From an uncultured delta proteobacterium (GTDB lineage Bacteria; Bdellovibrionota; FAC87; UBA2466), in NCBI GenBank assembly GCA_963778115.1, contig CAVZSV010000007.1, positions 293,719 through 357,718 of the forward strand: a DNA stretch of 64,000 nucleotides, in the 5' to 3' direction. This document shows positions 1-64,000 of the stretch, in pieces. Positions within the stretch are counted from its first letter, which is position 1. Each line of letters opens with the position of its first letter. The notes beneath the pieces were generated by a model. That model was not told the DNA's origin. It saw only the letters and a list, made by a program, of their open reading frames with translations, and made no database searches. Made by a program: the position numbers and the translations under genes.

Positions 1-785
1 AGCGCCCAGACCTCATTAGAAGTACAAGCCCCACTGACACCGGAACAATTTGAGGTACATTGATTGGTATAGGAAGGATTATTGGGATCGGTTCCCAGCG
101 GAGGCGGTTGAATGCCGCACGCCTTCAGGCCTCCGGCCGCCGAGCAAATAGGACTGCACGAGATCACTTTGGCTGGCCATGGACAAGAGACAGAACCGGT
201 TCCCGTTACGCTGAACAATCCCATTTTCTGGCACCCCAAAATGAAGCCGGGGACCGAGGGTGTCATCGATAACTGGAAGTAAACCGCCCCAGTTAGAGGT
301 ATCGGCTGTCCTGAGGCGCTGGCAGTTACGGTAAGTGTTGTGAAATAGCTTGTTGACACCGAGGGGGGAGATGCCGGTGTGACCGGGACCATGGAAGCGA
401 TGGTGACGGACGTTACCGTAATCTGACCGAATTGCATCCCAGCGGTCAAAACAGTTGAATTGGCCAAAGTTAAGGTCACGGACGCCAGCGGACTGGGAGA
501 TGTCGGTACAGGCGCCGGCGGAACTGGCGGAGTAATAGCGCTTTGAAGCAGGGGGAACCTAAGTGCCGCTTGGCAATGCGTTTTGTCATGGAGCGTAAGC
601 CTAGTTATCTGCATTAAATTCTGAAAATCGCGCTGAGCGTTCAGCGTGCCCGAGTTATTGAAAAGAAGTCTCGACAAGGACCCTATCGCACCAAAAAGAA
701 CGACTAGCGCGAAGCTTACGACCACTACTTCGATCAAGGTAACGCCATGGCGGGAGTTAAATGGCGAATGGCAAGTAAACCGCAT
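1..785 (-). CDS. type IV pilin-like protein (prepilin-type N-terminal cleavage/methylation domain), partial; C-terminus runs off the window edge
   Basis: Minus-strand frame is open from ATG (reverse complement of cat at 783-785) to position 3. I checked all 261 plus-strand frame triplets and found no TTA/CTA/TCA. N-terminus MRFTCHSPFNSRHG|VTLIEVVVVSFALVVLFGAIGSL has a basic leader, a Gly, then the xTLIE motif and a hydrophobic helix, which is a class III prepilin signal. The gene is absent from the ORF track because it has no stop inside the window. The C-terminal part is Thr/Ser/Pro-rich with several Cys. Confidence 0.6.
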   Translation of the reverse strand, partial: MRFTCHSPFNSRHGVTLIEVVVVSFALVVLFGAIGSLSRLLFNNSGTLNAQRDFQNLMQITRLTLHDKTHCQAALRFPLLQSAITPPVPPAPVPTSPSPLASVTLTLANSTVLTAGMQFGQITVTSVTIASMVPVTPASPPSVSTSYFTTLTVTASASGQPIPLTGAVYFQLSMTPSVPGFILGCQKMGLFSVTGTGSVSCPWPAKVISCSPICSAAGGLKACGIQPPPLGTDPNNPSYTNQCTSNCSGVSGACTSNEVWA

Positions 786-955
786 CCGGGAATTATACCA
801 TTCTTTTGTTTGTTGACTCGAGCTTCAATGTTCTTTCGGCCGGCCCTTCGGCTCGGCAATAGATGGAGGCAAATTCGTCAAGTCTCAGCATGCGTTCTTA
901 ATATAGAATCCAAAAAAACCTTAACCTACCATAGGCAATTCACAGTCAGACGATA

Positions 956-1645
956 TCAGAACACATCGCCTTCAATGTATTTATATTGATAAATAAAATC
1001 ACACCGAATCTCGCTGGGGGTCGAAGGTCTTTCCGAACCCGTTGGATACCAGTAGTACTTCGCACAATTGAGCGGGTATAGATCTTCGTTAGGATATTCG
1101 GGAACGAAATCCATAATGGCATATTCGTCCCAATCAAAATTTAAGGCGGGAGAGCTAAAGTGCTCCTGATCGAAACGAATCGCTTTTGAAGAAGGAGTTT
1201 TCTGTTGTGTCTTCACATAGGCTTTCTCCAAGGCCGCATAAAGAGCTTCCGCGTCACTGCCACCGATAGAAAACCCTTTTGGATGAAATCGGTTTCCCCA
1301 CGCGGCTATCGGACTTTTCTTAAGACTCCAACTCACTACTTTTTCGGTGCCCTGATTCAGCGCTATCCGACATTGAGCTTGATTCGTAGCGGTGGCTAGT
1401 GCTGGTGTCCCCACGCGAGGACGAATCACGTCGACAAAACACTCGGCACTTTCCATATCATCCCAATTCGGTGCACCAAAAGCCAACGCCAGCGCTTTTG
1501 AACTTTCTGGATGATAGGTCCGCCACGAAATCCGACGAGTGTTCTCGTCGGAATCCGCTTTTGAAACCGGCCCGATGGTGAAATTTAAGAGTATGGTAGC
1601 TACTGATAAAAAAAAGAACGCAGGACGACTTACCCGTCTTTCCAT
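956..1645 (-). CDS. hypothetical secreted protein (N-terminal signal peptide), upstream of and co-directional with the pilin-like gene
   Basis: 229-aa ORF with a hydrophobic N-terminus FFFLSVATILLNF. I recognise no catalytic motif. Confidence 0.45.
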   Translation of the reverse strand: MERRVSRPAFFFLSVATILLNFTIGPVSKADSDENTRRISWRTYHPESSKALALAFGAPNWDDMESAECFVDVIRPRVGTPALATATNQAQCRIALNQGTEKVVSWSLKKSPIAAWGNRFHPKGFSIGGSDAEALYAALEKAYVKTQQKTPSSKAIRFDQEHFSSPALNFDWDEYAIMDFVPEYPNEDLYPLNCAKYYWYPTGSERPSTPSEIRCDFIYQYKYIEGDVF

Positions 1646-1647
1646 TT

Positions 1648-1656
1648 CCCCCCCCC
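1648..1656. repeat. homopolymeric C9 tract (G9 on the minus strand), 3 nt upstream of the ATG of the 956..1645 gene
   Basis: The sequence ...tttcccccccccaatc... is read directly; the tract overlaps the expected RBS position. Confidence 0.9.
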
Positions 1657-1740
1657 AATCATTTTAAACTGCGATAGATGACAAATGGTGTCAACGCAAA
1701 AAAAAACAAAAAACCACTATCGTCGCGTGACGGATAAATC

Positions 1741-1776
1741 GAGTTCCGAGTTCCGAGTTCCGAGTTCCGAGTTCCG
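1741..1776. repeat. heptanucleotide microsatellite (GAGTTCC)x5 in a divergent intergenic region
   Basis: Five perfect tandem copies are read directly, flanked by A-rich tracts. The repeat lies between the minus-strand gene starting at 1645 and the plus-strand gene starting at 2156. Confidence 0.9.
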
Positions 1777-2155
1777 AAAAAATAAAATAAAAAAAACCAA
1801 ACCGTCAGCGATGGAACAGACTAGTCACCTCTTTACGTGCGAAACGGCCTCGCGACCGGTAATTCAGGACGGTAAAAGAACCCCTTTATTCGTTCACGTA
1901 CGTCGATTTATCTTCAAATCAGCCCAAACTGTCTATCTATTAGGCAAAACTGTTTAGGTTTTGAGAACGGCCCACAAGACTTAAAGAAATAATAACTTAG
2001 CTCCGTTTTTAGCTCCGAGTGAACACTAAGTTACCAATTTACCGAGTCCCATCGTCCGTAACTTAGGCACCGTTCTAGTGGAACGAAAATTGCTCTGAAT
2101 ACCCCGTAACATCTCTTCTTTGTGCCCCAAAATGTAGTCCGTTTGGAGTTACCGT

Positions 2156-3700
2156 ATGCGCTTATCACACAGACTCACCCTTTTATCTTTCGCTCTTATT
2201 CTGATCATCGCTGTCAGTGGGTGTTCCTCTTCGAAACAATCTTCCTCAGATTCGGGGTCCGGTTTACCGGGAGCAGGATCGGGAACGACGGGATCCATCA
2301 TTCCTAGTGGTAGCGGTTCGACAGCAGCGATCGCCTCTATCGGAATCACCGCTCCTTCTTCAGCCCCCGTGGAGACATGCGTCCCTGTGGTCTTTAACGC
2401 GTTAGACGCGAACGGAAATTCGCTCACGCTATCCAGTGCCGTCTCGTTTAAGCTCACCGGCCTCACGTCCGCAACCCTTTACACGGACAATCTGTGTTCC
2501 CTTGCCGCAAGTTCGCTCACGATTCCCGCGCAAGCCGCGAATGTGACGTTTTACGTGCTTCCCTCGGCAGCGGGTACTTTATCCGTCAGCTTAACTGCCA
2601 GTTTTGGAACGTTTCCTTTTACCATAAGTATTCTTCCCGATGCCGTGACGCAGATGCAGCTTACCGGTCCCTCCGTCGTTGCTGCAACGACGTGTGCTGG
2701 CCCTTTCACCGTGACTTTACAAACGACAAAAGGGCTCGCCACAGAGACTGGAATTGCTCGCCGAATTACGGTAGGAGCGGATCAACCACGAGGAGGCACG
2801 GGCCTTACCTACTCCGACAATGGCTGCGCCAATGTCGTAGATGGCTTGAATTTCGCGGTAGGTGACGCTTCTCACAACTTCTATTTCAAAGAGTCACAAG
2901 GCCAAGGGCTTTCGTTAGTAGCTACGGCCGGACCTGATGTTCTTGCCGACGCAGTTCTTCCCATTATCGTGACGACGACAGGGGCCGGACTTTCCCTGGG
3001 GCTTCGCCAATCGGACCTCTACTTTAATAGCTTTAAAGGGGTCACTTTAGAGAGAACTTTGACACTGACTAATTTCGGAGCCGTGGCCCTACCCACCGGA
3101 GTGAGTTTCTCAGCGACCAATTTTACGTTCAAGGGCGGAACCTATCCTGGGACGGGGGGAACGTGTACCGCCAATGTCGATGTGAAAGCGGCTTCCCAAT
3201 GTACGATCGTCGTCGATTTCTTTATCGCAAACACGGGAGCCACCGCCGGAGCGGGAGTGGAAACGGTAGTTTCCACTTTTAATATCGCCTTTGGAACGGG
3301 GACTACGATTCCGTACACGGGTCAGGCGATTGGCACCGCATTCCCGACACCTCTTTTACAAATATCCTCTGCCCCCAATTTTAATTTTCCTATTATGTCA
3401 CTTTCGGGAGCTACCACCTCTACCAAGACTTTCTCAGTTACCAATCCGACCAAACTCCCCGTTGGAAATATTACGGGCTCCCTCTCGGAACAGGACGTTA
3501 ATTTTCTGGGGGGAGCTTACCCCGGAACGGGCGGAACCTGTTCCACTTCACTTGCAGCCGGTAAGACTTGCACGATAGTCCTGCAGTACGCACCTAAAAC
3601 GACGAGCATCCCCGAAGCGGGATACTTGGAACTTACTTACTCCACCAACGGAGTTACCAACTCGGATTACGTTGGAATTACTGCCTTCACTAACCCTTAG
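2156..3700 (+). CDS. surface lipoprotein, Ser/Thr/Gly-rich, with repeated beta-domain motif
   Basis: Signal peptide plus lipobox LIIAVSG|C. A motif GG(T/A)YPGTGGTC...C(T)IV..F is repeated at least twice, resembling ASH/choice-of-anchor-type beta-sandwich repeats. Confidence 0.6.
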   Translation: MRLSHRLTLLSFALILIIAVSGCSSSKQSSSDSGSGLPGAGSGTTGSIIPSGSGSTAAIASIGITAPSSAPVETCVPVVFNALDANGNSLTLSSAVSFKLTGLTSATLYTDNLCSLAASSLTIPAQAANVTFYVLPSAAGTLSVSLTASFGTFPFTISILPDAVTQMQLTGPSVVAATTCAGPFTVTLQTTKGLATETGIARRITVGADQPRGGTGLTYSDNGCANVVDGLNFAVGDASHNFYFKESQGQGLSLVATAGPDVLADAVLPIIVTTTGAGLSLGLRQSDLYFNSFKGVTLERTLTLTNFGAVALPTGVSFSATNFTFKGGTYPGTGGTCTANVDVKAASQCTIVVDFFIANTGATAGAGVETVVSTFNIAFGTGTTIPYTGQAIGTAFPTPLLQISSAPNFNFPIMSLSGATTSTKTFSVTNPTKLPVGNITGSLSEQDVNFLGGAYPGTGGTCSTSLAAGKTCTIVLQYAPKTTSIPEAGYLELTYSTNGVTNSDYVGITAFTNP

Positions 3701-3757
3701 CGGATTCCACGAACGCAAACATCGCCACTCAAAACCTCTTCCACCCTCTAATCGTAG

Positions 3758-4990
3758 CTAGCTTTGCTTTTTTAATTTCACCAGCCCCATGACACGTCCC
3801 GTGGTAAGGGCATTCACGAAAAGAGTCGAAAATACCACTGAAAGAGCAAGCGCGATAAACAGCTCTCGGTGAGCAAACGACTCGGGCAGCATAAGCACGA
3901 GCCCCAAGGCTAACCCTCCCCGAATTCCGCCCCAGAAGAGTACGACTTGATAGGCGAAGCTAATGGGCTCTTTTTTTCGAACTCGATTCACCACGGGTAT
4001 GACTGTAAAAATCGAAAAGGCCCGCGCTAAATACACTATGAGTAGCGTAAGAGGAATGTAGTTAAGACTGATCCTTAAAAGATGGGGATCCACAGAGAGA
4101 CCGACCGTAAAAAAAACGAGTGTATTGGCAGCAAGCCCTAAAAAATCCCAAACGTGTTGCATCCCCTCTAATGAGGCCTTGCTAAATTCCCGACGAGCGT
4201 GGCGTCCTACGCCCAGCCCCACCACCATCGTGGCGATTACCCCACTCACATGCAAAAAATGATCGGCTAGAATAAAACTTAGAAACGCTGCGCAAACCGT
4301 AATGCCCAATTGGGCGGCACTCGACTGAGAAGCGAACTTAAGCAGCATGACCACGGCAACGGTAACTACGATTCCCACGAGCACCGCTCCCCCGGCTACC
4401 AAAAAAAACTGGACGATACTCCACCCCCAGACAGAGGGGCTTAGTTCGACGGCTACGGAGGCGGCGATTAGCGTTCGAAAAAGAACGATGGCGGTCCCGT
4501 CGTTGAGTAAACTCTCTCCTTCCACCAGAGTGGTAAGGCGCAGCGGAGCTCCGACTTCCTTGAAGAGGGCAACTACCGCAACGGGATCCGTGGCAGAGAT
4601 GAGGGCACCGAAAGTAAGGCAGGCAATCAAGTCGAGATCAAAAACGTGGTGTAGTCCCCAGCCGATGAGTATCGTCGATAACAAAAGTGAAATGATGGCA
4701 AGCGTAGCCAATGCGGTTAAATCTTTCTTTAACCAGCCGAGATCCAGATGAAAGGAGGAATCAAATACCAAAGGAGGCAGTAATACGAAAAAGACTAGCT
4801 CCGGAAAAATCTTGTGGAGCAAGCGAGGCAAATTAGGAGAAATGGCGGGATGGTTGTGAAGGACCAGACCAGCCGCCACCCCAAGCACTACCAAAAAAAC
4901 ACTATGAGGAATCCGCAGCAAAAACGAGATACGGGTCGCCACAAATCCAGCTAACAAAAGAGCCATTACGATGAAAACAATTTCGGACAT
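3758..4990 (-). CDS. Na+/H+ antiporter, CPA1 (NhaP-type) family
   Basis: Polytopic 410-aa protein. The motif ATDPVAVVALFKEVGAPLRLTTLVEGESLLNDGTAIVLF is characteristic of CPA1 exchangers. Confidence 0.8.
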   Translation of the reverse strand: MSEIVFIVMALLLAGFVATRISFLLRIPHSVFLVVLGVAAGLVLHNHPAISPNLPRLLHKIFPELVFFVLLPPLVFDSSFHLDLGWLKKDLTALATLAIISLLLSTILIGWGLHHVFDLDLIACLTFGALISATDPVAVVALFKEVGAPLRLTTLVEGESLLNDGTAIVLFRTLIAASVAVELSPSVWGWSIVQFFLVAGGAVLVGIVVTVAVVMLLKFASQSSAAQLGITVCAAFLSFILADHFLHVSGVIATMVVGLGVGRHARREFSKASLEGMQHVWDFLGLAANTLVFFTVGLSVDPHLLRISLNYIPLTLLIVYLARAFSIFTVIPVVNRVRKKEPISFAYQVVLFWGGIRGGLALGLVLMLPESFAHRELFIALALSVVFSTLFVNALTTGRVMGLVKLKKQS

Positions 4991-5146
4991 AGGCGGCCAA
5001 AATAGCCTAGGAGGAAGCGTTAAACAACAAAGGATGACGGGGGGTTACTCTTAGTACTTAAACATGGCACGCCTTCCGAACCGCCCTATAACAGCCCGCA
5101 TCAATCAAGACTTTAGAGGCTCGCCGTTCCGACAAGTGCTTAACAA

Positions 5147-6211
5147 TGAAAGTAACTTATTACTGGAGGGGCGGGGTTCATTGGCAGTCGAATCGCGGCA
5201 CTTGCACCCCCTTCGGTTGAACTGGTCGTGATTGATCTGCTCGTCCCTCAGATCCACGGCCCCAATGCCACCTTCCCGACTCCATTAGCAGCTCGAGCCA
5301 AATGTATCCAAGCGGATATCGCGGAAACCAAATCGTATGAGAGCGAATTGAAGGGGCTGGATGCCGTCATTCATCTTGCGGCCCAAACCGGCAAGGGACA
5401 ATCGATGTATGAACTTGCAACGTACGTTCGCGATAACGTACTTGGCACCGCTCGTCTGCTCGACGGCATTGCCGGAATGAAGCAAAAACCCGCTAAAATT
5501 CTACTGGCCTCAAGCCGCGCCGTTTACGGTGAAGGCCGGTATCAAACTCAGGAGGATGGTTCGGTCTTTCATCCACAAGCCAGAAGTGCCTCCGATCTAT
5601 CGCTTGGGATATGGGGGATTCATCAAGCCGGGAAAAAGTTTTCCGTACCGATGCCGATGACGGAGAGCCAAACGCCGATGCCCGTATCGGTATATGGTCA
5701 CACTAAATTGTGGCAAGAAGAGTTGGTATCTCGCTGGTGCTCAATGCATTCCTCAACTGCTTCGATTTTGCGACTTCAAAACGTATATGGACCCGGCCAA
5801 AGCCCCCGCAATCCGTACACGGGAATTCTCGCCGTTTTTGCGACAGCCCTGCTTCGAAAGCAATCCGTCGAACTCTTTGAAGACGGAAAGATGACTCGTG
5901 ATTTTGTTTTCGTTGACGATGTCGCCAAAAGTTTCTTGCAGGTTTTAGAACGCTCCCCGTCGAATCCTATTCTAAATATTGGTTCGGCAACGAGCGTTAC
6001 TCTATTTGCGCTGGTGCTGTTGATGGGAAAAATTCTCAATATCAAAACCAGCATCAATGTTTCCGGACGGGCGCGCGTCGGAGATATTCGCCACGCCGTC
6101 GCCGACATTACGCAAATGCGATCGGATCTCAAATCCATTTCGCTCACCTCATTAGCCGAGGATCTGACAAGGACAAAGATTAATTGCCCCCGACAGGAAT
6201 CGAACCTGTAA
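5147..6211 (+). CDS. NAD-dependent epimerase/dehydratase family protein; N-terminus apparently disrupted by a 1-nt frameshift
   Basis: The Rossmann motif ITGGAGFIGS is encoded at 5159-5188 in the frame of the long ORF. The only ATG (5147, MKVTYYW...) sits in the +1 frame, and a TAA at 5153-5155 precedes the GxxGxxG motif in the main frame. A YGHTK catalytic Tyr/Lys motif and a C-terminal ...GDIRH... segment are present. The ORF's last codons overlap the tRNA on the opposite strand. Confidence 0.55.
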
Positions 6212-6256
6212 TTAGGGATTAGGAATCCCTCGTTATATCCATTTAACTACAGGGGC
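6185..6256 (-). tRNA. tRNA-Arg (anticodon CCT)
   Basis: The reverse complement GCCCCTG TA GTTA AATGGAT ATAAC G AGGGA TTCCTAA TCCCT AATT ACAGG TTCGATT CCTGT CGGGGGC A folds into a cloverleaf. It has a 7-bp acceptor stem with one G-U pair, the T-loop TTCGATT, and a 7-nt anticodon loop with CCT at positions 34-36. No CCA is encoded. Confidence 0.85.
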
Positions 6257-6291
6257 AAAGAACGAGGAATTATGGTCTAAGATGCATAAAA

Positions 6292-6420
6292 AGCCAACCT
6301 TCTGTCATTGCGAGAAGCGAAGCGACGGGGCAACCCGTAAGGGGTTGGCTGAAGCGTGTTGAGTCCTCGTCCATGCGATCTACCGATCGCTTCGGCTTCG
6401 CCTCGCTCTTAGCTTTCTTG
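6292..6420. repeat. dispersed palindromic element, copy A (CTGTCATTGCGAGAAGCGAAGCG... family)
   Basis: Outer inverted repeat agccaacc (6292) / ggttggct (6342). The GC-rich arms gcgagaagcgaagcg and cgcttcggcttcgcctcgc are imperfect inverse complements. The TGTCATT core is present at 6303 and again at 6413. A T8 run follows at 6434-6441. Confidence 0.6.
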
Positions 6421-6606
6421 TCATTAAAAAGAGGTTTTTTTTGATATTTCCGTCGACAATCTAGGTGTCTAAGAACCAGTCACCGTAACCTCCCGGCCCC
6501 CCATGGAAATCCATTTTTTTACGATACCCCTGCCAAAAAGTTCGACAATAGTTCAAATATTACACGCCTGAAAAGTAGGTATTCAAGTTGCATACTAGTT
6601 AGGTTA

Positions 6607-7668
6607 ATGACTAGAACACTTTTGTCTTTCTTTTGGTTCCTTCTTTTGGCGGGCTGTTCGGGACCTGCGCTTCAAATGTCCGGAGCAACTGCGAACAATA
6701 ATTCAACCACGGTTCCTTCCGGCGGTAGCTCTACGAATAAAACAGGTGCTGGAACAAGCGGCGTCACGGGAGGAACCCCTACTAGTTCGACGACTGCCAC
6801 CCTTTGTTATCCTCAAACGGTTCTTACGCCGACAGCGACTAACTCAGTTAACGCCATTCTGCCTGCGGCTTATTGGCGCCTTAACGATTACTCCACGAAA
6901 CCCACGGCGGCGGATTCCTCTGGCTATACCAATTCAAATAACGGAACCTACGGAAGTGGTATCGCAGACTCTACGTTGAGTCCGCTCGTCGCTGTGGCGG
7001 GAATCACGAACGCCTCAGCCCTATTCTCAAATGCTACCAGCAGTATTATCGGTTTCTCTAATGCGCTTAATAGTAATTTTAATGCGAGCAGTACTGCCGC
7101 GACGGTTGAATTTTGGATGCTTTGGGGCGGACCTAATGGAACTAATGGCAGCACCAGCAGTAATGAAATGCCCTTCACCTTCGGAAGCGGCACTGGAAAT
7201 GCCTACGATTTTACGGTTCACACTAACAACAACGGAACCTACTTAGCGTTCAACGCCACCAATAATACCTATTATGGCGTTGCCTATACTCCCTCTACTA
7301 CCACCTGGGTCCACATCGCCGCTGTCTTTCAAAACGGCGCTTCGGGCACTAATCAGAACCCCGTCACCGTAGCCAATAACCTTATCTACGTAAATGGACA
7401 GCTCATGCTCTCACCGACCATCGCTGCGGCGGCCAACCCTACGGCAAATACTATCCTCGGGAGCTCTAATTTCTCGGGCTCTCTTAGCAGCAACATCCAG
7501 ATCTCTGGATGGCGCGGAGTTACTGGTAGCGGGTCGAATTATACCGGTTCGAATGATAATTTTTTCATTGGGAATCTAGCGGAAGTGGCGCTCTACAACG
7601 GCGCTCTCTCGGCTGACGAAATCGCCCTTCACTATAGCGCTGCTAACATTCCTTGCGTCGCTCCTTAA
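6607..7668 (+). CDS. lipoprotein with C-terminal LamG-like (concanavalin A-like lectin) domain
   Basis: Signal peptide plus lipobox LLLAG|C. The C-terminal ...LAEVALYNGALSADEIALHYSAAN matches the LamG_3 domain end motif repeated in the giant protein at 10057..14934. Confidence 0.6.
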   Translation: MTRTLLSFFWFLLLAGCSGPALQMSGATANNNSTTVPSGGSSTNKTGAGTSGVTGGTPTSSTTATLCYPQTVLTPTATNSVNAILPAAYWRLNDYSTKPTAADSSGYTNSNNGTYGSGIADSTLSPLVAVAGITNASALFSNATSSIIGFSNALNSNFNASSTAATVEFWMLWGGPNGTNGSTSSNEMPFTFGSGTGNAYDFTVHTNNNGTYLAFNATNNTYYGVAYTPSTTTWVHIAAVFQNGASGTNQNPVTVANNLIYVNGQLMLSPTIAAAANPTANTILGSSNFSGSLSSNIQISGWRGVTGSGSNYTGSNDNFFIGNLAEVALYNGALSADEIALHYSAANIPCVAP

Positions 7669-7720
7669 CACCAACTAAATTCATTGACCCCAAACGGCAA
7701 CTCCTGGCACTAACGTAGCC

Positions 7721-8392
7721 ATGGATTCGCTACTTATTCTTGTTAAAACCATTCCTGTCGCTTTCATGGCGTTAATGCCGGTCATTAATCCTATTGGAAC
7801 GGCCATCGTCCTGTTAAGCCTTACGGACGGAGCTGATGACCTGGTAAGGCGTTCCTTAGCCAAATCGGTAGCCATTAATACGGTGATTCTGCTGACGGGA
7901 CTGCTATTGGGGGGAAGTTACGTATTAGCATTTTTTGGGATATCGGTGCCCATCGTACAAGTCGCAGGAGGGGCGGTACTCTCTGCGATGGGCTGGAGGC
8001 TTTTAAACCGGACCGACAACCCGAATGAAGAGAGATCGTCAGTTTCTTCCCCCGGAAATGTGGATAGCTACGCTTCCAAAGCCTTCTACCCCTACACCTT
8101 TCCTATCACCGTAGGCCCAGGAGGTGTTGCGGTCTCTCTCACCTTGAGTGCCCATACCACCCACCAAACTTTAATGGATACCGCGATGGAGCAGGCAGGA
8201 GCCTTTGTCGGCTTTTTAGGCATCGGACTGGTGGTCTATCTCTGTTTTGCTTACTCCAATCGCCTCGCCAAGCGGCTGGGGCCCCAGGCCATCTCGGTCA
8301 TGATGCGGCTTATCGCTTTCGTGGTGGTTTGTATTGGGGCACAGATCTGCTGGACGGGGATATCGACCTTAGCGCTTTCTCTTAAGAGCTAG
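7721..8392 (+). CDS. MarC family integral membrane protein (UPF0056)
   Basis: N-terminal FMALMPVINPIGTAIVLLSLT is the family signature; about 6 TM segments. Confidence 0.8.
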   Translation: MDSLLILVKTIPVAFMALMPVINPIGTAIVLLSLTDGADDLVRRSLAKSVAINTVILLTGLLLGGSYVLAFFGISVPIVQVAGGAVLSAMGWRLLNRTDNPNEERSSVSSPGNVDSYASKAFYPYTFPITVGPGGVAVSLTLSAHTTHQTLMDTAMEQAGAFVGFLGIGLVVYLCFAYSNRLAKRLGPQAISVMMRLIAFVVVCIGAQICWTGISTLALSLKS

Positions 8393-8406
8393 GACCTACA
8401 ATCATG

Positions 8407-9336
8407 TTATTGGTAAGTGCAAGGAGAAGTCTTGCACAGAGCGAATTGATAATAGGAAGCGCTGTTGGTGGGGTCCTTCACTTCGATGCTGACGGCCGTA
8501 CTGCTACTGCTCAAAGAGATATCTGACTTAGAGGTATCCCGATTTATCGTAGAACTTACGGCCCCTGGGGTACCTGTCGCCAAAATGGGGGCTACTGTTG
8601 TCACAGTGGCCAAGGAGGCAATGGTGTTCTGTATCTCGGTGATGGCTCCCACAAGATACTGTCCCATGGGGGTTGTGTAAGTGACCGAATTGGAATTCGC
8701 AAGGGGGCTTGTTTCGGTGAAATCAACGTATTGAGTGCCGTTGTCGAGCACCACCAATATCTTAATGTCATAGACGAAAAACCCGTGGCTAGACGAAACC
8801 GTCATCGAGGTTGAAGTCATCGAAACTTTGGCGTCAGAAGTGTCTTGCATGAAACTGACAACGACATTGGTAATGGAGGGAACCGTGTAACTTGCCGATG
8901 CACAGGTTACCACTTGCCCGGCGGTATTGGTCACCGACCCGTTGGCAACGGCGGCTCCCGCCGTCATCTTGGGCTCAATATAAACAATAGAATTTCCGCT
9001 AGCCGGGAGCGACTGAGAAGTATTATCGATAGAAGCAGAGGCTACCGTCTGGGTCCCCGTCCAATTCAGAGTCACCGTCGCCGCATTGTATTTGAGATTG
9101 GAAACTGCCATCGTACAAGCAAGTGCGGCCGTCCCATCACCGGGGGTAGTAGTTAGCGTCGAACCGTTACCTCCATTGCCGCCTCCGCCTAGAGTCGAAC
9201 CCGAACCCGACGCTCCCGCGCCATCCGTGCCACTAAGTCCGGAATCCGAATTTGAAAGTTGAAGGGGCTGTCCACATCCTGCCGCTAGCAAACACACCAC
9301 AATGATTTCGATCAGTAACGGCAAGTAACGCGACAT
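8407..9336 (-). CDS. Ser/Thr/Gly-rich lipoprotein of unknown function
   Basis: Signal peptide plus lipobox LLAAG|CG, followed by a Gly/Ser-rich linker and a beta-rich Thr/Ser/Val-rich body. Confidence 0.5.
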   Translation of the reverse strand: MSRYLPLLIEIIVVCLLAAGCGQPLQLSNSDSGLSGTDGAGASGSGSTLGGGGNGGNGSTLTTTPGDGTAALACTMAVSNLKYNAATVTLNWTGTQTVASASIDNTSQSLPASGNSIVYIEPKMTAGAAVANGSVTNTAGQVVTCASASYTVPSITNVVVSFMQDTSDAKVSMTSTSMTVSSSHGFFVYDIKILVVLDNGTQYVDFTETSPLANSNSVTYTTPMGQYLVGAITEIQNTIASLATVTTVAPILATGTPGAVSSTINRDTSKSDISLSSSSTAVSIEVKDPTNSASYYQFALCKTSPCTYQ

Positions 9337-9783
9337 AGATCTCCTAACGAATGAACCAAATGCGGAAAAAGGAAGCAGGCGTCCGAGGTGTCGCGGTAAC
9401 GTGTGTGTTACTTAATATTGCAATCTCTAGACCCGTTACCCGAGCGGACAAACAACGCCTGTAGTGGCAAAGAGGTAGACAGTAGGAATACAAAACCCGC
9501 GCATTTCTTTGATTCCACGAATCGAATAGAGAACTTACTTCGCAGTTCATCTCATAGACACTTTCGTCAATAAATCCGGCAGGAAGTATATCGTCGATAG
9601 ATTCCTATTTTTTGACGACGGAGTAAGCATTAAAAACTACCACCGACCTACCGAATGGTCAGCGATATGCAGTTTTTCCTCAGTCAGAAAGAGTACTTTT
9701 ACCGTCGACACGAACGTCACATTTGCTCCAAATTTGGAGACTACGCTGAAAGTGTAATCCTAGGTGTTTTTAAGGTGGGACGT

Positions 9784-10026
9784 ATGTACAAAAGAACACT
9801 ACCTCTCTTATCGGTATTGCTTTTCCTATTGTTATCGAATTGCACCAAGCGCCCTGGCCAGTTGAGTAGTACTTTGCCCGACGTACCTTCGACGACGAAC
9901 GTCGCGGGAGACGAACCCGCGATTGTAAATACGCCGAGTGGTCCCGTTCGCTCCCCGGTAAGTATTTATTCTCCGGCAGCGCTCCCCCCACCTCAGATGA
10001 TTACGTACACCGGAACGTCGAACTGA
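9784..10026 (+). CDS. small putative lipoprotein (80 aa) immediately upstream of the giant gene
   Basis: Internal Met of ORF 9655..10026: MYKRTLPLLSVLLFLLLSN|C, a signal peptide plus lipobox. Pro/Ser-rich tail. Confidence 0.35.
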   Translation: MYKRTLPLLSVLLFLLLSNCTKRPGQLSSTLPDVPSTTNVAGDEPAIVNTPSGPVRSPVSIYSPAALPPPQMITYTGTSN

Positions 10027-10056
10027 AGTTTTTCGTGGGAGGGTGAAAAGTTTATT

Positions 10057-13000
10057 ATGAAACGTTCGAACAACATAGGCAAAGCGCACTTCCTGCGAGC
10101 ACTCACGATCTTAGCTATTGTGTTTGCTTTTCGCGCGAACGCCGAAGTGCAGACGACTCTTAATATGACCGTACCTGCGTTGGTCATGGGAACGTCGGGG
10201 ACCTTTAGCTCTTCCCAGGCCTCGGGCCCGGTCGGCACTAACACAGGAACCGTTCTTCATTCCTACGCGGGAGTGGAAAACTTTGTTCAGACTTCGGGAA
10301 CAGGTCGCTTTTCAACCCTTAACGGAACATCCGTGTTCGGAGTGGGTTTCGATACCTTTCAAATCTTTCAAAGTTTTGTCGATCCCGACTACCTGACCGT
10401 CGTAAATTCGAGCACCACTTGCCCTGTTAACAGTACCTACGACTGGATGATGGTTCGCATGAGAACCCCCGATGCTCCTCGAGACAGAATAAGTGCCACC
10501 GATCCTACGCTAACCGCGGGGGGAACTTTTGCCTATACGGCCTCGACATCCACGTTCACGGGAACCAACTATTTTAATCTGTCGGGTCCGACCTTGGCCT
10601 CAACCAATAGTTACGGAATTTCGGGGTATAACAGTACCGTCTGTACGTCGGGAAAGAATTTGGCTTACTCGACGGGAACAAGTTCGCTCGATCAATACCT
10701 CTATGTTTATTACGGCGCCACCAATGTCTCCATCGTGACCTCTAACGGAAACCCAGAGGTCATTATCGCGACCCCGCAAACCACACTTTCTGCGGGAACG
10801 ATGACTTCACTTGCGAATTACGTTTTCACCGGCCTATACACCTACTTTGTGAACGATACGTCTCAGACGCGCGCTAACGTTTACTTGTATCCGAACGCTG
10901 CCGGAACCACGTATACGATAAAACAAGAGACAAGCCTGACCGATCCCACTCAGTACACTACCATCGGTACCCTTACCTGCACTTCACTGAATTCACCGAC
11001 CACAGGCTTTTGTTCGGGAACCCTCACCCTTAGCGGAGTCACCGGAACGGGGAACGCCGTTTGTCTGGTTTCTCCCAACACCACGGAAAATCTTTTACTG
11101 TGCTCGGCCCAATATCCCGGTTACCTAAGTGATCCCGTCACGATTATCGGAAAAACCGTGAGCCAAGGGGTAAGTCAGGTGTCACTTCCCGCGGCGGCAG
11201 CCAGTGTTGCTAGTTCCGGACAGAGCACCAATCTCACCGCTACGGTCCAAAATTTAAGTTCCCGTTACGCTTCGGTCATCGGAAATCCGACAGATCCAGC
11301 TCTGGATCTCTCTTCGCCGTGGTCAAACACGGGAGCCTTCGGAGGCGGAAGCGGGACTTGTGGGACAACTTTAAAAGCGTATTCGTCTTGTACTTTCCCC
11401 GTGACCTATACCTCCACGGGAATCGGAACTAATACTGGGGTTCTTCGCGTGGCCTACGACAATGGAACCGGGACTAACCCGAATGCCACGGCAAATTTAG
11501 TGGGAACCACGGGGCTCGTAAGTCTTGCTATTACTCCTGCGGGAAATTATTTTGGAAATGGTTCCACGACTCAGTTAACGGTAACGGCGACTTATAGCGA
11601 TAGTTCCACCCAGAACGTGACTAGTGCTGTAAATTGGTCGTCGAGTAATACGAGTGCCGCTACGATCAGTAGTTTAGGGTTAGCTTCCTGGGTCGGACTG
11701 GGATCCTCGACCCTGACCGCTAGCCTTGCGTCCGTGTCCACGAATCAAACTTTCAATGTAGTAACACCCCCGGTTTTGACGGTCGTATCCAACCAAATTT
11801 TTCCGAGTTCCTATTTGAACCAGGGCGCTAACTTCACCCAAGATTTTAATAATATTTCTGGAGGATCTCCTGGCAACGATACCAACATGACTTATACATG
11901 CGTCTACGATCAGGTGGTGGATGGTAGCGTGAGTCCTGGAACCGCGTGCACCTCGCTTCCTGGCACCATTTCTTTCGGATCCACAACGGGAATATTTAAT
12001 TGGACACCCACGGCGGGAGCCTGGGGCCCGTATGAAATTAAAGTCACAGGTACTTTAGACACCAACGTCAGCGTCTCTGAAATCTTTGTCATCGACGTTA
12101 GGCCCGGATATGTAACGACGAACCTGCGAGGAGATTACGAAGCGCAATTTGCCAATCTCACCTCCAACTGGACCTCGGCTAGCTACTACTGGGATGATCT
12201 CACCACAAACGCGTTCAATGGAACCTCTAGTAGTACTACGAATGCCACCTGGGTAGGTAACGGAAGCTACTCCTCCCCGTACGCGCTGACTCTAAACGGG
12301 TCAGCCGACATGGACTTTGGCTCGTCACTGATGGCTTCCCAAACTAAAATGATGTTTACGCTGTGGATGGATCCGACCACCAGCACCAATACGGACCAAG
12401 TCATTTTAGGAAGCAGCAACGATGGTACGGGAAACGGCTTTAACCTAAGACAATCTAAAGGCTCGGCCGGCAAAGTGGATTTCTCGGTAGGTCTAGAAGC
12501 CACTTACACCGCATCGGTAAGCAATCTTACTCCGGTCGCCTACTATCGATTGGACGAGACATCAGGAACCACTCTCCATGATAGTTCGGCGAACGGCTAT
12601 AATTTAACTCTGGCGGGTTCGGGAACCACTCTTAATGTGGCAGGCGCTATTAATGGAGATACGGACACCGCCATTCAATATAACGGCAGCGGTTACGCCT
12701 GTAATACCACGTCAAACTCTCTTTCTGGAACGTTTACCGTCGAAGCTTGGGTCAACCCCTCGGCCACGGGAAGTACTTACGGGATTGTTGGGAGTCGAGA
12801 ATCCAGCGACTACTCGTTTGATATGAGCTACATCAGTGGACAATTTCATGCGGATATCGGAAATGGCACGAGTTGGCTCACCCAAACCGCCAATACCACC
12901 GCAAGCACGTACACCACACTCAACGCTTGGTACCATGTCGTCTATGTCGTCACTCCTACGGGCTACACGGTCTATGTAGATGGCGTAAACGCCGGAAGCA

Positions 13001-14934
13001 ATAGTTACACCAGTGCGACTCCCCTGCTTTTCAACTCCAGCCACAATCTTTGTGTCGGTGCCAGCGGATCCAATTTAAATAATTTTAAAGGCAAGATCGA
13101 CGAGGTCGCTGTCTATAATACAGCCCTAAGCTCGACACAAATCTTAAACCATTACAATTTAGGCAGAACCTACTTCACGACCGTCGTAGGCGATTCCCCG
13201 ACCGCTTATTGGCGTCTGGGAGAGACTTCAGGAACGACTCTCGCCGACTCCACCGCCAATGCTTACAACCTCACCATCTCGGGATCGGGCTATACGATGA
13301 ATCAAACCGGCGCTATCTCCGGAGATTCCAATGGAGCGCTCTTGATGACGGGAGCCTCGCAGAACTGTTATACGGGTTCCGCCACATTGCAAGGAACGTT
13401 CAGTGTCGAAGCCTGGGTCTACCCCACTAATGCGACTTCGCTTAACGGAATCGTCGGGAGTCGAGCCAGTGGAGATGAATCTTTCGACATGAAGTATGAT
13501 AGTGGAGTTTTTCACGGCGATATTGGAAACGGGAGTAGTTGGATAACGACAGCGGCGGATACGGCGGCCTCGTACACCACTCTCAATACTTGGTATCACG
13601 TGGTCTATGTAGTGACACCGACGGGGTATACGATCTACGTAAATGGGACCAACGCCGGAAGCAATACCTGGGCGTCGGCAACTCCGATACTCTTTAATAG
13701 CACTCACACTCTGTGCGTAGGAGCTGATTCCGATGCGGCATTTGAGGAGTTAAGCGGAAAGTTAGATGAAGTTGCCATTTACAATTACGCACTGACCTCG
13801 ACTCAAGTCGCCAATCACTACAATACAGGCATCAATTCGTCCGCAGGAGTGACCTCTTGTACTTCGCTCTCCACTCTGGGCAGCGGAGTTTGGAATGCGA
13901 TCGCCGGTATCTTTGATGGAACCAATGCCATCTTGTACGTAAACGGTAGACAGGAATGCACCATGACGGTCTCGGGATCCTTAACGACACCCGCTTCCGA
14001 CGTCATCGCAGGGGCGACTTCAGCCACTTCGAAATACTGGACAGGATCTCTGGCGGAGTTGCAGATCTATGGCGCGACGGGCGCCACTACCGTTGGAACT
14101 GCCGCCAACGTAAATACGAACTTCACTTCCACCGCCGATCTTTTCCGACAAACTCCCGTAGGAGGCATCGTAACTAACGGTTTGGTACTCCATTACGATG
14201 CCGCCAATGCAACACGGGGACTTGCCTTCCCTGGCGACGGTATCAGCCAGACCTCATGGTTTGATCTCTCCTCTTCGATTTTAGATGGAACTTTAAATGC
14301 GTTTACCGGCACGGGAACTTCCGGTTGGACGGGTTCTGGAACTGCCTCTAGCCCCTATGCCCTTACCTTTAACGGATCTTCAAACTACGTGAGCACGGGC
14401 TATACTCAGACTTCAGCGACGGGATATACCATCGAGGTTTGGGTCAATACGACGGACGCGGGAACCGAAAGAACGTTTGTTAACGATCGCGGAAGCGCCG
14501 GATCTGGCAGCAGTTTAACTCTTGGAATCGGGACCACTGGCGGCGGACATGGAGGAGCGGGTTTAGTGGGATGGGAAGTCGACTCTAACTCCCTAGATAT
14601 CGGAGTCTCCTCAACGACTGCCGTAAACGACGGTAAATGGCATCAGGTAGTGGGAACCTGGTCGGCCTCCTCGGGAACTGCCGTAGCGGCAAGTCAGTTC
14701 ACCATTTACATCGACGATGCGGCAGCCGCGACAACCTCGGGCTCTATAGGCTCAGCCACCTCTCCACTTACCGGCCTAGGAGGAACCAGCATTGGATACC
14801 ACTCTCTTTGGGGAACCTATTTGAACGGTGCTATCGCCAAAGTTGCTATCTACAATCGGGCACTCGCCGCTTCCGAGGTGGTACAAAACTGCAAAGCGAT
14901 CGTGGGACGATTTTCGACCGGGGTTTGTCATTAA
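10057..14934 (+). CDS. giant secreted adhesin-like protein (1625 aa) with a Big_2 domain and multiple LamG-like (concanavalin A-like lectin) domains
   Basis: Signal peptide MKRSNNIGKAHFLRALTILAIVFAFRANA. Bacterial Ig-like group 2 signature (...ITPAGNYFGNGSTTQLTVTATYSDSSTQNVTSAVNWSSSN...). At least four LamG_3-type modules end in (K/A)(I/L)DEVA(V/I)YN.ALS..(Q/E)(I/V)..HYN. Two adjacent modules are about 70% identical. Confidence 0.75.
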   Translation: MKRSNNIGKAHFLRALTILAIVFAFRANAEVQTTLNMTVPALVMGTSGTFSSSQASGPVGTNTGTVLHSYAGVENFVQTSGTGRFSTLNGTSVFGVGFDTFQIFQSFVDPDYLTVVNSSTTCPVNSTYDWMMVRMRTPDAPRDRISATDPTLTAGGTFAYTASTSTFTGTNYFNLSGPTLASTNSYGISGYNSTVCTSGKNLAYSTGTSSLDQYLYVYYGATNVSIVTSNGNPEVIIATPQTTLSAGTMTSLANYVFTGLYTYFVNDTSQTRANVYLYPNAAGTTYTIKQETSLTDPTQYTTIGTLTCTSLNSPTTGFCSGTLTLSGVTGTGNAVCLVSPNTTENLLLCSAQYPGYLSDPVTIIGKTVSQGVSQVSLPAAAASVASSGQSTNLTATVQNLSSRYASVIGNPTDPALDLSSPWSNTGAFGGGSGTCGTTLKAYSSCTFPVTYTSTGIGTNTGVLRVAYDNGTGTNPNATANLVGTTGLVSLAITPAGNYFGNGSTTQLTVTATYSDSSTQNVTSAVNWSSSNTSAATISSLGLASWVGLGSSTLTASLASVSTNQTFNVVTPPVLTVVSNQIFPSSYLNQGANFTQDFNNISGGSPGNDTNMTYTCVYDQVVDGSVSPGTACTSLPGTISFGSTTGIFNWTPTAGAWGPYEIKVTGTLDTNVSVSEIFVIDVRPGYVTTNLRGDYEAQFANLTSNWTSASYYWDDLTTNAFNGTSSSTTNATWVGNGSYSSPYALTLNGSADMDFGSSLMASQTKMMFTLWMDPTTSTNTDQVILGSSNDGTGNGFNLRQSKGSAGKVDFSVGLEATYTASVSNLTPVAYYRLDETSGTTLHDSSANGYNLTLAGSGTTLNVAGAINGDTDTAIQYNGSGYACNTTSNSLSGTFTVEAWVNPSATGSTYGIVGSRESSDYSFDMSYISGQFHADIGNGTSWLTQTANTTASTYTTLNAWYHVVYVVTPTGYTVYVDGVNAGSNSYTSATPLLFNSSHNLCVGASGSNLNNFKGKIDEVAVYNTALSSTQILNHYNLGRTYFTTVVGDSPTAYWRLGETSGTTLADSTANAYNLTISGSGYTMNQTGAISGDSNGALLMTGASQNCYTGSATLQGTFSVEAWVYPTNATSLNGIVGSRASGDESFDMKYDSGVFHGDIGNGSSWITTAADTAASYTTLNTWYHVVYVVTPTGYTIYVNGTNAGSNTWASATPILFNSTHTLCVGADSDAAFEELSGKLDEVAIYNYALTSTQVANHYNTGINSSAGVTSCTSLSTLGSGVWNAIAGIFDGTNAILYVNGRQECTMTVSGSLTTPASDVIAGATSATSKYWTGSLAELQIYGATGATTVGTAANVNTNFTSTADLFRQTPVGGIVTNGLVLHYDAANATRGLAFPGDGISQTSWFDLSSSILDGTLNAFTGTGTSGWTGSGTASSPYALTFNGSSNYVSTGYTQTSATGYTIEVWVNTTDAGTERTFVNDRGSAGSGSSLTLGIGTTGGGHGGAGLVGWEVDSNSLDIGVSSTTAVNDGKWHQVVGTWSASSGTAVAASQFTIYIDDAAAATTSGSIGSATSPLTGLGGTSIGYHSLWGTYLNGAIAKVAIYNRALAASEVVQNCKAIVGRFSTGVCH
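12538..13830 (+). repeat. intragenic tandem duplication (2 x ~666 nt; two LamG-like modules) inside the giant gene
   Basis: Residues YYRLDETSGTTLHDSSANGYNLTLAGSG...KIDEVAVYNTALSSTQILNHYNLG are repeated as YWRLGETSGTTLADSTANAYNLTISGSG...KLDEVAIYNYALTSTQVANHYNTG, with a 222-aa period. The antisense ORFs 12712..13044 and 13228..13707 are by-products of this repeat. Confidence 0.8.
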
Positions 14935-14987
14935 GGATTTCACCTGACCTTTTGGAATCAACAAAGAGACGCCCAAGCAATGAAGGA

Positions 14988-15530
14988 TTAATCCTTAAGG
15001 GTTAATCTTTGACGAGCCATCCACCACTCCTGAAGAAGAAGAGTTCCCCCAATAATCTCCCCCGACACCGCATACCAACTTAATTTATGGGCAAGGTGCT
15101 GCACCAAAGAGTCGTACGGAAGCGCATAGAAATGAGCTCCCAACAAAGGGAAGAAAGCGGAGAGTAGCGTCGCTGAGGGTCCAGGGTCGAAGAGGTCCCC
15201 TATGAAATCTAAAATAAGGTGGGTCAACAACCCTAAAGTCAGCGCTTTCGCCTTGAGAGATCCCCGCCATGCCAGTATGGCGGGGACAACTGCCAGTAAT
15301 AGGGTATGGCCGATAGTGCGCGTTCCGCAGATCAAGCCTAGGTCGTTCCCATGGCGACCGGTTATTGCAGTCAAAGTATAGTAAAGCGGCTTGTCGATAA
15401 GATCCGGGAGTACCGTTCCCAAAACCAACCAGCGAACCGGCAAGCGTTCGCTCCAGGGGCGAACCATCCGTTTTCCAATGCCAATGTGTCCCAAGAATAT
15501 CACTAGGTTATGATCATAGCACCGATTCAC
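14988..15530 (-). CDS. membrane-bound metal-dependent hydrolase-like protein (DUF457/YdjM-like)
   Basis: His/Asp pattern across hydrophobic helices (GHIGIG..., LPDLIDKP, GHTLL, HLILDFIGD) resembles the YdjM family. Confidence 0.45.
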   Translation of the reverse strand: MNRCYDHNLVIFLGHIGIGKRMVRPWSERLPVRWLVLGTVLPDLIDKPLYYTLTAITGRHGNDLGLICGTRTIGHTLLLAVVPAILAWRGSLKAKALTLGLLTHLILDFIGDLFDPGPSATLLSAFFPLLGAHFYALPYDSLVQHLAHKLSWYAVSGEIIGGTLLLQEWWMARQRLTLKD

Positions 15531-15590
15531 GAAATTACAGCTGCCCGCATAAAAAAGTAGCGGCGGTGTTGAATCCTGTGTTAAGTCCCC

Positions 15591-16511
15591 ATGACTGTGA
15601 AACCCCTCACAAAGACATACTTTCCATGGGGACTTCTCCTAGGGGCGCTTTTAAGTAGTTCATTTCTCCACGCCCATGAGGGGAATGTGTTTGATGATGA
15701 GGCTTGTAGTGTCTACATCGTCAGTGAGTCGAGACCTAATCTATCGAGACTGGGCCGAAGAGGCGATTTTTCAGCGGCTGCCTCTGCCGCCATACAGGCC
15801 GAACTAATCCAACGAGAGATTCAAAAAGACTGGCTGGTCTATCGAGCCACTTCTACTTTACGACTCCTTACCAGACTCATCCCTCTTTACACCAAGTTCC
15901 AGGATGAATTTAATAGAGCCTTGGAGAAGGCCGGGGGAGAACTCACCCAGCGTGAATCCATCGCTTACGCTAACCGGACTGCTCGTGAAAAAGTTCTGAC
16001 AGAACTTCTACCCGCCGACGCCGATCCGACGGCCCTATCGGATCAAGAGCTTAACCGTATTTTGGGCGACAAAAGCGCGATTACGGTCACTCAATTTCGC
16101 AGAGCTTTGCATTGGCTCGCGATGGTGTATGCCGTTCGCTATAGCGATGCGATGTGCTATCAATCGCTTCACGATCATATCGCCGGCAGCCAACCCCTCG
16201 AGGAAGCGCACGAGGATCAACTTTTGGAAGCGTCGATTGGGGCAGCCAAGCTCGTGGAAAGCGCATTAGAAATTCAAGTTCGCAATCCGACCCACCAACC
16301 CTTTTTTAAATTTGCAGGGCAACTGTATCTGAGATCTCTTTCCGAACTTGAAGCCACTCACATTGAGGAAGGGGTCCAGGCTCAGGACTTTACCAAAACG
16401 GCTTCTTATTTCGCCGAAGAGCTCACCTTCCACACGCGTTTCGTCCGACAATTTCGAATGGAAAACAATATTTTCGCGAAACTTCTCATCAGAGTGGTAA
16501 CGAACGAATAA
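15591..16511 (+). CDS. hypothetical secreted alpha-helical protein
   Basis: 306 aa with an N-terminal signal-like segment LLLGALLSSSFLHA. No recognised motif. Confidence 0.45.
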   Translation: MTVKPLTKTYFPWGLLLGALLSSSFLHAHEGNVFDDEACSVYIVSESRPNLSRLGRRGDFSAAASAAIQAELIQREIQKDWLVYRATSTLRLLTRLIPLYTKFQDEFNRALEKAGGELTQRESIAYANRTAREKVLTELLPADADPTALSDQELNRILGDKSAITVTQFRRALHWLAMVYAVRYSDAMCYQSLHDHIAGSQPLEEAHEDQLLEASIGAAKLVESALEIQVRNPTHQPFFKFAGQLYLRSLSELEATHIEEGVQAQDFTKTASYFAEELTFHTRFVRQFRMENNIFAKLLIRVVTNE

Positions 16512-16529
16512 GAATCCCGGGTGTGCGCC

Positions 16530-17285
16530 TTAGGGGGACTTGCGGTGAACTACCGAGGTCGAAGCCTGATCGGTGGGATAAAGAACAATCTCTTGAATGT
16601 TCACGTGGGCAGGACGATCTGACGCCCAAAGAATCGCCTCAGCAATGTCCTCGGCCGTAAGAGGGGTCATTCCTTGATAGACCGCTTCCGCTTTGTCGAG
16701 ATCTCCTTTAAATCGGACTAGACTAAAATCAGTCTTCACCATGCCAGGAACAATTTCAGTCACCCGAATGCCGGTGCCATTCAGATCCAAGCGCATGGCC
16801 TGGGTCAACATGGCAACCGCACTCTTCGTGGCCGAGTACACGTTTCCTCGAGGATAAGCCCATCGTCCCGCTACCGATCCTAGATTGATCACATGCCCTT
16901 TTTTGTTCTGAAGGAAGAAAGGCAGAACCGCTCGCGTAAGATAAAGAAGGCCTCGGATATTGGTATCTATCATGGCGTCCCAATCGCCCAAATCGCCGTC
17001 CTGGATGGTCGAGAGCCCTTTTGCAAAGCCGGCGTTGTTCACAAGTACTGTGAGTTCGCTTAAGAGCGCCCCTTTCTCTTCCACAAAACTTTTAACGGCA
17101 TCCCGATTCGAAACGTCTAACGCATACTCGTGAACGGGGACCCGAAACTCTTCGTGCAGAGCCCGAGCTAATACTCGCAGGCGGTCTTCTCGCCGGGCAA
17201 CCAATAGAAGCTCCTGACCTTGCTTCGCAAAGGCCCTAGCCGTCGCCACTCCAATTCCAGCACTCGCTCCAGTAATAAGTATCAT
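16530..17285 (-). CDS. short-chain dehydrogenase/reductase (SDR), NADP-dependent
   Basis: TGASAGIG glycine-rich cofactor motif, NNAG, and catalytic YSATK. The likely start is the internal Met (MILITGASAGIG), giving 251 aa. Confidence 0.8.
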   Translation of the reverse strand: MILITGASAGIGVATARAFAKQGQELLLVARREDRLRVLARALHEEFRVPVHEYALDVSNRDAVKSFVEEKGALLSELTVLVNNAGFAKGLSTIQDGDLGDWDAMIDTNIRGLLYLTRAVLPFFLQNKKGHVINLGSVAGRWAYPRGNVYSATKSAVAMLTQAMRLDLNGTGIRVTEIVPGMVKTDFSLVRFKGDLDKAEAVYQGMTPLTAEDIAEAILWASDRPAHVNIQEIVLYPTDQASTSVVHRKSP

Positions 17286-17402
17286 GGAAGGATTTTTACC
17301 CTCTTTCCGGCTCCCCCGCCAATGAAAAGGTTTCGCTTGTGTGCACTGAGTCAATATGATAGCGGTCGAAGAAGGAACCGAAATTATTTACATGGGGGGG
17401 TT

Positions 17403-17831
17403 ATGCGAGGTTTCTCTTTGTTAGGCGTCTTTCTACTATCTTCACTCTTAAGTCCCGTTTCCTTAGCTGACACCAAACTTTGGCTGTCGCTTGAGGTTGG
17501 ACCTGATCAGGAAGCAGGAACCGAAGGAAATCTGTGCACCATTGAGTATCTCGAGGAGAACTACGTGAAAGTCACTCACGGTGCCTCGGGTCCCGTACCG
17601 ACGAAGGCTCAATTGCCGGCGACTCAGGTAAAAGCGCTGGTCACAAGGGCGCAAGAGACACAACCCATCGTCTATTCGGGCGGCCCCGTCGGTCCTACCG
17701 TTACGTATCGGGCCGGAGCAAGAGAAAGCAGTTCTTTAATTTACTATAGCAGCGAGACGCATCAGATTGAGAACCGGTCCGTTGCCGCGGAAAAACTTCG
17801 CGAACTCATTCTCGACGCCTGCGAAAAATAG
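17403..17831 (+). CDS. small secreted protein (142 aa)
   Basis: Internal Met MRGFSLLGVFLLSSLLSPVSLA is a signal peptide, preceded by a G-rich RBS. The longer ORF start at 17220 overlaps the SDR gene on the other strand. Confidence 0.45.
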   Translation: MRGFSLLGVFLLSSLLSPVSLADTKLWLSLEVGPDQEAGTEGNLCTIEYLEENYVKVTHGASGPVPTKAQLPATQVKALVTRAQETQPIVYSGGPVGPTVTYRAGARESSSLIYYSSETHQIENRSVAAEKLRELILDACEK

Positions 17832-17921
17832 GCGACCCACCGTTCGCAATGACAGGCCTTGGCGGAAGGCTCGCCACACGGTATTTTATGGGGCGAATTT
17901 CTTTTTTAACCAGGAACCCCA

Positions 17922-19067
17922 GTGGCGTCTTCTCTCGATCTTATTTTAGTAGGAGGCGGGCTATCTAACGGCCTTTTCGCTTACGCGCTTTCGAAACTAC
18001 GGCCCGACGTCCGCTTTCTGTTGTTGGAAAAGCAGGATCGGCTCGGGGGATGCCACACGTGGTCGTTCCATGACTCGGACGTTTTGCCGGAGGCATCCTG
18101 GATTCGTCCGCTGATTTCGCAAAGCTGGCCGAGCCATCAGGTCTACTTTCCCAATTTACAGCGTCGCTTAAACTCGCCTTACCATTCGATCCGCTCGTCT
18201 GAGTTCCACGAGAAACTGATGGCACAGCTTGGCTCGTCCGTTCGGCTCAACACGCAAGTGGTGTCAGCCGATGACACCCGAGTGACACTCACTTCGGGCG
18301 AAGCGCTCACCGCGACGGCGGTTATCGACGGCCGCGGTTTTGTACAAGGAAGCGCTCGCTCGGCATTCCAGAAATTTGTCGGTTTGGATGTGAGGCTTGA
18401 AGCTCCTCACGGCTTGGCGGGGCCCATTCTTATTGATGCCACCGTACTTCAAGAAGATGGCTTTCGATTTTTCTATTGTCTTCCTTGGAGCGAAACCGAA
18501 TGCCTCATTGAAGATACTCATTATAGTGATACTTCCGACATCGATACCGAACGCTATTTGCAGAACATCCGAGGCTACGCGATTGCTAAAGGATGGAAGA
18601 TCGCAGAAGAGCGGGGACGCGAACAGGGCGCGCTTGCTATTCCGTTGCACAAAGCCGCTGCCGCAACCTCCGCCGGACCCATGGCGATGGGAACACGCGC
18701 CGGAAATTTTCACCCGACCACCGGATATTCTCTGCCAGACGCCGCCAGGCTTGTGAGCCAACTTATTCGACACCGCGAGTGGTCGCCTAACGTGCTGCGA
18801 CGGTCGATTTCGGAATATGGATTCTCTCGCCGATCGTCCAGAAGTTATTTTCGTTTCTTAAACCGCATGATGTTTTTCGGTGCCAAGCCCCAAAAGCGAT
18901 ATCGTATTCTGGAGCATTTTTATCGATTGCCCGATAGGATAATCCAAAGCTTTTACTCGGGGGAGATATCGCTGGGCGACGGACTTCGGATTCTTCTAGG
19001 AAAGCCACCGATTCCAGTCTACAAAGTGGCCCAAGCTATCGTAATCCCGGGATTCAATGCCAAATAA
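17922..19067 (+). CDS. crtY: lycopene beta-cyclase CrtY
   Basis: Near-collinear similarity to bacterial CrtY: DLILVGGGLSNGL FAD-binding N-terminus, GGCHTWSFH, IDGRG, LIEDTHY, FHPTTGYSLP, RILLGKPP. Confidence 0.85.
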   Translation: MASSLDLILVGGGLSNGLFAYALSKLRPDVRFLLLEKQDRLGGCHTWSFHDSDVLPEASWIRPLISQSWPSHQVYFPNLQRRLNSPYHSIRSSEFHEKLMAQLGSSVRLNTQVVSADDTRVTLTSGEALTATAVIDGRGFVQGSARSAFQKFVGLDVRLEAPHGLAGPILIDATVLQEDGFRFFYCLPWSETECLIEDTHYSDTSDIDTERYLQNIRGYAIAKGWKIAEERGREQGALAIPLHKAAAATSAGPMAMGTRAGNFHPTTGYSLPDAARLVSQLIRHREWSPNVLRRSISEYGFSRRSSRSYFRFLNRMMFFGAKPQKRYRILEHFYRLPDRIIQSFYSGEISLGDGLRILLGKPPIPVYKVAQAIVIPGFNAK

Positions 19068-19074
19068 ACGAAAT

Positions 19075-19098
19075 GGATTAGGATTAAGATTAAGACTA
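19075..19098. repeat. four tandem hexamers GGATTA GGATTA AGATTA AGACTA in the crtY-crtE spacer
   Basis: Read directly. A related attaagattaac string occurs at 26060-26075 in the recJ / M13-peptidase divergent promoter region. Confidence 0.7.
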
Positions 19099-19117
19099 GA
19101 TGAAGAGAAGGTGATGC

Positions 19118-20191
19118 ATGTCCGATAGTGAAGCCATTGAAGCATTTCTTCCCCAGGACGTCTCCGGTTTGTTAGATCTCATCGATTTGAAATTAGGCGC
19201 AGGAAAGACTGCGGAAGCCGAAAAGGAGCCCAGACACGTCATCGCAGCCCTTTTGAGCACGCATCTTCTGCGCCCCGTCACGGAATTCTTAGATAGGCCC
19301 GCGAAAGGAATTCGTGGGCAGCTGGTCGAAATTGGCTTCATCCTCGGCGGGCCTCGCGAACTTTCCTTAAACAGCACTGAAAAAGAACTCTGCCGGCGCG
19401 GTTCGGAACTGGTCGAGTCAATCCACGCCGGCTCTTTGGTCGTGGATGATATTCAAGACGACAGTCAGGTGCGTCGTGGTTCTCCCGCCCTTCATTTGCA
19501 ACACGGTGTCCCTTTAGCGATCAACGCCGGTAATTGGCTGTATTTCTGGCCGCTCGAGCGGCTCGAGAAGTGGAATCTCCCTCCGGCAGCCGAGTTAAGC
19601 ATTCACCGCGCATGTCACCGCGCCTTGGTGAGAGCTCATTTCGGACAAGCGCTGGATATCGGAACTCCCATCGATCAGATTCCTCAAGATAGGATCTCGC
19701 CGGTCTGTTTGGCTTCCTTAGAGTTAAAAACAGGGGCCCTTATGGGTCTCGCCACCGCGATCGGCTGCCTTTTGCGGGGAGGAGATTCCAAGCGGGTGGA
19801 GATGGTTCACGAGTTCGGTGTCAGATTTGGGGTGGCACTTCAAATGTTTGATGACATCGGAAATCTAAAAGCGACTCGCGAAAACGATCCGAAACAGTAT
19901 GAAGATCTCCGTCTTAAACGACCCTCCTGGATTTGGTCGGTGGCTTCAAAGTACTTGGATGAAGCTGACTTCGCCTCGTTTCGCAAGAGTGTCAACCAGC
20001 TTCCCAATACCACCCCTCTGCATGAGTGGTTGCAATTAAACCCACTACTCACCCAGGCCAGGCTTGAAGCGACTCTTTACCTTGAAGACTGCTTAAGACG
20101 ACTTGAAGAAGGGGTTGAAGAATCGGCTTTCCGCAAGACTCTCTCCACGGTGGAGGAGATCGCAGAGACCCTCACCACATCGTATGGCTGA
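19118..20191 (+). CDS. polyprenyl diphosphate synthase (CrtE/GGPP synthase-like trans-isoprenyl transferase)
   Basis: First Asp-rich motif VVDDIQDDSQVRRG and second motif FDDIGN, with an RBS gaagagaagg upstream. Placement between crtY and crtI/B supports a CrtE role. Confidence 0.65.
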   Translation: MSDSEAIEAFLPQDVSGLLDLIDLKLGAGKTAEAEKEPRHVIAALLSTHLLRPVTEFLDRPAKGIRGQLVEIGFILGGPRELSLNSTEKELCRRGSELVESIHAGSLVVDDIQDDSQVRRGSPALHLQHGVPLAINAGNWLYFWPLERLEKWNLPPAAELSIHRACHRALVRAHFGQALDIGTPIDQIPQDRISPVCLASLELKTGALMGLATAIGCLLRGGDSKRVEMVHEFGVRFGVALQMFDDIGNLKATRENDPKQYEDLRLKRPSWIWSVASKYLDEADFASFRKSVNQLPNTTPLHEWLQLNPLLTQARLEATLYLEDCLRRLEEGVEESAFRKTLSTVEEIAETLTTSYG

Positions 20192-22643
20192 TCCGAAGAA
20201 AAAAATTGCGGTCATCGGAAGTGGGTTTGGCGGATTAGCCACTGCGATTCGCCTTCAGGCGGCTGGCTGCGACGTCACCATTTTTGAAAAAAGAGATCTC
20301 CCCGGAGGACGGGCCTACGTTTACCACGATAGTGGTTTTACTTTTGACGCTGGACCTACCGTCATCACGGCTCCTCACTGTTTGGAAGAGCTTTTCACCG
20401 TTTGCGGCCGCAAAATGGAAGACTACGTGGAGCTTGTCCCCCTTTCGCCTATGTATCGACTCTGCTGGGAAGATGGGGATCGCTTCGATTATAGTCACGA
20501 CCTTAAGACAACCGTCACCCAAATCGAGAAGCGGTCCTTAGAAGATGCCAGAAATTACGAACGCTTTCTCGATTACAGTCGAGAGGTTTTTGAAGCGGGC
20601 TACACCGAACTTGCTAGTGTTCCTTTTCTCAATTGGGGAAGCATGATCCGCGCTTCGCCTGAGCTATTGCGACTGAATGCTTTTCGCTCCGTCTATGGAG
20701 TAGTTTCAAAATATATTAAAGATCCCCATCTCAGGCAGGCCTTTAGTTTTCATTCCCTGCTGGTAGGAGGCAATCCCTATAGTACGTCCGCCATTTACAC
20801 TTTGATCCACTATCTGGAGAAAAAATGGGGAGTCTTTTTCCCCAAGGGGGGAACTCACGCCTTGGTCACAGCCTTGGTTCGTCTCTTTGAGGAGATGGGG
20901 GGACATATCGTTTACGGTGATGGGGTAACCGCCATTCGGACGGACCAAGGAAAAGTGACGGGTGTCGCCACCACGAAAATTGAATTCACTCCCTGTGATG
21001 CCGTAGTCAGCAATGCCGACGTTAATCGAACTTATGTAGATCTTCTTCGCAAAGAGCCCCGTGTCGAAAGAACACGGCGGCGCATCGAGGCAATGAGCTA
21101 TAGTCCGTCACTTTTTGTTATCTATTTTGGAACCAACCAAAAATATCCCGACGTAGCCCATCACAATATTCTCTTTGGAAATCGTTACCGCGAACTTTTG
21201 GCCGATATTTACGATAAGGGCATTCTAGCTGACGATTTTTCGCTTTATCTGCACGCACCGACTCGCACCGATCCGTCACTTGCCCCTGAGGGCTGTGATA
21301 CCTTTTATGCGCTTTCTCCCGTCCCTCATTTGGAAAAATCGACGACCGATTGGAATACCGAGGGGCCAAGGTACGCCGATCGTATTTTGGATTACTTAGA
21401 AAAGCATTACTTGCCCGATCTGAAGAGCCACATCGTCACGCGAAGAATCTTTAGCCCTTTGGATTTCAAAAATGAACTCAACGCTTATGCCGGCTCTGCT
21501 TTTTCACTGGAACCTTTACTTACTCAAAGCGCTTATTTCCGCGCGCACAATCGAGATTCAGCAATTCGCGGGCTCTATTTGGTAGGTGCCGGTACCCATC
21601 CCGGAGCTGGAATTCCCGGAGTCGTAAATTCAGCCAAAGCTACCTCAGGGCTCGTATTAGAGGATTTACTTCCCAAGCCGGCGATCGTTCGTCACAGTCC
21701 CGCGGCGAGTCTTGAAGAAAAAAGAGCCCTCGAAAAATGCCGCGAGATGATTCGAGTGGGCTCTAAGAGTTTCTCATTCGCTTCCAGACTTTTCAGCCGC
21801 CCCATTCGAGATGCCGCCTGCTTTCTTTATGGCTGGTGCCGGTACTGTGATGACCAGATCGATCTTATCGAGGACTCCCAAACTCAGCAGGAGAGGCTCT
21901 CCGAGTTGGTCGCCTCCACAAGAGTGGCGTTTGAAGAAGAAAGCGCTCCGCTGCCCGAAGTGTTCGTAGCGTTGCGCTACATCGCTCGCCAGTACGAGAT
22001 TCCCGCCTTTTATGCGACGGAGCTATTGGAAGGATTAAGAATGGATCTCCGTCGGACTCAATACCGTACGTTGGATGAATTGACTCTCTACGGGTACCGG
22101 GTCGCCGGAACCGTAGGTCTTATGATGTCTCACGTCATGGGAGTTACCGACGAGCGGGCCTTAAAGCATGCCGCTGACTTGGGGATAGCCATGCAGCTGA
22201 GTAACATTGCCCGAGATGTTGTGGAAGATTTCCAAATGGGGCGCGTTTATCTCCCCCTGGAGTGGTTGGAGAAAGCTAGAGTGCCCGCATTTGAATTGGC
22301 GGAAATCAAGTATCGCGATGGCTTGGCACGTGTCGTAGCGCAACTTTTAGATAGCGCCGACGGCTACTACCGGTCGGGAAATCGGGGACTGAGGTATCTT
22401 CCTTTGAGAAGCGCACTCGCCGTCGCCATGGCAAGTTCGGTCTATGCCAAAATCGGACACTTGGTTCGCAAGAAAGGACCCAGGGCCTGGGACCGACGGA
22501 CCTACGTTCCCCTCTGGAGAAAATGTTTTTCGCTGGTTCGCGGAGTTTTCTTGGTGGCCTTGACACTTCCCTATCGATTGGAGCAACGTCGTAAACCTAT
22601 TCCATTACTCCGGCTGTGTCGACATACTCCAGGAGAATTTTGA
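20184..22643 (+). CDS. crtIB: phytoene desaturase CrtI fused in a single ORF to phytoene synthase CrtB
   Basis: The N-terminal ~500 aa are collinear with CrtI (KKIAVIGSGFGGLATAIRLQAAG ... GAGTHPGAGIPGVVNSAKATSGLVLEDL). A 15-20 aa linker follows, then CrtB (VGSKSFSFASRLF, YGWCRYCDDQID, AGTVGLMM, ARDVVED). The ATG at 20184 overlaps the crtE stop (ATGGCTGA). Confidence 0.85.
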   Translation: MADPKKKIAVIGSGFGGLATAIRLQAAGCDVTIFEKRDLPGGRAYVYHDSGFTFDAGPTVITAPHCLEELFTVCGRKMEDYVELVPLSPMYRLCWEDGDRFDYSHDLKTTVTQIEKRSLEDARNYERFLDYSREVFEAGYTELASVPFLNWGSMIRASPELLRLNAFRSVYGVVSKYIKDPHLRQAFSFHSLLVGGNPYSTSAIYTLIHYLEKKWGVFFPKGGTHALVTALVRLFEEMGGHIVYGDGVTAIRTDQGKVTGVATTKIEFTPCDAVVSNADVNRTYVDLLRKEPRVERTRRRIEAMSYSPSLFVIYFGTNQKYPDVAHHNILFGNRYRELLADIYDKGILADDFSLYLHAPTRTDPSLAPEGCDTFYALSPVPHLEKSTTDWNTEGPRYADRILDYLEKHYLPDLKSHIVTRRIFSPLDFKNELNAYAGSAFSLEPLLTQSAYFRAHNRDSAIRGLYLVGAGTHPGAGIPGVVNSAKATSGLVLEDLLPKPAIVRHSPAASLEEKRALEKCREMIRVGSKSFSFASRLFSRPIRDAACFLYGWCRYCDDQIDLIEDSQTQQERLSELVASTRVAFEEESAPLPEVFVALRYIARQYEIPAFYATELLEGLRMDLRRTQYRTLDELTLYGYRVAGTVGLMMSHVMGVTDERALKHAADLGIAMQLSNIARDVVEDFQMGRVYLPLEWLEKARVPAFELAEIKYRDGLARVVAQLLDSADGYYRSGNRGLRYLPLRSALAVAMASSVYAKIGHLVRKKGPRAWDRRTYVPLWRKCFSLVRGVFLVALTLPYRLEQRRKPIPLLRLCRHTPGEF

Positions 22644-23230
22644 TGTCGACACTTCCTAACCGCTCTTTCTTAGAAGATGCGTGGCTCTATCTTTGCCGCA
22701 TCAACACGTTTGAAAGAACGGATTGGAATGTCTACTTCGCCTGGGTAGGACTGATGCTGGGGCTTCTCATTGCAGTGTCGGGCTTTGTGCTTAGCGGATA
22801 CCTCCGGGGAGTCCATTATCCCGACTATGTGTGGAACGTCCCTGTGGGGACCTTTATTTTTATCATCGCCATCGCTTTTGATACGATAGGACATCGCACG
22901 GTTTACAAAGAAGCTCTAAAGAGTGGAGAATCGCTCATTCATCACATCACCATTGCGGCAGGTATCTCTAGTTGCATGCTCCTATGTCTGGCGTATTACC
23001 ACCGATCCTTCTTTACCATCCCTGCTCTCTGTCTTGTGGCGCTATCGATTTTCTATAGTGTTATCGACGAGGCAATGCACTGGTTCCGCTATTACTCAGG
23101 CAAATCCGATCGCATAGAAATGTGGAGCCATTTCTTCATCTTCGTGGGCCATACGATCATGATCGTTAGCTGGAGCTACTGGCTTTTGCAGGGCTATCCC
23201 GGCGTAGCTGAAACTCTTCGCCTCCTCTAA
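22643..23230 (+). CDS. polytopic membrane protein with conserved His residues, translationally coupled (TGATG) to crtIB; candidate carotenoid-modifying enzyme
   Basis: 195 aa with 5-6 hydrophobic helices and His at IGHRT, IHHIT, AMHWF and VGHTIM. It matches neither CrtZ nor CrtW motifs. Confidence 0.5.
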   Translation: MSTLPNRSFLEDAWLYLCRINTFERTDWNVYFAWVGLMLGLLIAVSGFVLSGYLRGVHYPDYVWNVPVGTFIFIIAIAFDTIGHRTVYKEALKSGESLIHHITIAAGISSCMLLCLAYYHRSFFTIPALCLVALSIFYSVIDEAMHWFRYYSGKSDRIEMWSHFFIFVGHTIMIVSWSYWLLQGYPGVAETLRLL

Positions 23231-24005
23231 GGTGTCACTCTCCTTGCGGGCCCAAAAGGTACGGGTCACGTAAAGGACGAACTCCATAGGAGTGGATAAG
23301 CAGGTCCAGATCCCTCCTTACCGTGTTTGAGCGGGAAAACCTAAAATGGGATCCTCGCAACCCCCTAGAAATGAGGATTTCCTGCTCCTTCGGGGTCGGC
23401 AGATTGAGCCACCGAAGCTTTTCTTCTGGCGAGCGAGGAATCAACGACCAATATCTGTCCACACCCTCGACAAGGGGAATATCATATCTGCCCTCTACCA
23501 TTTGGGTAAGACTACTATAGCGATAGGCTTCGACTTGAGACGCCAAGCCCGCCCTTACGGGATTTCGATAGACATACTTATATACATAGGCCACCGAATA
23601 GGCGCTATCGAGAATGGTTTGGCTCGATCGTCCCCCGAAAATATGATTGATCCTGCTCGACTCGTATTTTATTCGTCGGGCAGTTTCAGTAAGAAAATGG
23701 CGCAAGAACCTGTCCAAGTTTTCTAGGGGGGTTCGTACCATCATGTGAAAGTGATTCGACATGAGTACGAAGCTATGGATCCAGACCGAAAACCGGTCTG
23801 CGGAGTCCGAAAGCTGGTCACAGAAAATTGCCCATACTATCGGCAAGGGCACGTCGAACCACTCTTTGTTATTGCATCTATTTGTTATGTGATAAGGAAA
23901 TTCGCTTACCGCGATGAATTTTTTTCGAGGCATGCCTCTTCGTATTTCAAGACTCGTTCCAACGGAATGACCCGTACCTTTTGGGCCCGGAAGGAGAGTG
24001 ACACC
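23231..24005. mobile_element. REP-RAYT-REP unit: Y1 HUH transposase gene flanked by 38-bp inverted repeats
   Basis: Left repeat 23231-23268 ggtgtcactctccttgcgggcccaaaaggtacgggtca. Right repeat 23968-24005 is its reverse complement with 1 mismatch (G/C). Confidence 0.7.
23235..23933 (-). CDS. REP-associated tyrosine transposase (RAYT; IS200/IS605-like Y1 HUH transposase)
   Basis: HUH motif SNHFHMMV and catalytic Tyr region YVYRNPVRAGL, in the 232-aa COG1943-like architecture. Confidence 0.75.
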   Translation of the reverse strand: MPRKKFIAVSEFPYHITNRCNNKEWFDVPLPIVWAIFCDQLSDSADRFSVWIHSFVLMSNHFHMMVRTPLENLDRFLRHFLTETARRIKYESSRINHIFGGRSSQTILDSAYSVAYVYKYVYRNPVRAGLASQVEAYRYSSLTQMVEGRYDIPLVEGVDRYWSLIPRSPEEKLRWLNLPTPKEQEILISRGLRGSHFRFSRSNTVRRDLDLLIHSYGVRPLRDPYLLGPQGE

Positions 24006-24007
24006 CT

Positions 24008-24313
24008 TTAATCATCCGACTCCCAGTCCAACTCTCGAGGTACCCAAAGCTCTTCCTGATTCTCATCGGAGAGGCCATTTGACATTGTGATCTCTTTGGA
24101 AAGCCTTTCAAATTCCTCATCACAGGACTGAGAAATCCAGTCCGATTCGGCGGAAAGTGCCAAGGAACCGGCATTTGAAAAATGGCGCATTTTACGGTGA
24201 TTCATGAGTGCTCCTTTCTGTCTAAGAAGACGTAAATTCGTAGTGAATGTGACAAGTATACTTCGGCAGAAAAGAAAAAAGATCAAAGCCCCCCAAGAAA
24301 GTACAGTCGGCAT
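24008..24313 (-). CDS. small hypothetical acidic protein
   Basis: ORF abutting the right REP. Its C-terminus is very acidic (ELWVPRELDWESDD). The true start may be an internal Met. Confidence 0.3.
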   Translation of the reverse strand: MPTVLSWGALIFFLFCRSILVTFTTNLRLLRQKGALMNHRKMRHFSNAGSLALSAESDWISQSCDEEFERLSKEITMSNGLSDENQEELWVPRELDWESDD

Positions 24314-24336
24314 TAACAGGGGTTACGGACGGCTCG

Positions 24337-25989
24337 TCACAATTGGTAGTCCACCCCAAAAAGCTGGACCGTGGTTCGGCCCTGGTAAGTGTTTCGCGAC
24401 AGCGTCACTAGAAACGAAAGCTCCCTATTTATCGGCAGGTCTTCCAATACTTCATTGAAAAACATTATCTTTTGCGTTCCGCCGCGCGGCCCCAAGGTCA
24501 AGACCGCGGTATGCCGCTTCTCGCCGGTAGCTTTATCCTTGTAGAATTCAACGCCGCTTACGGATGCCTGAAATCGAAATCGAGGCTCCTCAAAGCCATG
24601 GCCATAGGGCTTAAGATCATCGAGCCTGTCTATTAACGACAGGTCAATCCACTCAGCTTTCAGGTCACAGTCAAATTCAGCTCTGCTGTCCCACTGGATG
24701 GGCTTTGAGTCACGAATTTTTTGAGCCTGAGCTATCAAGCGAGTTCGGATCTCTTCTTCACGATTAAGATCAAAGGTAAATCCTCCTGCGGCGCGATGGC
24801 CTCCAAACTTCAGAAACCTTTCAGATGACTCCTGCATCGCATCGGTGACATCAAACCCGGGTATAGAGCGAGCGGAACCTTTACCTTGTCCCGCCAGTCG
24901 CTGAAAAAGCCACGTCGGCTTCCAAAAGTGCTCCGCAATTTTACTGGCTGCAATTCCTACAACCCCCGGATGCCAATCCGCATGCCCTAGAAATAAGATG
25001 GGATCGTTTTCGTAAAGTGCCGCCTGAAGCTTCGCCTCCGCTACAATTTTCCCTTGGATTTTTTTCCGTTCGTCATTGCAGCGCCCCATATGATCGATAA
25101 GAACGTCGGGATATTCGGTTACAAAAGCCTCGATCACCCTATCGGCGTGGCCTAATCTTCCCACCGCGTTGATGCGCGGCCCAAGTCGGAAACCCACATC
25201 TTTTTCATCGGCATTTCCTGAGAGGGAAGCCGAGCGTAAAAGCCTTTTGATAATGGGCCGTTGACTCTTTAGTAGCCCCTCCACGCCCAAACGCGCCAGA
25301 CGGTGGTTAACCCGATTAAGGGGAACAACATCGCAAATGGTCGCCATTCCTGCCAGCGCCAGCAAATCAGTCCACAACGTTTGGGGAACCGCAAACTCCT
25401 GCGCCAATCGACGCAACAGCACAAAGGTAATGCCGCATCCGCAAAGTTCCTGGTAATCGGGGTTGGGATGCAGCTTGGGATTAAGAATCGTGCAATCGGG
25501 CATCTTTTCCAATTGGATCTTATGGTGATCCGTACAGACAAAGTCCACCCCGCGACTCTTGCAGTACTCGGCCTCTGCATTTGCGGTGATTCCGGTATCC
25601 ATCGTAATCACAAGCTCAGCGCGTTCGATTTCGATCAAATTTCGAATCGCCGTTAGATTAACGCCGTACCCCTCTTTGAACCGGCAGGGAATGTAGTGAA
25701 CAAAATTCTCATAGCGCAACGCCTTAAGAAACCAGATCCAGCTTACACAACTCATCGTTCCGTCAACGTCATAATCGGCGTAAAGCGCAATACGTTTCTG
25801 ACTTCGAATCGCTCTGGAGACGACGTCGATGACCCGCTCTAGTCCGTGATCGCCGTACTCTAATTTGTCGATGGGAACGAAAGTGCGGTTGGCGAGTACT
25901 GTTTGAATGACGGAATCTCCCGAGACGGGCAGTTGCTGACCCTCTCGATCGGAGGTGCGGCAGATCCAATGCTTAAATTTTTTTCCCAT
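24337..25989 (-). CDS. recJ: single-stranded-DNA-specific exonuclease RecJ
   Basis: DHH family motifs ALYADYDVDGTMS, DHH and GGH; about 550 aa. Confidence 0.85.
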   Translation of the reverse strand: MGKKFKHWICRTSDREGQQLPVSGDSVIQTVLANRTFVPIDKLEYGDHGLERVIDVVSRAIRSQKRIALYADYDVDGTMSCVSWIWFLKALRYENFVHYIPCRFKEGYGVNLTAIRNLIEIERAELVITMDTGITANAEAEYCKSRGVDFVCTDHHKIQLEKMPDCTILNPKLHPNPDYQELCGCGITFVLLRRLAQEFAVPQTLWTDLLALAGMATICDVVPLNRVNHRLARLGVEGLLKSQRPIIKRLLRSASLSGNADEKDVGFRLGPRINAVGRLGHADRVIEAFVTEYPDVLIDHMGRCNDERKKIQGKIVAEAKLQAALYENDPILFLGHADWHPGVVGIAASKIAEHFWKPTWLFQRLAGQGKGSARSIPGFDVTDAMQESSERFLKFGGHRAAGGFTFDLNREEEIRTRLIAQAQKIRDSKPIQWDSRAEFDCDLKAEWIDLSLIDRLDDLKPYGHGFEEPRFRFQASVSGVEFYKDKATGEKRHTAVLTLGPRGGTQKIMFFNEVLEDLPINRELSFLVTLSRNTYQGRTTVQLFGVDYQL

Positions 25990-26153
25990 CCCGTTTCCTT
26001 CCGTGTCTTCAGCTTAATGTGTGGGGGTGGGGTTGTTCAACCGATTAAGAATTAACCTTAAAATTAAGATTAACATTACCTTTAACTTTAACCTCATAGC
26101 TACCATTAACCTTCCCCCTAAGCGTCAACGACAGTTGTCATCGCGTCCCAGAT

Positions 26154-28259
26154 ATGAGATTTTTGGCAACGCGCTACGCTAGCGAACTGGGTTTGGGAGA
26201 TATCGTGAAAACTTTCTTATTAGCTTTTTTCCTATTTTCTTTTTCGAAGCCTCTTTCAGCCGACCTCGCCCAGCCCCTGGCTTCGCCTTCTCCCTCCCCT
26301 TCCGTAAAAGCCCTAGGAGTTGAGGAGTCGGCTCTCGATCGCTCCGTCTCGCCGTGTGACGACTTTTATCAATTTGCCTGTGGTGGCTGGCTCAAGACGG
26401 CCGAGATACCCAACGATCTTCCGGCCTGGTCCCGGGGAATCTACTCCCTTCGCGAGCAGGCCCGAAGCGAACTCCATTCCATTCTAGAAAAATATTCAGC
26501 ATCCCATCTACCCGACGACGATCCAGACAGAGAGCGGCTAGGAAACTATTACTCCGCCTGTATGGACGAGACGGCGGCCGAAAAAAACTCGCTTAAATCG
26601 TTAAAGGCCGAATTCAAGCAGATTGACGCGGTAAAGACCGAAGCCCAGCTGACCCAAAAGGTGGCCGATCTGCACTTAAAAGGCGTCAATGTACTCTTCG
26701 ATTTTGGTCCCGAACAGTCGTGTAAAGACGCTAGCTTCGTAGTGGGGAATATGGATCAGGCCGGCCTTTCGCTTCCCGATCCGGAATATTATCTCAAGGA
26801 CGAAGGTAAAAATCCCTTCATTAGAGAAGAGTTCCAAAAACACCTGGTCAAGATGTTCACCTTAATCGGAACTCCTCAGGCAAAAGCGAAGGCCAATGCC
26901 AAAGTAGTTTTTGATTTGGAGACCAACTTAGCAAAGCGCTTTTTGCCACGGGTGGAACGAAGAGATCCCAAGAAATTGTGTAACCTGCTCGATAGGCCCG
27001 GACTTCTTACCCGCGTACCTCAATTCCACTGGGCTCTTTATTTCGCCGCCATGGGAACGCCTAATGTACAAAAGATGAATATCGCAGTTCCTGATTATTT
27101 TAATGGCCTCAGTCAAATTCTGAGCACGACGTCACTTGACGATCTTAAGACCTACATGAAGTGGCATGTACTTTCGAGAGTCTCCGCTTCGCTGACCAAA
27201 AAGATTGTAGCCGAAAACTTTGAGTTCTCTTCCAAAACCTTTACGGGTCAAAAAGAGATCGAACCTCGCTGGAAGCGTTGTGTCTCTGCTACTGAGGGAG
27301 CCCTAGGAGAGCCGTTAGGGAGAGCGTATACTCATGCCAAATTTGACGAGCAGAGCAAGACCAAAGCGCGCTCGGTAATCACCGAAATCGAAAAGAGTTT
27401 TGAAGAAGAACTTAACTCAGTCAAGTGGATGGACGATAGCACCCGAACTAAAGCGTTAACCAAGCTCCATGCCTTAGTGAACCAAGTGGGCTACCCGGAC
27501 AAGTGGCGTGACTTCGGGAAGTTGCAGACTTCCCGAACCGACTATTTTGGCAACCTGCTAGCCTCTTCTAAGTTCGATTCGGAATATGAACTTAATAAGA
27601 TCGAAAAACCAGCCGATCGCACCGAGTGGGAGATGTTTCCCCAAACGGTAAATGCCTATTACAGCAGCGACAATAACAAGATGGTGTTTCCCGCTGGTAT
27701 TTTGCAATATCCGTTTTTCGACGAAAATAATCCGACTTCCGTCAATTACGGAGGCATTGGCATGGTCATGGGTCACGAACTCACTCACGGCTTTGACGAC
27801 GAAGGCCGACAATACGATGAAAAGGGTAACCTCAACCCTTGGTGGACAGAGAAAACCGAGACTGCTTTTAATGAACGAACGGCGTGTCTGACAAAACAAT
27901 ACGACGACTACTCTCCTCTAGAGAACCTGCATGTCCGAGGAAAGCTAACTTTGGGCGAAAATATCGCTGATAACGGGGGTATTCGACTCGCCTATAGTGC
28001 TTTTAAGAAAGCAAGCCGGCAGGTAGGCTCTCAACCGGTGAGTTTCACCCAGGATCAGCAGTTTTTCTTAGGGTTCGCCCAAGCTTGGTGTTCCAAGATA
28101 AGACCCGAAGTGGAACGATCGCATCTCATTACCGATCCCCACTCCCCCCCGAAATTTCGGGTGAATGGTCCAGTCTCCAACTTCCCGGCATTCGCAGAGG
28201 CATTTCGTTGCAAAGCCGATAGCCCAATGGTCCGCAAACCCGCTTGCGTGGTATGGTAG
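26154..28259 (+). CDS. M13 family zinc metallopeptidase (neprilysin/PepO-like), secreted
   Basis: Signal peptide; HELTHGFDD (HExxH), ENIADNGG, and C-terminal CxxW characteristic of M13. Confidence 0.85.
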   Translation: MRFLATRYASELGLGDIVKTFLLAFFLFSFSKPLSADLAQPLASPSPSPSVKALGVEESALDRSVSPCDDFYQFACGGWLKTAEIPNDLPAWSRGIYSLREQARSELHSILEKYSASHLPDDDPDRERLGNYYSACMDETAAEKNSLKSLKAEFKQIDAVKTEAQLTQKVADLHLKGVNVLFDFGPEQSCKDASFVVGNMDQAGLSLPDPEYYLKDEGKNPFIREEFQKHLVKMFTLIGTPQAKAKANAKVVFDLETNLAKRFLPRVERRDPKKLCNLLDRPGLLTRVPQFHWALYFAAMGTPNVQKMNIAVPDYFNGLSQILSTTSLDDLKTYMKWHVLSRVSASLTKKIVAENFEFSSKTFTGQKEIEPRWKRCVSATEGALGEPLGRAYTHAKFDEQSKTKARSVITEIEKSFEEELNSVKWMDDSTRTKALTKLHALVNQVGYPDKWRDFGKLQTSRTDYFGNLLASSKFDSEYELNKIEKPADRTEWEMFPQTVNAYYSSDNNKMVFPAGILQYPFFDENNPTSVNYGGIGMVMGHELTHGFDDEGRQYDEKGNLNPWWTEKTETAFNERTACLTKQYDDYSPLENLHVRGKLTLGENIADNGGIRLAYSAFKKASRQVGSQPVSFTQDQQFFLGFAQAWCSKIRPEVERSHLITDPHSPPKFRVNGPVSNFPAFAEAFRCKADSPMVRKPACVVW

Positions 28260-28278
28260 GCAAAGAAAGGAATTACCT

Positions 28279-28650
28279 ATGTCTCATTCTCCTGGGTTTC
28301 TAAAAGTCGTAACCGACGCCAAGGCCAAAGTGAAGGAGCTTACGATTGCCCAAGTGGTCGAAAAGCAAAAGCGCGGAGATGTCTTTTTCTTCGTGGATGT
28401 TCGAGAAGATGACGAGTGGAAACAGGGCCGCGCCAAGGGCTCCATTCATATCGGCAAAGGCGTTATCGAACGGGATATCGAAGCTAAAATTCCGGACAAA
28501 AATGCTGAGGTTGTCCTTTATTGCGGCGGAGGGTTTCGTTCGGCACTAGCCGCCGAGTCGATCCAGCGCATGGGTTATACGAAAGCCCTCTCTATGGATG
28601 GCGGCATTCGCGGATGGCGCGAAGCGAATCTTCCGGAAGATAAGGACTAA
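28279..28650 (+). CDS. single-domain rhodanese (sulfurtransferase)
   Basis: Active-site loop LYCGGGFRSA with catalytic Cys; 123 aa from the internal Met of ORF 28165. Confidence 0.75.
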   Translation: MSHSPGFLKVVTDAKAKVKELTIAQVVEKQKRGDVFFFVDVREDDEWKQGRAKGSIHIGKGVIERDIEAKIPDKNAEVVLYCGGGFRSALAAESIQRMGYTKALSMDGGIRGWREANLPEDKD

Positions 28651-28652
28651 AC

Positions 28653-29816
28653 GTGCCCGGACAGCGGGGCAAAAGGGCAGTCTTATTGCCCTGGGCTTGC
28701 CTGTCTATCGTGTGCACGGCATTCGCCGCTCCAGTCTTGCTTCGGACCGGCACCAATATCGTCACAGAAACCTACCGGTTAGCGACCCTTAACTTTCTTT
28801 CGGGAAAAACTCCCTTTGGTCTCATGCCCGGTGCCGACTTCTTTCAGTACTCGCCTTTTTTCTGTCTCCTTTACTCTCCCATTGCGTGGCTCCCTCTGAA
28901 GACTCAAGCATTGGTGTGGGCTTTGGCTAATTCCGCTGTCTTCTGGTGGGGGCTTGTTCTTTGGCTGCCGCCCCTTAAAAAGTTAGCTTTGCCTGTGTGG
29001 CTTGCTCTCATCTTAGTATCGATGGAACTTAATATTTCGCTGCTTTACCAACAGGTAAATGCATTGTTGGTGGGGCTTATCTTGATTGGAGCCGCCCTTT
29101 ATCGCGATGGAAAATTTACAGCTTCAGGTATTGTTTTAGCGTTGAGTACCGATCTCAAAGTAATTCCCGTGCTTTTTGCAGCCCTCTTGCTTTTTCCCTT
29201 CCGAAAGAGATACGTCCAAGGGCTTGTCCTTGGATTTCTTATCGCATTTTTCTTACCCTTTTTCGTCGTGGGTCCTCAACTTGGTTTTCAGTTACAGAAA
29301 GAGTGGGTGGCTATGACTTCCCACGCCTGGAAAATGGTGAGGCCTTTACAACTAGATATCGTGAGTACCGCCTCGCGGTTGAATCCCTCTTTTCGAGCTT
29401 TTGGCCAACTCCTATGGTGGGCCCTGTTACTCGTTAGCCTCCCCCTTCTTTTGCTAGAACGTAAACGCCCTTTCCCTCGCTGGGGAGTATGGCTCACAGT
29501 AGGTTTTTGCTTAATCTTGTTACTGAGCCCTCGCAGTGAGTCGCCGACTTTCATTATTTTGGCACCTGCCTATCCGCTGATGATGCTAGCCTTGGGCTAC
29601 AAAAACCGCTCTCGAAAATCGAGATTAGTAATGGGGGGTGTTTGGTTAAGCGCCATCTCCATCACCCTTATCTTTACCGACGTCTGGCCAAGAGACCTTC
29701 CTAATCCCCTAAGGATCAACTACCTAGGCAAGACGCTAGGAACGCTTTTGCTATGGGTGCTCTCCGTGGCGTGCCTTTGGAATCAGAAGGACGGGAGTGA
29801 CAGCGCTCGAAGTTGA
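28653..29816 (+). CDS. polytopic membrane protein, possibly a GT87/DUF2029-like glycosyltransferase
   Basis: About 10 TM segments and a Trp/Leu-rich architecture typical of polyprenol-phosphate-sugar-dependent transferases. The assignment is weak. Confidence 0.35.
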   Translation: MPGQRGKRAVLLPWACLSIVCTAFAAPVLLRTGTNIVTETYRLATLNFLSGKTPFGLMPGADFFQYSPFFCLLYSPIAWLPLKTQALVWALANSAVFWWGLVLWLPPLKKLALPVWLALILVSMELNISLLYQQVNALLVGLILIGAALYRDGKFTASGIVLALSTDLKVIPVLFAALLLFPFRKRYVQGLVLGFLIAFFLPFFVVGPQLGFQLQKEWVAMTSHAWKMVRPLQLDIVSTASRLNPSFRAFGQLLWWALLLVSLPLLLLERKRPFPRWGVWLTVGFCLILLLSPRSESPTFIILAPAYPLMMLALGYKNRSRKSRLVMGGVWLSAISITLIFTDVWPRDLPNPLRINYLGKTLGTLLLWVLSVACLWNQKDGSDSARS

Positions 29817-29819
29817 AGT

Positions 29820-31826
29820 ATGCTAAAAGGCTTTATGGGCCAATTTAAACTCGTAAGTCCCTTCAGCCCTCGCGGCGACCAACCTCGAGCGATCGAAGAG
29901 CTGGTCAAAGGAATGCAGGCGAAAAAGCGCGATCAGGTCCTGCTCGGCGTGACAGGTAGCGGCAAAACGTTCACCATCGCCCACACTATCGAAACCCTAG
30001 ACAGGCCCTCGTTGGTCCTGGCCCCGAACAAGACCCTGGCCGCTCAACTTTATTCTGAATTTAAAGAGCTTTTTCCAGAGAATGCCGTGGAATATTTCGT
30101 AAGCTATTACGATTACTATCAGCCCGAGGCCTATATTCCCTCGAGCGACACCTATATCGAGAAAGACTCGGCCATTAACGATCAGATCGATCAGCTTCGT
30201 CACTCGGCCACTCGAAGTCTGCTTTCCCGACGAGACGTCATCATCGTGGCCAGCGTCTCTTGCATCTACGGCCTAGGCTCTCCAGAGATGTACCGAGAGA
30301 TGGTAATCCACTTAGAAGAAAAGATGGAATACCGACGGGACAATTTGCTGATGCATCTGGTTGAAATTCAATACGAACGCAACGATTATGATTTCCATCG
30401 AAGTACCTTTCGCGTTCGGGGCGACATTATCGAGATATTCCCCGCTTTCGAAGAGAGCCATGCGTATCGGATCGAGTTTTGGGGGGATGAGATCGAAAAA
30501 ATTTCAAAGATCGATCCCATCACGGGCAACGTCATCGGCCCGGTCACCAAGCTTGAGATCTATCCCGGTAGCCATTACGTGACGCCTCAGGAGCAATTGA
30601 AACGATCCATAAAGTCGATTCAAGACGAACTCCAAATAAGACTTGGCGAGCTTCAAAGGGAAAACAAGGTCCTCGAAGCGCAACGCTTGGAAAGTCGCAC
30701 TCTCTATGACATCGAAATGCTCGAAGAGATGGGCTACTGCAATGGGATTGAAAACTACAGCCGCCATTTGACGGGTCGAGCTCCCGGAGCTCCGCCACCC
30801 ACTCTTCTGGAATATTTTCCAGGCGATTTTATGATGTTTATCGACGAGAGCCACGTCACCGTCCCCCAGGTCGGTGGAATGTATCGCGGCGATCGGATGC
30901 GAAAAGAGACTTTGGTCACCCATGGGTTTCGTCTTCCTTCTGCTTTGGATAATCGGCCACTCAATTTTTCGGAGTTCGAATCACTCATCAGCCAAGTCGT
31001 CTATGTTTCTGCGACGCCGGGAAAGTATGAAATGGAGAAGTGTCGGGGAAAGGTGATCGAACAAATCATTCGCCCCACGGGATTAACAGACCCCACGATT
31101 ATCATGAAACCAGCTCGAGGGGCTGTCGACGATCTCTATGCGGAGATTCGAAAGCGCGTCGAAAAAAAGCAACGAGTGCTCATTACGACGTTAACCAAGC
31201 GGATGGCGGAAGATTTAACCGAATACTACGAAAAGCTGGGTCTTAAGATCGCCTACCTCCATTCCGATATCGATGCCATAGAACGAGTAGAAATCATTCG
31301 CCAACTCCGAATGGGAACCTACGACGTGCTCGTCGGAATCAATCTCTTAAGGGAAGGTTTAGATATCCCCGAAGTCTCGTTAGTCGCCATTTTAGATGCC
31401 GATAAGGAGGGTTTTCTAAGAAGCCAAACCTCTCTTATTCAAACCATTGGACGAGCCGCCCGTAATTTAGACGGTACTGTGATTTTATACGCGGACGTCG
31501 TCACCAAATCGATCGATTTTGCGCTCAAAGAGACCGATCGCCGTCGCCAAAGGCAGGCTGATTATAATAAGGAACACGGAATAACCCCAGCTTCAGTCGT
31601 GAAAAACATCCAAAACTCGTTATACGCGGTGGAAAACATGGATTACTTCGAGGTGAAAGTTTCCGACAAGAAGGGGAAATATCATATTTCCGACGAGGCC
31701 CTGCCGAAAGAGATCGATAAATTAGAAAAGGCGATGAAGAAAGCAGCCAAGGCATTGGATTTTGAAAAAGCGGCGGAGGTGCGGGATCAGCTATTAGAAC
31801 TCAAAAAAAGGCAGGTTGGCGTTTAA
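29820..31826 (+). CDS. uvrB: excinuclease ABC subunit B UvrB
   Basis: N-terminal [10 protein letters not shown]..., Walker A GVTGSGKT, helicase motifs and a C-terminal UVR domain. Confidence 0.9.
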
Positions 31827-32752
31827 TTGAGTCCTCCACAATCTCCGATCGATGTCCTGCACCTCAATTTTCCTTTCCTATCCACTTCAATCTCCACGAA
31901 TCCGTGAAAGTCCGTCCTTAGCACCTCTTTGCTAAAATATTTTAATCTTCCCAAAGCTAAGAAATTTGGATGGCCATACCTATTCTGCGCTCCCGCCGAT
32001 ATTACCGAGAATCTGGGTCTTATTTTTCCGAGGAGCCGATCCGTCGATGACGTCTTGCTCCCATGGTGAGCCACCTTTAATACCGTGACGGGTTCATTAA
32101 TCACGCCGGAAAGCCACTCCTCCGCTTCGGCCTCCATATCGCCCGTAAACAGAAACGAATGGCCTGAATAACTCATTTGGAGAACCAAAGAACGATCATT
32201 GGTTTCGGCTGTCTTTAATTGGGGGGGCAGCCAGCGCAGACTCACTCCCCCCTGCGACGTGTAACTTTCCTGTTCCCGCGCTTCAACGATAGTTCCTTTC
32301 GATTGAGCCAGTTTGAGAAGGTCTAAGAGGAGTTTTCTGGGTTCCGCATCAGAGAGAAAGGACCGATTATAGATAAACCGCTTAATGCTAAGATTATCGA
32401 ATAGGCCCAAGAACCCGTACCCATGATCTAAGTCCGGGTGGCTTAGGACAGCATAGTCCAGCGTCAAAATGCCCATTCTAGCGAGTTCTAAGAAAAGCTC
32501 TCTTTGCCCTAGGTTAAACTGACCGAAGCCACCTCCGGCATCAATTAACATGGTGGTTCCCCCAGGAAATCTCACTAAAGTCGAATCCCCTTGGCCGACA
32601 TCAAGAAAGGTAACTCGAAGGGAACAGACCAGAAATCGGTCGTAGAGGCGGCTGGTAAGTAGACTTAGCAGGGCGAAGAGCAGGAGATACCAGCGCATGG
32701 AGAAAGTACTTAAGCAAAATGCGTTCCCCCCTAAGAGAGAGCCTCTAGACAT
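31823..32752 (-). CDS. MBL-fold metallo-hydrolase (ComEC C-terminal domain-like)
   Basis: [23 protein letters not shown] and VAHHGSK motifs; N-terminal hydrophobic anchor. Confidence 0.7.
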
Positions 32753-32809
32753 AGAAAATAAGGCGAAAGCTAGTGGCTAAAACGAGGGCTAGACGCTTCT
32801 TACCAAGGG

Positions 32810-33871
32810 TTGCCCCCCTCTTTTAGACTATTGCTCTCACCCTCCCAAAGAGGTTTAATTACCCCCATGAGTGTCCATACCCCCCGACTTTGTATCGATG
32901 GCCGAGCGGCCGCGGAATATCCCTCTAACGCTCTTATCGCCCAGGAGTTAATCGACCAATTGGTCGCGGCCGGCGGTGAGGGGGAATCAATCTCAAGCGA
33001 ATGGATCGATAAACAGCGTACGGTATTACTCTCTCACCCGGGACAGATCTTTTCGGGACAATTACGGCGATTTGATACTAAGCGCCGCATTGGAAAATCA
33101 CCACTATATTGGTTTTGGGAAAAACAATTCGTTAAGAAGGCTAATATCAGCGTTTTCCATCGCTTTCGTCCGGCCGATCGTTTGGGCCCTGGCCACGATC
33201 TTCCGATGTTAACCACGGTCCTTCCCGGGAAAACGGCATTGCGATCGCGCCCCGGAAAGAGCCTTAAACAACGCTTTGTCGTCCCTTCGGAAAAGGATTT
33301 TCGCCTTTTGGAGAAGCGATTTGGAGTGCCTAAGGACCGAATCTACATCGCGACTCCGACGGTACGGCGCTATGTCCATTTTTCGGACCTCTCTTCGGAG
33401 AGTCCGCGAGCCTCTTTGCTTTTCTTAGTGGGCAATCGAGGGGAAAAAACCGATTATAAGAAGATTGTGTCTGTCATCTCAGCTCGGTTTCCCACACTAC
33501 GACAAAGAGTGATTTCCCTTTCGCAGCGCCGGGCTTTTACTCCCCTCAAGTGGATGGAAATACTATCCCAGACTAGATACTGCTTTTATCTGACGGATAG
33601 GGCCTTCGATTGGCCAACGCTCGCGCTGGAAGCTTTTTACTGGAATATTCCCTGTGTGTACTTAGAATCGCATGACGCTTTATCGGAAATGATTTCTATT
33701 TCGTCACTCGAACTCTCTCGCTTCTTAGTCAATCAACCGGACGCCGCTCAACTTACTATCGCCTGCCATTCCGCGCGCCAGCAATTGGAAAATCGAGGAG
33801 CCTTCGATCCCTTGGGGCTCGCCAAACAATTCAATAAGTTTTACCAGAATTTAAAAGAAGCGAATGCTTAG
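32810..33871 (+). CDS. putative GT4-like glycosyltransferase (divergent)
   Basis: N-terminal RLCIDGRAAAEYPS resembles the GT4 R.xIDaR...tGigRY start, and the C-terminal LALEAFYWNIPCV resembles the E-x7-E region. Low confidence. Confidence 0.35.
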   Translation: MPPSFRLLLSPSQRGLITPMSVHTPRLCIDGRAAAEYPSNALIAQELIDQLVAAGGEGESISSEWIDKQRTVLLSHPGQIFSGQLRRFDTKRRIGKSPLYWFWEKQFVKKANISVFHRFRPADRLGPGHDLPMLTTVLPGKTALRSRPGKSLKQRFVVPSEKDFRLLEKRFGVPKDRIYIATPTVRRYVHFSDLSSESPRASLLFLVGNRGEKTDYKKIVSVISARFPTLRQRVISLSQRRAFTPLKWMEILSQTRYCFYLTDRAFDWPTLALEAFYWNIPCVYLESHDALSEMISISSLELSRFLVNQPDAAQLTIACHSARQQLENRGAFDPLGLAKQFNKFYQNLKEANA

Positions 33872-33890
33872 CGCCTACCCGATTTTAGCT

Positions 33891-35552
33891 CTATGACGTC
33901 CAGCAGACGCGACGAGCATTAGAGCCCGTGCCAAAGATACGCGAGGACCAGCCGGGCTGGTCGCATTGCTTGGTGTAGATGGAAGCCCCTTCGAATAGAT
34001 AGAACCGAGGAGAAAGACCCTCGATTCTTTGTGCGATCACTTCAGCATTGGTGATATTGCCCCCAGGAGCGTAGGGAGTTTCTAGAGGTGCTAAGCGATA
34101 CCATGGCATTCTAGTGAACATGTAGGCATCTTCGCCAAAAAGATCAGGACAATGGAGGAGTCGATCTAGCCCGGGAGTATATTGAGGTACTACCACTGCA
34201 TCCTTTAACGTGCATTGCGAATTTATGAAGGATACCGCTTCGAATAAGGGACGCCTGTCGGGATGGGTTAAAACTCCGCTTAAAGCGGGAAACCCGTACT
34301 CGTTAAAATGAAACTTCGCCAATTGCCCCCATCCCACGACATAGGGTAAGTACGCCCAAACCGCGATCGCGACTAAAAAGGCCCGAGCCCCCCACGATTT
34401 CATTCGCTCTGTGTGGTGAAGTACCGTCGGCCAGACGACTAAGAAAATGGCAACCGCCGTTAACGAGAAGAAATACTGCCCCCTAGCCCACATTGCGGGC
34501 TCTTTAAAAGGATCGTTAAACCCGTAATGAAGTAGATCCAAAGCACCCGCAAGACCAATGATCGTACAGATGGCCGCCGCTCTCATATTTTTTCGAGAAG
34601 GCAAAAGATAGGCGGCGGTAAAGACAAATGTCGGCCAGACAAAGTAATGAAGATAAAATACCGCAGTCTCAAGAACCGCCCGAAGCTGCTTAAAGAGTTG
34701 CATCCCCACGTCGGCTGATGCCGAACTTAGCGTTAAGTGAGGGACCAGATAGTGCAGATTCGGATAACTTTTCGATTCCAGTACCGCCCAAGGCCTAGGA
34801 AGAAAAGCATTCATCAGACCTCGTCCAAATATCAGATAAAACACTCCTAGCGTCGCCAGTGTCGTTAACATGAGGACTACCCAGCCGCGAATTCTCGTGA
34901 GAGTAAACGAGTTCGCAAGCATGAGACAGCTCCACGCCCCAAACACGCCGTATCCCATCAGCACAGGCCTTGTAAAAAGACAAAGTGCAGCCCCCGCATA
35001 CGACCACAGTAAGGCTCCCCCGTCTTTATCCTCTATAAACTTAAGATAGTAATACGCACAGATCACAGCCCCCAAGGTGGCCAAGATGTGATTGTTCGAA
35101 TAGCCGGGATACCCCGTACAGCCGGATGCAAGAAGAACCCCTACTAAACAAGAGCGGTAGGTAACAAAATATCTAGCAAACAGTAACGCTAGAAAACACG
35201 CTACCGCACTCCAGAAAGCCAAAGTGACTAATCTAACGGTAATGAGTTTTGCCGGAAATACTTTTAGTGCCGCCCCGTAGACGATCGGTGCGACAGGGCC
35301 ATACAGCCATACAAAATCCCGATAAGCGTACTGTCCTTGTGAGGCTTTGGTGTAATGATCGAAATCCCGAAGTTCCTCGGGATTGTTCGCGGTGAAGATC
35401 ATCGGAAATTTGAGCACGAAAAAGAGTGCCGCAGCAAGACAGACTAGCCGGGTCCGATCGAGCGTGGGCGTCGGGACTACCGCTACTTCGGACGGTTTAA
35501 CATTATGGATTAGGCGTAATTTCAAGGAAGTTCCGACCACTTTCGCAAGCAA
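33891..35552 (-). CDS. GT-C-like polytopic membrane glycosyltransferase candidate with C-terminal periplasmic domain
   Basis: About 12 TM helices over 400 aa, then a roughly 150-aa soluble Cys-containing tail. Operonic with the GT2 fusion and the epimerase. Confidence 0.45.
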   Translation of the reverse strand: MLAKVVGTSLKLRLIHNVKPSEVAVVPTPTLDRTRLVCLAAALFFVLKFPMIFTANNPEELRDFDHYTKASQGQYAYRDFVWLYGPVAPIVYGAALKVFPAKLITVRLVTLAFWSAVACFLALLFARYFVTYRSCLVGVLLASGCTGYPGYSNNHILATLGAVICAYYYLKFIEDKDGGALLWSYAGAALCLFTRPVLMGYGVFGAWSCLMLANSFTLTRIRGWVVLMLTTLATLGVFYLIFGRGLMNAFLPRPWAVLESKSYPNLHYLVPHLTLSSASADVGMQLFKQLRAVLETAVFYLHYFVWPTFVFTAAYLLPSRKNMRAAAICTIIGLAGALDLLHYGFNDPFKEPAMWARGQYFFSLTAVAIFLVVWPTVLHHTERMKSWGARAFLVAIAVWAYLPYVVGWGQLAKFHFNEYGFPALSGVLTHPDRRPLFEAVSFINSQCTLKDAVVVPQYTPGLDRLLHCPDLFGEDAYMFTRMPWYRLAPLETPYAPGGNITNAEVIAQRIEGLSPRFYLFEGASIYTKQCDQPGWSSRIFGTGSNARRVCWTS

Positions 35553-37036
35553 AGCTTAAGAAAGGAGATTCCAGAGCTAAAAGCCTTCATCTTGGACTCT
35601 CCGGCGACACGACTCTTGTAATGCACGGGAATCTCCACACACTTTAACTTTCGACGGGCGGCGTGAAAGATGAGATCAAAGTCTCCCCAAGCTGAGTCTT
35701 CCAATTCAAAATCAGCGAAGTCAATTTTACGCATGGCCTTCGTGCCACAAAGGGTGTCCGAGCATTCCGAACCTACAATCACCTCGACGAGTTTGGAGAA
35801 CAGAATGTTTCCGAAATAGTTTGCAAGCCTCATGGCTTCGCGCTCCATCGGATAAAGAAAACGGGTGCCCGAGGCAAAATCGGCGGTCTTGGATTCCAAA
35901 GCTTCGAAAAAGTCGGTCAACTCCTCCGGAGGTACAGTCATGTCGGCATCCAAAATCATAACCACATCACCCTTGGCCGCGCGCAAGCCTTTCAAAACCG
36001 CATTCCCTTTTCCCTGATTCTTCGCGTACGTAATCAAGGTCAGATTGGGAAACGTTGGGGTTAGGTTGCGGACGATCTCTTCGGTTTTGTCCTTCGAGCC
36101 GTCATTCACGACTAAAATTTCGGTAAAGCTCCCCATGTGGGGGACTCGATTGATGCATTCGGTGATATTACCCTCTTCGTTATAGCAGGGGATGATGACC
36201 GAGCAGCTCGAGCGGTTCGTTTTCTTCAGTTCCGCTGGCTTTGCCGTTACGTACTGAATAAAACAAAGGGAATTAAAACCGGGTAAACGCGAGAGAAACT
36301 GATTGCACAGCCAGGAGAAAAGGGGGATGCGCTTGGGGACCAATACCCGTCGGCATTTATCCATCACCTTAAAGCTTTTAATCTCCAGTGCCGTTCCCAA
36401 AATCCGGCTACCCACCAAATTGCGCTTGTGGTCTGGAATTCGGATCTTTAGTCGGGAAGCGAATTTCACCAAGGGATGCCAAAGTGGATTTAACATCGAG
36501 AGGATAACTCTAGAATCTTCATGGACAAACTTGCTTACCGAGTCTACCAGGGCCAACACGTCGTCACTATGATCAACGACATTTAACAAAATCACGTAAT
36601 CGAATTTTTCCGTAGTCTTATATTCTTCAGGAAGCGCACAGTGATAGCGGACGTTTGGGTTTTGGCAATTGGCACGTGCCAAGCGAACCGCTTCTTCGCT
36701 GACGTCAAGACCTACCCCGTATGAAGGTCGGAGAGCTTCCAGTATTTCAGAGGTTAAGCACCCAATGAGCAGAACTTTTTTATTTTCGGGAACGACTTGG
36801 CTCAAAAATTTGATCGTGTGTTCGCGATAAGCCGCCATCTTGCGTTTCCAACGGCTAGAGCGAACTACATTCTCGAAGTACCGCACCACGGTCGGCGAAA
36901 GTGTGGCTCGATCTAACTTAACTGGTACGGGCGGCGCCCAGTCGCTAAGTGCGGCATCAAGCGTTGTTTGAAAATCAGGCTGCTTTTCTTGTCTGGCTGG
37001 CTGTAGCATTCTCCACCATCTCCTTGAGAATGGCAT
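35522..37036 (-). CDS. bifunctional class I SAM methyltransferase / GT2 polyprenyl-phosphate glycosyltransferase (DPM1/ArnC/GtrB-like) fusion
   Basis: N-terminal KKVLLIGCLTSEILEAL...GVGLDVSEEAV (Rossmann MT). C-terminal SVIIPCYNEEGNI...VVNDGSKD...ILDADMTVPPEE (GT2 DxD and DAD..P motifs). Confidence 0.75.
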   Translation of the reverse strand: MPFSRRWWRMLQPARQEKQPDFQTTLDAALSDWAPPVPVKLDRATLSPTVVRYFENVVRSSRWKRKMAAYREHTIKFLSQVVPENKKVLLIGCLTSEILEALRPSYGVGLDVSEEAVRLARANCQNPNVRYHCALPEEYKTTEKFDYVILLNVVDHSDDVLALVDSVSKFVHEDSRVILSMLNPLWHPLVKFASRLKIRIPDHKRNLVGSRILGTALEIKSFKVMDKCRRVLVPKRIPLFSWLCNQFLSRLPGFNSLCFIQYVTAKPAELKKTNRSSCSVIIPCYNEEGNITECINRVPHMGSFTEILVVNDGSKDKTEEIVRNLTPTFPNLTLITYAKNQGKGNAVLKGLRAAKGDVVMILDADMTVPPEELTDFFEALESKTADFASGTRFLYPMEREAMRLANYFGNILFSKLVEVIVGSECSDTLCGTKAMRKIDFADFELEDSAWGDFDLIFHAARRKLKCVEIPVHYKSRVAGESKMKAFSSGISFLKLCLRKWSELP

Positions 37037-38036
37037 CCAGGCTCATCTTGAGCCTGAAAGCGGGATAATGAGTTTTAAATTTAGTAAGGTCGGAGTAATA
37101 GCAGATATGATCGCCTTTTCTGGCCGTGGGATCGTATTGAGTCTCCAAGGAGAATCCAAAATCATTTCTTAATTTGTCGATAATCTCGATGACGGAAGCG
37201 CTATTTCCATACGCTCCACCGAGGTTATAAACCTCTCCGCAACGGGGATTTTTTCTGAATAGTTCCAGCGCTTGAATCACGTCCGACGAGTGAATTTGGT
37301 CCCGGACCTGTTTTCCTTGGTAGCCAAAAATCGTGTAAGGCAGATTATGAACGGCGCAGTGGACGATATACGATAAAAACCCGTGGAGTTCGACCCCAGC
37401 GTGGCGGCTTCCTGTCAAACATCCGCCTCGGAAGGCTCCAGTATTGATTTGAAAATAGCGTCCGTACTCTTGGCAGAGAATATCGCCGGAAAGCTTGGAA
37501 GCGCCAAACAAAGAGTGAAGACACTGGTCTACCGAAAGGTCTTCGGCGATCCCTTTCTTAAAAAGAGAGCCCGTATATTCAAATCTTTTTTCCTGTTCCT
37601 CCATCGGCAAGTGATTGGGAGCGTCTCCGTAAACTTTGTTGGTACTCATCAAGACGAAAACGCCGGTCGGCGTGTGGCGACGAAATGCCTCTAAGAGATT
37701 CAAAGTCCCCATGGCATTGACTTCAAAATCGGTGAAAGGTTCTCGTGCCGCCCAATCATGAGAGGGTTGTGCCGCCGTATGAACTACGAAGTCTGGTTTG
37801 AAGTCGGCAAAACATTTATCAATGGCCAGGCGATCGCGAATGTCGATAGCCACGTGCCGGTAATTCTTGAAATGCGATTGAAGATCCCGCTTCACTCCCG
37901 AGGTATCTCCCTTCGCGCCGAAGAAATATTGCCGCAAATTATTGTCGATGCCGGTCACTTCATGCCCTTCGCTGGCGTAGTGAATAACGGCTTCCGACCC
38001 AATGAGACCGCAACTTCCTGTTACGAGTATTTTCAT
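36975..38036 (-). CDS. NAD-dependent sugar epimerase, CDP-paratose/tyvelose 2-epimerase-like
   Basis: MKILVTGSCGLIGSE Rossmann motif, AAQPSHDWAAREPFTDFEVNAMGTLNLLEA, and a YG..K catalytic dyad region. Confidence 0.75.
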   Translation of the reverse strand: MKILVTGSCGLIGSEAVIHYASEGHEVTGIDNNLRQYFFGAKGDTSGVKRDLQSHFKNYRHVAIDIRDRLAIDKCFADFKPDFVVHTAAQPSHDWAAREPFTDFEVNAMGTLNLLEAFRRHTPTGVFVLMSTNKVYGDAPNHLPMEEQEKRFEYTGSLFKKGIAEDLSVDQCLHSLFGASKLSGDILCQEYGRYFQINTGAFRGGCLTGSRHAGVELHGFLSYIVHCAVHNLPYTIFGYQGKQVRDQIHSSDVIQALELFRKNPRCGEVYNLGGAYGNSASVIEIIDKLRNDFGFSLETQYDPTARKGDHICYYSDLTKFKTHYPAFRLKMSLDAILKEMVENATASQTRKAA

Positions 38037-38151
38037 AGAATGTGATGGAAATGTTCAGGGATTATGAGAACTGCCATACTTCTTATCGGAATTGCAGGCT
38101 GGTTCTGTAGGGAAAATTAGGGGAGGTGTGGGCGCAAGGCGTTATTGGAAT

Positions 38152-38213
38152 CTAAAGGTATCCGTTACATTCCGTCCACTTTTCTTGGACTAGAGGTAAC
38201 GGATACCTTTAGG
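38152..38213. promoter_or_regulatory. perfect 17-bp-arm palindrome ctaaaggtatccgttac / gtaacggatacctttag with nested inner hairpin, copy 1
   Basis: Read directly. It lies 7 nt downstream of the stop of the minus-strand gene 38220..39875. The inner hairpin is gtcca-N7-tggac. Confidence 0.6.
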
Positions 38214-38219
38214 ATATGG

Positions 38220-39875
38220 CTAGAATCCAGAGTGGCCCTGCGCGTTAATCGCATCAGGAACCGAAGCTGTTCCCCGAGCGGCGTGAGCGACTAAATTATT
38301 GTCATCCGCTATCATGCCCCGGATATTGGCGGCGGTATTGGATCTCGTGGAGGCGGTATTATTCACTACGTTTGCCGTCGAATTATTCACGCGGGCGTTC
38401 GTGGCCGAGTTATTGATCAGGGCTCCATTTCCATTGCGAGAATTTCTGGCCGGCTGACGAGCCGACATCGCATAGGGATTGCCCGCTAGCCCCTGAATCA
38501 GTTGCTGTGCCGCTCCTCCATGTGAAATCATAAGCCCACTCATCATTCGACCGGCCATCATCACCGAGAAATCGAATCTTCTTACCTGGAGCGCTAATAG
38601 TGCCGCCCCTTGCATATAGGAGATAGCCGTCTTCATCGCCTCATTTCTCATATCCATGTAGAATTTTCGGCGTTTGAGCTGGAGGTCTTTGGAAAACAGA
38701 GAATATTCTTCGCTCGATTTCATGACCTGGCGATTGGTCTCTTGCATTTGTTGATCGCGATTCGTGAATAGTGCTGCCAATGAGTTACTCATTTTGGCAA
38801 AAGCGGCCATCGCGCCATCGTAAACCTGAGTATTGCTATTAATCTTGGCCATCGTCGTCGAAGCATTAGCATTCGTATGAGCGATCGAGGTGGCCGCCCC
38901 CGCTTGCGCCGCAGTAGCCCCCACCATTCCCAACGCTCCGGTCGCGATCGCTGCCGCTCCAAAGGCCTGAAAAATTGCCGCCGATCCACCACCGCCTCCA
39001 CCTCCTCCAGCGCCACCCCCGCCTCCGCCACCGCCACCGTTAGGGTTCACGGGATTGCCGTCGCGGTCCATAAGTCCCTGCTCTTGAGCAGCTCTAAGAG
39101 CCGCTTGCGTCGGGGTAAATCCTTGTCCAATCAAATCCTGCTGCCGTTTCAACGTATTTTCGGCGATCTTGGTGGCATCTGCTTTTGTGAGAAACCCCCT
39201 GTTGATCGCATCCAAGAGGTTTTGTCTTAGATCGACTCCTAAGACACTTCCGATGCCGTTATTGGTTAATCCTAAACCGGCCAGAGGATCACCGGCTTGA
39301 GATTGATCTGCGATGGCTCCGCCGGTAATGGCATCGATAGCAAGCTGTTGCTGAGCGGTTAGCGCCAATGCCGAGGGGACACTCACCGCCTTCCACAAAG
39401 CTACTAGCGGAAGGGGCGACCAATAACTGGCGCGAACGTGGGCCGAATATTTCTTGGCGTCAATCTGACTGGTACTGGCTCCAGTCACTCCCCCTGCGGG
39501 AAACGAGGCGGGAGCGCGACGAGTAGCCCCCTTTGTCATCATCGCCGACGGTCGAGAAATCGGTTTCGAAGGCAACGGAGAAAACCAGACTTCGCGGTGC
39601 TTTACATCTTCGCGACGATCATTCTCCTCGGGGCCGAAGCCATGAATTCGTTCGGGCATAAGTCCTCCGGACGATATCTGGCGATCGTTGCTTTGCAAAA
39701 GTTCATTCGTCTTAGACCACGTTTCGTGAATCCACTGACGAAACCCTCCGCAGCACGAGACTCTGTTTCGAGGCGAGCTCGGAATAAGAAGCGCAAGCAG
39801 CAGACCTAGCACGGATAGCGCTACTAATTTTTGAGTTCTAGAAAACATCTTCCCCCTTAAGAACGCCCAGTGCAC
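38220..39875 (-). CDS. secreted Gly-run / Ala-rich helix / coiled-coil protein B (paralog of 40133..42535)
   Basis: Signal peptide; G19 run followed by an Ala-rich hydrophobic helix, a TNANAS motif and a Q-rich helical region; Asn-rich tail ending ...LVAHAARGTASVPDAINAQGHSGF. Confidence 0.55.
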   Translation of the reverse strand: MHWAFLRGKMFSRTQKLVALSVLGLLLALLIPSSPRNRVSCCGGFRQWIHETWSKTNELLQSNDRQISSGGLMPERIHGFGPEENDRREDVKHREVWFSPLPSKPISRPSAMMTKGATRRAPASFPAGGVTGASTSQIDAKKYSAHVRASYWSPLPLVALWKAVSVPSALALTAQQQLAIDAITGGAIADQSQAGDPLAGLGLTNNGIGSVLGVDLRQNLLDAINRGFLTKADATKIAENTLKRQQDLIGQGFTPTQAALRAAQEQGLMDRDGNPVNPNGGGGGGGGGAGGGGGGGGSAAIFQAFGAAAIATGALGMVGATAAQAGAATSIAHTNANASTTMAKINSNTQVYDGAMAAFAKMSNSLAALFTNRDQQMQETNRQVMKSSEEYSLFSKDLQLKRRKFYMDMRNEAMKTAISYMQGAALLALQVRRFDFSVMMAGRMMSGLMISHGGAAQQLIQGLAGNPYAMSARQPARNSRNGNGALINNSATNARVNNSTANVVNNTASTRSNTAANIRGMIADDNNLVAHAARGTASVPDAINAQGHSGF

Positions 39876-40055
39876 ACGGATGGATACGACGTATAAAAGT
39901 CGAACACCCCTTTAGCTTTGGAGGTCCCCCTATTCCAGTTAGAGTTGCATATTCTTTGCCAAATTCAGTAATCACTCTCCTCACAAGCAGATAAAAAAGA
40001 GGGGAGGACTCTCATGAGCCGGCACCACAGTAGGGGAGGACCCACGATAGTCAGA

Positions 40056-40089
40056 CAAAAAAGAGGGGAGGACTCTCATGAGCCCTCCC
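40056..40089 (-). terminator. rho-independent terminator for gene 40133..42535 (GGGGAGG-12 nt loop-CCTCCCC + T6), with a degenerate upstream duplicate at 39992..40019
   Basis: Minus-strand reading: ggggagg gctcatgagagt cctcccc tctttttt. The 28-nt string aaaaaagaggggaggactctcatgagcc occurs twice, 64 nt apart. Confidence 0.65.
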
Positions 40090-40132
40090 CAGGACGACTG
40101 TGGTCTTTCTAGACCATCCCCCGATTAAGCTT

Positions 40133-42535
40133 TTAAAATCCTGATGAACCTTGAAGTGGCGTATGCGGTAAGCCACTGTGACCTAGCTCCGGCATCGCCG
40201 TCATCGACGGCGGATTATAAGCTTTTGAAGCAACCGCCATTGAGGCCGTTGCTCGCGCTCCAGGCGAGTGCGCCACTAAATCTTGGTTCGAAGTACCAAC
40301 CGCGCCCGGTTGAAAATACGAAGTGGCTGCGATCGCCGGATTTGTCATCGATTGAGGAGCCGTCTTTTGTAAGAGCTGTCCCAAATCGCTTGTTGTCTGC
40401 GCTACAAATTTATTTTGCGACGTCGAACCCGAAGCTTTATTGGTGCTGATAACACCGCGCAAAGCAGCACTCATCGCAGGTGCATTCTTAGTTAATTTCA
40501 ATTGGTGCGCTCCTACCGCCATGGCACTTCCCGTTGCAGGAACTAAAATTCTCTTTCCCGTCTTAGGATCGATAGTCCACTGAAGGGGGCTTCCATCGGA
40601 AGCCGTGGTATTGCCGACACTCGCCAAAAGTGCATCAGACGCGGAACCAGAATTTTGTCCCGCCGTCATCCCTCGCGCAGCCCCCCCTAAACCCGTAAAT
40701 CCTGAGCCGCCACCGTTGGAGGCCATCTGAGTTGCAGCACCTAGACCTGAACCTCGAGTGCTCGTAAGTCCGTTAGCAGCATTTCCAAATCCGCCACCAC
40801 CAGCTCCGCCAAATCCGCCGGCTTGTCCGCCGCCGCCAAATCCCCCGCCCTGCCCTCCACCGAAACCTCCGCCTGCACCCGCTTGAGCGCTATTTCCAAA
40901 AGCTCCCGCACGACCGGGCATATTGTTTGCCACCGTTAACCCTTGACCGGTCGCTGAATTAAAAACGTTGCTGGGCATCGGATTGCCGGGTCCGCCGCCT
41001 TGATTGAGGGCCGCTGCTTCAGAGAGCCTCTCTTGCCGATTGGCCAGAGCTATGGTCTCGTCAGCTTGTGATTTGGCGATATCCAATTTCTGTTTGTCTA
41101 AATTTTCCTGATAAGTGAGTCGTTGCTCTTCAAAGTTATTCGCATCCGTTCGCGCTTTATCCAACTCTTGCAATTGAATGTTCAAGCGATCTGTCGTCGA
41201 TTGCTGATTCTGTGCCGAAATCTGTTGGGCGATCTGAGCCTGTTGCGAAGCGATGGCGGCTTGCTGACCGGCAAGCTGCTGTGAAGTCTGAGCACTAATC
41301 TGAGTCATTTGAATCTGGGCATTCGCATTCGTCTGGGCGATTTGCTTGTCAGCATTAGCTTGAATCGCTGCTGCCGCCACGGGTGCCGCCGCCGCAATGA
41401 TCATTGCAAACCCCATCAGGAACGCAGCCGCTTCTCCGCCGCCCTCCCCGCCTCCGCCCTCTGCATGGGCGGAGGTCGTGGAGAGAACCCCCGATAATTT
41501 GAGAAAAGCTATGTTAGACCAATACTGAGGTTTGATATTCGATTGGTACTGAGACGGATTCTGCTGAGGAGCCAAGGGGCGATCCTCACTGCTAAGCGCT
41601 CTTTTAGAAACTTGCTTGCCCGTCTTCTTATCGAAAAAGGTTTGATCTAAAGCAGACGCAGGCTCACGCGCTGGAGCCAATGACGATTCCACTGCCGCCA
41701 GATCACTATTGGCTGACTGCCAAAACCCACCGGCTTTAGGCGCAGAAGAGGAAGCGTTAACCGAACTCCCTACTACGGCGCCATCTGCACCGGCCGCAGT
41801 TTGAGAAGATATGGCGGACGTCCCCCCTACGGTTGAAATACTCGCCGAACCCGTCACATCGGAAGCGGAAGGATCTTGCAAGTTCGCTGCTTTAGCAGCT
41901 CCGTCATCAAAAACTAGTTTGTCTGACTTTACGGGGCCGTTTGAAGAGGAACTTTGGCCCAGTGAATCGTCGCCCAGACTCGCTAACTCTTTATTCAAAG
42001 GATCTTGTCCTTTGGATTGAGAATCATCAAAGACCAATCGATCAGAACCCCCACCACCGCCAGCTCCGGCTTTCGCCATTACCGAAGCGGGAATTCCCGT
42101 TCCTAACTTCGGAATGTAGCGCTTATCAGGATGGGCCAAAAACTTTTTGTAGTTATCGGCAGCGTTTACATTGATGAAGCCTCCCAGCATCTTCTGGACC
42201 ATGGGAAGATCGGAATTACCAAACTTGTTGCTCTTAAACTCGCCGGCAAGGCCACGAATAGCGCCGGGTAGCATGCCCATCGCATGACGAACATTTTGCT
42301 GGCGCCATGCATCCATCGGATTCTCAGCGGCAGACGTCATCGCTTGGTTGATCTGCATTATGGTGGCTACTAGATATACAAAACTTGCATTGTTGGCGAA
42401 ATCGGATTGGGAGTGCTGAGCAAAGGCGGAAGGCCCTAGGATTAAATTCCAGGAGAGAATCAGCGCAAGCCAAAACGAAGACCGTTTCGATCTTCGAAGA
42501 GAGGCGAAGAGCAGTATGTGCTTTCTCTGATGCAT
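40133..42535 (-). CDS. secreted Gly-run / Ala-rich helix / coiled-coil protein A (800 aa), paralog of 38220..39875
   Basis: Signal peptide. GGGGEGGGEAAAFLMGFAMIIAAAAPVAAAAIQ followed by TNANAQ and a Q/A heptad coiled coil. Then a GGFGG-type Gly-rich block and a C-terminal domain ending ...LVAHSPGARATAS...ELGHSGLPHTPLQGSSGF. Confidence 0.55.
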   Translation of the reverse strand: MHQRKHILLFASLRRSKRSSFWLALILSWNLILGPSAFAQHSQSDFANNASFVYLVATIMQINQAMTSAAENPMDAWRQQNVRHAMGMLPGAIRGLAGEFKSNKFGNSDLPMVQKMLGGFINVNAADNYKKFLAHPDKRYIPKLGTGIPASVMAKAGAGGGGGSDRLVFDDSQSKGQDPLNKELASLGDDSLGQSSSSNGPVKSDKLVFDDGAAKAANLQDPSASDVTGSASISTVGGTSAISSQTAAGADGAVVGSSVNASSSAPKAGGFWQSANSDLAAVESSLAPAREPASALDQTFFDKKTGKQVSKRALSSEDRPLAPQQNPSQYQSNIKPQYWSNIAFLKLSGVLSTTSAHAEGGGGEGGGEAAAFLMGFAMIIAAAAPVAAAAIQANADKQIAQTNANAQIQMTQISAQTSQQLAGQQAAIASQQAQIAQQISAQNQQSTTDRLNIQLQELDKARTDANNFEEQRLTYQENLDKQKLDIAKSQADETIALANRQERLSEAAALNQGGGPGNPMPSNVFNSATGQGLTVANNMPGRAGAFGNSAQAGAGGGFGGGQGGGFGGGGQAGGFGGAGGGGFGNAANGLTSTRGSGLGAATQMASNGGGSGFTGLGGAARGMTAGQNSGSASDALLASVGNTTASDGSPLQWTIDPKTGKRILVPATGSAMAVGAHQLKLTKNAPAMSAALRGVISTNKASGSTSQNKFVAQTTSDLGQLLQKTAPQSMTNPAIAATSYFQPGAVGTSNQDLVAHSPGARATASMAVASKAYNPPSMTAMPELGHSGLPHTPLQGSSGF

Positions 42536-43027
42536 GCTCGTTGCTAAACCCTGCTGTCGTCCGGCGCCAGTCGGCGCGCCTTTTGTTTATGCCTGTTGCC
42601 AGCCTGTCTTCACTCATTGGCTGGTTTTATCTGATGACTTAGTGTGCACAAGGCTTGCCAGTTTCAATGCCCCACTACTTTTGGGTAAGTCGTTGAAAAG
42701 ACTGAAGCGCCAAAACGACTGGAACCTAAACACCTGCAGAGGCTTTTCAGACCACTACCGGGATACTACTAAGTATTTGAAGATATTAATAAAAGCTTGT
42801 ATGAAAGGTCGACACCGGGGTATTTGACGTTACTATCGGAAAAGAGGGACTGGCTTTGGGAAAGCAACCCCGGGAGCAACTTGGGGTCGGTGGGACCGAA
42901 TCCTTCCCGCTGAGCGATCCGACCGCTCATCGGAATTCGACTCAACCCGAAAAATAGGTTTTCTAACCGATGCTAAAGTGATGAAATACCGCCCAATCTC
43001 GAAAAGGATTCGAGCACTTCAAACTTA

Positions 43028-43663
43028 TTGTGGAGGATTCGGGCTATGGCTCTAGATGATCTTCAATCGAATCTGCTGCTGTTCTTGCGCTGGTTTCACA
43101 TCATCGCTGGAATTACGTGGATCGGCCATTTGTATTTCTTCAACTTCGTAAATAGTCAGTTTCAACTTGTTCTGAAAAAGGAACTCAAACCCGACGTAAA
43201 CCCCTATCTCATTCACCGGGCACTGTGGTGGTTTCGATGGGGAGCCATGATGACCTTCGTGTTTGGCTGGGCACTCTTCCTCGCCAAGTATGGTCATGGT
43301 GGACTGTGGACGGATGAATCGGGACAGATCACTCAACGAACCATTTGGATTCTCTTCGGAGGGTTGCTAGGAACCATCATGTGGTTCAACGTATGGTTCG
43401 TCATTTGGCCCGCTCAGAAATGTATCTTGAGCTGGATCAAAAATGCCCAATCACCACCAGAGATGGCTGCGACGGTAAAACGAGCAACACTATTCTCTAA
43501 AATCAATACGTACCTCTCTGGCCCCATGCTGTTCGGCATGGTCGCTGCGAACAATTACGGCTCATTCAACGTGGTCAGCTTAATTGTATTTTCGGCAGTT
43601 GGTTTAGGAGTGGTTTGGTTTCTTTACAAGTTGGCGCCAAAGGTTGGCAAACCCTTGGGTTAA
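43028..43663 (+). CDS. integral membrane protein resembling the N-terminal membrane domain of urate hydroxylase PuuD / HemJ-like helical proteins
   Basis: LRWFHIIAGITWIGHLYFFNF motif and 4-5 TM helices. No cytochrome c CxxCH motif. The assignment is tentative. Confidence 0.35.
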   Translation: MWRIRAMALDDLQSNLLLFLRWFHIIAGITWIGHLYFFNFVNSQFQLVLKKELKPDVNPYLIHRALWWFRWGAMMTFVFGWALFLAKYGHGGLWTDESGQITQRTIWILFGGLLGTIMWFNVWFVIWPAQKCILSWIKNAQSPPEMAATVKRATLFSKINTYLSGPMLFGMVAANNYGSFNVVSLIVFSAVGLGVVWFLYKLAPKVGKPLG

Positions 43664-43685
43664 GTTGCCCAGCTCTTTCTAAAAG

Positions 43686-43726
43686 AAATAAAAAAGCGGG
43701 CCGTTACCGGCCCGCTTTTCTTTCTT
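43686..43726. terminator. bidirectional rho-independent terminator (8-bp GC stem gcgggccg/cggcccgc, loop ttac, flanked by an A-run and a T-run)
   Basis: aaataaaaaa GCGGGCCG ttac CGGCCCGC ttttctttctt lies between the convergent genes ending at 43663 (+) and 43779 (-). Confidence 0.8.
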
Positions 43727-43778
43727 CCGATTCGAAATGGCCGAAGCGACGGCCCTAAAGACAAGTTCAACTACCGAT

Positions 43779-44054
43779 TTACGAATCAATACGCTTCTTC
43801 AACTCTTTTCCTACTTTGAAAAAGGGAAGTTTCTTTTCCGGTACGAAGACATCAGCGCCGGTCTTGGGGTTGCGACCGACATAAGACTTATAATTTTTGA
43901 CGAACCAGCTGCCAAATCCTCGAATCTCGATGCGGTCGCCTTTGACCATGGCCATGAAAAAAGAGTCGAAGATGGTATTAACTAGCTCCTCGGCTTTTTT
44001 CTTGGTGAGATTCGCTTTTCGGGCCAAAAGCTCGATGAGTTCAGACTTTGTCAC
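43779..44054 (-). CDS. HU/IHF family DNA-binding protein (IHF beta-like)
   Basis: MTKSELIELLA...GDRIEIRGFGSW...GRNPKTG; 91 aa. Confidence 0.85.
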   Translation of the reverse strand: MTKSELIELLARKANLTKKKAEELVNTIFDSFFMAMVKGDRIEIRGFGSWFVKNYKSYVGRNPKTGADVFVPEKKLPFFKVGKELKKRIDS

Positions 44055-44336
44055 ATCGCCTCCTAAGTTGGTGATCGGACCATTTCCGCTTCGGAAGATA
44101 GTGCGGTAGCGCCTGGGGGCCTTTTGGAAAAGGCAGCAGGCGGTATAAGTACTTTATTATTATAGTTTTTTACCGCCCCGAATCCAAGAAAAAATAGTTG
44201 TTCCGGACAAGGGGGGATGGCAATACATTGGGGGGCTTTGAGAGCGGGCAAGAAAACACGAGATTTGTTAGGCACAATAAGGCATTTTCGATACCCCAGG
44301 GGTTTTTAGAACCTTTTTCGAAAGTACGAACCCAGA

Positions 44337-45752
44337 GTGCAAGAGAGCGTAATGGATTACGGACAGGCATTTTTCCTCTATACCGCCGCGATAAAAGTCA
44401 TGGATGTACTGACCGTGCTGGGGGTGTGGTACGGGTGCTGGTACCTGCGTTTCTATAGCGCCTGGTTTCCCGTTACCAAAGGAATTCCCGATTTTGAGAC
44501 CTACTCAAGCATCTCTCTCCCTTTAGTCGCCGTTTTTAGCGCGGTGTTTCATGTGGTGGGGGCCTACCGCCGGGATCGCATCCACTTTGGCTTTCGGCCG
44601 GTTAAAAAAGTCATCGAAGGATGTATTTTAGGTACCTTAGTCTTTATCTCTACGATCTACTTTCGCGGGGAATTTTACTACTCGCGCCTATATCTTATTA
44701 TCTTTCTGGCCGTCTTAATTCCCACCGTATTACTGGAGCGGATCTTACTCCATTTGGGATGGGATTTTTTCGAAAGGTCCTTCGTCAAAAGAATAAGAAT
44801 CCTGCTCCTAGGCAGCGGGGAGCTACTCCAAATGTACTACTCGGCCATTCAAAATCGAAGGCCCTACCCTATCGACTGGATCGGAAGATTGGGGCCCAAG
44901 ATAACCGAGGGGCCGCTAACCCAGCTAGCTCACTTGGGCGGCGAGGAGCGACTCGAAAATTTGGTTAGAAACGCCGAGATGGATCTTTTAGTTATCTCCT
45001 ATCCCACGGACAATCCGGGGAACTACCGCCAAGTCCTGCAATCGGTCTCCAACGAGCTCGTAGCGGTCAAAGTCCTTCCCGACTTCGGAAAGTATAATAC
45101 CTTTACCTACTCCGCCGACGAAGAGTGCGGAATTCCACTATTACATTTTAATCAAACTCCAGTGGGCGCTACCGATAGAGCGCTAAAACGGGTCGAAGAC
45201 GCTTTGGGGTCGCTAATTTTTCTCATCGTCTGCTCGCCGCTCTATCTATTGATTGCAGGCCTCATCAAACTGACCTCCAAAGGACCCATCTTTTATTCTC
45301 AAGAACGAATGGGGGCGGATGGAAAGCTCTTTACGCTCTATAAATTTCGATCGATGCGAACGGACGCCGAGTCCAAGACAGGCGCCGTTTGGGCGGTCGA
45401 AGGCGACGATAGGACCACTCCTTTAGGCCGCTGGCTTCGAAAAACTAGTCTCGATGAATTGCCACAATTTTATAACGTGTTAAAAGGAGATATGAGTTTG
45501 GTGGGACCTCGCCCCGAACGACCCGTTTTTGTGAGTCAGTTTCGAAAAGAGATTCCTAAATACATGTTACGCCACCGGATGAAATCAGGAATCACCGGCT
45601 GGGCACAAGTCAATGGATGGCGAGGCAACACCTCATTAGAGGAACGCATTAAGCACGACCTATTTTATATCGGACACTGGTCGCACTTTTTTGATTTTAA
45701 AATTTTGTGTCTAACTGTGGTGAAGGGATTTGTGAATCGACATGCATACTGA
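44337..45752 (+). CDS. polyprenyl-phosphate sugar phosphotransferase (WbaP/exopolysaccharide sugar transferase family)
   Basis: N-terminal TM helices; C-terminal bacterial sugar transferase domain (GSLIFLIVCSPLYLLIA, KFRSM, SLDELPQFYNVLKGDMSLVGPRPERP). Confidence 0.8.
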   Translation: MQESVMDYGQAFFLYTAAIKVMDVLTVLGVWYGCWYLRFYSAWFPVTKGIPDFETYSSISLPLVAVFSAVFHVVGAYRRDRIHFGFRPVKKVIEGCILGTLVFISTIYFRGEFYYSRLYLIIFLAVLIPTVLLERILLHLGWDFFERSFVKRIRILLLGSGELLQMYYSAIQNRRPYPIDWIGRLGPKITEGPLTQLAHLGGEERLENLVRNAEMDLLVISYPTDNPGNYRQVLQSVSNELVAVKVLPDFGKYNTFTYSADEECGIPLLHFNQTPVGATDRALKRVEDALGSLIFLIVCSPLYLLIAGLIKLTSKGPIFYSQERMGADGKLFTLYKFRSMRTDAESKTGAVWAVEGDDRTTPLGRWLRKTSLDELPQFYNVLKGDMSLVGPRPERPVFVSQFRKEIPKYMLRHRMKSGITGWAQVNGWRGNTSLEERIKHDLFYIGHWSHFFDFKILCLTVVKGFVNRHAY

Positions 45753-46929
45753 GCCTCTTATTGCTGGCCCCAGAAAGATAGCGATCGTCCACGACTGGTT
45801 GGTAAGCCACCGGGGAGGAGAAAAATGCCTTGAAGCGATAGCGGAGCTTTACCCCCAAGCCACTATTCACACGCTATTCTATACGAAAGGTAAGGTCGGT
45901 CCGATTCTAGAATCGTACCGCATCGAAACGTCATCTTTGAACCGTCTTCCTTGGGTCAAACACTATTACCGCTACCTCTTGCCGCTTTTACCGGCGGTCA
46001 TAGAAAGCTTCGACCTAAGTGAATTTGATCTCGTAATCTCAAGCAGCCATTGTGTCGCCAAAGGGGTGGTCCCCTCCCCCGGTGCGCTACACATTTGTTA
46101 CAGCTATACTCCGATGCGCTACGCGTGGGACCGAGCTCGGGACTATTTTCGAAATCCCATCTCCTTCAACCTTGCCCATCCTTTTCTTCATTACTTAAGA
46201 CAGTGGGATGCGTCCTCTAGTAACCGAGTAGACCACTTTATCGCGGACTCGCAGTGGGCGGCCGATCGCATCGAAAAGTTTTATCGACGAAATGCCATCG
46301 TCATCTATCCCTTTGCCGACACTTCCGGTTTTCATACTTTGGGGCAACCTCGCCGCGATTATTATTTGATCGTCTCTGGCTTTGCCCCCTATAAGCGCAT
46401 CGATCTGGCTATCCAGGCCTGCAAGAAACTGGGACGCCGACTCAAAATCGTAGGAGAAGGACAAGATGGGCGGCGCCTCAAGAAGTTGGGGGATTCCAAC
46501 ATTGAATTTCTGGGCAGAGTCACTTTTCAAAAGTTACGTGACGCTTACTCGGGGGCTCGGGCACTTCTGTTCCCTGGCGAAGAGGATTTTGGAATCGCGC
46601 CGCTAGAAGCGATGGCTTCGGGAAGGCCCGTAATCGCGTTCGCCCGCGGGGGGGCGATGGAAACGGTGGTCGAGAATGAAACCGGACTTTTTTTCAAAGA
46701 ACAGACCGTGGATTCGCTAGTGGATGCGATCTTAAAATTCGAGTCCCAAGCCAGCAGCTTTAGTCCCGAGAAATGCAGAAACCGTTCTTTGTATTTTAAT
46801 AAGGAGCGTTTTCAAACCCAGTTTCAAATGTGTGTGTCTCGTTGGTGGGCGGAGCACCAGAACCGACGGCATGCTTCGCTAAAAATTCCTGGATGGGCGG
46901 AAAGACCCGCTCCGGAGTTAACCCCTTAA
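45742..46929 (+). CDS. GT4 family glycosyltransferase
   Basis: C-terminal EDFGIAPLEAMASGRPVIA (E-x7-E region); about 395 aa. Confidence 0.8.
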   Translation: MHTEPLIAGPRKIAIVHDWLVSHRGGEKCLEAIAELYPQATIHTLFYTKGKVGPILESYRIETSSLNRLPWVKHYYRYLLPLLPAVIESFDLSEFDLVISSSHCVAKGVVPSPGALHICYSYTPMRYAWDRARDYFRNPISFNLAHPFLHYLRQWDASSSNRVDHFIADSQWAADRIEKFYRRNAIVIYPFADTSGFHTLGQPRRDYYLIVSGFAPYKRIDLAIQACKKLGRRLKIVGEGQDGRRLKKLGDSNIEFLGRVTFQKLRDAYSGARALLFPGEEDFGIAPLEAMASGRPVIAFARGGAMETVVENETGLFFKEQTVDSLVDAILKFESQASSFSPEKCRNRSLYFNKERFQTQFQMCVSRWWAEHQNRRHASLKIPGWAERPAPELTP

Positions 46930-48103
46930 GACAAGCCAAGTCATGAGCCCAACACGTCCGCAAGTGGCAAGGGGCACAAGGAACGTCCACGCGAAGGCTC
47001 AGAGATTTCGGCGAACGCGGCGACCACTCTGACGGAGCGGAATAGCCACTATTTAAAGCGATGGTAGGAGTTCCCAAAGCTCCCGCCCAATGCATCGGTC
47101 CACTTAGACTTCCCAGAAAGGCTTTCGCTTGTGAGATCAAAAATCCGGATTGGGTCAACGTAAGTTTCCCCTGGGCTTGAACCAAATAAGGACGTTCTGG
47201 AAGCCTGACATCGGAAGCGGCGCCAATTACCACCCAGGGGATAGGAAACCTTTTGGCCACAAGATCCATCAATCGGGCTAAATAATCCAAAGGGTATTCG
47301 CGAGTGGTTAGAGTGGCGTAGGGATGAATCACCCCAAACTTTTCGGGAACCCCACCGGGAAAAATCAACCGAGGAGCCATGACGTCGTCTTCACTCCAAT
47401 GAAATTCGGGGAAACGAATGTCAGCATCCTCATACCGTCGGCCGGTAAGGCTGGAAACGATCTGCAACATCTGAAGTGCTTGATGAGCTCTAATCTCTCC
47501 CCAATGCTGGACGAAAGGCTGAATTTCGGAGTTAGACTTAAGTCTAGGATCTCGGGCGTGAACGTGCCATTTGGCCGGAGTTTTTAAGAAAGCATGAAAA
47601 TACATGGGGTAGGTTCTAAGAAAAATAGCGATGTCGAACCTATCGGTCTTGCTTTGGGCCATGGCGGACTTAAGATCGACTGAAGGAAATCGACGGAGTC
47701 TCACCTGAGTAGGCAACGGTAGTATTTCGTCGACTATCTGGGATCTGTCGTAAATCGTGCTTGTGATCGCTTTGCACATGACGGAGATGCGCGCCAAAGG
47801 GTAGTGACGGCGAAGTTCGGCAATCGCCGGCAACGCATACACAGCATCACCAATTTCATCCGGTTTGAAGATAAGGATCGACTGAACCGACTTCGGATCG
47901 GGACCCGCGGGAAGGACCTTTTCGCCAGCAACCTCAACCATCCATCGCTCTTGTAATCTCAGGGTTTCGTAGGCGTTCCGGTAGTAGCGGCGCTGGAGCT
48001 GTTTTAACGTTTGAAGCCCCAAATCTAAGGTACGGCTGAAAGCCTTGGCCAATGCACTCATCTTGCGTTCCATAACATAGCCCTCCCTAAAGCGCGTAGA
48101 CAA
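46796..48103 (-). CDS. GT9-like glycosyltransferase (heptosyltransferase family)
   Basis: N-terminal ILIFKPDEIGDAVYALPAIAELRRHYP is the GT9 hallmark. Its 3' end overlaps the convergent GT4 gene by 134 nt. Confidence 0.6.
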   Translation of the reverse strand: MSTRFREGYVMERKMSALAKAFSRTLDLGLQTLKQLQRRYYRNAYETLRLQERWMVEVAGEKVLPAGPDPKSVQSILIFKPDEIGDAVYALPAIAELRRHYPLARISVMCKAITSTIYDRSQIVDEILPLPTQVRLRRFPSVDLKSAMAQSKTDRFDIAIFLRTYPMYFHAFLKTPAKWHVHARDPRLKSNSEIQPFVQHWGEIRAHQALQMLQIVSSLTGRRYEDADIRFPEFHWSEDDVMAPRLIFPGGVPEKFGVIHPYATLTTREYPLDYLARLMDLVAKRFPIPWVVIGAASDVRLPERPYLVQAQGKLTLTQSGFLISQAKAFLGSLSGPMHWAGALGTPTIALNSGYSAPSEWSPRSPKSLSLRVDVPCAPCHLRTCWAHDLACLKGLTPERVFPPIQEFLAKHAVGSGAPPTNETHTFETGFENAPY

Positions 48104-48182
48104 ACGTTATCACTATCGTTTTTTGGAACGGCGCTCTTGGAGTCCCCCGGGGCATGATGAGGCAATTATTTCGGAGGGTTGG

Positions 48183-48704
48183 ATGAAAATTCACTATTAT
48201 CTTTTAGCTTCCTTACTTTTGGCAGTACCCGCTTTTAGCGCCGTGGTTGGAGTCGGCCAGACCGCGCCTTACCAATGCTGGGCAACTGATAACAGTACTC
48301 AGTACTGTCTATCGAAGAACCCGACAGCCATACAGGTCCTTCTCTATAACGCCGGTTGGTGTCCGGATTGTAACCAAGAGTTTACCGACCTCTCCAAGGG
48401 GGTGGGCCAATTCGACGGAAAAGGGGTGATTTTCATCAGTCTGTCGGCGAACGGTTTCGATAACGCCTCTCCCCCAGACGCCACCTTTCTCGCTCAATGG
48501 CGGGCCCGGTTTAATCTGCCTGCTTCGTTTATCGTAGCCGCTTCACCCAATGACGCCGGAATGACCTATTTCAATCCGCCTTACTACATTCCGGCAGTGG
48601 TCATTATCGACCAGAACGGAACTGTGGTTTACGAAGCCGTGGAACCAGGCGCCGACGTCATCTTTGACCAGGTGAATTCGCTTTTGAATCAAAAACACCG
48701 TTAA
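48183..48704 (+). CDS. secreted thioredoxin-fold protein with WCxxC motif (TlpA/redoxin-like)
   Basis: Signal peptide MKIHYYLLASLLLAVPAFSA and the active-site-like AGWCPDC motif. Confidence 0.55.
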   Translation: MKIHYYLLASLLLAVPAFSAVVGVGQTAPYQCWATDNSTQYCLSKNPTAIQVLLYNAGWCPDCNQEFTDLSKGVGQFDGKGVIFISLSANGFDNASPPDATFLAQWRARFNLPASFIVAASPNDAGMTYFNPPYYIPAVVIIDQNGTVVYEAVEPGADVIFDQVNSLLNQKHR

Positions 48705-48746
48705 GGGGACGTGCGACTTTACCCAAAAAAGGGGCTGTGATAGTTC

Positions 48747-49277
48747 TTGCCCATCATGATTCTTTCGGGAAAAGGCATCCAGGAAAACGTCCAGAACGGC
48801 AAATTGGTTATCGAGCCCTTTGAAGCCAAACGGCTAGGGCCCAATAGCTATAACCTTAGACTTCATCCGGAACTGGCGACTTACGACGCCGAAGTCTTGG
48901 ACATGAAGCGTCCGCTTACCGTCCGCAGATTTAATATCCCCGAAGAGGGCTTCGTACTGGAACCCCATCGTCTGTATTTGGGACGTACCATGGAGTACAC
49001 CGAGACGCGCGGCTTCGTCCCCATGCTGGAAGGACGATCGTCGATAGGCCGCTTAGGCTTAAGTGTTCACATTACGGCAGGGTTTGGTGACGTGGGTTTT
49101 CGAGGTTTTTGGACCCTAGAAATCTTCGCTCTGCATCCTATCCGAATCTACTCTGGTGTCGAGATTTGCCAGATTTTCTACCACGAGATCACTTCCCCGT
49201 ACGAAGAGTACAAAAGTCGCAAGTATCAAGACAATCGAGATATGCAGCCTAGTTTGCTGTACCAAGAATTAACGTAA
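48747..49277 (+). CDS. dcd: dCTP deaminase
   Basis: Collinear with Dcd/dUTPase-fold proteins: GPNSYNLRL, SSIGRLGL and GF.G..TLE motifs; 176 aa. Confidence 0.85.
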   Translation: MPIMILSGKGIQENVQNGKLVIEPFEAKRLGPNSYNLRLHPELATYDAEVLDMKRPLTVRRFNIPEEGFVLEPHRLYLGRTMEYTETRGFVPMLEGRSSIGRLGLSVHITAGFGDVGFRGFWTLEIFALHPIRIYSGVEICQIFYHEITSPYEEYKSRKYQDNRDMQPSLLYQELT

Positions 49278-49304
49278 AATAGACCTACGTAATAAAGCAA
49301 AAGC

Positions 49305-49466
49305 GAGGACTAGACTCCGGTTGAGACAGTCTTCGACAGGACTGTCATTGGGAGGAGCAAGAGCGAAGCGACTCGACGACGTGTCCCGCCGTAGCCTTGG
49401 CGAAGGAGGAAGCAATCCCCTTGCATAAGCAGGAGCGACATCCCGGCTTCCCAAGTCTAGTCCTAG
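49305..49466. repeat. dispersed palindromic element, copy B (contains ctgtcattgggaggagcaagagcgaagcgactcgacg and gaagcaatcc)
   Basis: Outer 12-bp inverted repeat gaggactagact / agtctagtccta enclosing the CTGTCATTG core at 49342. It sits between the dcd 3' end and the subtilase 3' end. Confidence 0.5.
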
Positions 49467-49493
49467 CTTTAGCTCTACTTCCGAGATCTAGGT

Positions 49494-50795
49494 CTACTTC
49501 TTCTTCCCGATTCCCATCTTCACTAAATTATACGCATCCAAGATCCCAAACCCATAGCCGGTATCCGCTTTTCTCTCGGCCGAATGGATCAAAAGATTCT
49601 TCACGTCGGTATAATTCAATTTCGGATTGGCCTGTAACAAGAGCGCCACCGATCCCGTCACGTGAGGAGTCGCCATCGAGGTTCCGTCCATCGTCGCATA
49701 TTTGTTGCCGGGATAGGCTGAGGTGATTCCCACGCCCGGTGCCGCCACATCCGGCTTTAGTAGCGTCAGCAGCGATTCGCCTATGAGCCACAAGTTCGGA
49801 CCGCGACTCGAAAACGCCGCGACACTGTCGTCTTGGGCAATGGCTCCCACCGCAAGTGCGTCGGGAAGTCCCCCGGGAAATCCATTGGGAGAAACACCGG
49901 AGTTGCCCGCGGCAAAGATAGGAATTATGCCTCCGTGGATCCACGCCGTAATCGCTTGTTGGTAGGGCAGAAATTGATTGATGTTCGTCGTCTGATCGGG
50001 CAAGTCACCGCCCCAAGAATTGCTGACAATGCGAGGATAGTCGTTGGTCGTCGGATCGCCGTCTGGATCAAACATCCACTGCATGGCGGCTAATAACGAA
50101 GAATCCGTTGCAGCCCCTTCGGCATTGAAGGCTTTAGCAAAAACAAAACTTACTTGAGGCGCAATTCCGACGGTTTTTCCCGCTATCGTTCCGGAAACGT
50201 GAGTACCGTGCCCGGCATCGTCGTAGGGAAGCGGTAAATTATTGACGAAGTCTTTGAACACCACCGGATTCCCCAATTCGGGGTGCATGCTCTGAATTCC
50301 GGTATCGATGACCCCTACCTTAATTCCCGTTCCATCAAGCTGAGGAAATTCGGCCCGTATTTTTTGTAATCCGATTCTCTGTAGACCCCACATCGTAGGG
50401 TCTAAATCCTTCAACGTATTTGCCACCGTCAGATTCGCCGCTGGGCTGATTAACTTGCGAACGGTGTCCGGATAAACTCCCTGTATCCAACCTTGCTGCG
50501 AAAGGGTCTGCGCTTGAGCCGCGGTTAAATCGACCACAGCTCCTCGGATTAACCAAAGATCGGTAATTGAAGCGGCTCTGATCTTTTGGGTTCCCAACCA
50601 CTGGGAAAGTTGAGTCACACTCTTCTGATTAGCACTTTGAAGCAATTGCTGAAGGGCATCGTGCTCAAGAGAGGTGATGGAGAGCTCCGCCTGCTGAAAC
50701 AAGATAATATAGTTACTTGCCCACGCACTTGCACTTACCCAAAACGCCAACACCACTAAGAATAGTCTGCCGTTCATATTAGCCCCCTTGCGCAA
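49494..50795 (-). CDS. S8 family subtilisin-like serine peptidase, secreted
   Basis: Catalytic triad motifs VGVIDTGI (Asp), HGTHVSGTIAG (His) and GTSMATPHVTG (Ser); signal peptide. Confidence 0.85.
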   Translation of the reverse strand: MRKGANMNGRLFLVVLAFWVSASAWASNYIILFQQAELSITSLEHDALQQLLQSANQKSVTQLSQWLGTQKIRAASITDLWLIRGAVVDLTAAQAQTLSQQGWIQGVYPDTVRKLISPAANLTVANTLKDLDPTMWGLQRIGLQKIRAEFPQLDGTGIKVGVIDTGIQSMHPELGNPVVFKDFVNNLPLPYDDAGHGTHVSGTIAGKTVGIAPQVSFVFAKAFNAEGAATDSSLLAAMQWMFDPDGDPTTNDYPRIVSNSWGGDLPDQTTNINQFLPYQQAITAWIHGGIIPIFAAGNSGVSPNGFPGGLPDALAVGAIAQDDSVAAFSSRGPNLWLIGESLLTLLKPDVAAPGVGITSAYPGNKYATMDGTSMATPHVTGSVALLLQANPKLNYTDVKNLLIHSAERKADTGYGFGILDAYNLVKMGIGKKK

Positions 50796-50801
50796 AAGAT
50801 T

Positions 50802-51698
50802 TTAATTTGAAAGATGGTAACGGTTCATCACGGTATCGATCTGCTCTTGAGACGCATTTTGCGTGATCTTAATTCCGGCCGCGGCCGCAGTTTTTAGCGT
50901 TTGAATTCCCATCGTAAATTGAAGTGGTGTCGTTGAACCTTTGACGTTCAGATTGACGACTCCTTTAAATCCTTTTGGGAAATTAGCTTCGATGAACGTC
51001 ACAGCATCAGCTCGAATCGCTGACGTCACGTCCGTTTGGATTCCATTTTGAAGAAAACTCGTTTCAACATTCACAGGTTGTGTTGGCACAAAGGTCTTAT
51101 CCGCCAAACCGATAGAATCAATCTCATAAGCTAAAGTTCCGCGATTGGTAAGTCTCGCGGCTCGCAAAAGATCAAATCGTGCTTTCACCCGCTGCAAAGC
51201 TTGAGAGCCTAAAAGTGGCTTTGCCGGTGGTGGATTCGGAGCAAAAATGGCCTGTTCCGCCGTGTTCTTGTCGTCAATTTCATCCATGGACGTCGAATAA
51301 TCCATGAGAAGTTGTACCGTGGAGTTCGGAGGCAAAATAATCTGATTCTCTTGAGGGATAGAGATCATCTCGGTAACCGCACCGTTGTAGTTCACTTTGT
51401 TGTAATAAAGAGTTCCGTCGGCATTGGTTCTTACATTAGAGGTATATGTCTGAGCCCCCGGATAAAGCTTCGTAAGGATGGCACCAACACCGGTTCCGCC
51501 CGCGTGGTTGTCGTATGTCACTTCATAGACATACAGACCTTCCGCTTCAAGGTCCTCCATGTTGACCTTGCTATAACTGTCGGTCGTCATTCCGGGTTGA
51601 CCAGGATAGGAACGCATTCCGCAGCCGCTGGACAATAAAATAAAACACAAAGCGAAAACTCCGCCCCCTGCCTTAGAAATTTTCATGAAAGCCCCCAT
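50802..51698 (-). CDS. lipoprotein of unknown function
   Basis: MKISKAGGGVFALCFILLSSG|CG signal plus lipobox. Confidence 0.5.
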   Translation of the reverse strand: MGAFMKISKAGGGVFALCFILLSSGCGMRSYPGQPGMTTDSYSKVNMEDLEAEGLYVYEVTYDNHAGGTGVGAILTKLYPGAQTYTSNVRTNADGTLYYNKVNYNGAVTEMISIPQENQIILPPNSTVQLLMDYSTSMDEIDDKNTAEQAIFAPNPPPAKPLLGSQALQRVKARFDLLRAARLTNRGTLAYEIDSIGLADKTFVPTQPVNVETSFLQNGIQTDVTSAIRADAVTFIEANFPKGFKGVVNLNVKGSTTPLQFTMGIQTLKTAAAAGIKITQNASQEQIDTVMNRYHLSN

Positions 51699-51853
51699 CC
51701 ACGAAGACTGATTAAAGGAAGTAATCTATCAATTAAACACTCGCGGGCGAAACAAGACAAGGCGGATGCCGACGAAAGAAAGAGCGGAGCGTTACACAAT
51801 TTAGAAGCGAAATTTCCGATGACGCAACACGAGATATTGCGAAGGTGACAACC

Positions 51854-52684
51854 TTAGAAAGCAAGACTGAGGGCAAGGGTGTGTTCGATGCTTTGTCCGG
51901 GAGCGGTGAGAAATTCCACGGCATAGTGAATGTCTAGCTTAGGAGTCAGAAAGCTAACTCCCGCCGTCCAGTAATTGTTGGTCGTGAGTTCCGCATCAAC
52001 ATGGTAACCGCCTTTGAGGGAAAAATAGTAAGGCGTTACATACTCAGCTCCAAATCCAAATTGATTGGGCTTGAAAGGAGCCCAAAGAGAATAGATCGTA
52101 GCGTTGAAAAATAGAATTTGTTCGTATCCAATTCTAGCGCCCAAAGCCATCTCTCGCTCCTGATTCAAGAGCAAGTTGCCTCCTAAAATATTGTGCAAAG
52201 AATATCCCAGTTGTAACGCGCCCAGATTGGCAATCATTCCGGCATCAAGATCATTAAGATGCTGACTAGTCATATCGGTCCCTTGTCCCCACATCACTTT
52301 TCCTGAAATTCCCAGTCCTAGAATCGAAGACGCTTTCGTATTCAGAGCCAACTTCAAACCTTGCACGGGTAGCGTCTGATCAATGTCTTGCGTCCGAAAA
52401 TAGCCGAAGGCACCTCCGACTTCGGAAGTTCGCGTATCCAAAACAGATGCCGCAAAAGATCGAGGCAATCCATACGTACCCTCCACTTGGTACGCTTGAG
52501 TAAAGGCACTCGCCGCTGGGTTGGAATACAAACTATCATTAAGAAGGACGGCACCCCCTAGAGATCGTCCTTCCGCCCTTTCCTGAATCGGCACGAACTC
52601 GGGATCTGCCTTGGCAAGGAGGCAACCCAGTGCTGCTATCACCGTCAAGACTAAGACTGAGACCTTGAGACTGCGTGTATTCAT
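51854..52684 (-). CDS. outer membrane beta-barrel protein (candidate)
   Basis: Signal peptide, alternating amphipathic beta-strand pattern, and a C-terminal ...LALSLAF aromatic terminus. Confidence 0.5.
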   Translation of the reverse strand: MNTRSLKVSVLVLTVIAALGCLLAKADPEFVPIQERAEGRSLGGAVLLNDSLYSNPAASAFTQAYQVEGTYGLPRSFAASVLDTRTSEVGGAFGYFRTQDIDQTLPVQGLKLALNTKASSILGLGISGKVMWGQGTDMTSQHLNDLDAGMIANLGALQLGYSLHNILGGNLLLNQEREMALGARIGYEQILFFNATIYSLWAPFKPNQFGFGAEYVTPYYFSLKGGYHVDAELTTNNYWTAGVSFLTPKLDIHYAVEFLTAPGQSIEHTLALSLAF

Positions 52685-53036
52685 AGCTCTCCGCGGGGCG
52701 GTTAAAGGTTCGCACTATATAAGAACTCTGTTGGGCGCTTATTTGTGACAAAGTATTGTACTCAAAATTTACAGCCTAGGTATGCAAAAATAAAGGCCTA
52801 GTGCGCACCGTTACCCCTTTGCGAGATAATTGTCAGTCAAACGGACACTTTTCGTATGCGCCCCCGTGATCCTCCTGGGCAAGCTAGAGCCCGGCTTGTT
52901 ACGCCTGGCACGTCACTTGCTCCCTTTCAAGGCATCACGAGGGCAATGATCTGGTTCGGGGCCCTCAGCCTATAGGCTAGGCGAATGTGGATGTGGCTAC
53001 TAACAGTCACAACGTGGAAGTGGGAGCAGTAAGTTA

Positions 53037-54098
53037 ATGAAGTGGAACGGATCAATTTTATCGACGGCGATACTAGCGTCGATCGCCATCCTATCCACAT
53101 GCCTTCCGGCGTTTGGGGAAAATCCTTTTATCGGAGCCTACAACCTTCAAGGTTACACAGGGTATGGCTTCGCCAATGACATGTACAATATCGGAAGTGC
53201 CGCCTACCAACCCAGCTATTGGGGCGGTGGCTGTGGATCTTTCTCGGGCTCTTGCGGATCTCAAGATGTCGTCGATATTAACGTCGTCGATCCTAGCAGT
53301 TATTGCGGCGGTGGAAGTACCGATGTCGACATTACGATTATCGATGATACTCCCAGTTATGGGTATGGCGGTTCTGGAATGGGCGGATATCCTGATATGG
53401 GAATGGGCGGCGGCCCCGGTTACGGAATGGGTGGTTTTCCTGGTGGCGGATATCCAAGTCCCTACATGGGAGGCATGAATCCGTACTCCCCTTACGGTGG
53501 CGGCGGATATTTGGGCTACGGCCCGATGAATCCGAATCCCTATAACCCTTATCTACCGACGGCAAATTATACTGGATACGGAAACCCATGGACCGGCTCC
53601 ATGCCTCCGATTTACACCCCTCCGGTGGTAACGATCCCTCCGGGAACGACTTTACCGCCTAGTTATTATCCGTCGACGACACCACCCACGACTTATACGG
53701 TTCCTTCGAATCCTTATATTGGGCCCTATAATCCAGTAACGACGACACCGGTGACTACCCTGACTCCACCGACCTATACCCCGGTGCCCTATAATCCGAT
53801 TACTTACACACCGCCTGGTACTACTCTGCCCTACGGCGGGTGCGACAATGTGGTGGTCCCTTGTTCGACGTCGCCAATCACTAGCATAACACCTCCGACA
53901 TATACGACGACCCCGATCACCACGACACCTATCACGGTGCCGAGGACTCCAACGATTTCTCCGGTAACGACACCTACTACTCCGACAACACCGACGACAC
54001 CCATTACGACTCCCACACCGGTAACAACGACTTCTCCTCCGACGTATACGACGACCCCAACGAATCCGGTTACGTATACGGTACCGAGAACTCACTAA
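53037..54098 (+). CDS. secreted low-complexity Gly/Tyr/Pro-rich then Thr/Pro-rich protein
   Basis: Signal peptide. G-Y-P-M-rich block (GGYPDMGMGGGPGYGMGGFPGGGYPSPYMGG...NPYNPYLP) followed by TPxT repeats (PTTPTTPTTPITTPTP). The antisense Arg-rich ORF 53652..54185 is an artefact. Confidence 0.55.
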   Translation: MKWNGSILSTAILASIAILSTCLPAFGENPFIGAYNLQGYTGYGFANDMYNIGSAAYQPSYWGGGCGSFSGSCGSQDVVDINVVDPSSYCGGGSTDVDITIIDDTPSYGYGGSGMGGYPDMGMGGGPGYGMGGFPGGGYPSPYMGGMNPYSPYGGGGYLGYGPMNPNPYNPYLPTANYTGYGNPWTGSMPPIYTPPVVTIPPGTTLPPSYYPSTTPPTTYTVPSNPYIGPYNPVTTTPVTTLTPPTYTPVPYNPITYTPPGTTLPYGGCDNVVVPCSTSPITSITPPTYTTTPITTTPITVPRTPTISPVTTPTTPTTPTTPITTPTPVTTTSPPTYTTTPTNPVTYTVPRTH

Positions 54099-54193
54099 AG
54101 CGAGGGAGTTAAAGAGACGGTTGAGAAGAACGAAAACGGAAAAAGACTTGTAAGCGGGAAAGATCGAAAGATCTCTCCCAGGCAACTAGTGTA

Positions 54194-54281
54194 CGTATGG
54201 AAATGGCGACTCAGGACTCGCCTCCTCCCCCTTATGTGGCCCCGAAACACATATCTTGTTCTGGGGAGCCATTTCCATACG
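54194..54281. promoter_or_regulatory. 14-bp perfect inverted repeat cgtatggaaatggc / gccatttccatacg with a 60-nt spacer, about 150 nt upstream of the DksA-family gene
   Basis: Read directly. The spacer contains a further ctcccc...ggggag complementarity. Confidence 0.55.
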
Positions 54282-54437
54282 ATCTAGCCCTACGCGGGAG
54301 CACAGGAAGGCCCGTTTTTAACCCCTTGAAATTTTAATCTTTTACGGCATTTATCATGCAATTCAGTTGACTTTAATTAGGGTTGTAGTAAATCCTTACC
54401 CTTCTAACTTTCAACCGGATTGAGGGTCGGATTGATT

Positions 54438-54818
54438 ATGACAAAAGCTGAAATAGACAAATTTAAGAAAGTGCTCGAACGACAGCTGCACGACCTGCAG
54501 ACCGACTTTGGGAAGGAACTCCAAACCATGGGGTCTCCGGCACTAGCCGACATTAACGATCAGGCAACCCTCGAATCCGAGCGGAGCTTCGAACTGCGTA
54601 TCAAAGATCGCGAACGCAAATTGATCGGAAAGGTGCAAGAAGCACTGAAGAAGATCACGGACGGAACGTACGGCGTTTGTGAGTCTTGCGGAGAATCGAT
54701 AGGCGTTAAACGCTTATTAGCTCGCCCGGTCACTTCGTTTTGCATCAACTGCAAATCGGAAATGGAAGCAGCGGAATCTCGCGAAGAGTCCATGCTCCAG
54801 CCTGAGCAAACCCTATAA
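54438..54818 (+). CDS. DksA/TraR family C4-type zinc-finger transcription factor
   Basis: Coiled-coil N-terminus and a C-terminal CESCGESIG...CINC four-Cys finger. Confidence 0.8.
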   Translation: MTKAEIDKFKKVLERQLHDLQTDFGKELQTMGSPALADINDQATLESERSFELRIKDRERKLIGKVQEALKKITDGTYGVCESCGESIGVKRLLARPVTSFCINCKSEMEAAESREESMLQPEQTL

Positions 54819-54840
54819 CTCTCTGGTTTCTCTCTTACTC

Positions 54841-55560
54841 TTAATGAAGGTGGATGAGCAATCCACCCGTTAGGCCCACGTACGTCTTCGTGGAATAGCC
54901 GATGGAGAATGTCGTCTCGCCGTTGGCGAGCAATGCGAAAGTTCCACTTAGGGGAACCTCCATGCTTGCCGCGGGTCCCAGCGTATATTGCAGGGTGGGA
55001 GAGCTTGAGGAGACCATCCCATAGACGGGAACGGAATTTGGCTGTAACTGCAACCGCTGCGCTAGCCCTAATTCAAACTTAACGGAGGTCTCGAGGGGGA
55101 ACCGATAATATAGGGAGATTCCAAATTCCCAGTTGGACTGAGACAGAGTGGTATAGCCTATCGTTGTCGACGTATTGAAATAGCCAACTGACGGGCGGAA
55201 GACCCAGCAAGAGGCTGCCACATACTCCACAATAACTCGCCCCAGTGGACTTACATTCATTCCTTGATTCAGTAAGCTCGTGTTAGTGGATCCCATCATA
55301 ACTCCCATCTCGGCCCCTAAAGAGAAGGGGGAAGCCTCTTCGGAATTTTGATAGGTCGCCGAATTTTCGTTCAGCGGATTTTCACTACTTGCTAATTCCA
55401 CCGCGGGCGGCATCAACGGAACAAATTTCTTTTTCGTCTGGGCAAACGAATTCCCACTGAGTACAGCGAAAATCCCCACGAGTAAAATAATTCTCCGACT
55501 TCTATGGAATACACGCACCGACATTTGAGCATTTAAGAAGCACGCTAGATGCCAGCGCAC
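54841..55560 (-). CDS. hypothetical secreted/outer-membrane protein
   Basis: The internal Met MSVRVFHRSRRIILLVGIFAVLSGNSFAQ gives a signal peptide. Beta-strand-like alternating pattern. Confidence 0.4.
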   Translation of the reverse strand: MRWHLACFLNAQMSVRVFHRSRRIILLVGIFAVLSGNSFAQTKKKFVPLMPPAVELASSENPLNENSATYQNSEEASPFSLGAEMGVMMGSTNTSLLNQGMNVSPLGRVIVEYVAASCWVFRPSVGYFNTSTTIGYTTLSQSNWEFGISLYYRFPLETSVKFELGLAQRLQLQPNSVPVYGMVSSSSPTLQYTLGPAASMEVPLSGTFALLANGETTFSIGYSTKTYVGLTGGLLIHLH

Positions 55561-55659
55561 AGACTTCGCTGTGCGAAAACTCTTAGAGAATTTCGGGGTG
55601 AATGCTGAAGGTATCCAAACGAAGTGACGTTTTGCGGCAGGGGAATATCAAGAAGTTAC

Positions 55660-55716
55660 CTAAAGGTATCCGTTACCTCGAGTCCCGAAGGGACTGAATG
55701 TAACGGATACCTTTCG
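55660..55716. promoter_or_regulatory. 17-bp-arm palindrome ctaaaggtatccgttac / gtaacggatacctttcg with nested hairpin gtccc-gaa-gggac, copy 2
   Basis: 15 of 17 bp complementary. It lies 18 nt downstream of the stop of the HU gene 55734..56006 (minus strand). Confidence 0.6.
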
Positions 55717-55733
55717 ATATAGAGGTTTGCTGA

Positions 55734-56006
55734 CTACTTCACGTAGCTCTTAAATTCCTGACCAGGACGAAAACGAGGAGCGAAGTGAGCTTTGATCTGG
55801 ATCTCTTTGCCGGTCTGAGGATTGCGGCCGCGGCGAGCACTACGTTTGGAACGGAGGAAAGTGCCAAATCCTACGAGACGAAGCTCTTCGCCTTTTCTTA
55901 CCACTTTCTTGGTGATCTCAAGGGTCGCTTCAATCACTCGTTGGCAATCCGCTTTGGTGAGTTCGGTTTCGGACGCAACTTTGGCAATGAGTTCGTTCTT
56001 GTTCAT
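55734..56006 (-). CDS. HU family DNA-binding protein
   Basis: MNKNELIAKVA...GEELRLVGFGTF...GRNPQTGKEIQI; 90 aa. Confidence 0.85.
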   Translation of the reverse strand: MNKNELIAKVASETELTKADCQRVIEATLEITKKVVRKGEELRLVGFGTFLRSKRSARRGRNPQTGKEIQIKAHFAPRFRPGQEFKSYVK

Positions 56007-56177
56007 GGATGGTTCCTCCTAAATATTTTTTGGTCAAAATCTTTTAAGTAGCGTGCAAGAGTTTTGAAATATAGGAGCAAAAATAGAAGGCGGCAAGAAT
56101 GTTTTTATCCAACTATATGAATTTTGGCTTTTTTCTTTGGCAAAGAGCAAATGGGCTTGTTAACATGAGGCACACCT

Positions 56178-57026
56178 ATGGCGCCTACTCACTACTGGCA
56201 TCAACCTAATATCGATCCGGTTCTCATCCATCTATGGGGTCCCCTGCAAATTCGCTGGTATTCTCTGCTCTATGTAGGGGGCTTCGTCGTCGCGCGTTAC
56301 ATCTTACAAAGACTCTCGCGCGAAGCTCGATTTAAGTTTACTGCGGAAGACATCGAACAGTTTATTCTTTGGCTCCTTATCGGAACCGTCATCGGAGCTC
56401 GAATTATTTACTGCTTTGTTTACGATCCGAGGAGTCTATTCGAAGATCCTTTCTATCTGTTTCGTATTTATGAAGGTGGCCTTTCGTTTCACGGAGGGTT
56501 GCTAGGAATTATTGTCGCAACAATTCTATTTTGCCGCAAAAAAGGAATTCCCTTTTGGAATATGACCGATGCCTTAAGTCTAGCGGTTCCCGTGGGCTTG
56601 GCGATGGGGCGTATTGGGAACTTCATCAACGGCGAGTTGTTTGGGAGAGTCTCCTACGTTCCCTGGGCCATGATCTTTAATCACGGAGGAACGGAACCCA
56701 GGCATCCGTCTCAACTTTACGAGCTCTTCTTGGAAGGGATCTGTCTTTTCAGCATCCTGTGGATCTTAAAGCCTCGGCTTAAGAAAGACGGGCAGATCTC
56801 GATAGTCTTTCTGTGCGGTTATAGTTTAGCTCGATTTATAGCCGAGTTTTTTAGAGAACCCGATGCTCAGGTCGGCTATCTCTTTTTAGGACTCAGCATG
56901 GGACAACTGCTTTCCATCCTCATGTTTATCGTCAGCGCCTCAGTGGGTGTGTATCTGGCATCTCGAGGTTGGACGTTGGAGCCTGCCACTAAGAAATCTC
57001 CCAAACGTAAGGGCTCACGACGGTAA
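56178..57026 (+). CDS. lgt: prolipoprotein diacylglyceryl transferase Lgt
   Basis: Collinear Lgt motifs: IHLWGPLQIRWYSLLY, FHGGLLG, and the signature GRIGNFINGELFGR. Confidence 0.85.
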   Translation: MAPTHYWHQPNIDPVLIHLWGPLQIRWYSLLYVGGFVVARYILQRLSREARFKFTAEDIEQFILWLLIGTVIGARIIYCFVYDPRSLFEDPFYLFRIYEGGLSFHGGLLGIIVATILFCRKKGIPFWNMTDALSLAVPVGLAMGRIGNFINGELFGRVSYVPWAMIFNHGGTEPRHPSQLYELFLEGICLFSILWILKPRLKKDGQISIVFLCGYSLARFIAEFFREPDAQVGYLFLGLSMGQLLSILMFIVSASVGVYLASRGWTLEPATKKSPKRKGSRR

Positions 57027-57440
57027 TCGACGCTGGTGCCCCAGATTCGAAGTCAATTGCCGGATCTTACGCTTAAGCTGCTGCTTCTCTAATAAGATCG
57101 TATTACCAATCTTCCTCTCGAGCTTCCTCTTCGAGCGCGACAATTGAGAAATTAATTTATGCATGTTGATCTGAGGAAAAGTACCGTCGTGTTTGGCGTA
57201 GGTGGCCTTAAGCTCCCGTAATGTCTTTTCGAGATCTTCATAGACGCGAACCAACTCATTTAAATGAGGCTTTTTCAGTATGCGCGGTGGCGTTGCATAG
57301 ATCATTTTAAGAAACGATTCTTTCAATGGTTCTTCCATAGATCGTGCCGCGTTAAATTGGTATGTTTTGACCAACCCCCCCAAGGTATTGGTCGAGAGAA
57401 AGAGAAAATTTCGTTCAGAAGACCGAATTTGGCAAGTCAA
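57015..57440 (-). CDS. hypothetical small basic coiled-coil protein
   Basis: ORF only, with a Lys/Arg-rich helical C-terminus. It overlaps the lgt 3' end by 12 nt. Confidence 0.3.
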   Translation of the reverse strand: MTCQIRSSERNFLFLSTNTLGGLVKTYQFNAARSMEEPLKESFLKMIYATPPRILKKPHLNELVRVYEDLEKTLRELKATYAKHDGTFPQINMHKLISQLSRSKRKLERKIGNTILLEKQQLKRKIRQLTSNLGHQRRLPS

Positions 57441-57485
57441 CTTGCATCACAACAGAACTAGGAGGAAAAACCGCGGCAGATACGA

Positions 57486-58202
57486 CTATCCGAAGGTGGG
57501 GATAAAGAAACTGATTCCCAAATACACAGCGTAGTTGCTCTTGGGACTGGTAGAGCCATAACAAGGCGCAATCAAGACATAGTCACGCATGTCTACACTC
57601 AGCGCCATACCATCGTTCAAATAAAATTTAACTCCCAATCCGATATCGACCACCGGATCAAAGCCGGTGCGTAGAATGGTCTCAACAGCAGCACCTCCCG
57701 ACACGGAGTACATCGCGGTATCGTCCCTAGCAAGACCTATTCCTCCCACCGCATAAGCATCGAAGTGTACGATCGATCGGCCAAAGAGATGGAATTTGCC
57801 GTAAAAGGGAGATAGCACAAAATTTGAGGTCGCCATGAAGTGCAGTTTGTTGGTCTGAAGATTGGTGAGATTTTGACTGCTTACCAATCCGGTCGTGAAC
57901 CCACTTACACTCGGAAAAACAACTTGGACATCACCGATTTCCCACGCGTAATGATCCGAAAAGTGCCAAGTAAAGCGTCCGCCCAACATGTAGTGGTTGA
58001 TGACCGAATCGTAGGGCATCACACCCGCAATCAAACTCGCCTCAACCTTCCCCTCAGTGTAAAACTCTTTATGTCGTACGACGGCGTCGATCGATCTTTC
58101 GTACGAGTTTTCAGGGCTATCCGAAACACTCGCCGCGTTCGCAACCGAAGCGAACAAGATGATCGCTAGTACGGAGAAAAATGACACGCTGTTTTTTTTC
58201 AC
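57486..58202 (-). CDS. outer membrane beta-barrel domain protein
   Basis: Signal peptide MKKNSVSFFSVLAIILFASVANA, alternating beta-strand pattern, and a C-terminal ...GISFFIPTFG. Confidence 0.55.
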   Translation of the reverse strand: MKKNSVSFFSVLAIILFASVANAASVSDSPENSYERSIDAVVRHKEFYTEGKVEASLIAGVMPYDSVINHYMLGGRFTWHFSDHYAWEIGDVQVVFPSVSGFTTGLVSSQNLTNLQTNKLHFMATSNFVLSPFYGKFHLFGRSIVHFDAYAVGGIGLARDDTAMYSVSGGAAVETILRTGFDPVVDIGLGVKFYLNDGMALSVDMRDYVLIAPCYGSTSPKSNYAVYLGISFFIPTFG

Positions 58203-58352
58203 TTTAAAGTTCCTGATATGAGGAGAGTAGACGGCGACTATAAGTGCCTTTAAGCTCTCTTATTCATTTCAACACGACCTGGAAGATTGATCAACCTTTT
58301 GAGCGGGACTCAAACAATAAAACGGCGCGTTAAGTTTTGCTGAGTCGTGCGT

Positions 58353-60440
58353 TTAGACGGCACTCATCGGATCGACGTCGACGGCAAACTGAACCGGACT
58401 TTTCACTTGGTTCACGAATTCCTGACAGCTTCTTAAGATGCGCTGCAGATTTCGCACCGAATCACTTCGAATCATGCAGTGCCAACGATGCATATTCTTA
58501 ATTTTAGAAAGGGGGGCCTGAGCCGGGCCAATCACCTCGCACAGAGGTTTGGATCCGTCGTTAGCCCATTTTCTGATGCGCGCCGCAAGATCACAGGCAA
58601 AGGACTCCACCCGTTGTTCGTTTCGATGCTGGAATCTGAGCATCGCGAGTCGTTGGTAAGGGGGAAACGAGAACTGTTTTCTTAACTGCAATTCCAAGCG
58701 GTAAAAATCATCGGAACGGTTTTGAGCGGCGGCTAGTAGCACCGGATGCTCGGGATTTAAGGTTTGAATCACCACTTCGCCTGCAATCTCAGCGCGCCCC
58801 GCCCGGCCCGACACTTGGGTGATGATCTGAAAGGTCCGTTCTTGGGCCCGAAAGTCCGGCATGTTCAGACTCGCATCGGCCAAAAGAACCCCTACTAAAG
58901 CGATGCCAGGAAAATCGTGTCCCTTTGCTATCATCTGCGTCCCAATAGCAACATCCACTTCACGATGAGCGATACGGGTAAGTAGCGATTCCAAATCTTT
59001 TCGCGTTTTAACCACACTGCGATCCATTCGGGCGATTCGGGCAGTTGGCAAAAGCTCAGTAAGCGTTTTCTCCACCTGCTCGGTCCCGACACCAATGCTT
59101 TCCAAGGAAGTCCCTTGGCAACTTTCGCACGTATTAGGGGGAACCTCATAGGCGCCGCAATAGTGACATTGCAGTGAAGGAGGGCGCTGATAGTACGTCA
59201 GAGCCACGTCACAGTTGCGGCATCGCCAGGTGTGTCCGCAATCATGGCAAAAAAGAAAGTGAGCAAACCCCAATCGATTTAGATAAAGAAGTGCCTGCTG
59301 CTTTTCGCCTAATACTTTTTTAATCTTTTCCAACAGAGTAAAACTTAACCAAGGGATCTCTGACGAATAGAGTTGTGCCGCCTCCTTAAGATCTACAAAT
59401 GTCGTCGTGGGAAGGGCTCTTTTTTGGACTCTGTTCTTTAGCGTTACTAGCGAATACCTGTCACTTTGGGCGTTGTGGTAACTCTCTAAAGAGGGGGTCG
59501 CAGATCCTAAGACCACGCGAGCGTCTTCCATGGAAGCTCTGACAATAGCGATATCGCGGGCATGGTACCTCAGCGAATCTTCCTGTTTGAACGAACTCTC
59601 ATGTTCTTCGTCCACTACGACCAAACCTAAGTTTCGCACGGGTGCAAAAACGGCCGAACGGGCTCCCACTACCACTCGCGCCGTTCCTTGACGTAACCTT
59701 TCCCACTGAGTGAAACGTTCGGTCGCGGTAAGATCACTATGCAAGATGGCTACTTTCCCGGGAAATCGGTCGGAGAACCTTCCGAGGAGTTGGGGAGTCA
59801 AAGCGATTTCAGGAACCAGAATAATGGCTCCTTTCCCCTCTTGGAGAATTCCTTCCAAGACCTGCATGTAGACTTCGGTCTTGCCACTTCCGGTAACTCC
59901 GTGAAGCAGGACTGGCCTTTTGTCGGACTTGTCTAAGATCTTATCGACGGCAATCTTTTGTTCGTCAGTTAAAGTGTGGCGCTCCGAAGAAAGGGGAATT
60001 AGTCCATCTACACACCGGCTCTCCTCCTTGGGTTTGCGTTTAGGTGCCGTCCACGACTGCTTAGGAATCGCAACGGCGATAACTTCTCCGAGAGGATGAC
60101 AGTAATATTCCGATACCCAACGCAAAAACTTGAGCATCTTTTCGTCAAAAAGCGGTGAGGAAACCAAAACGCCGTCCAAAGGTTTCAGTTTGGTTTGCTC
60201 GATGTCGGTGGTTTCGGGGAAACCCAAAACAAAACCGTGGGTGTGGCGATTTCCCAAAGAGACTTTGACTAGACTTCCAACCTCGATAGTCTTTGCGGTT
60301 TCGGAATCGACGGAGTAGTGAAAGGAGCGCGGAACGCGGACGGGAACCGCAACATCTACAATCATCGGTAGCTCAATAATGTCTTTAGGGCCGTTGCCGC
60401 GGTTCCAGTCGGAGCGGGAGCGCGCGAAGCCGCTTTCCAA
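58353..60440 (-). CDS. priA: primosomal protein N' (PriA helicase)
   Basis: Walker [19 protein letters not shown] box, and Cys-rich zinc-binding region CHDCGHTWRCRNC...CHYCG. The likely start is the internal Met near 60365. Confidence 0.85.
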   Translation of the reverse strand: MESGFARSRSDWNRGNGPKDIIELPMIVDVAVPVRVPRSFHYSVDSETAKTIEVGSLVKVSLGNRHTHGFVLGFPETTDIEQTKLKPLDGVLVSSPLFDEKMLKFLRWVSEYYCHPLGEVIAVAIPKQSWTAPKRKPKEESRCVDGLIPLSSERHTLTDEQKIAVDKILDKSDKRPVLLHGVTGSGKTEVYMQVLEGILQEGKGAIILVPEIALTPQLLGRFSDRFPGKVAILHSDLTATERFTQWERLRQGTARVVVGARSAVFAPVRNLGLVVVDEEHESSFKQEDSLRYHARDIAIVRASMEDARVVLGSATPSLESYHNAQSDRYSLVTLKNRVQKRALPTTTFVDLKEAAQLYSSEIPWLSFTLLEKIKKVLGEKQQALLYLNRLGFAHFLFCHDCGHTWRCRNCDVALTYYQRPPSLQCHYCGAYEVPPNTCESCQGTSLESIGVGTEQVEKTLTELLPTARIARMDRSVVKTRKDLESLLTRIAHREVDVAIGTQMIAKGHDFPGIALVGVLLADASLNMPDFRAQERTFQIITQVSGRAGRAEIAGEVVIQTLNPEHPVLLAAAQNRSDDFYRLELQLRKQFSFPPYQRLAMLRFQHRNEQRVESFACDLAARIRKWANDGSKPLCEVIGPAQAPLSKIKNMHRWHCMIRSDSVRNLQRILRSCQEFVNQVKSPVQFAVDVDPMSAV

Positions 60441-61213
60441 CTATTCTTAAATTCGAAGAGTTGCTTATCTTTCAAATGACGGACCGACTGAACCTCCGAG
60501 GAGATTAAAACGAGTCCACCCGATTCAAACGTGGCTTTTGATGGAAAGAAGCCTTCCCCTTGTCGCCGAGTGAATTGATCAAAGTTCCACGCCGTCGCCA
60601 CATTATTACTTCGCCATTCAATCCGATCGAGTCCGTGCAAGGACTTATCAAAGTAAACCGCTTTTTGATTATTGGGATCGTCCGAGCCCTGAACGGTTAT
60701 AGCGACCCCTTGAGCCAAACGGGAAAGATAGATGTCATCATGGCGCAAGTAGTTTTCTTTTACGTTCCAAGTCTGCGGGTCTCCGTCAGGCATGAAGCCG
60801 GGCTTATATTCATACCATTGATCTCGACGAGTAAACTGCTCGAGAATGAGCGCATCTCTAAAAGCATCGGGATTATCGAGAGTGAAATACTTCATAAATA
60901 TAGCGCTGCGAGAGGGGATTCTCTCCCCTTTCCCGGTGAGGTAGCCTTGGCCGTCCCAGCGGGCTACCAGAAAAGGAGGTTGCCCCAGCTGCCTCCAGAT
61001 ACAAAGGGTCTGACCTCGTTCGGCGACAATGCGCTCTTCAAGATCGACGGTCTCTCCTGCTCTAAGGTCAACATGGTGACGAAAGACTATCTCTTGGGCC
61101 AGCCCCGGATGCCGATAATCAAAAAGATCGTGAACCACCGCCGTTAAGGGGGGGATGAAGCCGAAAGCGGTGGTTGCCAAGCAAGACAAGATGACAATGA
61201 AATACTGTTTCAT
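60362..61213 (-). CDS. hypothetical secreted protein (in the galU-priA gene string)
   Basis: Signal peptide MKQYFIVILSCLATTAFG; no recognised motif. Confidence 0.45.
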   Translation of the reverse strand: MKQYFIVILSCLATTAFGFIPPLTAVVHDLFDYRHPGLAQEIVFRHHVDLRAGETVDLEERIVAERGQTLCIWRQLGQPPFLVARWDGQGYLTGKGERIPSRSAIFMKYFTLDNPDAFRDALILEQFTRRDQWYEYKPGFMPDGDPQTWNVKENYLRHDDIYLSRLAQGVAITVQGSDDPNNQKAVYFDKSLHGLDRIEWRSNNVATAWNFDQFTRRQGEGFFPSKATFESGGLVLISSEVQSVRHLKDKQLFEFKNSWKAASRAPAPTGTAATALKTLLSYR

Positions 61214-62094
61214 AGCGTCCTTAAATAATCGCGAAGTTTCGACGCCAGCTCTGGCCGCACCAAAGCCGACTGAATCTGTGCCTTCAAATAGGAAAAATGA
61301 TTTCCGATATCAAACCTCATAGCATCTACCAACATGGCATTGAGCTTTCCAGCTTTACAGAGCATGTCCATACCGTCAGTAAGCTGAAGTTCGCCGCCGA
61401 CGCCGGGCCGCACCTCTTTGAGATAATCAAAGAGGACGGGTTCAAAGACATAGCGACCGATAATCGCATAGGGACTAGGCGCATCGCTAGGCTTCGGCTT
61501 CTCCACGGTCCTGCGGATAGGCGCGGGCTTCTGGGTAAGCTTCTCCCCCCCCACATCGATAATTCCATAGGAAGTAGTATCTTCCTTAGGAATTTCTACA
61601 ACACCTACCACTGAACTGTTAAGCGATTGAGCCGCATCGACCAAACGTTTAAGAACCGGAACGAAACCCGCTTTGGCATTCCACTCGGGAAATATCTCAT
61701 CCCCCAAACAGACGGCGAAACCTTCGTTTCCCACCACATGGCGGGCGCAGTAAATAGCGTGGCCCAGACCAAGCGGCTCCTTTTGCCTCACCGAAATGAC
61801 TTCGACCAGATTGCCTATGCGGTGAATTTTCTCGGCCAGCGCGTCTTTTCCCCGCCGCTTTAGCCAATTTTCCAAGTTAGGCGAAGGATCGAAATAGTCC
61901 TCTAGGACGGACTTCCCTTTCGAGGTCACGAAAATGACCTGTTCGATCCCTGCCGAAATTACCTCTTCAACGATAAAATGGACGGTCGGGGTGTCAATGA
62001 CGGGAAGCAGCTCCTTGGGAATCTCTTTGGTGAAGGGAAGCCCCCTCGTTCCTAACCCCGCCACGGGAATAACAACCTTTTTAATTGCGTTCAT
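61210..62094 (-). CDS. galU: UTP--glucose-1-phosphate uridylyltransferase GalU
   Basis: KKVVIPVAGLGTRGLP, KEIPKELLPV and VEKP motifs. The start is assigned to the internal Met (MNAIKK). Confidence 0.85.
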   Translation of the reverse strand: MNAIKKVVIPVAGLGTRGLPFTKEIPKELLPVIDTPTVHFIVEEVISAGIEQVIFVTSKGKSVLEDYFDPSPNLENWLKRRGKDALAEKIHRIGNLVEVISVRQKEPLGLGHAIYCARHVVGNEGFAVCLGDEIFPEWNAKAGFVPVLKRLVDAAQSLNSSVVGVVEIPKEDTTSYGIIDVGGEKLTQKPAPIRRTVEKPKPSDAPSPYAIIGRYVFEPVLFDYLKEVRPGVGGELQLTDGMDMLCKAGKLNAMLVDAMRFDIGNHFSYLKAQIQSALVRPELASKLRDYLRTL

Positions 62095-62308
62095 AGACGA
62101 TCTCTTCTCCAGATGAAGTTTCAACTTTAACCCAATTTTGGGTGGCTGGTAACGGGCCATTTATGTGTTCAAATGCCCACGACCTAAGGGAATCTGTTGG
62201 GTTTTTGACCCAGTTTATCCGATATGACCATTCGAGTCATCGCCCCCAGCAAGGCTCTTAAGAGATTTGCCTTATTGGTACATCTCTTGCTATCCATTCG
62301 AGGCGATG

Positions 62309-63259
62309 ACTGTTGATTATCTCTCTTCACCGGAAGGCTACCGCGTCCAAAAGACTTTGGCTAAGGCCATCTGCTTTCATGGAATTGGTCTTCACTCCGG
62401 ATGCCAGACCAAGCTCAAGTTGAATCCGGCTCCGGCTAATCACGGGGTCGTCTTTCTTCGAACCGATCTGAAAAAGGTTCCCAAGATCCTAGCCCACTAT
62501 GAGGCCGTGGTTGCCACGTCTCTAGCGACGAGCCTTGGACACGCCGATTCACCCGATGCCCGAATCAGCACGGTGGAACACCTACTGGCTGCCATTTTTG
62601 CCATGGGCATCACCAACCTTTTGGTAGAAGTTTCAGGACCTGAGATTCCTATTCTGGATGGAAGTGCCCTTCCCTATTTGGAAGCGATGTCGGACGTCGG
62701 GGTAGAACTTCAGCACTTTTCGACGCCCGTTCTTAAAATTATCAAACCGGTGCGTGTCTATAAGAATGGCGCCGTCTGTGAATTACTTCCTCGCGAGCGG
62801 CTCCGCCTGACGACTTCGATCGATTTTCCACATCCTTCCATTGGATTACAGACTTATGCCTTAGAGCTGACGCCGCGCTCTTTTCACGATGAAATTTCCT
62901 CAGCCCGAACCTTCGGATTTTTACGAGACCTCGACAAACTGAAACGTCACCAACTAGCCCAAGGAGCGTCTCTCGATAACGTACTGGCTTTCTCTGAAAA
63001 AGAGGTCATGAATCCAGGCGGCATGAGATTCGCGGATGAATGCGTTCGCCACAAACTCTTGGACGCTTTGGGCGATCTAGCCCTATGCGGATCTTGGATC
63101 CTAGGTGAGATGGTCAGCTACCGGGGCGGACATTCGATTCATTTGGCTTTACTCCAAGCCCTCAAAGAAAACCGCTCGCACTGGGAGCTACTTCCCGCGG
63201 AACCCTTATTCACGCCCGTGCAGGTGAAGTCTGCAGTTAGGTTGCAGATTAAGAGGTAG
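62309..63259 (+). CDS. lpxC: UDP-3-O-acyl-N-acetylglucosamine deacetylase LpxC
   Basis: KTLAKAICFHGIGLHSG, the zinc-binding His/Asp pattern, and the HxxxD region. The start is taken at the internal Met (MTVDYL...); the ORF could begin at 62267. Confidence 0.85.
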   Translation, partial: TVDYLSSPEGYRVQKTLAKAICFHGIGLHSGCQTKLKLNPAPANHGVVFLRTDLKKVPKILAHYEAVVATSLATSLGHADSPDARISTVEHLLAAIFAMGITNLLVEVSGPEIPILDGSALPYLEAMSDVGVELQHFSTPVLKIIKPVRVYKNGAVCELLPRERLRLTTSIDFPHPSIGLQTYALELTPRSFHDEISSARTFGFLRDLDKLKRHQLAQGASLDNVLAFSEKEVMNPGGMRFADECVRHKLLDALGDLALCGSWILGEMVSYRGGHSIHLALLQALKENRSHWELLPAEPLFTPVQVKSAVRLQIKR

Positions 63260-63265
63260 CTAAAG

Positions 63266-63330
63266 TCTGTCATTGCGAAAAGCAGGAGCGGACGGCGCAG
63301 CCGTAAGCGACTCGATGAAGCAATCTCATT
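63266..63330. repeat. dispersed palindromic element, copy C (ctgtcattgcgaaaagcaggagcgg...gaagcaatctcattgcc)
   Basis: Read directly, 7 nt after the lpxC stop. Its ends are imperfect inverse complements (CTGTCATTGC / GCAATCTCA). Confidence 0.55.
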
Positions 63331-63350
63331 GCCTAAGGATGATATAGAAT

Positions 63351-63854
63351 TTACCTTTCTTTCTTCGCACTAACGGGCTGGTCTGACGGCGCGCTGGCAC
63401 TAGCCGCAACGGTAACCATGGCATTACGCCTCCCAGGCAGGCGGGTGAAAACGATGTGGAAGAAAGCAAATACCACGGAACCCGCAGCAAAGAAGAGGAA
63501 CAGAAGCATTTTCTTGGCGCGGGATTCAAATTGAGTTTTGTAATCTTGGCAAGAGACCACCGCATTTCCGATCATCTGCGGCTGGTACTTGGCCAAGGGA
63601 TTAGCGGCCGAGTTGTACCGAATGATTTCTACGTTTTCACGCATCACCCGAGCCCCTTGGATCATGTACGCCAGTTTGCGATCTTCGTAGAGTAAAGAGG
63701 AAGGTAAAATCGACTGGTAATGAGCGACGGTGGCGTCGAGCTCTTGCAAGCACTTCTCGTAATCGGCAAGGCCAGGATCGACAGCGAGGGCAGGACCGCC
63801 CATCATCAGAAGATATCCCAACGCCAACAAATAAAATGTATGCCTTTTAGCCAT
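63351..63854 (-). CDS. hypothetical exported protein with C-terminal TM helix
   Basis: Signal peptide MAKRHTFYLLALGYLLMMGGPALA and a C-terminal hydrophobic segment. Confidence 0.4.
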   Translation of the reverse strand: MAKRHTFYLLALGYLLMMGGPALAVDPGLADYEKCLQELDATVAHYQSILPSSLLYEDRKLAYMIQGARVMRENVEIIRYNSAANPLAKYQPQMIGNAVVSCQDYKTQFESRAKKMLLFLFFAAGSVVFAFFHIVFTRLPGRRNAMVTVAASASAPSDQPVSAKKER

Positions 63855-63857
63855 GAG

Positions 63858-64000
63858 TTACGTAACGGACGGCCGACCACTCTTGAAGGCTCTCAGTAGC
63901 CTCCGCAATAAAGCCAAGCTTCGCCATCATCCGATTCAAGTCATCCTTCTGTTGTCCTAAGACTCCGGCAAGAATTAAATGTCCCTTCGGTGCCAGAAGC
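63858..64000 (-). CDS. C-terminal fragment of a class I methyltransferase, PrmA (ribosomal protein L11 methyltransferase)-like; N-terminus is outside the window
   Basis: Minus-strand translation ...LLAPKGHLILAGVLGQQKDDLNRMMAKLGFIAEATESLQEWSAVRYVTHG* resembles the PrmA C-terminal GG.L.LSGIL... region. Confidence 0.35.

Follow-up and report, generated by a model that had tools for sequence, protein, structure and literature searches.

The window considered here, the whole 64,000-nucleotide stretch of DNA that was analysed, carries near its left end a minus-strand string of genes headed by one for a 229-residue secreted protein with four cysteines, and, diverging from it on the plus strand, a gene for a 514-residue lipoprotein (Table 1). 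The two are separated by 510 bp (1646-2155), the distance given in the initial annotation, and its description of both flanking genes as encoding exported or envelope proteins is borne out by the signal peptide of the 229-residue product and the lipobox of the 514-residue one. Downstream of the former, three pilin-like genes follow on the minus strand, as a contig of the Logan assembly shows, with the N-termini G↓VTLIE and G↓QTVLE and a weak match to the Pfam family N_methyl (E 0.0055). The only relatives of the 514-residue lipoprotein are distant ones with ASH/HYDIN-like Ig domains. Another large surface protein is encoded nearby, at 10057-14934 on the plus strand; it has 1,625 residues, a partial match to the TafC fimbrial family and a weak choice-of-anchor D domain.

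Table 1. Features of the divergent locus, sequences preceding the start codons of related genes, and example arrays at other loci. Positions are those of the window unless a locus is named.
Feature	Position	Strand	Remarks
First of three pilin-like genes after the 229-aa gene	1..785	minus	Prepilin-type N-terminus G↓VTLIE; runs off the window
Gene for 229-aa secreted four-Cys protein	956..1645	minus	Motifs WGNRFxPKGFS and RCDFIYQ; first of a gene string running into the pilin-like genes
T8 run	1608..1615	minus	In signal-peptide codons (F-F-F-L), codons 10-13 of the 229-aa gene; T7 in the same place in the homologue
G9 homopolymer (C9 on plus strand)	1648-1656	minus	Putative Shine-Dalgarno region of the 229-aa gene; G9, then AA, then ATG
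Predicted -10, CAGTTT	1666..1671	minus	Relatives have CAGCGT, CAGCTT, CACTGT
Conserved non-coding block, CGTTGACnnnnTnTGTCnTCTAnCGCAG	1669..1696	minus	28 nt; spans the predicted promoter; common with the upstream region of the homologue
Predicted -35, TTGACA	1689..1694	minus	TTGAC(A/G) conserved in 5 family lineages
A9	1698-1706		Left of the array
T6-G-T9 tract	1698..1713	minus	About -54 to -39 from the predicted TSS, a putative UP-element position
A6	1708-1713		Left of the array
(GAGTTCC)5, perfect heptamer array	1741-1775	both	Periodic over 1740-1777; found by TRF
A-rich tract A6 T A4 T A8	1777..1798		8% GC; adjoins the array on the right
Second promoter candidate, CTGACG-N18-TATTTT	1779..1808	minus	Weak and speculative; 8 of 12 matches only
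Promoter-like site, GTAACA-N16-CAAAAT	2106..2133	plus	Weak; only such site before the lipoprotein gene; GGAG Shine-Dalgarno after it
Gene for 514-aa lipoprotein	2156..3700	plus	Divergent; lipobox LIIAVSG↓C
Relatives L156-159, before start codon			GGGAGGGG, then TA, then ATG
Relatives L151-154, before start codon			GGGGGG, then CGAA, then ATG
Relative L003, before start codon			GGGGG, then CGCAC, then ATG
Relative L150, before start codon			GGGTTGGGGG, then TAAT, then ATG
Relative L155, before start codon			GGGAGA
Example array at L084	1138-1170		Reverse-complemented locus coordinates
Example array at L094	1550-1579		Reverse-complemented locus coordinates
Example array at L034	1402-1434		Reverse-complemented locus coordinates; about 6567-6599 in plus coordinates

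An exhaustive profile search placed the 229-residue protein in a small family of about 32 representatives, each of roughly 220 residues, secreted and with four conserved cysteines. Judged by their sequences, the protein and its relatives (P0002 and P0017-P0046) define a small, uncharacterised family of probably secreted four-Cys proteins. The AlphaFold (AF2) model of the 229-residue protein is a confident one, with a pLDDT of 85.6 and a pTM of 0.78, and a Foldseek comparison of this model with the PDB gave no fold match (best E 0.026, TM 0.25 or less). Because its N-terminus aligns residue for residue with that of a 45%-identical homologue, the ATG at 1645 gains support as the start codon.

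Tracts prone to slipped-strand mispairing are concentrated around this start codon. The 190 bp ahead of the exported-protein/pilin-like operon, counted from the run inside the coding sequence, hold T8, G9, T9, the five heptamers and A8. Both of the 9-nt homopolymers of the window lie within 1648-1706, 4 of its 28 runs of at least 7 nt fall in 1608-1796 (0.3% of its length), and the heptamer array is its sole perfect tandem repeat (units of 2-12 nt, at least three copies, at least 15 nt). A G/C run of at least nine is expected about 0.4 times in 64 kb and is not rare by itself; it is the position and clustering of the tracts, not the G9 run alone, that stand out. That the G9 run and the heptamers belong to slip-prone sequence classes, as had been proposed, is correct, the former sitting at the threshold for a hypermutable G/C run (about 8-9 or more). 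The tracts also occupy the places where those of contingency loci are found, that is, the leader (G9), the 5' coding region (T8 in codons 10-13) and the DNA upstream (the array); a slip in T8 would frameshift the 229-residue product. This concentration is striking and gives the region the look of a contingency locus, a point that we count against the explanation preferred below. Outside this region, simple repeats are not abundant in the window, in contrast to genomes that rely on such loci.

We compared the upstream DNA of the 229-residue gene with that of eight further lineages of the family. A scan for canonical sigma-70 promoters at strict settings found nothing, and a promoter emerged only from this alignment: five of the nine lineages, the window included, place TTGAC(A/G) 47-51 nt ahead of the (probable) ATG, and in four of those five it is followed, after a spacer of N17-18, by a -10-like hexamer CA(G/C)nnT, whose conserved A2 and T6 are the two critical positions of the sigma-70 -10 element. 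In the window the two hexamers are separated by N17. From this conservation we infer a sigma-70-type promoter for the 229-residue gene, with transcription starting near 1659 and a leader of about 13 nt. The 28-nt block that spans it recurs at 7963-7990 of the homologue's locus (L003), where the encoded protein is only 45% identical to that of the window; the block is unique in both sequences, with no occurrence expected by chance. It includes the dyad TGACA-N5-TGTCA, a possible operator overlapping the spacer of the promoter. A predicted promoter and Shine-Dalgarno architecture, conserved across an uncharacterised family of secreted proteins, is a useful product of the comparison.

The G9 run belongs to this architecture. 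Read on the minus strand, the start region is 5'-GATTGGGGGGGGGAAATG-3', with the last G at position -3 relative to the first base of the ATG (1645..1643), and a G-rich Shine-Dalgarno directly precedes the ATG in all lineages aligned, the window and its eight relatives alike. Since the relatives have a G-rich Shine-Dalgarno in the same slot, the simplest reading of the G9 run would be the family Shine-Dalgarno in homopolymerised form, and its placement at a ribosome-binding site by the initial annotation gains from the same comparison. The accompanying suggestion that slippage would alter the spacing between ribosome-binding site and start codon does not hold, because the 3' end of the run stays 2 nt away from the ATG while gain or loss of G alters its 5' side only. 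Nor does its length much affect the predicted pairing. In a duplex calculation against the canonical 16S tail, a model that leaves out kinetic and leader-length effects, G8 and G9 both give -11.6 kcal/mol and G10-G14 give -11.5, as against -10.5, -9.5 and -8.4 kcal/mol for G7, G6 and G5. With the predicted pairing flat from G8 to G14, slippage by one or two steps in either direction should not change the strength of the Shine-Dalgarno and hence should not switch translation. Should the run act as a Shine-Dalgarno, as its position suggests, the effect of slippage would be at most a mild tuning through leader length, and we would expect no switching effect at the locus.

The heptamers lie further out. 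Five perfect tandem copies flanked by long A-tracts were described from the outset, and both the sequence and TRF agree (period 7, 5.4 copies and 100% matches over 1740-1777; A9 and A6 to the left, A6, A4 and A8 within 1777-1796 to the right). On the sense strand of the 229-residue gene the array reads (GGAACTC)5 and ends 96 nt before the ATG and about 47 nt before the predicted -35; relative to the predicted start of transcription it occupies about -82 to -116, beyond the UP-like T-tract. The only promoter-like site ahead of the lipoprotein gene is about 330 nt away. The array thus falls outside every -35/-10 spacer predicted here, against the proposal that the heptamers vary the spacing of a promoter. 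The weak second promoter candidate, if active, would transcribe through it. Isolated copies of the heptamer are not enriched elsewhere in the 64-kb window (12, with about 10.5 expected), a search of the region against Rfam returned no family at E<=1, and RNA folding of the region was not significant (z = -0.07). Comparison of the repeats across related genomes had been put forward as a check, and it divided the two: relatives have a G-rich Shine-Dalgarno in the slot of the G9 run, whereas none of the eight other lineages aligned has a counterpart of the heptamer array in its upstream region.

Two assemblies of one sequencing run bear on the lengths of the tracts. The k=31 Logan assembly of run ERR11523675 has the same C9 as the source contig, and C9, A9 and A8 are identical in both. 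One of its contigs (L001) ends at about 1770, at the first fully periodic 31-mer; a k=31 de Bruijn graph necessarily breaks where a sequence of period 7 runs for 38 nt or more, so that a break within the array is expected. It confirms the array; it comes from the same sample, and so does not represent an independent population. The next contig (L002) does not begin until 1805, so that the A-rich 1778-1804 is missing, whether through coverage, a variant at 1804 or a short unitig that was not reported. The contig ends were considered as a sign of length heterogeneity and rejected as such, since the left-hand break is the one that the repeat imposes on a k=31 graph. Exact look-ups of both flanking proteins returned only the source genome and a single Logan assembly, itself from this run; searches for homologues turned up no close orthologue for either, and a scan of metagenomes with the conserved promoter block recovered only the known relative and four unrelated matches at chance level. 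Among relatives, four assemblies that derive from different samples agree in a G6 tract, which is shorter than G9. Phase variation at the locus is unproven.

Several repeat systems offer points of comparison. In Neisseria meningitidis, nadA has a TAAA tract upstream of its core promoter. The heptamer array, likewise distal to the -35, could in the same way change how upstream elements are placed relative to the core promoter, but the two differ in unit length and copy number, and neither a regulator nor an IHF site was identified in the window. Closer in unit length are the hmw1A and hmw2A genes of Haemophilus influenzae, where (TGAAAGA)13-38 lies 69-106 bp upstream, varies among strains and grades expression (Dawid et al. 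1999, per PMC2651432). The present array shares with them a 7-bp tandem unit about 100 bp ahead of the start codon in a gene for a surface or exported protein (96 bp here, from 1741 to 1645, within the approximate range of 70-110 bp) and a position outside the -35/-10 spacer; it differs in its unrelated unit and in its five copies, well below 13-38, whereas hmw1A and hmw2A have documented variation and a measured effect on expression. Where a locus of that type has its repeats between two transcription starts, the window offers upstream of its five copies only the weak promoter candidate. For the G9 run the nearest precedent is tlpB of Helicobacter pylori, whose mRNA leader contains a variable G-repeat read by the small RNA RepG (PMC8295292). 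Both are G-runs of about mutable length in the leader of an envelope-related gene, but the run in the window would itself be the Shine-Dalgarno, adjoins the ATG and has a predicted strength that is independent of length from G8 to G14. Heptamers of a different kind are the cyanobacterial STRRs, which are intergenic direct repeats. TAACTGA heptamers, also intergenic direct repeats, occur in Beggiatoaceae, Cyanobacteria and Bacteroidetes, and a translational role has been proposed for them (PMC4679880). The array is like both in being heptamer direct repeats in intergenic DNA, but those repeats are present in many copies per genome and stand a few nucleotides from an ATG, whereas here there is one array in 64 kb, 96 nt from the start codon and with a predicted promoter between.

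The heptamer itself recurs widely. A scan for (GAGTTCC)3 in one genome per species gave, among the matches listed, more than 120 loci from very diverse phyla, several genomes being matched on three or more contigs (loci L004-L123; examples in Table 1). Their flanks are unrelated to the window, and further heptamer arrays abound in the DNA near them (69 additional perfect ones in 851 kb), with inverted (GAGTTCC)n partners able to form hairpins commonly present. Among the loci listed, the ATG of a long open reading frame comes 0-10 nt after (GGAACTC)n at 13 of 124 arrays, against 2 of 121 in the opposite orientation, and the reading frames so placed are ordinary genes, for example those for ThyX, SelB, arginase and threonine synthase (ThrC), recognised by eye in the translations. 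The unit was found at four loci in viral contigs, and units matched to it in composition at 0, 13 and 4. The count being no higher than in the controls, it gives the unit no special status. We regard these arrays as a lead and, for the array in the window, as a low-probability alternative, kept at that level because the latter is solo, lies 96 nt from the ATG and is made of a heptamer unenriched in the window. Heptamer arrays beside start codons across phyla are a side product of the analysis.

On balance we consider it probable, by a modest degree, that the locus combines a conserved promoter, a homopolymerised Shine-Dalgarno and a young upstream microsatellite, with little or only modulatory effect; that estimate applies to the parts jointly, the origin of the heptamers by slippage included. 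Here the sigma-70-type promoter TTGACA-N17-CAGTTT and its T-rich UP-like tract would drive the 229-residue gene, giving a leader of about 13 nt made up mainly of the G-rich Shine-Dalgarno. In this genome that element would have turned into a pure G9 run, where a relative has GGGAGGGG, while (GAGTTCC)5 would have arisen in AT-rich sequence beyond the core promoter, through slippage. Both tracts would be intrinsically more mutable than ordinary DNA, and the likeliest consequence of a slip would be nil, or a mild tuning of expression, as opposed to an ON/OFF switch. The locus is real and slip-prone, and plausibly a weak modulator. Besides the clustering of the tracts, we count against this explanation the perfection of the array, which implies recent or ongoing turnover, and its distance of 96 bp from the start codon, which falls within the 69-106 bp of the hmw1A and hmw2A repeats. 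The competing view, which we think rather unlikely, is that of a true contingency locus, in which slips in G9, in the heptamers or in the T8 of the coding sequence would stochastically switch the secreted protein and the pilin-like genes on and off or grade their expression, the G9 run acting through the leader and Shine-Dalgarno and the array through the geometry of the upstream promoter region, each unit adding 240 degrees of helical rotation. The classes and positions of the tracts fit such a locus, the slip-prone tracts cluster strongly, the genes under their control encode exported or surface proteins, and there are precedents both for heptamers about 100 bp upstream (hmw1A and hmw2A) and for variable G-repeats in a leader (tlpB with RepG). 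It has to contend, however, with an array outside the -35/-10 spacer that has only five copies, with a Shine-Dalgarno pairing that is insensitive to one to five G more or fewer, with a homologous G6 tract that is invariant in four assemblies, and with the lack of other repeat-controlled loci in the 64 kb. If the tracts do vary and do affect expression, the locus would exemplify stochastic control by repeats beyond the host-adapted pathogens from which contingency loci are known, in an uncultured environmental bacterium and for an exported-protein/pilin-like operon.

The remaining readings dispense with slippage or question the tracts themselves. The array might be a functional, sequence-specific element and not a mutational switch, either a multi-site binding platform in DNA or an unstructured (GGAACUC)n leader; in the latter version it would be transcribed from the weak upstream promoter, in the manner of the arrays beside start codons in other phyla. 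The orientation bias of those arrays speaks for such a role, as do the same sense orientation of the array in the window, the promoter candidate upstream of it (P2) and the precedent of the TAACTGA repeats (PMC4679880). We nevertheless find this improbable, given 96 nt and a conserved promoter between array and ATG, a heptamer unenriched in the rest of the window, relatives of the 229-residue gene that lack the array, viral contigs in which the unit does not exceed controls of matched composition, and an RNA fold at z = -0.07. Slightly less probable still is the narrower proposition that the array is a solo copy of a widespread, undescribed class of heptamer repeats, often paired with inverted (GAGUUCC)n partners and placed by preference just before start codons, and that it acts on expression of the 229-residue gene by RNA or DNA recognition and not by slippage. 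That the exact tract lengths are errors of sequencing or assembly (homopolymer miscalls or a collapsed repeat), so that neither G9 nor the five copies would be biological, we likewise hold to be improbable: the source contig of 550 kb may indicate long reads, both assemblies come from one run, and the k=31 assembly shows only a periodic tract of at least 38 nt, but C9, A9 and A8 agree between two differently built assemblies, and the reading frame and signal peptide beside the tract are intact. The GGAAC of each unit could also be taken for the -35 element of an ECF sigma factor, the array then being a tandem series of such elements with a CGTC -10 at N17 from the penultimate unit (GGAAC at 1754..1750, CGTC at 1732..1729, minus strand). 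Downstream genes that are envelope-related would suit it, but the pattern occurs twice in the window with 1.16 expected, 31% of shuffles do as well, and the conserved sigma-70-type promoter would already account for the gene; the reading was set aside as being at chance level in the window, and we give it scarcely any credence. Least credible of all is that the array lies inside a real small gene, a plus-strand reading frame at 1685..1957 (90 residues) that a 7-nt slip would frameshift. The frame does exist, and the array is open in all frames, but it has no Shine-Dalgarno, its product is lysine-rich and of low complexity, it overlaps with the conserved promoter on the other strand, and it is absent from the genes listed on the partial Logan contigs L001 and L002, neither of which holds the whole of it.

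Repeats of other kinds, and one unusual coding sequence, were seen elsewhere in the window. Degenerate GATTAA/ATTAAC hexamer repeats occur at 19076-19106, directly upstream of an ATG at 19118, and at 26044-26094, in the divergent intergenic region 25990-26153; together with another GATTAAG near 40124, these may be bound by one shared regulator. Between two minus-strand genes, at 39986-40084, a unit of 32 nt is present about three times (consensus AGCCGACAAAAAAGAGGGGAGGACTCTCATG), each copy having a strong Shine-Dalgarno-like GAGGGGAGG followed by an ATG. At 20103-22643 on the plus strand, a single open reading frame of 846 residues is an apparent CrtI-CrtB fusion, matching phytoene desaturase CrtI over residues 36-531 and phytoene synthase CrtB over residues 543-816.

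Follow-up and report, generated by a model that had tools for sequence, protein, structure and literature searches.

The question raised by this locus is whether a phytoene desaturase (CrtI) and a phytoene synthase (CrtB) are truly joined in one gene, and whether such a gene represents a new kind of architecture. The first-pass annotation of the window, the 64-kb stretch of DNA analyzed here (G+C content 50%), had proposed a single-ORF fusion of the two enzymes. The evidence lets us conclude with good confidence that this gene, crtIB, is a genuine and selectively maintained fusion that arose from overlapping crtI and crtB genes and encodes one predicted bifunctional polypeptide of ~90 kDa leading from GGPP to lycopene.

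A continuous reading frame joins CrtI and CrtB

The crtIB gene is located on the (+) strand at 20184..22643, where both the ORF list and the raw sequence show 819 uninterrupted codons followed by TGA. The ATG start codon lies at 20184 and the TGA stop codon at 22641-22643, with no stop in between, resulting in a predicted phytoene desaturase/phytoene synthase of 819 aa. The mechanically called ORF begins upstream, at a TTG at 20103; public assemblies call the start at 20184. The product is made up of a CrtI domain (residues 1-495) and a CrtB domain (residues 510-819), both of them complete, with a linker of 14 residues in between. Pfam assigns Amino_oxidase to residues 16-491 (E = 7e-44) and SQS_PSY to residues 524-779 (E = 2e-65). 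All strings quoted when the fusion was proposed are present in the product, namely AKATSGLVLEDL, which ends at residue 495, LPKPAIVRHSPAAS LEEKRA, VGSKSFSFASRLF, YCDDQID, and ARDVVED.

A merged frame could also be produced by an assembly or sequencing artefact, in which a 1-nt error near the overlap of crtI stop and crtB start joins two ordinary genes. The two genes overlap in different frames in unfused relatives, so one indel would indeed merge them, and a cluster more than 90% identical to the fused proteins contains a 505-aa plus 316-aa pair on one Logan contig, an actual case of such a break in an assembly. However, stops are present in both other frames over 21600-21800, and the Logan assembly of ERR11523675, produced by a second assembler, is identical to the window sequence over 8.4 kb, with no hidden stop or frameshift at the junction. 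Furthermore, a search for fusions in relatives recovered full-length proteins with in-frame I-B architecture in ~65 diverged protein clusters (51-74% identity) from unrelated samples in NCBI, JGI, ENA, and Logan. Linker length in these proteins ranges from 3 to 37 aa and changes by entire codons, beyond what recurrent sequencing error can produce. An artefact is thus extremely improbable, and the single-ORF fusion is borne out.

Domain assignments and conserved motifs

The CrtI domain (20184..21668, + strand, residues 1-495) is assigned as an FAD-dependent phytoene desaturase by its motifs and by alignment with Pantoea ananatis CrtI (4DGK), which extends over residues 7-496 (E = 1.8e-193). The same structure is the top Foldseek match for the domain. 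The NCBIfam family model crtI_fam (TIGR02734) is matched at 675 bits with a cutoff of 238, and the domain is on average 66% identical to those of 32 fused relatives. More specifically, the FAD-binding GxGxxG Rossmann motif appears as GSGFGG at residues 12-17, with its glycines invariant across the family alignment. The C-terminal bacterial-type phytoene dehydrogenase signature (PROSITE PS00982) is matched by GLYLVGAGTHPGAGIPGVVNS at residues 463-483. From homology and the co-transcribed CrtY, we infer that the domain carries out the four-step desaturation of phytoene to lycopene.

The CrtB domain (21711..22640, + strand, residues 510-819) is assigned as a phytoene synthase by SQS_PSY and its Asp-rich motifs. 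PF00494 SQS_PSY is matched at 221.6 bits (gathering score 26) over model positions 2-263 of 263, and residues 513-781 match the PDB synthases 8IS6 and 5IYS. The Asp-rich Mg2+/diphosphate-binding motifs are located at residues 556-560 (DDQID) and 678-682 (DVVED), and residues D556, D557, D560, D678, and D682 are invariant in an alignment of 33 sequences. Squalene/phytoene synthase signature 2 (PROSITE PS01045) is matched at residue 666, while signature 1 (PS01044) at residue 636 is matched at all positions except position 2, a G where C/S/A/M is expected. The same G is found in signature 1 of P0002, P0008, P0014, and P0039. On the NCBIfam CrtB equivalog NF042419, the CrtB half scores 265.5 bits, under the 480-bit cutoff, and HpnD is matched at 176 bits. 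The assignment therefore stands at the family level, and C40 specificity is suggested by the operon context.

The operon and its predicted pathway

The order crtY, crtE-like gene, crtIB, and membrane protein gene, which had been proposed along with the fusion, agrees with Pfam, NCBIfam, and public assemblies. The first gene, crtY (17922..19067, + strand, GTG start, 381 aa), encodes a lycopene beta-cyclase (Pfam Lycopene_cycl, E = 1e-70) that matches the CrtY equivalog TIGR01789 of NCBIfam at 366 bits (cutoff 215). It is followed by a crtE-like gene (19118..20191, + strand, 357 aa) for a polyprenyl, probably GGPP, synthase (Pfam polyprenyl_synt, E = 7e-37). This protein carries the motifs DDIQD at 110 and DDIGN at 245, the DDxGN form being seen in most homologues from related clusters, and scores under cutoff on all NCBIfam equivalogs, with no chain-length-specific match. 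In 49 related loci, the gene is found at the corresponding place. In the window, there is an 8-nt overlap between its stop and the start of crtIB (ATGGCTGA, 20184-20191), and the crtIB stop overlaps the next start as TGATG (22641-22645), both as previously described; the four-gene operon is translationally coupled. A relative with 74% identity (L082) carries the same four genes. A scan for an operon promoter and terminator gave nothing helpful above shuffled expectation.

The sub-cutoff CrtB score and the HpnD match, together with the lack of a chain-length-specific match for the crtE-like synthase, would be compatible with another substrate or product. This could be a C30 CrtM/CrtN-like or squalene (HpnCDE-like) route; alternatively, desaturation by CrtI could end at neurosporene or continue to didehydrolycopene. 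The best matches are nevertheless to CrtI and CrtB models, well above HpnD, HpnC, and CrtM, and the co-transcribed bona fide CrtY equivalog requires a C40 psi-end substrate. The related operon of Peredibacter starrii, moreover, includes two additional genes, one for a second cyclase homologue and one for an FA_hydroxylase-type enzyme, and we consider such alternative chemistry very unlikely. In the preferred GGPP-to-lycopene pathway, the upstream crtE-like synthase would supply GGPP, two molecules of which would be condensed to 15-cis-phytoene by the C-terminal, Mg2+-dependent CrtB with its two Asp-rich motifs. The N-terminal FAD-dependent CrtI would then desaturate and isomerize phytoene to all-trans-lycopene, and the separate CrtY would convert lycopene to beta-carotene.

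The interdomain linker

The two domains are connected by the linker LPKPAIVRHSPAAS (21669..21710, + strand, residues 496-509). In the 33-sequence alignment, the family linker is only 9% identical and always in frame, compared with 66% identity for the CrtI part and 52% for the CrtB part. In unfused relatives, the corresponding residues are the C-terminal tail of CrtI together with the N-terminal leader of CrtB. AF2 modeling of CrtIB resulted in two confident domains with a low-confidence linker between them (pLDDT <50 at residues 498-506; pTM 0.63). The inter-domain interface is not confident, so a physical channel finds no structural support in the model.

A disordered linker of this kind makes cleavage possible, and the frame contains an ATG at residue 522 and a GTG at residue 525. 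The gene could therefore be real without being used as a bifunctional polypeptide, with free CrtB arising by internal initiation or linker proteolysis, or with one domain serving as a dead scaffold. However, neither codon has an SD-like sequence, and initiation at either would drop the conserved first CrtB helix. The catalytic residues of both domains are all invariant across the family, and no further crtI or crtB that could supply a missing activity is found elsewhere in the window, although other crt genes may exist outside these 64 kb of the genome. Loss of bifunctionality thus appears unlikely. For the bifunctional polypeptide, the likely benefit of fusion would be a fixed 1:1 stoichiometry and co-localization at the membrane; phytoene, a very hydrophobic molecule, would then have less distance to cover from one active site to the other. 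The proposed channeling of phytoene by CrtIB is plausible.

Comparison with known fused and unfused systems

A natural crtIB fusion, with the gene termed "putative", was described in 2023 (ISME J) in Verrucomicrobiota proteorhodopsin (PR-1) operons (PMC10284914). The example from a Puniceicoccaceae MAG (L071) resembles the window gene in being one ORF of ~800 aa (803 aa in L071, with Pfam Amino_oxidase and SQS_PSY), in which CrtI comes first and a short linker leads into CrtB at the C terminus, and in following crtE in the operon. Identity to the window is 47% for CrtI and 39% for CrtB. In contrast, the L071 operon is organized as rhodopsin-crtE-crtIB-orf257-blh (retinal), whereas the window carries crtY and orf195. 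A retinal/rhodopsin operon like the published one was considered for the window and rejected: when the rhodopsin and Blh of L071 were used as tblastn queries, nothing was found below E = 4 in the 64 kb, and orf195 is unlike Blh.

The I-then-B order is shared by the eukaryotic CrtIBY of thraustochytrids, known since 2018, and by the Thecamonas CrtIBY-Blh (PMC5924542, PMC10016063). CrtIBY activity has been demonstrated experimentally by beta-carotene production in yeast and by white knockout strains (PMC5924542, PMC10016063). CrtIBY has an extra C-terminal CrtYc/d cyclase domain, and the Thecamonas protein also Blh, whereas the window ORF ends 40 residues past SQS_PSY and leaves cyclization to the separate CrtY-type gene at 17922-19067. 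A 1449-aa I-B-...-BCD representative (P0500) is ~28% identical to the window protein. Fungal CrtYB is likewise a natural fusion involving the phytoene synthase domain, but its partner is a cyclase instead of a desaturase, and its two fused steps are non-consecutive (PMC6350077). Engineered carotenoid enzyme fusions lower intermediates (PMC6350077). The name "CrtIb" in PMC9907078 and in myxobacterial papers was rejected as a further case, as it denotes a desaturase paralogue.

Unfused counterparts are found in cultured Peredibacter starrii (CP139487.1), which has the same enzymes in the same order (crtY-crtE-crtI-crtB-orf193) but as two polypeptides, with crtI and crtB overlapping by 8 nt in different frames. 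Its CrtI and orf193 are 67% and 66% identical to the window proteins; the second cyclase homologue and FA_hydroxylase-type gene mentioned above also belong to this operon. In Pantoea (L072), crtI and crtB follow each other in this order as well but are similarly unfused and encode two polypeptides, with a 4-nt overlap in different frames.

Distribution and origin of the fusion

Among 78 loci in which both domains could be scored, only four are truly fused according to an ORF check, and the other 74 are unfused. The genome-scan column "query residues 1-815" was discarded as fusion evidence because tblastn joins adjacent genes. The initial description of the fusion as unusual therefore holds in the sense that it is the minority arrangement; it does not hold for the architecture itself, given the 2023 report (PMC10284914), the I-B order of CrtIBY (PMC5924542, PMC10016063), and the many divergent database clusters. 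The latter include at least eight deeply divergent I-B clusters and one reversed B-I fusion. Natural crtIB is thus already known in bacteria and common in metagenome data, and the window provides a new example, not a new kind.

The closest unfused relatives, P. starrii included, share the gene order of the window, and their crtI and crtB overlap by 1, 4, 8, or 17 nt, so that a small frame-restoring indel would create the fusion. The window gene probably arose in this way: in the ancestral operon, crtI and crtB would have been overlapping neighbors, and a small mutation at the overlap would have restored a common frame. The window domains are ~65% (CrtI) and ~57% (CrtB) identical to unfused Bdellovibrionota-type genes, and this closer relationship to unfused genes than to L071 suggests an independent fusion event. 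L071 falls outside the window clade in a CrtI NJ tree, which is rough. We conclude from these comparisons that the window clade is probably a separate fusion origin in an uncultured Bdellovibrionota-like lineage. As the source organism, Spirobacillus/Silvanigrellales was rejected because of its G+C content (32%, compared with 50% in the window). A single origin of all fusions was set aside: the best-bipartition analysis placed the fusions in one main clade and a number of outliers, midpoint-rooted MRCA tests were uninformative, and the roughness of the NJ trees precludes an exact count of events.

These findings show that fusion of CrtI and CrtB recurs and evolves readily, since a single small mutation separates overlapping genes from the fused state. 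They also extend the only published bacterial case to a large uncultured freshwater Bdellovibrionota-like clade without a link to rhodopsin operons. As most relatives work unfused, any advantage of the fusion is neither large nor universal. The natural 3-37 aa linkers offer designs for engineering lycopene and beta-carotene pathways, with a modest practical payoff because chemistry and architecture are already known. The unfused operon of cultured P. starrii makes the fused and unfused forms directly comparable for phytoene leakage.

A conserved membrane protein at the end of the operon

The last gene of the operon, orf195 (22643..23230, + strand), begins with an ATG that overlaps the crtIB TGA and encodes a conserved, uncharacterized membrane protein of 195 aa. 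It matches no known family and is the more novel item of the locus compared with the crtIB fusion. Pfam and NCBIfam searches returned no match, nor did PDB searches by fold and by profile, and hhalign against Blh gave a probability of 0.1%, with no profile similarity. The AF2 model is all-helical with a pLDDT of 92.6.

A broader and rather doubtful reading takes crtIB as the core of a four-gene coupled module, in which orf195 would represent a new integral-membrane metalloenzyme family acting on the CrtIB/CrtY carotenoid. The fusion clade would then carry a rhodopsin-unrelated carotenoid pathway in uncultured Bdellovibrionota-like bacteria, and covalent coupling would measurably channel phytoene. 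Under this broader reading, orf195 might act as a ring hydroxylase, a ketolase, or a cleavage enzyme of a novel type. Homologues of orf195 (n = 944) are nearly all unnamed or "hypothetical" and share invariant His/Asp/Glu residues, and in 15 related loci, including that of P. starrii, the gene immediately follows crtB or crtIB.

Reading frame and domains of the fused gene

The crtIB gene (20184..22643, + strand) consists of a single, unbroken open reading frame of 819 codons ending in TGA, and stops are present in both alternative frames between 21600 and 21800. This bears out the single-ORF CrtI-CrtB fusion proposed in the first-pass annotation, and all peptide strings quoted there are found in the ORF. 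Two domains are recovered in full by Pfam, Amino_oxidase (residues 16−491, E 7e-44) and SQS_PSY (residues 524−779, E 2e-65, model positions 2−263 of 263). With NCBIfam, the product scores 675 bits against crtI_fam (cutoff 238); its C-terminal half scores best against the CrtB equivalog, reaching 265 bits where the cutoff is 480. The CrtI domain carries the FAD motif GSGFGG (residues 12−17) and the bacterial phytoene-dehydrogenase signature (463−483). The CrtB domain contains both Asp-rich motifs, DDQID (556−560) and DVVED (678−682), together with the second synthase signature; the first signature has one off-pattern position, G versus C/S/A/M, and a few relatives have the same G. A linker of 14 residues (496−509, LPKPAIVRHSPAAS) connects the two domains. 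Shine-Dalgarno-like sequences are absent at residues 522 and 525, the only in-frame starts close to the junction, and no other crtI or crtB was found in the 64-kb window.

The gene lies third in an operon whose order had been correctly read as crtY (17922−19067; CrtY equivalog 366 bits, cutoff 215), a crtE-like polyprenyl synthase (19118−20191, +), crtIB and a 195-aa membrane protein, here orf195 (22643−23230, +), spanning 17922−23230. The overlaps described earlier are likewise real: ATGGCTGA at 20184−20191 links the crtE-like stop with the crtIB start, and TGATG at 22641−22645 links the crtIB stop with the orf195 start. No NCBIfam equivalog matched the crtE-like synthase. Its second Asp-rich motif reads DDIGN, and this DDxGN form replaces the usual DDxxD in most of its homologues in related clusters. 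Eukaryote-type (type III) GGPP synthases typically have DDxxN.

Evidence for a maintained fusion protein

Run ERR11523675, assembled independently in Logan, yields the same 819-aa protein, and the 8.4-kb locus encoding it matches the window base for base. A search of relatives for CrtI-CrtB fusions, as suggested in the first-pass annotation, covered 5.8 billion proteins, with matches drawn from NCBI, JGI, ENA and Logan, and gave full-length proteins with both Pfam domains in about 65 clusters (90% level), mostly about 800−840 aa long and 51−74% identical to the crtIB product. One 74%-identical relative (GCA_038325205.1) has the same four-gene operon as the window. Across a 33-sequence alignment, mean identity to the window is 66% for the CrtI part, 52% for the CrtB part and 9% for the linker, whose length ranges from 3 to 37 residues and is in frame every time. 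The conserved domains and the free, always in-frame linker point to a maintained two-domain protein rather than to recurrent sequencing error. In the 90%-identity cluster of 811-aa fused proteins to which P0024 belongs, one 8.4-kb Logan contig encodes a 505-aa and 316-aa pair (P0127/P0128), reflecting a frameshift in the assembly or else a fission that happened very recently.

Origin and distribution of the fusion

Related loci were sought in one genome per GTDB species, and the ORFs of each locus were checked. Of the best 80 loci, 78 allowed scoring of both domains: four carry a true fusion and 74 have separate genes. The fused loci comprise L001−L003, from 'Deltaproteobacteria/Pseudomonadota' MAGs of the window's clade, and L071, from a Puniceicoccaceae MAG (Verrucomicrobiota). 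In the closest split relatives, crtI and crtB overlap and crtB is in a different frame, with overlaps of 1 nt (L016), 4 nt (Pantoea L072), 8 nt (L021, L027) and 17 nt (L022, L033). The cultured Peredibacter starrii, with the order crtY-crtE-crtI-crtB-orf193 (orf193 being its orf195 counterpart), has an 8-nt overlap. Its extended cluster (L083, 3195−10582) encodes a cyclase homologue, DUF2141, FA_hydroxylase, crtY, crtE, crtI, crtB and orf193, which makes this species well suited to experiments on the unfused enzymes and on the family of orf195. At further loci (L004−L007, L009−L013, L015, L017, L026 and L034), from gamma-/alphaproteobacterial and Myxococcota MAGs, Jiella and Croceicoccus, crtI and crtB share one frame, with a lone TGA and no other stop between them. 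Given such overlapping or single-stop arrangements, a one-base indel or stop loss suffices to fuse the genes; the lone-TGA loci could do so by one point mutation, or by stop-codon readthrough. The linker consists of the former CrtI tail and CrtB leader.

In a rough neighbor-joining tree of CrtI domains, 32 of 36 window-type fusions fall in one clade without an unfused member. The corresponding clade of an equally rough CrtB-domain tree takes in six unfused loci, so some fissions or further fusions within the group are likely. Since unfused Bdellovibrionota-type genes are closer to the window (up to about 65% identity for CrtI and 57% for CrtB) than the Verrucomicrobiota fusion (47% and 39%), we consider the latter to be an independent event. 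When 1.84 billion cluster representatives (50% identity) were searched exhaustively with HMMER, with subsequent Pfam scans, the I-B architecture appeared in at least 8 clusters that are pairwise ≤45% identical. Two proteins from this search have other arrangements: P0427 (814 aa) is a reversed B-I fusion (SQS_PSY 19−277, Amino_oxidase 326−796), and P0500 (1449 aa) is a CrtI-CrtB-...-BCD (Blh) protein resembling the eukaryotic type.

The first-pass annotation had remarked on the fusion as unusual. The architecture is already known, because a natural bacterial crtIB fusion has been described (ISME J 2023, PMC10284914) and eukaryotic CrtIBY proteins, which are experimentally functional (PMC5924542, PMC10016063), have the same I-B order with an extra cyclase domain. 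L071 shows the context of the described bacterial fusion, rhodopsin-crtE-crtIB-orf257-blh, whereas neither rhodopsin nor blh was found in the window's 64 kb. The window-type fusions form a new, numerically large and probably independently derived set of putative CrtIB enzymes, in another lineage and another type of operon.

Structure and proposed pathway

The N-terminal half matches Pantoea ananatis CrtI (4DGK) end to end (residues 7−496, E 1.8e-193), and for the C-terminal half (513−781) the matches are structures of CrtM and of phytoene synthase (8IS6, 5IYS); none of the PDB matches is a solved chain spanning both halves. AlphaFold2 on the family alignment yields a model with pTM 0.63, in which two confident domains (mean pLDDT 87) are joined by a linker with pLDDT <50 at residues 498−506. 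With this pTM and low-pLDDT linker, a fixed CrtI/CrtB interface is not confidently predicted.

In the proposed pathway, the crtE-like synthase would make GGPP, two molecules of which the CrtB domain would convert to phytoene; the CrtI domain would take phytoene to lycopene, and CrtY would then yield beta-carotene. The fusion would set the stoichiometry and membrane proximity of CrtI and CrtB. The fusion itself is confirmed and its bifunctional interpretation supported, and crtIB very probably encodes a truly bifunctional enzyme that converts GGPP to lycopene. We hold a measurable channelling benefit to be far less probable. Phytoene channelling, raised in the first-pass annotation, is plausible, although without support from the structure model. 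Engineered carotenoid-enzyme fusions leave fewer intermediates (PMC6350077), and most crtIB relatives, with split genes, do without channelling.

The downstream membrane protein

Translation of orf195 is coupled to that of crtIB, and its product is an integral membrane protein. Neither Pfam nor NCBIfam gives a match, even at E≤10, and the protein's 944 homologues are nearly all unnamed or 'hypothetical', with the best 120 of them 61−80% identical. In all 15 related loci in which it was found, orf195 is located immediately 3' of crtB or crtIB. The predicted structure is all-helical and confident (pLDDT 92.6), and has no PDB match by fold or profile. Invariant residues include D80, H84, E96, H100, D142, E143, H146, D156, E159, H163 and H170. 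The lack of known relatives, the adjacency to crtB or crtIB, the confident helical model and the invariant His/Asp/Glu residues suggest, as a hypothesis, that orf195 is a candidate new membrane metalloenzyme of the carotenoid pathway; it is more novel than the crtIB fusion. A rhodopsin gene lies within a few kb of unfused crtI/crtB in L018 and L028 (Bdellovibrio-like MAGs) and in L053 and L075 (Pirellulaceae), and orf195 was not found within the fetched flanks of these four loci, which weakly disfavours a retinal-related role.

Genomic neighbourhood

The operon is flanked by ordinary chromosomal genes (SDR, RecJ, M13 peptidase, UvrB, glycosyltransferases and a Na+/H+ exchanger), and G+C is 50%. 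The nearest relatives of UvrB are all from uncultured MAGs labelled Proteobacteria, Deltaproteobacteria or Bdellovibrionaceae bacterium, and Peredibacter starrii is the top named match for both CrtI and orf195. On these grounds the window probably belongs to an uncultured Bdellovibrionota-like lineage. Convergent with the operon end is a 232-aa ORF (23235−23933, − strand) with a weak, sub-threshold IS200-like Y1 transposase match (E 9e-4), making it a possible REP-associated tyrosine transposase-like gene; it is absent from all fetched related loci. Elsewhere in the window, a 1625-aa protein (10057−14934, +) contains four Laminin_G_3 (concanavalin-like lectin) repeats, and a second Laminin_G_3 protein of 353 aa is encoded at 6607−7668; both are probably surface or secreted proteins.

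Follow-up and report, generated by a model that had tools for sequence, protein, structure and literature searches.

Two adjacent genes on the minus strand of the analyzed window, a stretch of 64,000 nucleotides, raise the question of whether their products are related and, if so, what kind of protein they represent. ORF A, a "long" form, spans 40133..42535 (800 aa), and ORF B, a divergent paralog, spans 38220..39875 (551 aa). The first-pass annotation had described both as candidate envelope proteins built from Gly runs, Ala-rich helices, a TNANA motif and common C-terminal motifs, and all of these elements are in the sequence at the coordinates given. It had also proposed that a strong terminator leaves the two genes separately transcribed. 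An intrinsic terminator does lie 3' of A on the same strand (40055..40090; 11-bp stem with 8 G-C pairs, 4-nt loop and T-run), and the transcription signals of A and B are separate.

In a direct BLASTP comparison, A and B match weakly (E=0.005 over 47 aa), and the regions concerned are compositionally biased. Both points favor a reading in which there is no real family, the likeness being convergent low-complexity composition (a Gly run, an Ala-rich stretch and a Q/A coiled coil). Positional conservation was assessed with an HMM of the A-family core from which B, P0014 and P0015 were left out. Positions 11-155 of this HMM match B residues 288-435 co-linearly (E=5.4e-9, 32.4 bits), with a maximum of 21.8 bits among 400 locally shuffled B sequences. 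The B ortholog P0018 scores higher still (6.8e-21, 71 bits; shuffle maximum 25.4), and a deeper profile matches the core module of B at 1.1e-30. Conservation in orthologs is positional, with individual columns conserved in near-gapless alignments of 67-157 sequences, and synteny and gene pairing are conserved as well. The co-linear match over ~145 residues, above that of shuffled sequences, bears out the proposed paralogy of A and B. Together with a sharp boundary in the E-value distribution among 1.84e9 proteins, the profile match and the shuffles refute convergent composition, to which we assign a very small probability.

Searched exhaustively, 1.84 billion cluster representatives yielded 197 family members (170 at E<=1e-10), nearly all of which match the profile end to end. 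None of the 197 carries an annotation, and Bdellovibrionota and "Deltaproteobacteria" MAGs account for every taxon label seen. The architecture had been put forward as one without a known family, and searches of Pfam, NCBIfam, PHROG and PDB with the N-domain, the core and the short relatives agree, yielding no match. A and B are members of a previously undescribed family, so far found only in Bdellovibrionota-type genomes. Of a set of 157 members, 88 are short forms, 64 are long forms with an N-domain and 5 are long forms without it. That the family is real and has the module anatomy, signal-peptide homology and pairing described here is, taken jointly, highly probable.

The unit shared by A and B is a module with a fixed length of 145 aa, which aligns almost without gaps across all classes and also occurs as short stand-alone pre-proteins. 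It begins with a flexible acidic/Gly-rich leader, followed by an Ala/Gly-rich hydrophobic helix (~22 residues, central Pro) and a helix of ~120 residues. Conservation within the module peaks in the hydrophobic helix (L, G, A, A and P each at least 80%), which also displays a heptad-spaced Gly/Ala stripe. AlphaFold2 models a single helix over model residues 11-154 (pLDDT 92-98), and the ~120-residue portion, here called the rod, is predicted to run unbroken from the hydrophobic helix for ~18-20 nm. The rod contains 18% Ala and 15% Gln, no Pro and no Cys (none in 121 members), and its hydrophobic periodicity of ~3.65-3.7 residues per repeat is hendecad-like. Of the heptad coiled coil proposed earlier, the long Q/A-rich helix is retained, and the pure heptad pattern gives way to this spacing of ~3.65. 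Rod length is identical between neighboring paralogs, and its strict conservation fits a spacer role. The flanks of the hydrophobic helix carry net charges of -1.5 (N-terminal, acidic) and -0.33 (C-terminal); this acidic-to-neutral step fits an N-out/C-in span and is a point against export of the rod.

ORF A, whose features all lie on the minus strand, comprises a signal peptide, an N-domain, a linker, an internal signal-peptide relic, the core module and a tail. Residues 1-39 (42419..42535) read as a Sec-type signal peptide with a cleavage site, FWLALILSWNLILGPSAFA|Q, comprising a basic n-region, the h-region FWLALILSWNLILGP (hydrophobic peak Kyte-Doolittle 1.58) and an AFA|Q site; ortholog N-termini align with it. 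The conserved N-domain (residues 55-149, 42089..42373; AAENPMDxWRRQNVR...YKKFL..PD..LIPK) is predicted to form a five-helix up-down bundle. Alignment and composition delimit a disordered acidic/Lys-rich linker (residues 150-334, 41534..42088) with two VFDD motifs and one (S/R)DLAxxE. By alignment to short paralogs, residues 335-358 (41462..41533; KPQYWSNIAFLKLSGVLSTTSAHA) are an internal signal-peptide homolog. The acidic Gly run EGGGGEGGGE (residues 359-368, 41432..41461; AlphaFold2 pLDDT below 50) leads into the Ala/Gly-rich hydrophobic helix with its central Pro (residues 369-391, 41363..41431; Kyte-Doolittle 2.23, summed dGapp 0.8). Directly after it come TNANA and the Q/A-rich rod (residues 392-512, 41000..41362; IQANADKQIAQTNANAQ...), predicted as one continuous helix of ~18 nm. 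The disordered tail (residues 513-800, 40136..40999) is rich in Gly, Ser, Ala and Thr and contains GGFGG-type repeats (~553-583), RG-phi motifs (594, 621 and 693), SDLGQL (716) and, more distally, LVAHS (752-756), YNPP (773) and GHSG (785).

ORF B lacks the N-domain and, judged by ortholog comparison, probably starts at Met10 (39848), giving 542 aa. Its N-terminal hydrophobic segment (residues 17-35, 39771..39827, minus strand as for all B features; LVALSVLGLLLALLIPSSP; Kyte-Doolittle 2.15), also supported by orthologs, lacks an A-x-A site and may act either as a signal peptide or as a signal anchor that stays uncleaved. The claim that each protein has its own signal peptide holds for A and is qualified for B. 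Residues 151-171 (39363..39425; YWSPLPLVALWKAVSVPSALA) are the counterpart of the internal relic in A, and one B-like ortholog keeps AHAE at this position. The core module (residues 280-442, 38550..39038), placed by the HMM match with its shuffle control, consists of a Gly run (280-297; 17 Gly and 1 Ala), the hydrophobic helix (298-328) with HTNANA directly after it, and the rod (329-442). A disordered Asn/Ser/Thr-rich tail follows (residues 443-551, 38223..38549), with RGM at 519, LVAHA at 527-531, RGT at 534 and GHSGF at 547-551. Public gene calls, which start A at Met60 and B at residue 22, remove the export signals of both.

Tails across the family are disordered, 100-290 residues long and basic (median +10); so strong a basic charge is also compatible with the cytoplasm, a further observation against export. 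Short motifs recur in fixed order (RG-phi, SDLxxF, YNAP, GH(S/T)G) and are enriched over shuffles. A and B share the C-terminal end (D/N)LVAH(S/A)...GHSG...F, which the first-pass annotation had singled out as a GHSG.F signature. Part of it is general, as a small-His-small motif falls within the last 25 residues of 28 of 41 members (3.2 expected); the terminal Phe is limited to A, B and close relatives and is not conserved in the family. The sorting role proposed for the shared C-terminus finds no support in the analyses.

In the short forms, a Sec signal peptide (A-x-A|E) stands directly before the hydrophobic helix. The segment of A that precedes the Gly run (KPQYW...AHA|E) is homologous to this signal peptide and its cleavage site. 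In long members, a secreted helical-bundle domain and a linker precede a retained signal-peptide region, and A.A[ED] is kept in 35 of 63 long forms versus 23 of 53 short forms. Residues 335-358 of A are a candidate processing site. Many relatives have a CxxC where A has its Gly run. The envelope location suggested at the outset is likely for A and B, because both carry export signals and paired Cys or CxxC lie upstream of the helix.

Of 19 evaluable loci, 18 contain at least two adjacent same-strand module genes, a pattern suggestive of equal-length hetero-oligomers. The long form is paired in most genomes with a short paralog that lies upstream; pairing of A with B is specific to one sub-clade, and the order A then B recurs in L022-L025. 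We favor a reading in which these proteins would be exported through Sec, and cleavage at A-x-A|E would leave the hydrophobic helix at the new N-terminus or close to it, with an internal processing step in A. Neighboring paralogs (A and B here, short and long forms in other genomes) would then join in register to form a hetero-oligomeric rod, with its hydrophobic tips clustered and buried in an envelope membrane. Standing in the periplasm, the rod would act as a strut of fixed length, and other envelope components would be bound by the basic tails and by the N-domain of the long form. The likely role of the family is that of an envelope strut or conduit; the whole reading of a membrane-tipped hetero-oligomeric rod, exported topology included, we hold tentatively, at slightly under an even chance.

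The topology has a serious rival, which we rate as possible though rather unlikely. Judged by classical criteria, the hydrophobic helix is able to cross a membrane: Kyte-Doolittle values have a family median of 2.06, the summed dGapp falls below 1.5 in 41% of helices, and the values for A lie in the same range. The more hydrophobic helices would be expected to be retained by the Sec translocon as stop-transfer segments, leaving rod and tail in the cytoplasm. The proteins would then be type-I bitopic inner-membrane proteins (N-out, C-in after signal-peptide cleavage), with the Gly leader alone, or in long forms also the N-domain and linker, in the periplasm and the 18-nm rod and basic tail forming a cytoplasmic hetero-oligomeric stalk. 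Such a protein would be receptor- or scaffold-like, coupling a periplasmic helical bundle to a cytoplasmic coiled coil. The less negative C-flank, the basic tails and the direct continuation of the AlphaFold2 helix into the rod, as in bitopic proteins, agree with this arrangement. Several observations argue against it and for export. The flank statistics of the family reveal no Lys/Arg cluster after the helix, and the short forms (88 of 157) would spend a cleavable signal peptide on exporting 0-25 residues. The summed dGapp exceeds 3 in one third of the helices, which makes these poor stop-transfer segments, and in the divergent members P0092 and P0155 the helix contains Glu or polar residues and is preceded by a different N-terminal signal. 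Tails contain no Cys in 117 members and exactly two in 4, beside leaders with CxxC or paired Cys. Finally, a TM/vWA protein in L017 contains a copied piece of the rod in its predicted extracytoplasmic part.

Protein H of phiX174 has an N-terminal GxxxG-type membrane helix. Like the family, this DNA pilot protein (Microviridae; PDB 4JPP/4JPN) has a very long single helix (~120-140 residues) with a hendecad/heptad mix rich in Gln, Asn and Arg. Its residues 151-271 form a decameric tube, built from hendecads and heptads, with a lining of amide and guanidinium groups, and the 170 Å of this tube (PMC7354561), like the predicted ~18-20 nm of the family rod, is approximately long enough to cross a Gram-negative envelope. 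By analogy, many equal-length helices could assemble into an alpha-helical barrel with the conserved small-residue hydrophobic helices as its membrane-inserted end, serving as a trans-envelope conduit or as a means of breaching the membrane of another cell (prey). The resemblance of the ~140-residue helix to H 151-271 speaks for such a tube, as do the conservation of a helix with a Gly/Ala stripe and Pro, known from oligomerizing membrane-active helices, the restriction to a lineage known for predatory bacteria, and the fact that the profile returned only five PDB sequences, 4jpn being one of them. We nevertheless consider it improbable. The protein H match is not significant (E=0.37, low posterior support), Pfam Microvir_H is touched by 1 of 67 members (E=0.0014), and there is no phage context or phage homolog. 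The organisms are uncultured and predation is assumed; one genome scan, with N-domain patterns only, did not recover the family in cultured predators. Unlike H, the family consists of chromosomal cellular genes with Sec signal peptides, paralog pairs, long disordered basic tails and, in long forms, an extra N-domain.

Other known systems share parts of the design. Braun's lipoprotein (Lpp) and TolA domain II are likewise fixed-length coiled-coil rods, exported or membrane-anchored, that combine an anchor at one end with a binding element at the opposite end. The family rod is ~2x as long as Lpp, and the family lacks a lipobox Cys, a lipid anchor and a conserved C-terminal Lys; TolA has an uncleaved N-terminal span and a tol-pal operon, whereas the family has a cleaved signal peptide before the helix and unrelated neighbors. 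Neither protein has sequence similarity to the family. Class I fusion proteins (HIV gp41, paramyxovirus F1, influenza HA2) are also precursors with a basic stretch and a cleavage site, in which a Gly/Ala-rich hydrophobic new N-terminus runs into a long helical repeat. Here, however, a second helical repeat and a C-terminal membrane anchor in the tail are missing, which rules out fusion by a trimer-of-hairpins mechanism; in the short forms the signal peptide is an ordinary one, and no homology was detected. The inovirus major coat protein (M13 procoat) shares a cleavable Sec-type signal peptide ending in A-x-A, followed by a mature N-terminus that is acidic (AE...) and, a few residues on, by a hydrophobic helix. 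Its mature form has ~50 residues and a basic C-terminal flank, in contrast to the uncharged or acidic flank, 120-residue rod, long tail and non-phage context of the family. Subunit b of F-type ATP synthase combines an N-terminal membrane helix with a near-straight, hendecad-type, Ala-rich helix in a module of ~150 residues, as in the family. A relationship was rejected (hhalign probability 0.3%, no Pfam ATP-synt_B match), and the family differs in lying outside the atp operon and in having a signal peptide and a long tail.

The conserved neighbors of family genes are housekeeping genes and give no functional clue. Directly downstream of B, a three-gene cassette on the same strand (33891..38036) encodes an NAD-dependent epimerase/dehydratase (36975-38036), a methyltransferase-GT2 fusion resembling polyprenyl-phosphate-sugar synthases (35522-37036) and an unassigned 553-aa polytopic membrane protein (33891-35552). 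An equally good reading of the cassette is an Arn-like system that modifies lipid A or LPS and has no relation to B. The cassette co-occurs with B in a second genome (GCA_038325205.1), where all four genes are conserved and B is only 43% identical, and we infer a functional link to B. Under the exported-rod reading, the Ser/Thr-rich tails of the A and B sub-clade may be glycosylated by this adjacent polyprenyl-phosphate-sugar cassette.

ORF A (40133-42535, minus strand, 800 aa) and ORF B (38220-39875, minus strand, 551 aa) are present as the first-pass annotation had described them, with all the sequence elements that it had listed. A begins with a Sec-type signal peptide that, read from the sequence, ends in AFA|Q, and its core runs in the order GGGGEGGGE, AAAFLMGFAMIIAAAAPVAAAAI, IAQTNANAQ and a Q/A-rich helix; GGFGG-type repeats are present too, and the tail contains LVAHS, YNPP and GHSG...F. 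B starts with a hydrophobic segment, its core consists of a Gly run (residues 280-297; 17 Gly and one Ala), SAAIFQAFGAAAIATGALGMVGATAAQAGAA and IAHTNANAS, and its tail contains LVAHA and GHSGF. The public gene calls begin at Met60 in A (P0001, 741 aa) and at residue 22 in B (P0017, 530 aa), so that both lose their export signals; ortholog N-termini favour a start at Met1 in A and at Met10 (39848) in B, and the truncated models are corrected here. The strong terminator proposed between the two genes is indeed present on the minus strand (40090-40065), as an 11-bp stem with eight G-C pairs followed by a T-run. The same intergenic region holds a 40-nt direct repeat (39988-40027 and 40052-40091; 90% identity, copies 64 nt apart). 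One copy comprises the 3' arm and T-run of the terminator of A; the other has the 3' arm and T-run again without a matching 5' arm, and is therefore a partial terminator duplication.

By BLASTP, A and B align over 47 residues only (E = 0.005), and database relatives from a word-indexed search (16 for A, two for B) include none that is annotated or has a Pfam domain. Since BLASTP was too weak to address paralogy, we used profile and shuffle tests instead. An HMM of the core, built from A-type relatives only and leaving out B, its ortholog P0018 and the B-like hybrids P0014 and P0015, matched B at residues 288-435, co-linear with HMM positions 11-155 (E = 5.4e-9, 32.4 bits), and P0018 with 71 bits (E = 6.8e-21). 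When each protein was shuffled locally 400 times in 7- or 20-residue windows, with the Gly run and the hydrophobic stretch kept in place, the highest scores were 21.8 bits for B and 25.4 bits for P0018. The real scores exceed these maxima, and the resemblance is therefore positional and not compositional: the two genes are paralogs, as had been proposed, and the alternative of similarity through low complexity only fails.

A word-indexed search with the core alignment returned one protein, low-complexity words dominating; the informative search was with the HMM, run exhaustively over 1.84 billion representatives of 50%-identity clusters, which gave 197 proteins at the cut-off of E ≤ 1e-3 (170 at E ≤ 1e-10), nearly all of them end-to-end profile matches. 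Among 157 sequences that we classed, 88 are short forms of 250-450 aa in which the core begins at about residue 25-50, 64 are long forms with the N-domain of A, and five, including B, are long without it. All taxon labels obtained were Bdellovibrionota, Pseudobdellovibrionaceae, Bdellovibrionales or "Deltaproteobacteria bacterium" MAGs; the scan of related genomes relied on N-domain patterns only. In the divergent metagenomic members P0092 and P0155, the helix is much less hydrophobic and an N-terminal ...LE(D/G)R...SA(S/T) motif replaces the classical signal peptide. We take this motif to be typical of secreted proteins of Planctomycetota, and the family may therefore extend beyond Bdellovibrionota.

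The earlier remark that this architecture fits no known family stands. When A, B, the short paralogs and 67 cores were scanned against Pfam, NCBIfam and PHROG, isolated chance-level singletons were the only matches. PDB profile searches with the N-domain and core gave only insignificant coiled-coil matches (Tup1, protein H, liprin), and proteins of this kind were not found described in a search of the literature. The family is real, sharply bounded and previously undescribed, a lineage-restricted set of about 200 sequence clusters. We rate its general kind as membrane-anchored coiled-coil envelope proteins, with a modest chance of something more unusual.

The cores of every class align as a near-gapless block of 145 columns, in which column statistics mark the hydrophobic helix as the most conserved part. 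Leu15, Gly17, Ala19, Ala24 and Pro27 (numbering of the 157-residue core construct) each reach at least 80%, and Ala31, Ala35 and Ala42 form a small-residue stripe that extends, in phase, into the polar helix. A single-chain AlphaFold2 prediction from a 67-sequence alignment gave one unbroken helix over residues 11-154, with pLDDT of 92-98 at residues 40-150 and about 50 at the Gly run and hydrophobic segment; the polar helix of the model is ~18 nm long. The main helical periodicity in the mean-hydrophobicity profile falls at about 3.65-3.7 residues (3-4-4 spacing), with no enrichment at the canonical heptad value of 3.5. The rod contains 18% Ala and 15% Gln and neither Pro nor Cys. As modelled, so long an isolated helix would imply an oligomeric coiled coil.

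What precedes the module links the classes. Short forms have a classical Sec signal peptide ending in A-x-A|E (or a close variant), and the hydrophobic helix follows 0-25 residues later, after a spacer that is acidic or Gly-rich and often carries CxxC. In long forms the aligned segment is internal and reads KPxYW....L......AHA|E, with a Lys-rich stretch ahead of it as the counterpart of the signal-peptide n-region. A therefore resembles a signal peptide, a folded N-domain and a linker of ~185 residues fused in front of a whole pre-protein. The strict A.A[ED] motif is kept in 35 of 63 long forms, as against 23 of 53 genuine short-form signal peptides, and this retention suggests that the putative internal site may still be in use. 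In B the counterpart is YWSPLP...SALA, and AHAE is kept in one B-like ortholog. The Gly run itself contains CxxC (or Cx4-5C) in P0005, P0007, P0009, P0022, P0024, P0044, P0100 and other members, at the position that corresponds to 41432-41461 of the window, and a six-Cys insert occupies this place in the hybrids P0014 and P0015; neither cysteine pattern occurs in the Gly runs of A and B.

The C-terminal tails are about 50% Gly/Ala/Ser/Thr, a disordered-type composition, with a median net charge of +10 and either zero or exactly two Cys. Short motifs occur in them far more often than in shuffled tails: RG[VIMLF] was observed 70 times (12.9±3.7 expected), 48 of 118 tails contain SD[LIMV]xx[FYLW] (1.5 expected), about 57 residues ahead of the C-terminus, and YN[AP]P is present in many long forms. 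The GHSG...F end that the first-pass annotation had read as common to A and B is shared in part. GHSG is real and family-wide, as a small-His-small motif within the last 25 residues of 28 of 41 members (3.2 expected), but the terminal Phe is not conserved; family C-termini vary (F, R, D, E, H, Q, P and others).

The position of the locus is kept across at least 17 MAGs, in the order sugar transferases, HU, a divergently transcribed PuuD-like membrane protein, short paralog, long paralog, a 353-aa protein, an MBL-fold hydrolase and UvrB. The 353-aa protein (32810-33871, plus strand), convergent with the long paralog in nine loci, has no Pfam or NCBIfam family. These conserved neighbours are housekeeping genes and give no clue to function. 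Two or three module genes lie adjacent on the same strand at 18 of 19 evaluable loci, the exception being L019. Equal rod length together with this near-constant adjacency argues that neighbouring paralogs co-assemble in register. Loci L003 and L004 (9791-15541) have three tandem module genes, namely one long hybrid whose core is B-like and two short genes that are near-identical in the rod, which indicates that the locus has recently undergone duplication or gene conversion. In L017, near the family locus, a 791-aa anti-sigma-like/TM/vWA protein (11518-13890, minus strand) contains a copied rod fragment (NSQRIELAKKQADDNLKLA...QIQMTNITTETSKFIS) directly past its membrane span, which suggests recombination of the paralogs with an unrelated envelope protein.

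In the sub-clade of the window, a long form followed by B replaces the short-plus-long arrangement; the short upstream gene is absent, and no degraded remnant of it was found ahead of A. Downstream of B, three genes of the same strand encode an epimerase/dehydratase (36975-38036, minus strand), a methyltransferase-GT2 fusion (35522-37036, minus strand) and a 553-aa polytopic membrane protein with at least six hydrophobic peaks (33891-35552, minus strand). The order of B and these genes recurs in GCA_038325205.1, where B is 43% and the membrane protein 68% identical. The fusion, which is unusual in itself, matches polyprenyl-phosphate-sugar synthases best in NCBIfam (AglJ, dolichyl-phosphate hexose transferase, ArnC-type), though each match stays under its cut-off; its ORF overlaps the end of the epimerase by 62 nt, and its true start is therefore probably further downstream. 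The membrane protein has no sequence match in Pfam, NCBIfam or PDB and could be an unclassified GT-C-like glycosyltransferase.

As for topology, we tentatively favour export of rod and tail, which would make these proteins membrane-tipped periplasmic rods. Short forms would otherwise spend a signal peptide on exporting almost nothing. Export is also favoured by the lack of a basic cluster past the helix (C-flank net charge -0.33), by the one third of helices that are poor stop-transfer candidates, by the tail Cys counts, by the position of the L017 rod fragment in the predicted extracytoplasmic part of its host protein, and by the linkage of B to a cassette whose expected site of action is the periplasmic face. 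The helices are nevertheless hydrophobic (median Kyte-Doolittle 2.06; 2.23 in A), their N-flank is acidic and the tails are basic, all of which would suit a type-I span with the rod in the cytoplasm, an arrangement that we consider less probable but a serious rival. If the proteins are periplasmic struts, they would be analogous to Lpp-type spacers, but anchored by a peptide, in a lineage without Lpp.

The closest design parallel, by analogy and not by family membership, is the phiX174 pilot protein H, whose residues 151-271 form a 170 Å decameric tube built of hendecads and heptads and lined with amide and guanidinium groups (PMC7354561). Like H, the module is predicted to be a long single helix (144 residues by AlphaFold2) of mixed hendecad/heptad periodicity (peak at 3.65-3.7). 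The paired proteins might be imagined as an alpha-helical tube, a cellular counterpart of the H-tube that spans the envelope or penetrates a target membrane. Cleavage at A-x-A|E would then unmask the conserved Gly/Ala/Pro hydrophobic helices for membrane insertion, possibly into a prey cell, and the result would be a novel conduit or membrane-breaching device of Bdellovibrio-like bacteria. We regard this as a long shot. The PDB profile match to H is not significant (4jpn, E = 0.37, low posterior support), Pfam Microvir_H (PF04687) hit one of 67 core sequences (E = 0.0014) and neither A nor B, and no phage relatives were found by PHROG or by tblastn against 50,697 phage records. Unlike H, the module genes have a chromosomal context with UvrB, RecJ, PriA and HU.

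Comparison with Lpp, TolA, pilins, tape-measure proteins, procoat and class I fusion proteins showed, in every case, that at least one defining feature is missing. As in class I viral fusion proteins, a Gly/Ala-rich hydrophobic peptide, with an N-terminus presumably generated by cleavage, precedes a helical repeat, but the second helical repeat and the C-terminal transmembrane anchor were not found; past the helix at 373-391, A has no later hydrophobic peak, and B has only marginal windows (Kyte-Doolittle about 1.0). An Lpp-type tether was rejected because the lipobox Cys is missing (mature N-termini start with E, D, G or A), as is the C-terminal Lys for peptidoglycan attachment, the C-termini being variable. 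F-ATPase subunit b (Pfam ATP-synt_B) was also rejected, as hhalign gave a probability of 0.3% and Pfam no hit; the genes lie in no atp operon, their neighbours being the PuuD-like membrane protein, HU, sugar transferases and the epimerase. The phage tail tape-measure family TMP_2 matched one short paralog at E = 0.0092, far under the cut-off, and PHROG gave no match. Type IV, Flp and T4SS pilins were set aside since the leaders are Sec-type with A-x-A sites, as against a prepilin-peptidase site (G|F/M...E5 or G|xxxxEY), the Glu5 pattern was not found, and the mature proteins span 230-800 aa, as against a small two-helix pilin body. Of the traits of type-I insertion as in M13 procoat, the signal peptide, short acidic loop and hydrophobic span are present, and the basic cytoplasmic flank is missing (net charge -0.33 over 15 residues).

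Bdellovibrio-like bacteria are studied as predators of bacteria and possible "living antibiotics", and much of their envelope proteome is still unannotated. The design of this family is unusual and highly constrained, with an export signal right before a conserved hydrophobic helix, a constant rod length, gene pairing and, in the long forms, a retained internal copy of the signal-peptide cleavage site. If its members form tubes or pores, they could belong to the apparatus by which other cells are contacted or breached. In both cases the family offers concrete targets for tests of topology, processing, binding of partners and the effects of deletion. Elsewhere in the window lie a protein without a Pfam family (2156-3700, plus strand) and a 1625-aa protein with four Laminin_G_3 (concanavalin-like lectin) domains (10057-14934, plus strand), which is large, probably adhesin-like and either secreted or at the surface. 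An 846-aa ORF (20103-22643, plus strand) fuses a flavin amine-oxidase/phytoene-desaturase-like domain to a squalene/phytoene synthase domain.
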